Source: a virus | Taxonomy: Duplodnaviria; Heunggongvirae; Uroviricota; Caudoviricetes | Virus record (IMG/VR): IMGVR_UViG_2648501186_000011 | Location: 1-19,270 of that record | Strand: one strand, 5' to 3' | DNA: 19,270 nt | In this document: positions 1-19,270 of the stretch, one piece after another | Numbering within the stretch: position 1 is the stretch's first letter | Layout of the letters: the number at the start of each line of letters is the position of its first letter | Notes under the pieces: model-generated | The model's database searches: none | What the model saw: only the letters and a program-made list of their open reading frames with translations | Told to the model about the DNA's origin: nothing | Program-made: the position numbers and the translations under genes

Positions 1-960
1 TCCACCAGACGCATAACGGAAAGTAAATCCGCGACCGTGCGCTTTGCCGGCAGAATGAGGAACGTTAAGAGTTAGATCCATGAGTCCATCTTGACCATTG
101 GTACGGAAAGCACCAAAGTAGTTAAGATCTCTCGCTGTCTGGTCTTCCAAATAGTTAGCTGTTTTGGTTAACAGATACCCACCATGCTTAGTATTGGTAT
201 TCTTCTTGATGTAAGCAGCATCGGCACTACCTTCAATAGAATCAATTCGCTGATTAGCTGCGGCAATTGCGGCATCAGTAGAAGATTTATTCTGGTCTAC
301 CTTGTTGTTAATTGCTGTATGGTTGCTATTAACTGTCCCCGTAAGATTGGTGATCTTCGTGTCGGCATCGCGTTTATTATTTGCTACGGTCGTTTCTATG
401 GATGATTTATTTGCTGCGATAGTATTCGTTAAGTTAGTAACGTTGGTATTAGTCTGATCAACTCGTGCATTAATATCTGTCTTGTTCTTGTTAATTGTTG
501 CGTTGATAGTATCGCGGGTTGAAGTAATAGTCTGATTCAGTTCAGTCTTAGCAGCCGCCAGAGCGTTAGCCGCTTCGGTTTTATTGTTACCTACTGTGGT
601 AGTCAAAGCATCAATTCGTTTGTTGGCTGCGGTGTCGCCAGCAGTGATTGAAGCATTGAGAGCATCACGGGTAGAAGTGATAGTCTGATTCAGTTCAGCT
701 TTAGCACTAGCCAGATTATTAGCGGCTTCTTGTTTGTTGGAAGCAATAACACGGTCAGTGCTAGTTTTGTTATTGTCTACTTTCGTATTCAGTTCAGCGT
801 GTTTTTCTGGAGAAACACTAATTTGGACTACGTTATTATTTTTGTCTTTGGTGTAAATCACATGATCCGCCAACTGTAAGGCGATCTCACCCTGTGATAA
901 TTGTTCCGGCGTTGGTTTTTTACCAGCCGTTTGTGTGCGTTTAAATTGGATCGACTGCAT
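1..960 (-). CDS. Tail-fibre-like protein, N-terminal 320 codons (3' end runs off the window)
   Basis: Absent from the ORF track because there is no stop inside the window. Manual minus-strand translation from ATG (plus 958-960) stays open for 320 codons to base 1: MQSIQFKRTQTAGKKPTPEQLSQGEIALQLADHVIYTKDKNNNVVQISVSPEKHAELNTK... SD AGGTGA 4 nt upstream. The N-terminus resembles the conserved start of many phage tail-fibre proteins; the body is Asn/Thr/Ala-rich and repetitive. Confidence 0.6.
   Translation of the reverse strand, partial: MQSIQFKRTQTAGKKPTPEQLSQGEIALQLADHVIYTKDKNNNVVQISVSPEKHAELNTKVDNNKTSTDRVIASNKQEAANNLASAKAELNQTITSTRDALNASITAGDTAANKRIDALTTTVGNNKTEAANALAAAKTELNQTITSTRDTINATINKNKTDINARVDQTNTNVTNLTNTIAANKSSIETTVANNKRDADTKITNLTGTVNSNHTAINNKVDQNKSSTDAAIAAANQRIDSIEGSADAAYIKKNTNTKHGGYLLTKTANYLEDQTARDLNYFGAFRTNGQDGLMDLTLNVPHSAGKAHGRGFTFRYASGG
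511..740. repeat. Imperfect ~152-bp tandem repeat inside the tail-fibre gene
   Basis: Plus 511-590 and 663-740 align at roughly 80% identity by eye (shared core tagtctgattcagttcag). In the protein this gives two copies of AKxELNQTITSTRDxxNAxI about 51 residues apart. Confidence 0.7.
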
Positions 961-974
961 CGAATCACCTCACT

Positions 975-1007
975 ATAAAACAGGAATAAGGGAGGCGTTA
1001 ACCTCCC
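975..1007 (-). terminator. Intrinsic terminator-like hairpin between the 277-aa gene and the fibre gene
   Basis: Palindrome GGGAGG-cgttaa-CCTCCC (plus 990-1007); on the minus-strand RNA it is followed by UUAUUCCUGUUUUAU. Confidence 0.5.
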
Positions 1008-1039
1008 AACGTTCATGTTTTATTTAGGTAGGAGAATCC

Positions 1040-1873
1040 TTAGTAATAACCGAAATCGATCCGGTCATGAATCGAAACTACTTCGAGTTCAGCGGCAGTA
1101 GGTTTCTCATTGGTGGAATATACCTTGATCCATTCAGAACGACCGTTTTCCTGAATATTTCGGACACGTAAACGCGGTGCGCCAGAAGTATTACAGGTTA
1201 ATTGCCATGCGCCATGCTCATTAGCTTGAAGGTGAATTAATGATGTATCAGCACCATAAGGGTTAGTGCTAGCCGTTCCTTTGTAGGTTACGAAGCGGTT
1301 TCCTGCTAATGCCTCGCTATCAATACCGCCCGTGAATGGATGTACACCAGCACCGATTCCAAAATCACCCTGACGTAAGATCTTACCTTCGGTAGCAATA
1401 CCCCTTGCCAGAATCCCGCCATCTGGTTCAAGTTTAAATTCCAGTGTTACCGCTTTGTTATCACTACCACGGGTTTTATGTGATGTGACGTAAGCATCGA
1501 ATATACAAAAGTACCCTGTGTTAGCAGCACTATAGCCAGAGTTCACAACATAGAACATACGGAAGCGTAAAGGTGTTTTATCCTCTACCGCTTTCATCAA
1601 CATTGCTTGATGTTCATCGTCAAGAACACGGTTTAATGTGAGTGTCGTCGGTTCCAGTCTACGATAACCAGCAAGTTTCCCCGTAGCGTCCTGATCGTAC
1701 TCTTCCAGAGTTTCTATCTCTGTGGATTCTGTTAACGTAGGGAATGTGGCGATGTTCTCAATAGAACTAAAGCTGGGATCGAAAAAGTCGACCTGATTGG
1801 TAAGCTGATCAGAGATTGAAATCTCTACATGGCTTCCAGTAAAAATATCTAAGTTATCATGCGTAATATTCAT
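1040..1873 (-). CDS. Hypothetical virion structural protein (277 aa), possibly a tail component
   Basis: ORF track; SD AAGGGG 5 nt upstream of the ATG (minus strand). Lies in the structural block between capsid and fibre genes. No family recognised by eye. Confidence 0.6.
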   Translation of the reverse strand: MNITHDNLDIFTGSHVEISISDQLTNQVDFFDPSFSSIENIATFPTLTESTEIETLEEYDQDATGKLAGYRRLEPTTLTLNRVLDDEHQAMLMKAVEDKTPLRFRMFYVVNSGYSAANTGYFCIFDAYVTSHKTRGSDNKAVTLEFKLEPDGGILARGIATEGKILRQGDFGIGAGVHPFTGGIDSEALAGNRFVTYKGTASTNPYGADTSLIHLQANEHGAWQLTCNTSGAPRLRVRNIQENGRSEWIKVYSTNEKPTAAELEVVSIHDRIDFGYY

Positions 1874-1882
1874 TATTACCCC

Positions 1883-2305
1883 TTAAAAACGCGCTTGATA
1901 GTCAATTTTTAATGTTAGAGTTGCGACTACATAACCATCGCTAGAATCATCTTCCCATGCTGTTTTACTTGCTACGGGGTTAATATCCATGATGCGAATA
2001 CCAGTTTCGATCAATCTAGGGTTGGTTGCGTCAATTTTAATTAGATCATAAACGGCTTTATGAACGGCTGTTTCACCGCGACTAGAGAAGACCTGAAATT
2101 CGATATTCAACGAGGATAATTGACCGTTACCACTACCACGAATAGGGGTAAATGTTTCATCCATTTCTACGATCCATACAGTAGCGTCTGTATCGCTCGA
2201 TAGCTTCGCGTGTTCAGCATTAAGGTCTAATCCTAGCTGGTCGGTAATAATATCCATAAAAGCGCGTTTAAGAGCTAATCGAGGCATATTATTCATACTT
2301 GCCAT
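1883..2305 (-). CDS. Hypothetical structural protein (140 aa)
   Basis: ORF track; SD AGGGGG 5 nt upstream of ATG at 2305. Overlaps the upstream gene by 17 nt, suggesting translational coupling. Function not recognised. Confidence 0.6.
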   Translation of the reverse strand: MASMNNMPRLALKRAFMDIITDQLGLDLNAEHAKLSSDTDATVWIVEMDETFTPIRGSGNGQLSSLNIEFQVFSSRGETAVHKAVYDLIKIDATNPRLIETGIRIMDINPVASKTAWEDDSSDGYVVATLTLKIDYQARF

Positions 2306-2579
2306 GTTTACCCCCTACTACAGTAATATAGGCTTCAATAAGGCCGGATCTGTCATCTTTAATATAATTAACCTTATTACGCACACCTTCGATAATGACA
2401 ATATCACCGGACTTTAGATCACCTCGTGCACAAATCAGATATTCACTTTCAGTAACACCACCATCCGGTGTATCAATATGATTAAACTCGTGATGTGCTT
2501 TGATGATTTTCCCGTCTGATTTTTGAAATTCTTCTGCAAATTTTAAAGCCCTGCGAATCTGGCTATCAGTTAATTTCAT
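2289..2579 (-). CDS. Hypothetical small structural protein (96 aa; start refined from the ORF-track 2624)
   Basis: The ORF-track start at 2624 has no SD and lies inside the terminator hairpin. The internal ATG at 2577-2579 (MKLTDSQIRR...) is preceded by AGGGGG with a 5-nt spacer. Confidence 0.55.
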   Translation of the reverse strand: MKLTDSQIRRALKFAEEFQKSDGKIIKAHHEFNHIDTPDGGVTESEYLICARGDLKSGDIVIIEGVRNKVNYIKDDRSGLIEAYITVVGGKHGKYE

Positions 2580-2609
2580 GAGTACCCCCTTTATGGAGTA
2601 TTTACATAC

Positions 2610-2635
2610 AAAAAAGCCCCGCACTAGGCAGGGCT
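2610..2635 (-). terminator. Intrinsic terminator downstream of the capsid gene
   Basis: Minus-strand RNA: AGCCCUGC-CUAGU-GCGGGGCU followed by UUUUUU (8-bp stem with one G.U). Sits about 110 nt after the 684-aa ORF stop, a typical place for a terminator after a highly expressed capsid gene. Confidence 0.65.
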
Positions 2636-2742
2636 AATTATCATTCTTTAGGCTTGCGGCCTCGTTTTGCTGTGGCTTTCGCCTTAACCGTCTGGGGTTC
2701 TTCCCCCAAATCGGGGGAAGGAATAGAAGGTTCTACAGGAGT

Positions 2743-4797
2743 TCATTCACCTTTTTTCTGAACTACGGTCAGTGCGCTATGGTCCATAACAGCCCAATCA
2801 AGGTCAGCCCATACGCGGAAGTACAGGTTGCCAGCCGCGCGACCTGTGGTATCGTCGCAATCCAGTTCCAGCGATCCGAAGTCTGCAATAACAAGGGAGC
2901 TAAAGTCACCAAACAGCATGGTATCCTGAGCAACTACACCAGAGCCATAGATCGGACGGTTAACCAGCTTGTCACCTTCTACCAGGAAGCCCGGAACGTT
3001 AGCAGCTTTGAGTTGCGCTGCCAGTTCAGCTTTAACAACACCACGGGTAGCAAATGCCAGATCCGCTTCGTTATAACCTTTATCGGTCAGTTCAGCTACC
3101 AGTTTCAGGAACTCGGCATAAGTCCAATCAATCTGTTTAACTTTGCCAGCATCGGTCAGCATCTTAGTCAGGCCATCACGAGCGTTAGTGTTAGCAGCAT
3201 TGGACAGAATCGCTTTTTCCAGAGCGATAGCACTATGTTTCAGCATGTGCTCACCAACGATAGCACCGATGTTAGGCAGAGTGATAGCGGCCTGGCGAGT
3301 TACAGGAACAATTCCATTGAATGTCTTAAGAGTCATCGGCTGTGCTGCAAACTTGATAGTACCTTCACCAGCGGATTGGCCTTCTGCAACAAAACCGAAG
3401 TTTTCCAGATTGCTAGAAGTCAGAGACGGCAGAGAAACAGGACCAGTTGCGTTAATGGTACGAGCGCCCAATTTACCCAGAATCGAGCGTTCCATGATCA
3501 TATCAACGAAGCAATCATGGCGGATTTCTTCACCAACTACTGGTTTCAGGGATTCCATGTTCTGACCAGCACGCAGAGCAGACGCCGGAATGAATACGGA
3601 GTTAGAACGCTGTGCGCGACCACGCGCTGCGGCTTTACGTGCTTCTTCCTGAGAATATTCAGCTTCTGCGCCAGTCAGGGCTTTACCCTCTGCGATTGCA
3701 CGCACAGCCTTATTAAGATCGAAACGGGATTCCAGAGTTTTAATGGTATCGGTCATGGTAATTTTTCCTTTAACAAAAGTTTTAGATTCGGTAGTATTTA
3801 GTGCGCGTGCTTTTTCTTTAAAATTTTCAATAGTCACGGCACTATCTTTAATTGCAGCTTCAATTACGTCTTCGGAGATATTTAGATGTTTTCCGATAGC
3901 ACGAATTTCGGCGGTATCTTCGCGAGAACGTTCAAACGGTTTTTCGTCGTCTTCAATCTTTTCTTCTTCGACTGGTTCGGATGTATTTTCCGTTTCGTCG
4001 TTCTCGTCTGTATCTTTATTTAGTTCTTCTGTTTCTTCCGGTTCATCTTCGGAACGTTCTTCTTTTTCTTCTGGCGTTACTTCTTGCGGTTCTTCCACAT
4101 CTTCGCCACTGTCAGCACTATTTCCAGAATCGGAATCAATTTCTTCATTTTCTTGTTCCTCTTTCTCTTCTTCGGAACGTTTTTCTTCATCTTCCGGTTT
4201 AATTTCTTCGACCGGAGTATCTTTAATTTCGTCTTCCACTTGTTCACCCTCCAAAACAATCATTTCGTTGTCTGTATTTAGAGAGCGTCCAACACCCGCA
4301 TTAAATGGATCTGCGGCACACGTTACAAGACTGCATTCGAAAGGTTGCCAGCGTGTAACATAATAGATCCCTTTGTTAAAATCGGCTTTGCCATCAAGAA
4401 CGTTATAACCGACGCTAACTTGTGAAAGTGTTCCCTCTTTTACCTTCTCAAAGCATTCATTAGCCAGTTGGCCTACTTTGGAGAATTGGACAAGGCAACG
4501 ACCTATACGGTCTTCGTCAATACGAGCGGAGCCAGGAACAATCTTACCGATATGAAGATCCAGATTGTGATTAAACAGAAGACTTGCGTTAGTCTCGTTT
4601 AAAACGGATAGATCAACCGCTGATTCATCGTGTACGAGAATCTCTTTTAATTCGACTTGCTCGCCGTCCTGATTCATGTAATAACGTGTATAAGGAGCCT
4701 CGCTTGAGAAAGCCAATTCAATAATTCGTTCGTCTTTTTCTTCGATAAAATCAGGGGTATCTACCGCAACACTACGACGGAATTGTTTTGTTGTCAT
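2743..4797 (-). CDS. Prohead protease / acidic linker / major capsid protein (HK97 fold) fusion, 684 aa
   Basis: N-terminal ~175 aa carry motifs I associate with HK97-type prohead proteases (LLFNHNLDLHIGK, VSVGY, ECSLVTCAADPFNAG). Residues ~185-300 are extremely Glu/Asp-rich low complexity. The C-terminal ~320 aa look like an HK97-fold capsid domain and the gene sits where a capsid gene belongs, after the portal. SD AAGGTG 4 nt upstream. Confidence 0.7.
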   Translation of the reverse strand: MTTKQFRRSVAVDTPDFIEEKDERIIELAFSSEAPYTRYYMNQDGEQVELKEILVHDESAVDLSVLNETNASLLFNHNLDLHIGKIVPGSARIDEDRIGRCLVQFSKVGQLANECFEKVKEGTLSQVSVGYNVLDGKADFNKGIYYVTRWQPFECSLVTCAADPFNAGVGRSLNTDNEMIVLEGEQVEDEIKDTPVEEIKPEDEEKRSEEEKEEQENEEIDSDSGNSADSGEDVEEPQEVTPEEKEERSEDEPEETEELNKDTDENDETENTSEPVEEEKIEDDEKPFERSREDTAEIRAIGKHLNISEDVIEAAIKDSAVTIENFKEKARALNTTESKTFVKGKITMTDTIKTLESRFDLNKAVRAIAEGKALTGAEAEYSQEEARKAAARGRAQRSNSVFIPASALRAGQNMESLKPVVGEEIRHDCFVDMIMERSILGKLGARTINATGPVSLPSLTSSNLENFGFVAEGQSAGEGTIKFAAQPMTLKTFNGIVPVTRQAAITLPNIGAIVGEHMLKHSAIALEKAILSNAANTNARDGLTKMLTDAGKVKQIDWTYAEFLKLVAELTDKGYNEADLAFATRGVVKAELAAQLKAANVPGFLVEGDKLVNRPIYGSGVVAQDTMLFGDFSSLVIADFGSLELDCDDTTGRAAGNLYFRVWADLDWAVMDHSALTVVQKKGE

Positions 4798-4817
4798 AGA
4801 TCACCTTGAAAATTATT

Positions 4818-4834
4818 GGGGGCATTGCGCCCCC
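4818..4834 (-). other. Perfect hairpin between portal and capsid genes
   Basis: GGGGGC-attgc-GCCCCC palindrome in the 43-bp gap, immediately upstream of the capsid-gene SD. No U-tract, so a processing or stability element is more likely than a terminator. Confidence 0.4.
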
Positions 4835-4840
4835 GTTGGG

Positions 4841-6364
4841 TTATTCATTTTGAGTATAAGGCGATTTTTCTTTTTCAGTTTCACCCTCACTCACGACGCA
4901 TGTATTTAGCATGTGTTTTTCAGATTCAATTTGTTTGAAAGTCTGAGCAACGTCATAACCCATTTCAGTGATAATCTGAGATTTGGATTTTAAGCCATTT
5001 TCTAACATCATTATTTCGGCTGAGATATCTTTCACCGGATCAACAGACTCAACTTTCGGCCTACTTACCGAAGTAACATCAATAATTGATTCGATCTGAG
5101 TCATTCGAATATTGAGTTTCGAATTAATCACCGCATGTTCAAGGAATGCTTGGAATAACGGTAGAATAACGGTATCAATTAAGCGATCTTGATGCGCTTT
5201 GAAGCGGTTCTTTTCCATTAATGAGCCAAATCTCGCTGCGGAGAAATTCACTGAGCTAGTATCACCAGTCAATGCGGTTTTATAGCTGGAGAGACCCATA
5301 CTAATGGACGTTAGCATTGCCTCGTTAAACGTTTCGAAGTCATCGCCGCCTTGTGTGCTTTGCACCGTCTTAATATCTTGCCCCGGTTCCAAAACGTTAA
5401 TAGTACCCGGTTCGAAATCGGTGATCATCGTCGGCGGTTGATAGTTTTCCGGTTCTTCTTCACCAACATCAAAGGAGTCTTGATTTTCTTTTTCGCTTGT
5501 GATAAACGCCATGCTACTTGCGTGCACGCGTTTGCCAATGATTACGGTTTCGCGGAATGCTTCAAGGTGAGCTATATCTTTGATTATTGGCAGAAAATCC
5601 GTACATCCGCGTAAGGCTTCGGCTGTGCTGGGGATAAAGTAATGCAGCACTCGTTCCGCTGGGATTCGTACACGTTCACCGATGAAGGATTGAGTAAACA
5701 GATCGCGCCGTCTAAACCAGTATGCAACAGGTTTTTCATCTTCGTACTCGATACCAGCATAAACGACATTACCGTTATCTAGAGTACGCTGGTCCGCCCA
5801 ATCAACATGATCCGCGCCATAGATGGACACTTGCAGATCTTTACCATCTTCATGGAGTACCAGAAACGCATCACCGCCCATCACACGCTCTTTTTCCATC
5901 AGCTTTAAGCACTCAAGGAAGTTAATCTTTCCGTTGCGTGAGAATCGTTTCTGAGAGCTAGCCCAACGCCAGAAAGCATTCTCGATTGCTGTGTTAGTGG
6001 TTGCGTCCAGCTTTTCCCCTTTCATAACGAAGGTTCGAGGCTGTAAACCAGTACCTACCACGGAATCGATGACATGTTGGCAATAACGGGAGCCGATAGA
6101 AGTGTTTAACGCAAGGTGTCGCCCTTGATTGTATAAACGTGATGCAGATCCCTTGATCGCGGCGTTAATGCTGCCAGTGATAACCTGACGCGCTGTGCTG
6201 CCTTCAATGCGATCTGATTCAACCAATCCTAATGATCGTTGATGTAGAGCCTTCGTAAATTGTTCAATCTTACGATCTACGAATAATTTGCGGTGCTGGC
6301 GAATACCGATTTTCTTAACCGGATTCACTGGCAATTCTTTTTTACGTTTGAAAAAATTAAACAT
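4841..6364 (-). CDS. Portal protein (lambda gpB-like position and size), 507 aa
   Basis: Size and position between the terminase large subunit and the capsid gene match a lambda-type portal. SD AAGGA 6 nt upstream. Family called from context, not from a motif I can pinpoint. Confidence 0.6.
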   Translation of the reverse strand: MFNFFKRKKELPVNPVKKIGIRQHRKLFVDRKIEQFTKALHQRSLGLVESDRIEGSTARQVITGSINAAIKGSASRLYNQGRHLALNTSIGSRYCQHVIDSVVGTGLQPRTFVMKGEKLDATTNTAIENAFWRWASSQKRFSRNGKINFLECLKLMEKERVMGGDAFLVLHEDGKDLQVSIYGADHVDWADQRTLDNGNVVYAGIEYEDEKPVAYWFRRRDLFTQSFIGERVRIPAERVLHYFIPSTAEALRGCTDFLPIIKDIAHLEAFRETVIIGKRVHASSMAFITSEKENQDSFDVGEEEPENYQPPTMITDFEPGTINVLEPGQDIKTVQSTQGGDDFETFNEAMLTSISMGLSSYKTALTGDTSSVNFSAARFGSLMEKNRFKAHQDRLIDTVILPLFQAFLEHAVINSKLNIRMTQIESIIDVTSVSRPKVESVDPVKDISAEIMMLENGLKSKSQIITEMGYDVAQTFKQIESEKHMLNTCVVSEGETEKEKSPYTQNE

Positions 6365-6373
6365 TTTAAATCC

Positions 6374-6871
6374 TTATCGAGTTAAGCGTACTTTAATCGG
6401 TGTGATCGGTGAGTAATTCCCAGCTTTGCGGCGTTCTTGCTGAATCAGTTTTACGAGTTGTTTTTCGTAATCCTTTTTCAGTTGCTGCAATACCGCAAGG
6501 GATTCATAGGCGAAAGAATTGCCTTTGATCGTGAGAGAACTCAACGCGCTTTCATCATTGTCTAGACGTGCAAAAATAACTTGTTCGATTAAAGAAATGG
6601 TATTTCGAAGATATTCTTTCTTTGTTTCTTTAACGAAGACTGGCAATACGGTTAATTCCTGCATGGATACCAGTTCTTCATCAAGAGTAATAACAATGGT
6701 CATCTTCCCTTCTGGAAAGTCTAACGTTTTAATCTCGTGATTTTCCGGTGCATCATCGACCTGATAGACAATGCCTTTGCTATTACCTACCTGAATGGTT
6801 ACACCCTCTTCATTCGCCAGCGTGATTTTTTCGCCTTTACGAATTACTAAGGGAATTAGTTCTAAACTCAT
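6374..6871 (-). CDS. Hypothetical protein (165 aa) in the lambda gpW position
   Basis: ORF track; SD AAGGGG 5 nt upstream. Lies between terminase and portal where lambda has gpW, but is much longer; no confident similarity. Confidence 0.55.
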   Translation of the reverse strand: MSLELIPLVIRKGEKITLANEEGVTIQVGNSKGIVYQVDDAPENHEIKTLDFPEGKMTIVITLDEELVSMQELTVLPVFVKETKKEYLRNTISLIEQVIFARLDNDESALSSLTIKGNSFAYESLAVLQQLKKDYEKQLVKLIQQERRKAGNYSPITPIKVRLTR

Positions 6872-6920
6872 AATTACCCCTTATTTAATTGTTATTGGAT
6901 TAACAATATTTAGGAGTAAA

Positions 6921-6940
6921 GCCGCCCCGCAGGACGGCAT
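6921..6940 (-). other. Hairpin immediately after the terminase large subunit stop
   Basis: Minus-strand RNA GCCGUCC-UGCG-GGGCGGC (7-bp stem with one G.U) followed by UUUACUCCU. The GCCCCGCAGG core recurs at 12944-12959. Confidence 0.4.
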
Positions 6941-6944
6941 GTGA

Positions 6945-8870
6945 TTAGAAGTTATTAACCCAGCTATTACGACGCACAGGACGCGCCATAGGACGACGAT
7001 TAGGCTTATTGTGAGGGATTGGCTTAGTTTCCTGTTTTTGCTCGTCAGAATGCGATTTAGGAGCTTCTACGGCGGTTTCTGTTTCACGGTTCAGCTTTTC
7101 TTTCAGTGCAATGAGTTTATCCCATGACATTTTTGAAAGAACATAGCGAGAAGCAGCCAGACAATACACAAAACAGTCGAGGCATTCGTTCCTCTGCGAT
7201 CCGGGATTTTTCACCCAACGTGTTCCGGTAGCGGTGCGCTTGATGGACTCACTAAGAAGCTGATCGAGATAGTCATCAGGAACGGTGTGTGATATCTCTA
7301 AGCCAATATGCGGATTATCCTTCAAGTTGCGTGTTAATAGCTCACGAACAGCGGTTTTACCGACGTTTACACCCAACATAAGCAATTCGTGACCACCCGT
7401 GGTAGTTGGCTTAACCGGAATCAGTGGAGCGTTACCGGAGGAACTCCCTTTAATGGCATGAAGATTTTTCCATTTGGTGCAAATGCGGTAGCCAGCTTGT
7501 GTAAATTTACCGTTCGAAGTATCAAGGAAACTAGCCAGAACAGGAACACGCTGGCCTGATACCGTGGTAAACCTGCTTTTCTGGAAGTTGATTAGCTTAT
7601 CCCATACAGGTGATTCGTATCTCTCACAGTTATAATCTCGGAAGACACGGTGATCGAGGATGTAAATCTTATCTTTCGCGATGCCTAGCATAGTTGACTC
7701 GACGCGATCCAACTGCTGGTCCACGCCAAATGTGGCGAAAATAACATCATCTGGGATATTTTCTACACAAACTTCGGTTTTCAGTTGTTCCAGTTCGTTG
7801 ACTTCTACCGCTGTTTCTGCGTCATCGTACACAGTGCCGAGAACTGTATTGTAAAAACTTTGTAAATCAAAGGTTTGCCACGCTTGCGAGAAGTCAGAAA
7901 CACATGATTTGATAGAGCTAAAAGGTGAATACAGACGGCTGATCCAGAATCCTGCTACATCACTTTCACGGGTAGCTCTCCATTCTCCTTGTGCAACCGC
8001 TCTAATGCGATCCCCTTCTGACCAATCACTCTGGCAATGAGGGCAAACATAACGGGCGCTTTCAACACATGGCAGATTGCGACCATCCTGATTTTTCCAC
8101 TCGAACTTAACATTTTCCCACTCGATCACCTGGTGTTTCCCGCAATGCGGACAAGGAACAAAGAATTTACGCTGATCACTTGATAACCATTGTTGATTAA
8201 TCGGTCCCAGCTTAGTGGTCGGGGTACTGGAAACGATAATTCTTGCTTCATCCCCGAAAGTGGTTGCGCGGTTAGCCGCAAGTGCAATCGGATCGCCCTC
8301 TTCACTAGCACTGGCAGCATCACATTCATCAAGCAGAATCAACGGGCTGGTTTTTGAACGCAAGGTTGATGGGCTAGTAAGCGATACCATGTAAAGAAAA
8401 TGATTAGTCTTAAGCTGAATCTGGCTATTGTTATTAACAGCGTTGCGATCATTCTTGTCGGTGATTGCTTCGCGTAATGCCGGACATGCTTCAATGGCTG
8501 GTCGGATCTTCCCGCTTAGGTACTGAGCGGTTTCCTTCGTGGTTGCTTGGCCTATGATGATATTGCTGGGATCGTTAGCTATCTTATTGAATAATATACC
8601 ATTAAGGATGGAAGTTTTGCCGATCTGGGCACTTGTACAAAAAATGTACTTTTTCTTATTCTCTAAGAAAGGAGCATCAATCATGCCTTTCTGAAAGCTG
8701 GTTAATTTAATTTTAGCGCCAGCTTGTGGTCCATCCACTAGGATCATGTTTTCCTCGCACCATTCAGATGGTAAACGCTTAATTGGCGGTCGGATATGTT
8801 TTGATACTTCGTTAAAAATTCGCTTGAGTTTAAATTTATTTGAGAGTTTTTTCACCGTGATTATCCTCAT
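6945..8870 (-). CDS. Terminase large subunit, lambda gpA family (641 aa)
   Basis: Similar in length to lambda gpA as I recall it. Walker A-like [10 protein letters not shown], Walker B-like [11 protein letters not shown], a Cys pair [13 protein letters not shown], and a C-terminal [16 protein letters not shown] that resembles the lambda gpA C-terminus (from memory). No SD before the ATG, and an in-frame stop 18 nt upstream excludes a longer N-terminus. Confidence 0.85.
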
Positions 8871-8925
8871 ATCAACAATATGTTGTATTTAGATAAATAC
8901 GGGTATTAAGATTTAAGGGGGTTGT

Positions 8926-9531
8926 ATGCTAATTAATCAGCAACAAAGAGATGAATTAGAATTAGCATTTTCTTATTGTACCGGTCATGAATATCGTTTA
9001 CCAGTTAAGCACAAGCATTTAAAAACAGATATAACCACTTCTGGCTTTAGTCGTGATGAAGCGAAACAGATTTTAATCGAGTTGTATCGCGATCATGGGT
9101 ATACCGATATTCATAACTTCTTTAAGAAGCATCGCACATCACAGACAGAGTTCCAGAGAGTCCGTGAATGGTTTGATTTTGATATCAAGCGTTATTATCG
9201 AGTGGATGACGGTCCTATCTATCGGTTGCAGTGGACACCGATCAGGGAAGTGTTGAAACAGAAGAGATTGAATCATGCCATTACACGCTATCGTAACGAG
9301 GCTTTCAAGAAAGGCTATGGTGATACAAGGGAACTATTCGTTGAACTCGCTAACGTGAAATATAGCCACTATTACAACGATCCTACAGGGTTCTTCGAAG
9401 TGCTTCGCAAGGTTGATATTAGTCGGGGTACATATTATTCACGGCTGAGGAAGTACGGGATTAAGGCAGAGTTCTTTATGTCGGTTGACGACTCACCCAT
9501 GTTCAAGATAAAATCTAAGTCCTCTAAATAA
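8926..9531 (+). CDS. Hypothetical basic protein (201 aa) with C-terminal HTH-like motif
   Basis: ORF track; SD AAGGGGG 5 nt upstream. The C-terminal VDISRGTYYSRLRKYGIK resembles the recognition helix of the two small GRP-HTH proteins in this window. Confidence 0.6.
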   Translation: MLINQQQRDELELAFSYCTGHEYRLPVKHKHLKTDITTSGFSRDEAKQILIELYRDHGYTDIHNFFKKHRTSQTEFQRVREWFDFDIKRYYRVDDGPIYRLQWTPIREVLKQKRLNHAITRYRNEAFKKGYGDTRELFVELANVKYSHYYNDPTGFFEVLRKVDISRGTYYSRLRKYGIKAEFFMSVDDSPMFKIKSKSSK

Positions 9532-9566
9532 TATTGAGAAATCACTATTGTTTGGAGGAAACTACT

Positions 9567-9794
9567 ATGACTACTAAAGCTACTCGCGGTCGCCCTGCCC
9601 GTTTTACCCGTGAACAGATGGCTGATATTGCCTACGCTTACTATACAGCGGATCGCGGGAAGGAATCGAAAGAACAGATTCTTAGTGAACATGGGATTTC
9701 AGTAGCCCAATTCTATAAGAATATGAAGAAGTTAGACATTAAATTCTATGTTCAGATCGATGACGGTCAGATCGTAGAAGCAACAGGTTTTTGA
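9567..9794 (+). CDS. Small DNA-binding protein, GRP arm plus resolvase/Hin-type HTH (75 aa; start refined from 9534)
   Basis: ATG at 9567 has SD GGAGGA 7 nt upstream. The N-terminal TRGRPARFT is an AT-hook/Hin-like minor-groove arm and HGISVAQFYKNMKKL is a resolvase-type HTH. Paralogous to the 14077..14292 product. Confidence 0.6.
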   Translation: MTTKATRGRPARFTREQMADIAYAYYTADRGKESKEQILSEHGISVAQFYKNMKKLDIKFYVQIDDGQIVEATGF

Positions 9795-9809
9795 GTTTTG
9801 ATTCTCTTT

Positions 9810-9833
9810 GCCACTCTTCGGAGTGGCTTTTTT
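9810..9833 (+). terminator. Intrinsic terminator after the 8926-9794 module
   Basis: GCCACUC-UUCG-GAGUGGC followed by UUUUUU. Confidence 0.75.
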
Positions 9834-9877
9834 GTATATAAAACAATCTGAGCAAAACTGCGCACATCTCCATATAC

Positions 9878-9905
9878 AAAAAGCCCCACCATTACGGCAG
9901 GGCTT
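9878..9905 (-). terminator. Intrinsic terminator after the 214-aa gene
   Basis: Minus-strand RNA AGCCCUGCC-GUAAU-GGUGGGGCU followed by UUUUU. Closely related in sequence to the terminator at 2610-2635. Confidence 0.6.
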
Positions 9906-9909
9906 CTAA

Positions 9910-10554
9910 TCAGATTCCGAAGATAGCAAGGTCAATACAGTTTTCACTATCAAGCAAATCACCAGGACATTTCTTAGTCTTAGGCTTTCTAACACGCGTT
10001 TTAACGGCTTTAACCTTAATGGTCGTGGGGTTGGCTTCCTGTAACTTGATTTTCGCTCTCATGGCCTCGGCAGCAGCCATAATTTCTTCTTCTATTCTAT
10101 TTCTTTGTTCTTTCTCTCTTTGTGCTTGAAACAGTGCCAGCCTCATCCATTCTATCTTCTGGTGTTCTGGATCTGCATTAGCAAGAGCATCCTTCAAACG
10201 AAGATATTCAACCTTATCCGCATCACTCAAAGAATTATAGAAAGCAAGTTCTTTATTATTTCGTTGTTCTAGTTCCTCTTCCATACGGCGAATATCTTTG
10301 ACGATCATGTAAGCGATGTTAGCACTTAATCCCATCATGATAATCAACACGGATCGCTTTCCACCTCTACCTTCAAAGACATAATCACCATCGGTCTTAG
10401 TTGGCTTTTCTTTTAATGCATCCCAACATCTAAGCAATTCCTCTTCCGCCTTCTGATATGACACCTCACATACAACAGCAACCTCGCTTAAAAGCATAGA
10501 TTTAACGCTATCATCACGCATAGCACGGGTAATATCTTCAATAGTCAGATTCAT
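9910..10554 (-). CDS. Hypothetical protein (214 aa)
   Basis: ORF track; SD GAGGA 6 nt upstream. One moderately hydrophobic segment (SVLIIMMGLSANIAYMIV) and a charged coiled-coil-like C-terminal half. Confidence 0.6.
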   Translation of the reverse strand: MNLTIEDITRAMRDDSVKSMLLSEVAVVCEVSYQKAEEELLRCWDALKEKPTKTDGDYVFEGRGGKRSVLIIMMGLSANIAYMIVKDIRRMEEELEQRNNKELAFYNSLSDADKVEYLRLKDALANADPEHQKIEWMRLALFQAQREKEQRNRIEEEIMAAAEAMRAKIKLQEANPTTIKVKAVKTRVRKPKTKKCPGDLLDSENCIDLAIFGI

Positions 10555-10567
10555 AGTGTTCTATCCT

Positions 10568-10593
10568 CAATAAAAGCCCCATATTTCAGGGGC
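10568..10593 (-). terminator. Intergenic hairpin with U-tract between the Rha gene and the 214-aa gene
   Basis: Minus-strand RNA GCCCC-UGAAAUAU-GGGGC followed by UUUUAUUGAGGA, immediately before the SD of the next gene; more likely an attenuator than a full stop. Confidence 0.5.
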
Positions 10594-10607
10594 AAAATAA
10601 TAAAAAA

Positions 10608-11480
10608 TTAAATTCCAAAGTATTCCAGCGATCCGGCGTTCTTACGAATCAGTGCGGCAGTATTATTGACGATTGCACGAGCATTGTTAGGCTGCGGTAA
10701 TTTCAAAGTTGCTCGTTGTTCTTCTTCAATCAATCCCAATTTAACCAGCACAGGTAAACAGTCAGTTGTGAACTCAAGCTGACCATGTGCTGATTGTCGA
10801 GCGTACATGTAAGCAGGAGGAAGAACATCATAGCCGTTAGGCTTACCAGAAGCATCCAGACGACGCTCAATGTGTTTAGCCTCACATAACCCTTTCAGAA
10901 TGCGCTGTACCTTGCCAGAGCCTCGTTTTTCGCCCAATAAGCGGGTTAAGCTGTGTGCGTCAATGGCACGGCGAACATGGAGATCAACTAATTGTTGATT
11001 CTCGTGAAGCAATTGTTCTTTTTCTTCTTCAAGTTTAACCGCTTCGCGCATCCAGTCGAGCTTAGTCATCTTGCTTGCGTCTGGGAACGGATTAGCTTCT
11101 TTGTTTGCCAATTCTGTTAGTAAACGTGCGTTTTCCTCTTTCAGAATCTTCCATTCTTTAATTACACGATTACGAATCGGTGTGCTATATCCAGTGACAA
11201 GAGTCATGCAAAGTTCTTCGTTCAAATGGCATACCGGATCTTTAACAACAATACCTAAGCCATTGATTTTCTCCACAAGACCAAAATTGGACTCCTGCGG
11301 GATACCCAATTCTTTGTACATCACGCGAATGTCACGCAAAACATGTTTATGTTTCTTTCCGGTAAACTCGGCGATCTGGAAAGATGACATAGTTAATTCT
11401 TTTTCTACAGAGTCGTTTGCAGCAACCAGAGACACGGAAGCAGTTTTAACAGCAGTATTCATAGTAGTAACAGTATTCAT
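10608..11480 (-). CDS. Rha-family phage regulatory protein / antirepressor-like (290 aa)
   Basis: N-terminal FQIAEFTGKKHKHVLRDIRVMYKELGI matches the HxxVLRDI signature I associate with the Rha family. The start is ambiguous between M1 (11480, SD AAGGGG 10 nt upstream) and M7 because of an 18-bp tandem duplication. Confidence 0.65.
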   Translation of the reverse strand: MNTVTTMNTAVKTASVSLVAANDSVEKELTMSSFQIAEFTGKKHKHVLRDIRVMYKELGIPQESNFGLVEKINGLGIVVKDPVCHLNEELCMTLVTGYSTPIRNRVIKEWKILKEENARLLTELANKEANPFPDASKMTKLDWMREAVKLEEEKEQLLHENQQLVDLHVRRAIDAHSLTRLLGEKRGSGKVQRILKGLCEAKHIERRLDASGKPNGYDVLPPAYMYARQSAHGQLEFTTDCLPVLVKLGLIEEEQRATLKLPQPNNARAIVNNTAALIRKNAGSLEYFGI

Positions 11481-11522
11481 AGTAGTAATTCCCCTTTCGG
11501 TTTAGTGATATTGATCCTCCTA

Positions 11523-11554
11523 GTTCCGGCATCACCACCGGAACATTTTTATTT
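11523..11554 (+). terminator. Palindromic hairpin with plus-strand U-tract
   Basis: GTTCCGG-catcacca-CCGGAAC followed by ATTTTTATTT on the plus strand. Oriented to stop plus-strand (antisense) transcription entering the minus-strand operon. Confidence 0.45.
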
Positions 11555-11568
11555 ATGATAGAAATTTA

Positions 11569-11901
11569 TTACCAATCGATTTCTACTTGGTCTTCTTCAT
11601 AATAAGGAATCGCATATTCATAACGCCAATTTTCGATGATTTCACGTTCTTCATTAGTAAGAAGGTGATTGTTAACTGGAGTCGCATTGTGATTACCAGC
11701 TTCGAATTGCTCGCGAACTTCCAGCATTGCATGAATACCAGTTAAGGACATCAGATCAAACGGAACATGCATACTACGGGAGATAGTTTCACGGGATACG
11801 CCCCAATCATTTTCTACATGGCTAGGGGTTACAGAAACGGTTTTGCCGGAGATTTTAACAGTCCAGTCATACAGGGATTTAGTGATGGTAAATTCTTTCA
11901 T
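11569..11901 (-). CDS. Hypothetical protein (110 aa)
   Basis: ORF track; SD AGAGGA upstream; promoter-like sequence immediately upstream. Confidence 0.6.
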   Translation of the reverse strand: MKEFTITKSLYDWTVKISGKTVSVTPSHVENDWGVSRETISRSMHVPFDLMSLTGIHAMLEVREQFEAGNHNATPVNNHLLTNEEREIIENWRYEYAIPYYEEDQVEIDW

Positions 11902-11957
11902 GTTACATCCTCTTTACAAATCTAGGTCAAATAGGTTCAAAGTTGTCAAGTGCGATA

Positions 11958-11986
11958 ATCATAAAAAAGTTTGAAGATATTGTCAA
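11958..11986 (-). promoter_or_regulatory. Sigma70-like promoter: TTGACA, 17-nt spacer, TATGAT
   Basis: Read on the minus strand: -35 at plus 11981-11986, -10 at plus 11958-11963. The -35 overlaps the palindrome at 11980-12000. Confidence 0.6.
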
Positions 11987-12000
11987 ATACCCCTTGACAA
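11980..12000. promoter_or_regulatory. Operator-like palindrome TTGTCAA-N7-TTGACAA
   Basis: Perfect 7-bp inverted repeat with a 7-bp spacer. Further TTGTCAAG, GGTCAAA, GTTCAAA and GTTGACC half-site-like copies between 11923 and 12018. Confidence 0.5.
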
Positions 12001-12022
12001 GACGCCAAAGGGTTGACCTAAC

Positions 12023-12490
12023 TTACAGCATATCTAAGCCTTCATCGTAACCATAGAAGCCATTCTGAGAAGAGAAACAGATTGGAGCGTAGTCGTCGTC
12101 ATCTTCGTCTTGTTCATCGCGTTCTGGTGCTTTCTGAGCGGTTTCTTTGCCGTAGTTAAACATTGCTTCATCCAGTTCATAGACAGTAACGAAGCTACCC
12201 AGGTCAATGTCACCGGAACGGACTTCAAACGGAAGATCATCACGAACAATAATTGCTGGTAGATTCTGGTACTTTAAGCGTTCTTCATCGGTGAAGACGT
12301 TAACAACAATGGTCGGCTTCTTATTACGGCAAAACGCATACCATGCACTAGAGAAATGAGATTCATCAGAGTTGAAAAGAATGTTGTAACCACGTTCACG
12401 GAACATCTTCATTAACTTGTCATTGTGGAAGCTATCAGCATCAAAACCTAACAGGATGAAAGGAGTAGTGGTAGTCATTTTATGGTTCAT
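12023..12490 (-). CDS. Hypothetical acidic protein (155 aa)
   Basis: ORF track; SD AGAGGA 8 nt upstream. First gene leftward of the repeat hub. An inverted repeat AGTGAA-N9-TTCACT (12512-12532) lies in its leader. Confidence 0.6.
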   Translation of the reverse strand: MNHKMTTTTPFILLGFDADSFHNDKLMKMFRERGYNILFNSDESHFSSAWYAFCRNKKPTIVVNVFTDEERLKYQNLPAIIVRDDLPFEVRSGDIDLGSFVTVYELDEAMFNYGKETAQKAPERDEQDEDDDDYAPICFSSQNGFYGYDEGLDML

Positions 12491-12564
12491 AGTGGAAATC
12501 CTCTAAAAGAAAGTGAATCAAGTAAGTTCACTATTATTTATAAAGAGAAAATTCTTGTTATTAT

Positions 12565-12882
12565 GAAAAGAGTGATCTGGTAGAGTCCAAAACTGGTCTG
12601 TACTTGAAAGGTGATTGGATTCAGTCGGGCTAAAGCCCTCCTTCATAGATTTTGATTAAATCATCACCAAAACGAAGAAGTATCTTTAGAATATAAGAAT
12701 CTTTCTTTTGAAGAAATAATAATAATCAAACAAGATGGACGCTCCCTGAGCGTCTGCGAAGCATATCTAATTCCTTCCAGTATCATCAAAGTGATCTAGA
12801 ATCAGTTTGTAATCATTATCTTCAAAGTGATTGTAATATCTTTATCTTGAAAGTGATTATAACTACCTTCTTCAAAGTGATC
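12565..12882. repeat. Direct-repeat family (A/T)TCTTSAAAGTGAT, four good and two degenerate copies
   Basis: Cores at 12787-12795, 12823-12831, 12849-12857 and 12873-12881 spaced 24-36 bp; degenerate copies near 12565-12577 and 12603-12616. Confidence 0.7.
12738..12754. other. Perfect palindrome GACGCTC-cct-GAGCGTC
   Basis: 7-bp inverted repeat with a 3-nt spacer in non-coding DNA. Confidence 0.4.
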
Positions 12883-12943
12883 TTGAATCATCATGTAAAC
12901 CAGATTAAAATCCCTTCCTGAATGATTTCAAAACAGATTACTC

Positions 12944-12959
12944 GCGCCCCGCAGGGCGC
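12944..12959 (+). other. Hairpin GCGCCC-CGCA-GGGCGC followed by a T-rich stretch
   Basis: 6-bp stem then ATAATATTCTTTTCTTTT on the plus strand; terminator-like, sharing the GCCCCGCAGG core with 6921-6940. Confidence 0.4.
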
Positions 12960-13074
12960 ATAATATTCTTTTCTTTTATCTACAATCTCTTTCATACCAA
13001 CTCTTTACTATTAACTATTACATATTACATATGACACCCTTCTAAGCCTTGTCCTGTCTGGGTTTCCGTGATTT

Positions 13075-13166
13075 TTGTACATCCTTGTACATCGTAGTAC
13101 ATGTGTTGTACATCCTTGTACATCCTTGTACACGTCACGTACATAGATGTACATCCTTGTACATCT
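13075..13166. repeat. Helically phased array of nine TTGTACATCC-type repeats
   Basis: GTACA begins at 13077, 13087, 13097, 13108, 13118, 13128, 13139, 13149 and 13159, a 10-11 bp period, so every copy is on one face of the helix. Confidence 0.8.
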
Positions 13167-13249
13167 AGGTTAAAAACCAATCAAAAATAGCCATAAAATC
13201 ACCATTTTGAGGGTGTATTTGCTCAATATTTCATCGTGTTTTTGTGATT

Positions 13250-13322
13250 CTGTACAGCAAATCTGTGTCTTGTACACCTTGTACATCTAATACATGTCTT
13301 GTACACCTTGTACATCTAATAC
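13250..13322. repeat. Second TGTACA cluster with two ~28-bp direct repeats
   Basis: gtcttgtacaccttgtacatctaatac occurs twice (about 13267-13293 and 13296-13322). GTACA at 13252, 13272, 13281, 13301 and 13310. Confidence 0.75.
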
Positions 13323-13495
13323 CGGGGAATAGCCCCCCTAATACCGGGGGATTTGTGGATACTAATACCGGGGAAAAAAAACCTAATACCGGGGGATTTT
13401 TATGTGGATGAATGATGGCCTAATCCGGGGGATTCTCTTACAGGACGGTTATCATTTACCCCCTAATACCGGGGAAATTAACCTAATCCGGGGGA
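13316..13495. repeat. Seven iteron-like direct repeats CTAAT(A)CCGGGG(G)A with DnaA-box-like motifs
   Basis: Copies start at 13316, 13338, 13362, 13383, 13420, 13463 and 13483, mostly 20-24 bp apart. TGTGGATAc (13353-13361) and TGTGGATGA (13403-13411) resemble the DnaA box TGTGGATAA. An AT-rich stretch follows at 13540-13640. Confidence 0.75.
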
Positions 13496-13643
13496 TTTTT
13501 GCTTCCAAAACGGGGATATCGCGGGGAAACCCTTAAATTCATTCAAATATTTTGATAGAAAATTCTTGTATATTATTTAACCAAAAAATCATCAAAAATC
13601 GCTGTAGCTTAATGATTTAAAAGGAATTTTCAAAAGGTCACCG

Positions 13644-13652
13644 TGCTATAAT
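13644..13652 (+). promoter_or_regulatory. Possible extended -10 promoter element (TGcTATAAT)
   Basis: TATAAT at 13647-13652 with TG at 13644-13645; only a weak -35 (TTTTCA region). Confidence 0.35.
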
Positions 13653-13732
13653 AGGTTATAAAGGTTGATAATCATTATTCGCCATTTTCACACAAAAATT
13701 TTGATAGTCTTTTCTCGCTTAGGTCAAGGGTA

Positions 13733-13761
13733 TTGACATCTGTCAAGGATTATTTTATGCT
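13733..13761 (+). promoter_or_regulatory. Sigma70-like promoter TTGACA, 17-nt spacer, TATGCT, with overlapping palindrome
   Basis: -35 at 13733-13738, -10 at 13756-13761. The palindrome TTGACA-tc-TGTCAA (13733-13746) recalls the 11980-12000 operator-like site. Confidence 0.5.
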
Positions 13762-13942
13762 TTTTCTCGTTGGTAGGGGTTGAAATTTTCAAAACAATCC
13801 CCATATAGATGATAAGCAAGATTTTCTCGCTACTAAATACATGTGAGCGATGATTATGACTCACTGACCTGAAAAGCTGAAACAGCATAAAATTCTAAAA
13901 AATGCGGTTTTCAGTTTTTCAAAAAGGGGTACAGGAGTCAGA

Positions 13943-13984
13943 ATGATTAAAAAATCGCCAGATAATATTCTGTCTATAGCGTAA
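13943..13984 (+). other. 13-codon mini-ORF (MIKKSPDNILSIA) with a strong SD
   Basis: AGGAG (13932-13936) 6 nt before the ATG at 13943; stop at 13982-13984. It is followed about 35 nt later by the terminator hairpin at 14021-14041, a leader-peptide-like arrangement. Confidence 0.35.
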
Positions 13985-14020
13985 AACTAAGCGCATTACA
14001 GAATAATATAAATATCATCG

Positions 14021-14041
14021 AGAGCGGTTAACGCTCTTTTT
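14021..14041 (+). terminator. Intrinsic terminator/attenuator upstream of the first rightward gene
   Basis: AGAGCG-GUUAA-CGCUCU followed by UUUUU, 20 nt upstream of the SD for the 14077 gene. Confidence 0.6.
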
Positions 14042-14076
14042 AATAAGAAAGATTTGTCTCTTAAGGGGAAGAAACT

Positions 14077-14292
14077 ATGAAAAACTCAATCATGGGGCGT
14101 CCGGTTAAAATCACCGAAGAAAAATACAAAGAAATCCTGATTGCTTACCACTCACAAGTTAATGCAACGAATGCTGATCGTGATGCACTTCTGGCAAAAT
14201 ATGGAATTACTCGCCGGACGTTTTCAAGGCTAGCTCATCGTTACCCAAATGTGAAAGTCGTAACTAAAGTGGTGAATGTAGAAATAGCATAA
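14077..14292 (+). CDS. Small DNA-binding protein, GRP arm plus resolvase/Hin-type HTH (71 aa)
   Basis: SD AAGGGG 8 nt upstream. MGRPVKIT...LLAKYGITRRTFSRLAHRY is paralogous to the 9567..9794 product. Confidence 0.65.
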   Translation: MKNSIMGRPVKITEEKYKEILIAYHSQVNATNADRDALLAKYGITRRTFSRLAHRYPNVKVVTKVVNVEIA

Positions 14293-14327
14293 ATCGCTTA
14301 CTGAGAATTACATTATGAAACTTTTAA

Positions 14328-14363
14328 CCAATAAAAAAGCCCCCTTGCGGCAACAAGGAGGCT
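14328..14363 (-). terminator. Strong hairpin with U-tract, oriented for the minus strand, between two plus-strand genes
   Basis: Minus-strand RNA AGCCUCCUUG-UUGCCG-CAAGGGGGCU (10-bp stem with one G.U) followed by UUUUUUAUU. On the plus strand the A-tract precedes the hairpin, so it may work bidirectionally. Confidence 0.5.
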
Positions 14364-14396
14364 TGAAATGAAGATTTGATACGGAGATAAAAAGAA

Positions 14397-15512
14397 ATGT
14401 CTAACAAGAATAACACTTCAATTGTATTTATTAACTTCAAAAACGACGAAAGCATTCTGAGCAACAATGAACAGATCGTGATGAAAGATTGTGGTGAAAA
14501 TGTCACTACCGTTTTCAAAGAAACTGCAAACACTCTAACCGAACTGGTTGCTAAAGTTCGCGGATATGGTGCTGTTCGTAAAGCTGAGTTTGAGATGGTT
14601 CAAAACTATACCCGCTCTGTTACGGTTGGCGACAAGAAATATAACAAAAACACACATAAGCTGATCGCTAATGATGAAATCAAACTGGTACAGATTTGCA
14701 CTACCGACAAAAACGCTATTTTCTTGTTGGTTGTTCTTGAAAATGAAGCTGGTTTACGTCGCGGTGTTCTGCGTCACCGTTCCATGCGTAATGAAGCTGG
14801 TGTGATTGGTTCTAAAATCCATAACCGCGCATACACTTCTACTTCCAACTGGATCATTGCTGGCGAGAACGAAGGTAAAACAGGCGAGACTTTCAACATT
14901 GCTTTCTTCTCTGCTTTTGACGAAAAGAAACATGTTAAATGGAAACTGAATAATGAAGCCGTAGAAGCTCCTGTGCGCGATTCTGAGAAACAATCTGTTG
15001 AAATCGATGAATCCCACATCATGGCTATGATTCGCGGCGTAGAGAAGCGTTTACGTGATGAATTTAACGCTAAACTTGAAGCTAAAGACAAAGAGATCGC
15101 GGAACTGAAAGCACGTTTAGAAGCAGTAGAAATCAAGACTATTGACACTACTGAAAATCCTGTTTCTAAAGACGTTGTTGCTGATCTGCAATGCGAGATC
15201 CAGATCGCCAGCGACTTCCAGAAAGCAACCAACAAACTCAATGCAAAATTAGAGCGTCGTGATAATGGTCAGCGTCTGTCTGGTGATGATATTCAGGTTA
15301 TTCTGCGCGGTGATATGAAAGAGATTAATGCTAAGTTTGCACCGAAAGGTGTTTTTGCTAGCAAGATTAACGAAGCCCAGGTCGATGAATTGATGCACGC
15401 GTTAGAAGCAGACACCAACGAGACTGTTAAAGCCGCTAATGATGACGTTGCGGCATCTGCAATCGTTTCTGACGAATATTTGAAAGAATTAGATGCACTT
15501 TTGGCTATGTAA
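14397..15512 (+). CDS. Hypothetical protein A (371 aa): N-terminal globular domain plus C-terminal coiled-coil-like region
   Basis: ORF track; SD GGAG 10 nt upstream. The C-terminal half is rich in charged, heptad-like sequence (KLEAKDKEIAELKARLEAVE). No recognisable family. Confidence 0.7.
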   Translation: MSNKNNTSIVFINFKNDESILSNNEQIVMKDCGENVTTVFKETANTLTELVAKVRGYGAVRKAEFEMVQNYTRSVTVGDKKYNKNTHKLIANDEIKLVQICTTDKNAIFLLVVLENEAGLRRGVLRHRSMRNEAGVIGSKIHNRAYTSTSNWIIAGENEGKTGETFNIAFFSAFDEKKHVKWKLNNEAVEAPVRDSEKQSVEIDESHIMAMIRGVEKRLRDEFNAKLEAKDKEIAELKARLEAVEIKTIDTTENPVSKDVVADLQCEIQIASDFQKATNKLNAKLERRDNGQRLSGDDIQVILRGDMKEINAKFAPKGVFASKINEAQVDELMHALEADTNETVKAANDDVAASAIVSDEYLKELDALLAM

Positions 15513-15539
15513 TTTTAATTTTTAAGAGGAATAACGATT

Positions 15540-16631
15540 ATGAAGACTTACACCGACATTACCAACAAACAATTTTCTACCGCTGATCATTCGGTGGTTA
15601 GGCTTGCTATCTGGTCAGATATGAAATTTACCTTTAAATTTGGGTGTAAAGGATTTAAGATTAATTTTTCAGTTGACCACGTATTACCGGACCGCGCTGA
15701 TGACCTGATTAAGATTTTGCGTTATCGTGGCTATGGCCTAACCAATGGTGAGTTAACCATGATCTACAGCTTCGTTAATAAATCCGGTGATATGCTTGTT
15801 CGTAATATTACTGGTTATGAAATTAACGGTAAAAAAGGTGTTGCTATGACCGTTGTTGGTCGTGGTGGTATGGTTGCCGTTTATACATTCGGGTATAGCG
15901 CATTTTATAGCAAGAAAAATGATTACTATTATGGCAAGCGCACTAAACTAGATCATTACGGTCGTTATAGCCTGGGTGTTGCGGCTAAATATGAAAGTTG
16001 TATTGTTCTTAAAGATTCGATTCATGGTGAATTTGAAATCATGTCACAATACGACAAAACGCCTTATGACTACTACCGTGTAAAAGTTAAAGTACCGAAA
16101 GTGTTAGAGCCTCACGAATCTCATGTTGAATGCCGTGCTAAAACAATTAAAAAACTGCGTGATGAGAATGACCAGCTTTCTACGCGTCTAAGCAAGTTAA
16201 AAACCAAAGTACGAGATAAACGTAATCGTCACACTATCGAAGAACGTAAAGCTGCATACGATGAATACGTGGTTACTTTAAAGAAACGTGATGCTTTGCG
16301 TGAGTATTTTTGCAAAATCGATGCGATGTGCGCTGGTCGTTTGTACAGAGGAAAGAATGTGGCTGCGGTGAGTTTTGAGGAAATGGCAGAATTAACGCCT
16401 ATCAAGGAAGAGATTCAACTACCGAATGAAAAGGTTGCTTTGGTTAACGAAAAACGTAAACTAGTTGAAAAGGTGGCACAGGTGGATAAAGAGATTAAAA
16501 CTAGCGAAGGAATGGTTAAAGAGGCGTACATCGCTTTGCGTGATTCCTTAGAGATTCAAATCAAGCATATTGACCTTGAGATCTTGAAACTGTCCATGCC
16601 TAACCGCCCTACTCTACGTCTTGTTGCTTAA
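15540..16631 (+). CDS. Hypothetical protein B (363 aa): aromatic-rich N-terminal domain plus basic coiled-coil-like C-terminus
   Basis: ORF track; SD AAGAGGA upstream; 27 nt after gene A, so probably co-transcribed. Ends at the strong terminator at 16644-16676. Confidence 0.7.
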   Translation: MKTYTDITNKQFSTADHSVVRLAIWSDMKFTFKFGCKGFKINFSVDHVLPDRADDLIKILRYRGYGLTNGELTMIYSFVNKSGDMLVRNITGYEINGKKGVAMTVVGRGGMVAVYTFGYSAFYSKKNDYYYGKRTKLDHYGRYSLGVAAKYESCIVLKDSIHGEFEIMSQYDKTPYDYYRVKVKVPKVLEPHESHVECRAKTIKKLRDENDQLSTRLSKLKTKVRDKRNRHTIEERKAAYDEYVVTLKKRDALREYFCKIDAMCAGRLYRGKNVAAVSFEEMAELTPIKEEIQLPNEKVALVNEKRKLVEKVAQVDKEIKTSEGMVKEAYIALRDSLEIQIKHIDLEILKLSMPNRPTLRLVA

Positions 16632-16643
16632 GACAATAAAAAA

Positions 16644-16676
16644 GGGAGTCCCCGACGAAAGAGACTCCCTTTTGAT
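16644..16676 (+). terminator. Intrinsic terminator after the A/B operon
   Basis: GGGAGUC-(12-nt loop)-GACUCCC followed by UUUUGAUUU. Confidence 0.75.
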
Positions 16677-16747
16677 TTAGGATCAACACAACAAACAAAT
16701 TAAGGATTCTAAGGAAATTATAATGAACACTACCGTTACATTATTCT

Positions 16748-16782
16748 TTAAAGCCAGAAAATAACCGCCCCCTTCGGGGCGG
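16748..16782 (-). terminator. Intrinsic terminator downstream of the 92-aa membrane-protein gene
   Basis: Minus-strand RNA CCGCCCC-GAAG-GGGGCGG followed by UUAUUUUCUGGCUUU. Confidence 0.6.
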
Positions 16783-16939
16783 GAGGATTAACACTAATCT
16801 ATACTTGTTATGTTTTTATGATGTATAGACCATCGACTATGAAAACACTGTACTGTATGTGTTTTTATGGCTTTTAATCGGGAATCCTCAAAGAAGACCC
16901 CCTGTTAATAACCATAAGGAGAAAAGGCAGATTACATTA

Positions 16940-17218
16940 TTATTTAGTATCCTTGTTACTTAACACAAGAAACACCAGATAAAACAGAATCAGGATAAAG
17001 CACGTTTTACCAAATCCTTCGGGGTTAACATCAAACAGAATCATAGAGATTAACGCTACCACAAAACTAATCGCTTCGATGATAACTACGATAGCAGAAT
17101 ACCCGATAAACGCGCCTAAGAATAATTCGTACTTCTCTTTATTACTGTCAGAAAGACCGTAAGCGGTAATCATGGAAAGCGCGGTAATGATTACGAGATA
17201 AGTCAGAAAAATAGTCAT
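16940..17218 (-). CDS. Small membrane protein (92 aa, about three predicted TM segments)
   Basis: Three hydrophobic stretches (FLTYLVIITALSMITAYGL, LGAFIGYSAIVVIIEAISFVVALISMILF, CFILILFYLVFLVL) and a short polar C-terminus. SD AGAGG upstream. Holin-like or exclusion-protein-like in shape only. Confidence 0.6.
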   Translation of the reverse strand: MTIFLTYLVIITALSMITAYGLSDSNKEKYELFLGAFIGYSAIVVIIEAISFVVALISMILFDVNPEGFGKTCFILILFYLVFLVLSNKDTK

Positions 17219-17250
17219 TTGTATTTTGCCTCTAGTTAGACAAACATCCT

Positions 17251-17296
17251 CAAAAAATCAAATCAGAAAAATTGGGAGGGGAGCATCTAACTCCCC
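17251..17296 (-). terminator. Intrinsic terminator after the small terminase gene
   Basis: Minus-strand RNA GGGGAG-UUAGAUG-CUCCCC followed by a U-rich tract (AAUUUUUCUGAUUUGAUUUUUUG). Confidence 0.6.
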
Positions 17297-17348
17297 TTAG
17301 ACGTTGACCCGTTCAACATCTTTCTCACTATTATTTAGTATCTAATTT

Positions 17349-17906
17349 TTACGACACATCAAATTCATCGTCTTCTTGTTCTTCTTCCGGTTCTTCCTGC
17401 TTCACTTCCTCATCTTCTGAGTATTCATCGTAGGCATCAAGATCCGGTGAAATCATAATATCCCCGATCTCATTCAAACGAGCGGAAATGATATCCTTCA
17501 ATGTTTCTTTCAAAGTACGCTGATCCGTTGCAGCTTCCATAATTTTTAGAGTGTCTACCGTCGCCACCTGCATCATGGTCTGGCGTACATCACCACAAAA
17601 TCCGGCTAGAACTGTTTCTACATAACCTACAGGAATCAGATCATTTAGTTCGGTGCGGTTCTTAAGTTCGATGGCATCGGCCTCGCCTCTCGCCTTTCTT
17701 AATCGTTCTTGTTGGATCTGCGCTTGTACATCCACTTCCCTAAGTGGGTTAATGATGTTCTCAAGCACCCAGGCGATCGCTCTATCCCGTGGACAACGGC
17801 GGGTATTCGTATTATACGGAAGACCACGATCACGCCATTTCTGAACAGCCGGAAGGGAATACCCATACATTTTAGATAATTCGGTTAAAGTTACTTCTTG
17901 CGTCAT
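17349..17906 (-). CDS. Terminase small subunit, lambda Nu1 family (186 aa; start refined from 17981)
   Basis: ATG at 17904-17906 has SD AGAGGA 7 nt upstream; the ORF-track start has none. N-terminal HTH LTELSKMYGYSLPAVQKWRDRGLPY and central ERLRKARGEADAIELKN...VETVLAGFCGDV parallel lambda Nu1 as I recall it. Acidic C-terminal tail. Confidence 0.65.
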   Translation of the reverse strand: MTQEVTLTELSKMYGYSLPAVQKWRDRGLPYNTNTRRCPRDRAIAWVLENIINPLREVDVQAQIQQERLRKARGEADAIELKNRTELNDLIPVGYVETVLAGFCGDVRQTMMQVATVDTLKIMEAATDQRTLKETLKDIISARLNEIGDIMISPDLDAYDEYSEDEEVKQEEPEEEQEDDEFDVS

Positions 17907-18214
17907 GAAACTATCCTCTGAGCTAAAAATATGCGTAATTGTATTTAGACGAAATACGCAATATAACGGCCTATAACGCAATTTAAGAAAATCCCATGTG
18001 ACGGGGCGTTGAGAAGTGATTTAGCTCGTTGTAGGGCTTGTTTGGTGGCTTAACTAAACCAATTTGAAAAAGGCACAAGCGAGATTTAAACCGCGCCGGG
18101 CAAAACACGCCCTCTTTTGCCACCTATCACAGTACCTTTTTGTTGTCAAGTCTTTTTTATCGAATATTTTAAATTTTTTCATCTTTTTTCTCGTGCATTC
18201 ATCCGTTTTTTTCT

Positions 18215-18283
18215 CGGTCAAAATCAATGACTTGACCAGTTGACACTGATCCGGTCATCAATATAATCGGTCACACTTTGACC
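18215..18283. promoter_or_regulatory. Cluster of CGGTCA / TGACC half-sites around the lipoprotein promoter
   Basis: CGGTCA at 18215, 18252 and 18268; TTGACC at 18232 and 18278. Includes the palindrome GGTCA-cactt-TGACC (18269-18283) just downstream of the -10. Confidence 0.45.
18240..18267 (+). promoter_or_regulatory. Near-consensus sigma70 promoter TTGACA, 16-nt spacer, TATAAT
   Basis: -35 TTGACA at 18240-18245 and -10 TATAAT at 18262-18267, about 115 nt upstream of the lipoprotein start codon. Confidence 0.7.
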
Positions 18284-18383
18284 ATGTAAGGTGTGTTTCG
18301 GATGTGAGGATTAACGATAGATATTTACATAAATAAAGATGTGGTTAATCCATTCATCAATTTAATTCTCTGGAGGATATTCT

Positions 18384-18956
18384 ATGTTTAAAAAGATTGG
18401 TGTTATTGCTGCGGTTGTTCTGTTATCTGGTTGTGCGTCTATGGCTGAACTTGAAAAGCGTAGTGATGGTCTTTCGGCTTATCCTGGCATCAAGTATGAA
18501 CAGTTTCAGGGGTATGAGATTGTAAGTAGCTATACAACTACAAAGGCAACTCGCCCATATAACAAACTTAAAATGCAATCCTGTCTCTATGACACTGTGC
18601 GTAATGACATTATGGTGCATACTGACGCATTCAATGAGATTAAAGATTTAGAAGCTGGTGGTCGTATTGTTGAACGCGCCCGTTCTAATAGTGCTATTTT
18701 TAGTGGCAACTTCGAGCAAACTATTACCTTGCGTACTATTGTAGGTGACACTCCCTATACTCAATATGTGAAGTATAAAGGTATTGCTTTACCGTCCGGT
18801 GATAAGACACAGTTCACATTTACCGGATTGAGTGTTAAGCCTAAATCTGGTGGCGAGCATCCACTATGGTCACGTAAAACAAATAGCCCAGAAGAAAGTA
18901 TTAAAGAACTTGATAAGCTGGCGGATGAGATTGCCGATTGTCTTAATGATGAATAA
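18384..18956 (+). CDS. Lipoprotein (190 aa), candidate superinfection-exclusion factor
   Basis: Signal peptide with lipobox MFKKIGVIAAVVLLSG|C. SD GGAGGA 6 nt upstream. Exclusion role is by analogy only. Confidence 0.75.
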   Translation: MFKKIGVIAAVVLLSGCASMAELEKRSDGLSAYPGIKYEQFQGYEIVSSYTTTKATRPYNKLKMQSCLYDTVRNDIMVHTDAFNEIKDLEAGGRIVERARSNSAIFSGNFEQTITLRTIVGDTPYTQYVKYKGIALPSGDKTQFTFTGLSVKPKSGGEHPLWSRKTNSPEESIKELDKLADEIADCLNDE

Positions 18957-18973
18957 AGAATAACTGATTATAT

Positions 18974-18999
18974 AGCCTCGCTAAATGCGGGGCTTTTTT
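18974..18999 (+). terminator. Intrinsic terminator after the lipoprotein gene
   Basis: AGCCUCGC-UAAAU-GCGGGGCU (one G.U) followed by UUUUUU. Confidence 0.75.
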
Positions 19000-19039
19000 G
19001 TGTCTAAATACCATCAAGTTAATTGATGAGGAACACGAC

Positions 19040-19270
19040 ATGACCAAAGAAGAATTTTTGAAGCTGTCCGTTAAAGAGCAGAAGTCACTGGTTAATGACA
19101 TGCTTAATGAGCGTGGCTGGAAGGTGGTTGAAACAGAAGAGTATGGAACTGATTGGCATCAACGGATCATGATCATCAATACTGGTGGTGATGAATGGCG
19201 TGATTGGTGTCTTCGTACTGTTACCCCGCTTTCCCTTGTTACTGGCGTTGGCTTTCTGGAAAGAGAGTAA
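19040..19270 (+). CDS. Hypothetical protein (76 aa; start refined from 18998)
   Basis: ATG at 19040 has SD GAGGAA 6 nt upstream; the ORF-track start overlaps the preceding terminator. Stop is the last codon of the window. Confidence 0.5.
   Translation: MTKEEFLKLSVKEQKSLVNDMLNERGWKVVETEEYGTDWHQRIMIINTGGDEWRDWCLRTVTPLSLVTGVGFLERE

Follow-up and report, generated by a model that had tools for sequence, protein, structure and literature searches.

A prophage gene that follows its repeat arrays: a candidate origin and initiator module with a possible link to the host unfoldase ClpX

Results

Organization of the operon and its signals

The window analyzed here, that is, the whole stretch of 19,270 nucleotides (IMG/VR record IMGVR_UViG_2648501186_000011), belongs to a ~40 kb prophage of E. 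coli, Shigella, and Salmonella, a temperate, siphophage-like element with ~30 related prophages that carry divergent homologues of the genes described below at the same position. The family is present in 63 of 5,426 complete E. coli genomes (~1%), and its copies in complete genomes occupy 65 places, all of them integrated in the chromosome and none on a plasmid. No description of this family was found in the literature, and it is without a cultured relative. In the rest of the ~40 kb prophage, no recognizable initiator, primase, or helicase loader was found, the only related function being a UvsW-like helicase.

The locus contains two plus-strand genes, gene 1 (14397-15512, 371 amino acids, a predicted repeat-binding specificity protein) and gene 2 (15540-16631, 363 amino acids, an accessory protein), separated by 27 bp and with Shine-Dalgarno-like sequences (GGAG and AGAGG) ~10 nt 5' of the two start codons. 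A bidirectional intrinsic terminator closes the operon (16640-16673), being a hairpin with a 14-bp stem followed by a U run, with folding energies of -16.7 kcal/mol on the plus strand (z = -3.2) and -21 kcal/mol on the minus strand (z = -4.0). Gene 1 and gene 2 are real genes, because intact syntenic homologues with 20 to 100% identity exist in ~30 independent loci. A first-pass annotation had already described these two ORFs, each with its own Shine-Dalgarno sequence, a strong terminator at the end and a location between replication-like and packaging genes. This description holds in all these respects, the neighbors being repeat-rich, replication-like DNA and terS.

The first gene of the operon encodes a small helix-turn-helix (HTH) protein of 71 amino acids (14077-14292, plus strand) with weak matches to HTH_23 and HTH_28. 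Upstream of it, a conserved sigma-70 promoter of the operon (13733-13761, plus strand) shows 10 of 12 consensus matches, and its TTGACA element is located within the palindrome TTGACAtcTGTCAA; this promoter is kept in the aligned loci, being looser in L004 and L011. The leader of ~300 nt contains, just 5' of the HTH gene, an attenuator- or terminator-like hairpin followed by a U run (14020-14038, plus strand; -10.6 kcal/mol, z = -2.6), with an equivalent hairpin in every related locus. Another conserved hairpin occupies the interval between the HTH gene and gene 1 (14337-14364), corresponding to a terminator for leftward transcription that also sequesters an AAGGAGG motif. L002 and L003 show 100% identity over the block 14300-14364 despite their unrelated flanking genes. 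Moreover, three LexA-box-like CTG-N10-CAG palindromes are observed in the operon leader of most relatives; no such boxes were found in the leader of the window itself. Taken with the near-consensus and conserved promoter, the LexA-like boxes of most relatives suggest that the operon would be early or induced. Rfam and tRNA scans of the window gave no matches.

Repeat arrays and AT-rich DNA

Two clusters of direct repeats are located ~1.1 to 1.3 kb upstream of gene 1. Array 1 (13075-13170, plus strand) comprises ~9 tandem TTGTACAY-type units (type-A iterons) with a period of 10 to 11 bp, and array 2 (13251-13316, plus strand) comprises ~5 TGTACA-type units, both clusters being arranged around an AT-rich spacer of ~80 bp. 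The motif KTGTACAY occurs 13 times in the window versus 1.9 expected, and ten of these copies, all on the plus strand, are found in 13075-13315. The TGTACA motif is also present in L001 and L009, both with the gene 1 type of the window. A second repeat family, TAATMCSGGGG (13317-13494, plus strand), shows seven copies versus 0.01 expected, with a spacing of ~22 bp and a CGGGGA core in common with the iterons of the "type B" relatives. L001, with a gene 1 identical to that of the window, yet has only two copies of it.

The arrays are flanked by AT-rich DNA on both sides. On the left, an easily melted segment (12960-13039, GC 0.25, z = 3.0) is among the three most meltable 80-bp stretches of the 19 kb, and on the right, a candidate unwinding element (13541-13620, GC 0.20, z = 3.0) lies within a block that is conserved between module types (13502-13878), with 90 to 94% identity in loci whose genes have diverged to ~25%. 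Five of the eight most meltable 80-bp stretches of the whole 19 kb are found in 12489-13620, flanking the arrays. DnaA boxes are not enriched, with only two 8-of-9 matches inside the arrays. AT-richness is general in intergenic DNA, and the GC-skew minimum at ~13 kb falls in the same place as the switch in gene orientation. Also, a function of the repeats as terminase-binding (cos/pac) sites was rejected, since the TerS proteins of the window and L002 share 97% identity and their repeats are completely different.

Covariation of gene 1 with the repeats

A comparison of the ~30 loci reveals eight gene 1 types that correspond to eight repeat types (TTGTACA, ACGGGGA, GTGTAGG, GGAATCTTGGGG, ACTAGWAA, ATCGYAAAC, AGGGGCAA, and TTATAGGAC), the gene 1 type following the repeat type at all of them, and the reshuffling of the HTH gene, gene 2, and the flanks does not follow the repeats. 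For example, L002 and the window share 84 to 100% protein identity in terS, a 92-amino-acid membrane protein, a lipoprotein, p110, Rha, p214, terL, the capsid, and other shared flanking proteins; within the module, neither the HTH protein nor gene 1 finds a match, the gene 2 proteins share 29% identity, and other DNA takes the place of the repeat region. Recombinant loci separate the components further. L009 has the type-A N-terminal domain of gene 1 (73% identity) together with a different gene 2 and HTH gene, and TGTACA repeats are retained; L013 combines a type-B-like gene 2 and an HTH gene of the window class with a novel gene 1 and novel repeats; and in L007 a p155 of the window type accompanies a type-B module. 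In addition, the HTH protein exists in two sequence classes, and one HTH variant is paired with four different gene 1/repeat types.

The recombinants led to the rejection of the HTH protein, gene 2, and p155, each considered as the repeat binder. Because gene 1 tracks the repeats while the HTH gene, gene 2, and the flanks reshuffle, gene 1 is the predicted repeat-binding specificity protein, a DNA-binding role to which the covariation points. These comparisons do not support the initial idea of accessory DNA with defense and anti-defense cargo, as every relative carries divergent alleles of the same genes and no PADLOC model matches, with a single sub-threshold coiled-coil match (LmuC, E = 0.028). 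Since alleles of the same genes occupy a fixed position and gene 1 covaries with the array, the locus bears the signature of a core specificity module and not of a cargo hotspot.

Architecture of the two orphan proteins

The N-terminal half of gene 1, of ~190 amino acids, is predicted to be β-rich in a low-confidence model (AF2 pLDDT 38) and is followed by a borderline heptad segment (~210-250), a variable acidic linker, and a C-terminal acidic amphipathic peptide. In gene 2, an N-terminal domain predicted to be β-rich (b-b-b-a-a-b6) precedes heptads at 192-239 and 301-328, a P/K/E-rich linker, and the tail. The C-terminal halves of both proteins are charged and poor in Gly, Pro, and aromatic residues, and the heptad-like stretches are only 30 to 50 amino acids long. 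Of the matching architecture proposed for the pair, the succession of a ~190-amino-acid N-terminal half and a charged half is retained in each protein, but not the long coiled coil, and the two are not homologous: an origin by duplication was rejected, with an hhalign probability of 0.3% between the two families.

Both families are orphans, in agreement with the first-pass annotation, which recognized no family for either. No family match was found for gene 1 or gene 2 in Pfam, PHROGs, PADLOC, or NCBIfam, and none among PDB sequences or in the fold library. Likewise, tblastn searches of 50,697 phages and 72,556 plasmids with both proteins and megablast against phage and plasmid collections returned nothing, and a fused gene 1 and gene 2 profile gave nothing new in a large-database search, its candidates being dominated by coiled-coil words. 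An exhaustive HMMER search of 1.84 billion representative proteins retrieved five clusters related to the N-terminal domain of gene 1, none of them with a Pfam domain. Neither protein resembles a known Rep, O, or P protein or the SspB fold, and no NTPase domain or conserved Walker motif was found in either of them.

In many relatives, a hydrophobic-Ala-Ala end, the form of an ssrA-like C-motif-1 degron for ClpX, is seen on gene 1 only together with gene 2. The C termini of gene 1 are FAA, LAA, YAA, KAA, and EAA across all five gene 1 types that have gene 2, and IAL, FGQ, and YCQ in types that lack it; the gene 1 of the window ends in LAM. At the DNA level, the Ala-Ala codons (GCA/GCG GCT TAA) fall within a conserved junction to the ribosome-binding site of gene 2, and therefore the correlation between the Ala-Ala ending and the presence of gene 2 may be a nucleotide-level effect.

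Conservation of the gene 2 tail and its likeness to SspB

Gene 2 is absent or reduced to 80 amino acids in some lineages and is missing from the commonest type in IMG/VR; therefore, the core function does not depend on gene 2, a dispensable, optional accessory. The 80-amino-acid form, found in intact prophages, consists only of helix, linker, and tail, and the conserved core of gene 2 corresponds to a helix, a flexible P/K/E-rich linker, and the C-terminal RPTLRLVA. The codons of this last element (16605-16628, plus strand) encode an SspB XB-like, predicted ClpX-docking motif with an ssrA-like LVA end. The tail is kept among gene 2 homologues with only 20 to 40% identity (variants KPVLRLVA, KHTLRIVA, and KPTLRIVA), with a Leu-Arg-x-Val core that is invariant across all gene 2 forms. 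Its codons show synonymous differences at nearly every position, and this variation shows that selection on the tail acts at the level of the peptide. The linkers that precede it are P/K/E-rich, variable in length, and not conserved (LPKPEIKHEIKKA, TKPEAKP, and SMPN).

The SspB protein of E. coli ends in GRPALRVVK (PDB code: 8ET3), and a genome-wide SspB scan, whose matches were Enterobacteriaceae only and whose tail diversity covers that family, showed GRP[AS]LRVVK in 80 species. The last 10 residues of SspB constitute the XB peptide, which binds the N-domain of ClpX (PMC3983244, PMC9963277, PMC12373786). A comparison of RPTLRLVA with the RPALRVVK of SspB gives five of eight identical residues and two more conservative ones (five of nine over NRPTLRLVA), gene 2 having Ala instead of Lys at the last residue and Leu at the position of V163. 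Moreover, a peptide array gave L-K-x-h as the binding consensus of the ClpX N-domain, and the LRLV of gene 2 fits its L-K/R-x-h form (PMC7226468). From this tail match, we infer that gene 2 would tether to the host ClpX. Gene 2 showed no resemblance, in sequence or in fold, to the domain with which SspB binds its substrates (Pfam SspB), and in the literature no phage XB mimic was found apart from a true SspB homologue. Resemblance between short motifs can mislead; for example, the XB-like C terminus proposed for RssB proved not to bind ClpX (PMC7226468). An LVA end would also serve as a plain ssrA-like degron.

Discussion

A possible origin and initiator module

Based on the covariation described here, the meltable DNA that flanks the arrays, the conserved strong promoter next to them, and the lack of another recognizable initiator in the prophage, a replication origin of the phage with its initiator or organizer would be the most likely identity of the array and gene 1. 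The broader reading, which we hold tentatively as a real possibility, is that of an exchangeable module in which the arrays and gene 1 would form this origin and initiator or organizer, with gene 2 providing the coupling to ClpX. In this module, the repeat arrays come first, followed by AT-rich DNA, the conserved promoter with its leader, the small HTH gene, and finally gene 1 and gene 2. The tandem 10 to 11 bp repeats (TTGTACAY in the window) are the predicted binding sites of gene 1, which would oligomerize on the array through its heptad segment, the origin/initiator pair being switched on from the early promoter, behind a leader that in most relatives has LexA-like boxes. Gene 2 would then couple the gene 1 nucleoprotein complex, or itself, to remodeling or degradation by ClpX(P), and the effect could be either delivery or shielding. 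Clp unfoldases are known to handle proteins of this kind, as lambda O (ClpXP), MuA (ClpX), P1 RepA (ClpA), and RK2 TrfA (ClpX). A more specific version, which is doubtful, would be a private tag-and-adaptor system: gene 1 would be an origin-binding protein carrying a C-terminal tag made of an acidic helix plus AA, and the non-homologous gene 2, mimicking the XB tail of SspB, would bind gene 1 by its helix and plug into the host ClpX, with the host unfoldase remodeling or destroying the phage origin complex on cue.

Two other explanations also assign the arrays to gene 1. In a regulatory or immunity module, gene 1 would be a repressor or activator, the arrays would be operators of the divergent early and late operons, gene 2 would couple the inactivation of gene 1 to ClpXP, and the exchange of modules would amount to heteroimmunity. 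The Mu repressor, with a DNA-binding domain, a leucine-zipper region, and a C terminus that controls ClpXP, is a precedent; an exchange of modules between prophages that are otherwise near-identical is a typical feature of immunity regions; in L009 and L014, some of the repeats flank the operon promoter or come after it; and a recognizable CI-type repressor was not found in the prophage. However, in the window a distance of 400 to 700 bp separates the arrays from the rightward promoter and one of >500 bp from the leftward promoter, with hairpins and terminators in between, and at least 10 repeats of 11 bp in the same orientation are unusual for operators. Also, the promoter and its palindrome are common to all module types and therefore exert no type-specific control, and a strong promoter, together with the LexA-like boxes of the relatives, suits induced early genes and not a maintenance repressor, which makes this explanation quite unlikely. 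A centromere-like or DNA-positioning module, where gene 1 would coat the arrays and organize or segregate the phage DNA with gene 2 as a partner, has only a slim chance. Tandem clusters of ~11-bp direct repeats, like the two located upstream of the operon, are known from R1 parC (ParR) and the R388 stbDRs (StbA), and KfrA of RK2 is a coiled-coil protein, heptad segments being present in both proteins of the module. Nonetheless, the 65 places are all chromosomal, with no plasmid copy and no homologue among the 72,556 plasmids, no ParA, ParM, or TubZ-type NTPase or conserved Walker motif was found in the module, and gene 1 does not belong to the small RHH or HTH proteins that bind centromeres.

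The remaining alternatives start from the gene 2 tail. Host takeover, suggested in the first-pass annotation, is retained only loosely, in that the C terminus of gene 2 resembles the ClpX-docking tail of SspB, and not as variable cargo. In a host-takeover or anti-defense pair, this tail would occupy the ClpX N-domains or redirect ClpXP, and gene 1 would be an effector unrelated to the repeats; the target of a redirected ClpXP would be a host or rival-phage protein. XB peptides block the ClpX N-domain-dependent degradation of lambda O, FtsZ, and sigma-S (PMC3983244, PMC7226468), a true SspB homologue is carried by a phage (pf16 gp18, PMC5587285), and the operon would be early or SOS-linked in relatives. 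However, this leaves without explanation both the strict covariation of gene 1 and repeats and the constant presence at the locus of alleles of the same genes instead of varied cargo, PADLOC gives no match, and the commonest lineage lacks gene 2 while gene 1 is always retained, so that a pair of this kind is improbable. For the tail itself, a simple LVA degron, which would shorten the lifetime of gene 2, or a peptide that docks on some other partner, is unlikely but deserves some weight, as LVA is an efficient variant of the ssrA tag and gene 2 ends in it. Candidates for such a partner are the beta clamp (xLxLxx-COOH), DnaK, or a conserved phage protein, and a hydrophobic core between basic residues loosely fits DnaK-type and clamp-type motifs; moreover, RssB is a precedent of a misleading XB-like motif (PMC7226468). 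Against this, the conservation covers eight residues and not three, five of eight being identical and two conservative relative to the host XB peptide, in the same terminal position after a linker, and LRLV fits the L-K/R-x-h consensus (PMC7226468).

If the module reading is true, gene 1 would represent a new family of initiators or organizers whose eight protein/repeat specificity pairs form a natural panel, and gene 2 would be a case of a virus copying the docking peptide of a host adaptor onto an unrelated scaffold to reach ClpX. This would bear on how phages time replication and induction, and on the engineering of ClpXP-based degraders, which already use the XB peptide. In the case of the tag-and-adaptor version, it would mean a new, SspB-independent viral route that couples replication licensing to ClpXP and the first case in nature of an XB mimic carried by an unrelated scaffold. 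These predictions would be directly testable with the peptide, the ClpX N-domain, and gel-shift assays.

Comparison with known systems

As with lambda O, P1 RepA, TrfA, and MuA, the protein encoded by gene 1 is matched to nearby direct repeats that adjoin AT-rich DNA, relatives exchange the protein jointly with its repeats, and a link to the host ClpX would exist. However, no homology connects gene 1 to Rep_3, lambda O, or other initiator families (Pfam, PHROGs, NCBIfam, and PDB), its repeats of 10 to 11 bp are found ~1.1 to 1.3 kb upstream and not in or adjoining the gene as for iteron-type initiators, the module has no helicase loader, and the ClpX link would use a separate, optional protein. 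In the Rep-ori systems of SaPI/PICI elements, an AT-rich region lies between two sets of short iterons and the specificity of the initiator covaries with the iterons. The window resembles this layout, with arrays that flank AT-rich DNA and a gene 1 type that covaries with the repeats, although SaPI Rep is a helicase, whereas gene 1 lacks an NTPase motif and is unrelated in sequence. A comparison with ParR-parC, StbA-stbDRs, and KfrA shows repeat clusters upstream of the operon and coiled-coil segments in the proteins as common features; in contrast to these systems, the module is without a partner NTPase, is integrated in the chromosome, and has no plasmid homologues, and gene 1 is not a small RHH or HTH protein but a large one, with an N-terminal domain predicted to be β-rich at low confidence.

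For gene 2, the likeness to SspB (E. coli XB tail GGRPALRVVK; PDB codes: 8ET3 and 2DS8) includes the position of the motif at the extreme C terminus, the flexible and poorly conserved linker before it, and an oligomerizing or cargo-binding part upstream, giving the succession of domain, leash, and predicted ClpX-docking peptide. Unlike SspB, gene 2 ends in Ala and not in Lys, and any dimerization of gene 2 would be of the coiled-coil type. Finally, gp18 of the Pseudomonas phage pf16 is a phage-encoded SspB homologue acquired from its host (PMC5587285), and gene 2 would be similar to it as a phage protein predicted to engage the ClpXP adaptor pathway of the host. Nonetheless, pf16 gp18 is a true SspB homologue, whereas gene 2 has only the terminal peptide in common with SspB, and its likeness would therefore correspond to mimicry or convergence.

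The g1-g2 operon and its proteins

The two genes, g1 (14397-15512, 371 aa) and g2 (15540-16631, 363 aa), lie 27 bp apart, each with an SD-like motif ahead of it, and their operon is closed by a strong bidirectional terminator (16640-16673), exactly as the first-pass annotation had described. A small HTH gene (14077-14292, 71 aa) precedes them, and upstream of it extends a 1.5-kb non-coding region dense in direct repeats. That no family was recognised for either protein also holds up, Pfam, PHROGs, PADLOC and NCBIfam giving no match above noise. A PDB sequence search returns no match, with only designed coiled coils aligning at g1 residues 214-253, and neither protein is found in 50,697 phage records or 72,556 plasmid records. 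In a large protein database only a handful of relatives occur, all enterobacterial. When a profile of the g1 N-domain was run by HMMER exhaustively over 1.84 billion representative proteins, five genuine clusters came out, and no Pfam domain occurs in any of them. The matching architecture proposed for the pair is real in outline, each protein joining a ~190-aa N-terminal half to a charged helical half, but the supposed long coiled coils shrink to heptad segments of just 30-50 residues. Both N-terminal halves are predicted to be beta-rich, the model being reliable for g2 only, and no homology is found when the two families are compared with each other.

An allelic module within a prophage family

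The window is a portion of a ~40 kb prophage whose hosts are E. coli, Shigella and Salmonella and whose nearest cultured phage shares only 46% terL identity. The insertion site of elements related at the g1/g2 locus is, in complete chromosomes of E. coli, hicB or ycdX, and the gene is split by elements sharing the locus (L002/L006, L003, L005 and L015-L017). A single member, L002/L006 (NZ_CM177021.1 2352093-2392942), was examined over its full length; it has a large serine recombinase at the far end, a UvsW-like helicase adjoining CapR-domain and T5orf172/MUG113-domain proteins, GTA-like tail genes, a lambda-type portal, a gpA terminase and a protease-capsid fusion. On the minus strand of the window (2743-4797), an S78 prohead protease, a highly acidic, low-complexity linker of ~130 aa and an HK97-type major capsid protein are fused in one 684-aa protein, and a separate scaffold gene is not seen. 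The genes for the gpA-like large terminase (terL, 6945-8870) and the Nu1-like small terminase (terS, 17349-17981) lie on the same strand, 8.5 kb apart, with the Rha gene, several uncharacterised genes and the entire repeat/HTH/g1/g2 module between them, a separation unusual among lambda-type packaging genes. A candidate for the cos region is the AT-rich 400-bp stretch that lies upstream of terS (about 17982-18383).

About 30 related loci were compared, taken from RefSeq E. coli genomes, from Logan and NCBI assemblies, and from IMG/VR by anchoring on the conserved neighbour p110. The layout is identical in every locus, running from repeats through a conserved AT-rich/promoter block, the small HTH gene, a conserved hairpin, g1 and, where present, g2 to a terminator. 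Identity of the module proteins between types falls to 15-35%. All flanking proteins of prophage L002 are 84-100% identical to those of the window (terS 97%), whereas inside the module HTH and g1 look unrelated, g2 is 29% identical and the repeat region differs. Two DNA islands within the module, 13502-13878 (AT-rich DNA and promoter) and 14300-14364 (hairpin), are 90-100% identical across types. Rather than a cargo hotspot, the locus is a specificity module that exists as alleles.

Pairing of g1 with the repeats

A separate repeat goes with each g1 type: TTGTACA for type A (window, L001 and L009), ACGGGGA for type B, GTGTAGG for the L004/L017 type, GGAATCTTGGGG for L005, ACTAGWAA for L011, ATCGYAAAC for L014, AGGGGCAA for the L016 type and TTATAGGAC for L013. 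TTGTACAY, the dominant form in the window, has 13 copies where 1.9 would be expected, and ten of them lie at 13075-13315 in a single orientation; the arrays have a period of 10-11 bp and form two clusters around an ~80-bp AT-rich spacer.

Other candidate binders are excluded because recombinants separate them from the repeat type. L009 keeps TGTACA repeats and a g1 N-domain 73% identical, its g2 N-domain being 41% and its HTH 35% identical. In L013, both g1 and the repeats are novel, its g2 being type-B-like (73%) and its HTH of the window class (83%). In addition, L007 has a type-B module beside a window-type p155, and a single HTH variant occurs with four different g1/repeat types. The HTH protein, g2 and p155 are thereby eliminated, as is TerS, 97% identical between L002 and the window though their repeat regions differ. 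This covariation makes a strong but indirect case that g1 would bind the repeats.

A second repeat family, TAATMCSGGGG (13317-13494), has 7 copies against 0.01 expected at ~22-bp spacing. Its CGGGGA core recurs in the iterons of type-B relatives, and module types that recombined may have left it behind as a relic; in L001, whose g1 is identical to that of the window, a 164-bp deletion has reduced it to 2 copies. Three short GC-rich stem-loops (12623-12640, 12738-12754 and 12944-12960) stand in the AT-rich spacer that separates the arrays from the leftward p155 operon, one scoring as a leftward terminator, and among them lie TCAAAGTGAT-like repeats (12783-12881), partly conserved across module types.

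Putative control elements of the operon

The conserved, near-consensus operon promoter (13733-13761) has its -35 element within a perfect palindrome, TTGACAtcTGTCAA, whose conservation in most module types (L004 and L011 have degenerate forms) points to an operator at which a conserved regulator would act. Also conserved is a second element, the extended -10-like TGcTATAAT (13640-13652), which lies ~90 bp upstream. In most relatives the ~300-nt leader from the promoter to the HTH gene carries three CTG-N10-CAG palindromes that agree with the LexA-box consensus in 13-15 of its 20 positions (for example L003:7120-7242, L002:20977-21099, L016:4194-4316). These are present in types B, L004/L017, L005, L013, L015 and L016, and none is found in the leaders of the window (13765-14076), L001, L009, L011 and L014. 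In most relatives the operon looks to be under direct SOS control, with different wiring in the window; the palindromes suggest an operon that is early and induced, not one for maintaining lysogeny. A terminator-like hairpin (14020-14038) closes the leader directly before the HTH gene, and the conserved hairpin between this gene and g1 (14337-14364) buries a perfect AAGGAGG (14355-14361), being followed in the window by a three-codon mini-ORF, ATG AAG ATT TGA (14368-14379). Together these elements, which match no Rfam family, may serve attenuation or translational control.

Origin, operator, accessory pair or centromere

The repeat array and g1 are probably the replication origin and initiator of the prophage family. 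This is the leading reading because the most meltable DNA surrounds or abuts the arrays (when the whole 19 kb is taken in 80-bp windows, the eight that melt most easily include five in 12489-13620, of which two abut the arrays), because the arrays adjoin the conserved promoter, because LexA-box-like palindromes occur in most leaders and because the prophage encodes no other recognisable initiator. Against it, DnaA boxes are not enriched, and the AT-rich argument is weakened by intergenic DNA being AT-rich generally; g1 has no homology to any Rep.

The rival placed highest in our estimate, a regulator with its operator array, fits poorly with arrays that lie at a distance from the promoters and with a promoter conserved across module types. 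Next comes the earlier proposal of an accessory pair for host takeover or anti-defence, in a version in which g2 would act on ClpX. It is mostly unsupported, since alleles of the same genes occur in the same layout at every locus, g1-repeat covariation is left unexplained and no PADLOC model matches. A parC-like centromere, ranked last, is disfavoured because no NTPase is found and copies are exclusively chromosomal. The g1 protein is best read as an orphan repeat-binding specificity protein, probably of the origin/initiator kind; all mechanistic steps past covariation and motif conservation are inferred.

g2 and its SspB-like tail

Two independent g1 lineages lack g2, namely L011/L014 and the L016 type, the latter being the commonest in IMG/VR; judged by this distribution, g2 is dispensable. 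In the L004/L017 type, intact prophages included, it is cut down to an 80-aa protein of heptad helix, linker and TLRIVA tail only (L004:8565-8807, L017:4910-5152, also L018, L021, L033 and L034). This mini gene 2, always paired with the g1 type of GTGTAGG repeats, also in intact-looking prophages, defines the minimal conserved unit of g2.

The extreme C-terminus RPTLRLVA (variants KPVLRLVA, KHTLRIVA and K[PL]TLRIVA) is kept in every g2, behind a variable P/K/E-rich linker. Its codons differ synonymously between loci at almost every position, so that the peptide, not shared flanking DNA, is under selection. The tail closely resembles that of the host ClpX adaptor SspB, GRPALRVVK in E. coli (PDB code: 8ET3) and GRP[AS]LRVVK across 80 Enterobacteriaceae species. 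The final ten residues of SspB constitute the XB peptide, a ligand of ClpX's N-terminal zinc-binding domain (PMC3983244, PMC9963277, PMC12373786), and a peptide-array consensus for this domain is L-K-x-h (PMC7226468), which the LRLV of g2 fits. Because of both matches, g2 would tether to ClpX through its tail, with the caution that RssB has an XB-like motif of similar kind, which turned out not to function (PMC7226468). Since it ends in LVA, g2 may itself be a ClpXP substrate. In all five types with g2, g1 ends in an ssrA-like hydrophobic-Ala-Ala, and in the g2-less types it does not; the Ala-Ala codons fall in the conserved g1-g2 junction, and the window's g1 ends in LAM. This no more than suggests g1 as the cargo. 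Finally, g2 is best read as an optional partner carrying a mimic of the ClpX-docking tail of SspB, the likeness lying in the extreme C-terminal peptide (GRPALRVVK in SspB and RPTLRLVA in g2).

What the first reader, a model, noticed from the sequence alone, without database searches (positions are those of the whole stretch)
18215..18999. Lipoprotein gene driven by a near-consensus promoter embedded in GGTCA/TGACC half-sites
TTGACA, 16 nt, TATAAT is about as strong as sigma70 promoters get, and it is overlapped by repeated half-sites including a palindrome just after the -10, implying tight repression. Phage lipoproteins expressed this way are classic superinfection-exclusion factors that block the phage's own receptor, as T5 Llp does.
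Basis: partly seen in the sequence, partly recalled or inferred. Interest (0 to 1): 0.55.

Follow-up and report, generated by a model that had tools for sequence, protein, structure and literature searches.

The report
Prophage-end lipoprotein gene with consensus promoter
At the very end of an E. coli prophage sits a self-contained gene cassette (perfect promoter, lipoprotein gene, terminator) for an uncharacterised phage-only outer-membrane lipoprotein; this is the usual layout of a prophage accessory gene, and neither a role in blocking other phages nor tight repression is shown.

Summary
TTGACA-16-TATAAT lies at 18240-18267 and is the only 12/12 promoter match in the window. Five GGTCA/TGACC half-sites lie at 18216-18283. 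One pair forms the palindrome GGTCA-N5-TGACC, just after the -10. The promoter is followed by a GGAGG ribosome site, a 190-aa lipoprotein ORF (18384-18956) and an intrinsic terminator (18974-18994).

The window is a ~40 kb E. coli/Shigella prophage, integrated in hicB by a serine recombinase. The cassette is its second-to-last gene, beside the small-terminase gene.

The core promoter is kept in all four diverged prophage lineages, so it is very likely real. The GGTCA sites occur only in the E. coli lineage and nowhere else in the prophage. I found no candidate binding protein. "Tight repression" is therefore unsupported.

The protein has a conserved lipobox, Ala at +2 (outer-membrane sorting) and two further invariant cysteines. 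Its confident model has a helix-grip/TBP-like fold (closest: DUF4468, BamC N-domain). It shows no similarity to Llp, Cor, Bor, spanins or virion proteins.

The family is tiny and found only in phage or prophage contexts. One member is in a T4-like phage; another lies directly upstream of a gpJ tail-tip gene. Superinfection exclusion remains the leading guess, untested.

The parts
18137..18212 (+). Run of T5-T7 tracts, partly in helical phase, upstream of the promoter. Candidate curved or UP-like DNA, or a binding region for nucleoid proteins.
   Evidence: Read from the sequence. TTTTT/AAAAA occurs 9 times in 70 bp from 18153, the second strongest 5-mer cluster in the window. Any function is inferred.
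18216..18237 (.). Inverted repeat GGTCA-N12-TGACC (half-sites 1 and 2). It encloses an exact IHF core consensus, AATCAATGACTTG, at 18222-18234, centred about 46 nt upstream of the predicted start.
   Evidence: The IHF pattern WATCAANNNNTTR matches only 3 times in the window. This repeat is absent from L002, L005 and L006, partly because those lack a stretch of sequence present here.
18240..18267 (+). Sigma-70 promoter: -35 TTGACA (18240-18245), 16-nt spacer holding half-site 3 (GGTCA, 18253-18257), -10 TATAAT (18262-18267). Predicted transcription start about 18273-18275.
   Evidence: 12/12, unique in the window. The same position holds TTGACA-16-TATAAT in L005, TTGACA-16-TACAAT in L006 and TTGACA-17-TATCAT in L002. 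The start site is inferred, not measured.
18269..18283 (.). Exact palindrome GGTCA-CACTT-TGACC (half-sites 4 and 5) across the predicted transcription start. Candidate operator.
   Evidence: the only 0-1-mismatch match in the window. No good match in the rest of the prophage. Not conserved in relatives. Binding is not shown.
18274..18383 (+). Leader of about 110 nt with Shine-Dalgarno GGAGG at 18372-18376, 7 nt before the ATG.
   Evidence: Sequence. No significant RNA structure (z = -1.08). No Rfam family in the window. 18348-18366 is an 84% copy of the spacer and -10 segment 18249-18267.
18384..18956 (+). Lipoprotein gene of 190 aa. Signal peptide residues 1-16, lipobox LLSG|C17, Ala at +2, invariant Cys67 and Cys186, helix-grip/TBP-like fold.
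   Evidence: invariant columns; pLDDT 87.8, pTM 0.82; fold matches. phrog_29243, unknown function, E = 2e-12. RefSeq calls it a hypothetical protein, WP_046788650.1.
18974..18999 (+). Intrinsic terminator: 8-bp stem with 6 G-C pairs, 5-nt loop, then TTTTTT.
19040..19270 (+). Downstream 76-aa ORF with no family match, the last gene before the prophage-host junction in hicB. It could be reached only by read-through of the terminator.
   Evidence: In L001 a second terminator-like hairpin follows it, then the truncated hicB.

Best explanation
This is a 'moron': a self-contained accessory transcription unit at the extreme end of an integrated temperate phage.

How it most likely works:
1. Host sigma-70 RNA polymerase starts at the perfect TTGACA-16-TATAAT promoter, with no need for phage late activators.
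2. It makes a roughly 700-nt single-gene mRNA that ends at the intrinsic terminator.
3. The product is a prolipoprotein. It is lipidated at Cys17 and sorted to the inner leaflet of the outer membrane, as Ala at +2 predicts.
4. It exposes a disulfide-stabilised helix-grip/TBP-like domain to the periplasm.
5. It belongs to a very small family found only in phage or prophage contexts.

The most likely role is to alter or mask an envelope component, for example the phage's own receptor, so that the lysogen or infected cell resists further infection. That is superinfection exclusion by analogy with Llp, Cor and the mEp Lpp proteins. It is analogy, not homology.

Shown here: the sequence elements, conservation of the core promoter, the lipobox and cysteines, the fold and the genomic position. 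Inferred: expression in the lysogen, outer-membrane location, the disulfide and the exclusion function.

The GGTCA half-sites and the IHF-consensus site are real sequence features that may modulate the promoter. Their role is open, and repression is not established.
For: Promoter and unit:
- The promoter is 12/12 and unique in the window, and the terminator follows directly.
- The core promoter is retained where flanking DNA has diverged. The lipoprotein is 66% and 50% identical in those lineages.
- Distant members also carry their own promoter-like sites. One has its own terminator.

Position:
- The cassette is the second-to-last gene of a ~40 kb prophage split across hicB, with the serine recombinase at the far end.

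Protein:
- The lipobox Cys, Ala at +2, Cys67 and Cys186 are invariant in six homologues.
- No virion, lysis or defence family matches.

Contexts of relatives:
- One homologue lies in a T4-like phage among small ORFs downstream of DNA ligase.
- Another lies between gpI and gpJ of a lambda-like siphovirus, directly upstream of gpJ.

Precedent: prophage lipoproteins that exclude phages using the same receptor have been shown experimentally for the mEp phages (PMC11893012).
Against: - There is no functional or homology link to any characterised exclusion protein. The fold is generic, shared with START/Bet v1/TBP-like proteins, and does not indicate a function.
- The gene's G+C content (~41%) matches the rest of the phage, so the compositional hallmark of many morons is missing.
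- In the window the gene is not next to the tail-fibre or tip genes.
- Expression in the lysogen is unmeasured.
- If the half-sites do bind a repressor, the gene may be silent in lysogens.
Confidence: 0.55

Rival explanations
1. The consensus promoter is held tightly off by a repressor that binds the GGTCA/TGACC half-sites. When expressed, the lipoprotein blocks the phage's own receptor as T5 Llp does.
For: Five half-sites lie in 68 bp, exactly over the best promoter (p ~ 8e-4 for a fixed 70-bp stretch). One is an exact dyad across the predicted start, another lies in the spacer, and a dyad sits just upstream of the -35. That is a typical operator geometry. All E. coli-lineage variants keep the five cores.
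Against: The sites are missing from the homologous promoters in L002, L005 and L006, although the core promoter is kept. No other copy of the dyad exists in the prophage. No repressor-like protein was identified. Counted over all words and positions, the cluster is not unusual. Variation within the lineage is too low to be informative (0 changes seen, about 1 expected). There is no similarity to Llp or Cor. An exclusion gene of a prophage is usually expressed in the lysogen, not tightly repressed.
Confidence: 0.2
2. The cassette is a lysogenic-conversion or fitness gene unrelated to phage exclusion. Possible roles are serum resistance like lambda Bor, adhesion, envelope-stress tolerance, or interference with outer-membrane biogenesis through the BamC-like domain.
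For: It has the same moron architecture and position at the prophage end. The host strains are human-gut E. coli and Shigella. The fold resembles the N-domain of BamC, a lipoprotein of the BAM complex.
Confidence: 0.25
3. The half-site and IHF cluster belongs to the DNA-packaging site, by analogy with lambda cosB, where small-terminase-binding repeats flank an IHF site. It overlaps the lipoprotein promoter only by position.
For: The cluster lies in the intergenic region upstream of a Nu1-like small terminase gene (phrog_57 E = 1e-17; 28% identity to phi80 and mEp237 Nu1). The large terminase is of the lambda gpA type. An exact IHF core lies between two inverted half-sites. The sites are unique in the genome, as a cos site would be.
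Against: The sites are 310-380 nt from the terS start. They lie beyond blocks that are conserved in all four lineages (about 18060-18170) and are the better cos candidates. The sites themselves are not conserved, although terS is 50-57% and terL 55% identical. The two inverted sites are only 12 bp apart, too close for IHF-mediated looping of the lambda kind (lambda geometry from general knowledge).
Confidence: 0.07
4. The half-sites have no specific function. They come from local duplication and from -35-like TTGAC(C/A) words around a constitutive promoter.
For: Three of the five sites read TTGACC, one mismatch from the -35 consensus. The region carries local duplications, for example 18249-18267 against 18348-18366 at 84%. 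58% of simulated windows contain a cluster this extreme for some word. The sites are absent in relatives.
Against: Exact coincidence with the single best promoter (p ~ 8e-4). Exact dyad symmetry at the start site.
Confidence: 0.3

Closest known systems
T5 Llp (and BF23 Llp), receptor-blocking lipoproteins
   Same: A phage-encoded lipoprotein with its own promoter and, probably, a structural disulfide. One distant homologue of the present family sits beside the receptor-binding tail gene, as llp does.
   Different: No sequence or fold similarity. The mature protein is 174 aa, against roughly 60 aa (from memory). In the window it is not adjacent to tail genes. Exclusion is untested.
Cor (phi80, N15, HK022, T1), phrog_1119
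   Same: A small prophage lipoprotein expressed as an accessory gene, which excludes FhuA-dependent phages.
   Different: The only match is residues 3-25, the signal peptide, at E = 0.002. The mature domains are unrelated.
Lambda morons bor and lom, and the moron concept of Hendrix and colleagues (recalled from general knowledge)
   Same: An autonomous promoter-gene-terminator unit near the cos-proximal end of the genome. Bor is also an outer-membrane lipoprotein, expressed from the prophage.
   Different: No Lambda_Bor Pfam match. The G+C content does not differ from the rest of the phage.
mEpimmI phage Lpp exclusion lipoproteins (PMC11893012)
   Same: Coliphage and prophage lipoproteins shown experimentally to exclude phages that use the same outer-membrane receptor.
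   Different: Those genes lie inside the structural cluster. A tblastn search of the phage collection with this protein found nothing, so there is no detectable homology to any deposited phage in that collection.
DUF4468 / TBP-like Bacteroides proteins (4e6f, 4jhy) and the BamC N-terminal helix-grip domain (2laf, 2yh6)
   Different: Sequence identity is 6-9%. The function of the DUF4468 proteins is unknown. Pfam DUF4468 does not match the protein. The fold is widespread.

Membership tests
Bacterial lipoprotein (Lgt/LspA/Lnt substrate) | N-terminal signal peptide ending in a lipobox [LVI][ASTVI][GAS]C | tested here: met
   MFKK-IGVIAAVVLL-SG|C17. The lipobox Cys is invariant in six homologues.
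Bacterial lipoprotein (Lgt/LspA/Lnt substrate) | Actual lipid modification and outer-membrane sorting | not testable with these tools
   Ala at +2 in all homologues predicts Lol-dependent outer-membrane sorting by the +2 rule. This is an inference.
Moron (autonomous accessory unit of a prophage) | Own promoter and own terminator flanking a single non-essential gene | tested here: met
   12/12 promoter at 18240-18267 and terminator at 18974-18994. The core promoter is conserved in four lineages.
Moron (autonomous accessory unit of a prophage) | Located between or outside the core phage modules | tested here: met
   Second-to-last gene before the hicB junction. Last gene in the Proteus-type loci L005 and L006.
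Moron (autonomous accessory unit of a prophage) | Base composition different from neighbouring phage genes | tested here: not met
   G+C is 0.41, against about 0.42 for the window.
Moron (autonomous accessory unit of a prophage) | Transcribed in the lysogen while lytic genes are off | not testable with these tools
   Needs RNA-seq or a reporter assay.
T5 Llp / Cor receptor-blocking lipoproteins | Sequence or structural homology to Llp or Cor | tested here: not met
T5 Llp / Cor receptor-blocking lipoproteins | Gene adjacent to the receptor-binding tail protein gene | tested here: inconclusive
   Not so in the window, where the neighbour is terS. It is so for the distant homologue P0011, directly upstream of gpJ.
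T5 Llp / Cor receptor-blocking lipoproteins | Expression blocks adsorption or DNA entry of phages using the cognate receptor | not testable with these tools
   Needs an experiment.
o-spanin (Rz1-type lysis lipoprotein) | Short proline-rich lipoprotein, embedded in or next to an i-spanin gene in the lysis cassette | tested here: not met
   190 aa, folded alpha/beta domain. The endolysin-type gene lies at the far side of the prophage (L004 15302-15655). No spanin family hit.
Repressor-controlled promoter (operator) | Dyad-symmetric sites overlapping the core promoter or start site | tested here: met
   GGTCA-N5-TGACC at 18269-18283. A half-site in the spacer. GGTCA-N12-TGACC upstream of the -35.
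Repressor-controlled promoter (operator) | Sites conserved, or replaced by equivalent dyads, in related elements, or repeated at other regulated promoters of the same phage | tested here: not met
   Absent in L002, L005 and L006. No second copy in the window or the rest of the prophage.
Repressor-controlled promoter (operator) | An identifiable cognate DNA-binding protein | tested here: inconclusive
   No CI/Cro-type family was found. Small HTH-like ORFs exist (9534-9794, 14077-14292) but nothing links them to GGTCA. By recall only, I could match no E. coli factor: the RutR half-site TTGACCA is similar, but the spacing is wrong.

The most novel reading that the evidence does not exclude
The protein founds a new class of phage-encoded outer-membrane lipoproteins, with a helix-grip/BamC-like fold, shared by temperate and T4-like virulent phages, that block infection at the envelope. 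In this phage the cassette lies next to the probable cos site, on the side that would be packaged last. If packaging polarity is lambda-like, it would therefore be the first DNA to enter a new host. The consensus promoter would then make it the first gene expressed, under a lineage-specific GGTCA operator and IHF control.
Probability: 0.2. Interest if true: 0.55.

Novelty: new member of a known kind. Interest (0 to 1): 0.33.

Why it matters
If the exclusion function were shown, it would add a structurally new family to the few known receptor-masking phage lipoproteins (Llp, Cor, mEp Lpp). That family spans temperate and virulent phages. It would also give a handle on the unknown receptor of an undescribed group of hicB-integrating E. 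coli/Shigella prophages. The cassette is compact: a 12/12 promoter carrying a discrete set of half-sites and an IHF consensus, so promoter control by sites overlapping the core is easy to test. As it stands, it is an ordinary-looking prophage accessory gene of unknown function.

Tried and rejected
- Near-identity DNA and tblastn searches of deposited phage genomes with the locus and the protein found nothing.
- Pfam, NCBIfam and PADLOC gave no hit for the lipoprotein. A profile search of PDB sequences gave only noise (renin, E ~ 1.6).
- The exhaustive representative search gave four hits. Two (P0006, P0008) are long repetitive proteins whose scores come from seven summed weak repeats. I treat them as spurious.
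- The BFVD viral fold search gave no significant match. The afdb50 library was unavailable.
- The 5' leader does not fold better than shuffled controls (z = -1.08). There is no Rfam match.
- A genome-contig scan with the family profile found no relative. A viral-contig scan found only the same phage, a 38.2 kb IMG/VR contig that ends about 3 nt beyond the window. Two earlier attempts failed because the alignment was too diverse.
- A literature search for GGTCA/TGACC operators returned only the Gram-positive CtsR box (GGTCAAA repeats), which is irrelevant in E. coli.
- By recall, no E. coli factor fits. RutR (TTGACCAnnTGGTCAA) shares the half-site but not the arrangement. CRP, FNR, LexA and FadR do not fit.
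- Variation within the E. coli lineage is too low to test constraint on the half-sites.
- I considered the start-site palindrome as a stabilising 5' RNA hairpin and rejected it. The predicted start falls inside the left arm, so the hairpin would not be fully transcribed.

Full report
**What is in the sequence**

A scan of both strands finds 38 promoter-like sites. Only one is a 12/12 match: TTGACA at 18240-18245, a 16-nt spacer and TATAAT at 18262-18267. GGTCA or its complement occurs five times between 18216 and 18283, against 38 times in all 19,270 nt.

The five sites are arranged as follows:
- an inverted pair, GGTCA-N12-TGACC, at 18216-18237;
- one GGTCA in the promoter spacer, at 18253-18257;
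- an exact palindrome, GGTCA-CACTT-TGACC, at 18269-18283, starting 2 nt after the -10 and spanning the predicted start.

Downstream lie a leader of about 110 nt, GGAGG at 18372-18376, a 190-codon ORF at 18384-18956, and an intrinsic terminator at 18974-18994 followed by a T-run.

**How unusual the half-site cluster is**

For one fixed 70-bp stretch, the chance that any non-trivial 5-mer, counted on both strands, occurs five or more times is about 8e-4. Only four such places exist in the real window. If neither the word nor the place is fixed beforehand, 58% of Markov-simulated sequences of this length contain a cluster at least as extreme. The cluster is noteworthy because it sits on the best promoter, not in itself.

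Three of the five sites read TTGACC, a near-consensus -35 word. The region also carries local duplications. An exact IHF core consensus, AATCAATGACTTG, lies at 18222-18234 between the first two half-sites. It is one of only three matches in the window. Upstream, at 18137-18212, is a series of T5-T7 tracts, the second strongest word cluster in the window.

**Genomic setting**

The window is phage DNA. On the minus strand it holds a lambda-type gpA large terminase (6945-8870), a lambda-family portal (4841-6364) and a protease-capsid fusion (2743-4797). It also holds a Rha/Ant-type regulator (10608-11480) and a distant Nu1-like small terminase (17349-17906).

The locus is 98.8% identical to the chromosome of E. 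coli RMDEC332. There it is part of a prophage of about 40 kb that splits hicB. A large serine recombinase and an IS911 copy lie at the far end. Other E. coli and Shigella contigs show the same junction. The same phage is a 38.2 kb IMG/VR contig whose end nearly coincides with the window end.

The lipoprotein gene is therefore the second-to-last gene of the prophage. It is transcribed towards the host junction and is followed only by a 76-aa ORF (19040-19270) and a second terminator-like hairpin.

**Comparative test of the promoter and the sites**

The protein has very few relatives. Three diverged prophage lineages keep the same synteny, with terS divergent from the lipoprotein gene:
- L002, 66% protein identity;
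- L005 and L006, about 50% identity. The L005 lineage is from Proteus.

In the intergenic alignment the core promoter is retained in all three: TTGACA-17-TATCAT in L002, TTGACA-16-TATAAT in L005 and TTGACA-16-TACAAT in L006. This is good evidence that the promoter is functional and under selection.

The GGTCA sites are not retained. L002 has none near the promoter. L005 and L006 have only TGAC-containing words downstream of the -10. Part of the site-bearing sequence is an insertion specific to the window's lineage. No other good copy of either dyad exists in the window or in the rest of the prophage.

Within the E. coli lineage all five cores and both hexamers are invariant. With about 4% variable positions, only about one change was expected in the 25 core nucleotides, so this says nothing.

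No CI/Cro-like repressor could be recognised. The small HTH-like ORFs at 9534-9794 and 14077-14292 are candidates with no supporting link. 'Tight repression' is a possibility, not a finding.

**The protein**

The N-terminus is a typical lipoprotein signal, MFKKIGVIAAVVLLSG|C17. The lipobox cysteine, Ala at +2, Cys67 and Cys186 are invariant in six homologues that go down to 24% identity. By the +2 rule this predicts an outer-membrane lipoprotein. The two extra invariant cysteines suggest a periplasmic disulfide. Both points are inferences.

No Llp, Cor, Bor, spanin, virion or defence family matches by sequence or by fold. The weak PHROG hit to Cor covers only the signal peptide. The one full-length family match is phrog_29243, of unknown function. 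There is equally no positive link to T5 Llp.

**Where the distant relatives sit**

P0007 (29% identity) lies in a T4-like phage contig, in a block of small ORFs downstream of DNA ligase. It is preceded by TTGACA-17-TAGTAT. P0011 (24% identity) lies in a lambda-like siphovirus, inserted with a Bro-N gene between gpI and gpJ. It has its own terminator and lies directly upstream of the tip-attachment/host-specificity gene.

The family thus appears only in phage or prophage contexts. Where neighbouring genes could be read, it sits in accessory positions with its own expression signals, once next to the receptor-binding gene. That pattern fits an infection-related envelope function such as superinfection exclusion. 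Experimental precedent exists for unrelated coliphage lipoproteins (PMC11893012). The pattern does not prove it.

**Most likely mechanism**

This is a moron cassette, transcribed by host sigma-70 polymerase independently of the phage late programme. It produces an outer-membrane-anchored periplasmic lipoprotein that acts on an envelope component. Exclusion of the same or related phages is the leading guess, at roughly one chance in three. A non-phage fitness role is the main alternative. I give about 0.85 to the cassette being a real, independently transcribed lipoprotein unit, and about 0.55 to the layered statement as a whole.

They may be without function (about 0.3). Less likely, they are packaging accessory sites (about 0.07). 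Against the packaging idea, the blocks conserved in all four lineages lie at about 18060-18170, between terS and the promoter. They include a G+C-rich island, CGCCGGGCAAAACACGCCC, and are better cos candidates.

If cos is there and packaging proceeds through terS as in lambda, the cassette would be packaged last and injected first. That would suit an early-acting exclusion protein. This step is pure inference.

**Verdict**

The promoter and lipoprotein unit is real. Repression and Llp-like function are unproven.
- It is a new, uncharacterised member of a familiar kind of element, a prophage accessory lipoprotein cassette.
- Interest is modest.

Noticed in passing
window 12780-13520 (within the ORF-poor stretch 12650-14077): Three different families of short direct repeats lie side by side. 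TCAAAGTGAT(c/t) occurs about 4-5 times at 12787-12885. CCTTGTACAT occurs about 12 or more times at 13070-13165 and 13268-13315; GTACA, at 12 copies in 70 bp, is by far the strongest word cluster in the window. CTAATACCGGGG(g/a)A occurs about 7 times at 13318-13495. This looks like an iteron, origin, partition or regulator-binding array. There is no Rfam hit.
   Followed up: partly
window 17349-17906 (-) versus 6945-8870 (-): The Nu1-like small terminase gene lies about 8.5 kb from the gpA-type large terminase gene. Between them are Rha, the repeat arrays and two large plus-strand ORFs of unknown function (14397-15512, 15540-16631). The same split is seen in relatives L002 and L005, and apparently in phage DCP80 (terL at 1809-3575, terS-like at 25796-26230).
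   Followed up: partly
window 18060-18170: Blocks conserved across four lineages in an otherwise diverged intergenic region: TTTGAAAAAGgCACA, the G+C-rich CGCCGGGCAAAACACGCCC, and CTATCAcAGtACC..TTGTCAAG..TCGAATA. A second conserved block, AAATATGCGTAATTgTATTTAG, lies at 17926-17947 just upstream of terS. These are candidate cos or packaging and late-promoter elements.
   Followed up: partly
window 9534-9794 (+), 14077-14292 (+) and the C-terminus of 8926-9531 (+): Small proteins share a GRPxxxT...(Y/F)...GI....FY...K motif that looks like a short HTH. They may be paralogous DNA-binding proteins for the repeat arrays. No Pfam or PHROG match.
   Followed up: no
L001 21465-21776 and L004 22824-22943 (E. 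coli RMDEC332): The prophage integrates inside the antitoxin gene hicB, leaving hicA intact next to a truncated hicB. A large serine recombinase, an IS911 copy and a PHP-like barrel gene lie at the other end. In the Proteus-type loci a PHP gene and a full HicB-like gene directly follow the lipoprotein.
   Followed up: partly
window 13636-13869: Three further GGTCA words lie close to promoter-like elements of the regulatory region: GGTCAC inside TGcTATAAT at 13644-13652, GGTCA 6 nt upstream of TTGACA at 13733, and TGACC in CTGACC-18-TAAAAT at 13864. This is weakly suggestive of a shared factor (3 in 230 bp, about 0.45 expected).
   Followed up: no
window 18348-18366: ATCCATTCATCAATTTAAT, just upstream of the ribosome site, is an 84% copy of the spacer and -10 segment ATCCGGTCATCAATATAAT (18249-18267). 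It has no usable -35, so it is probably a local duplication and not a second promoter.
   Followed up: yes
window 16940-17218 (-): A 92-aa, very hydrophobic ORF (weak DUF997 hit) lies between the unknown plus-strand ORFs and terS. It is probably a small membrane protein.
   Followed up: no
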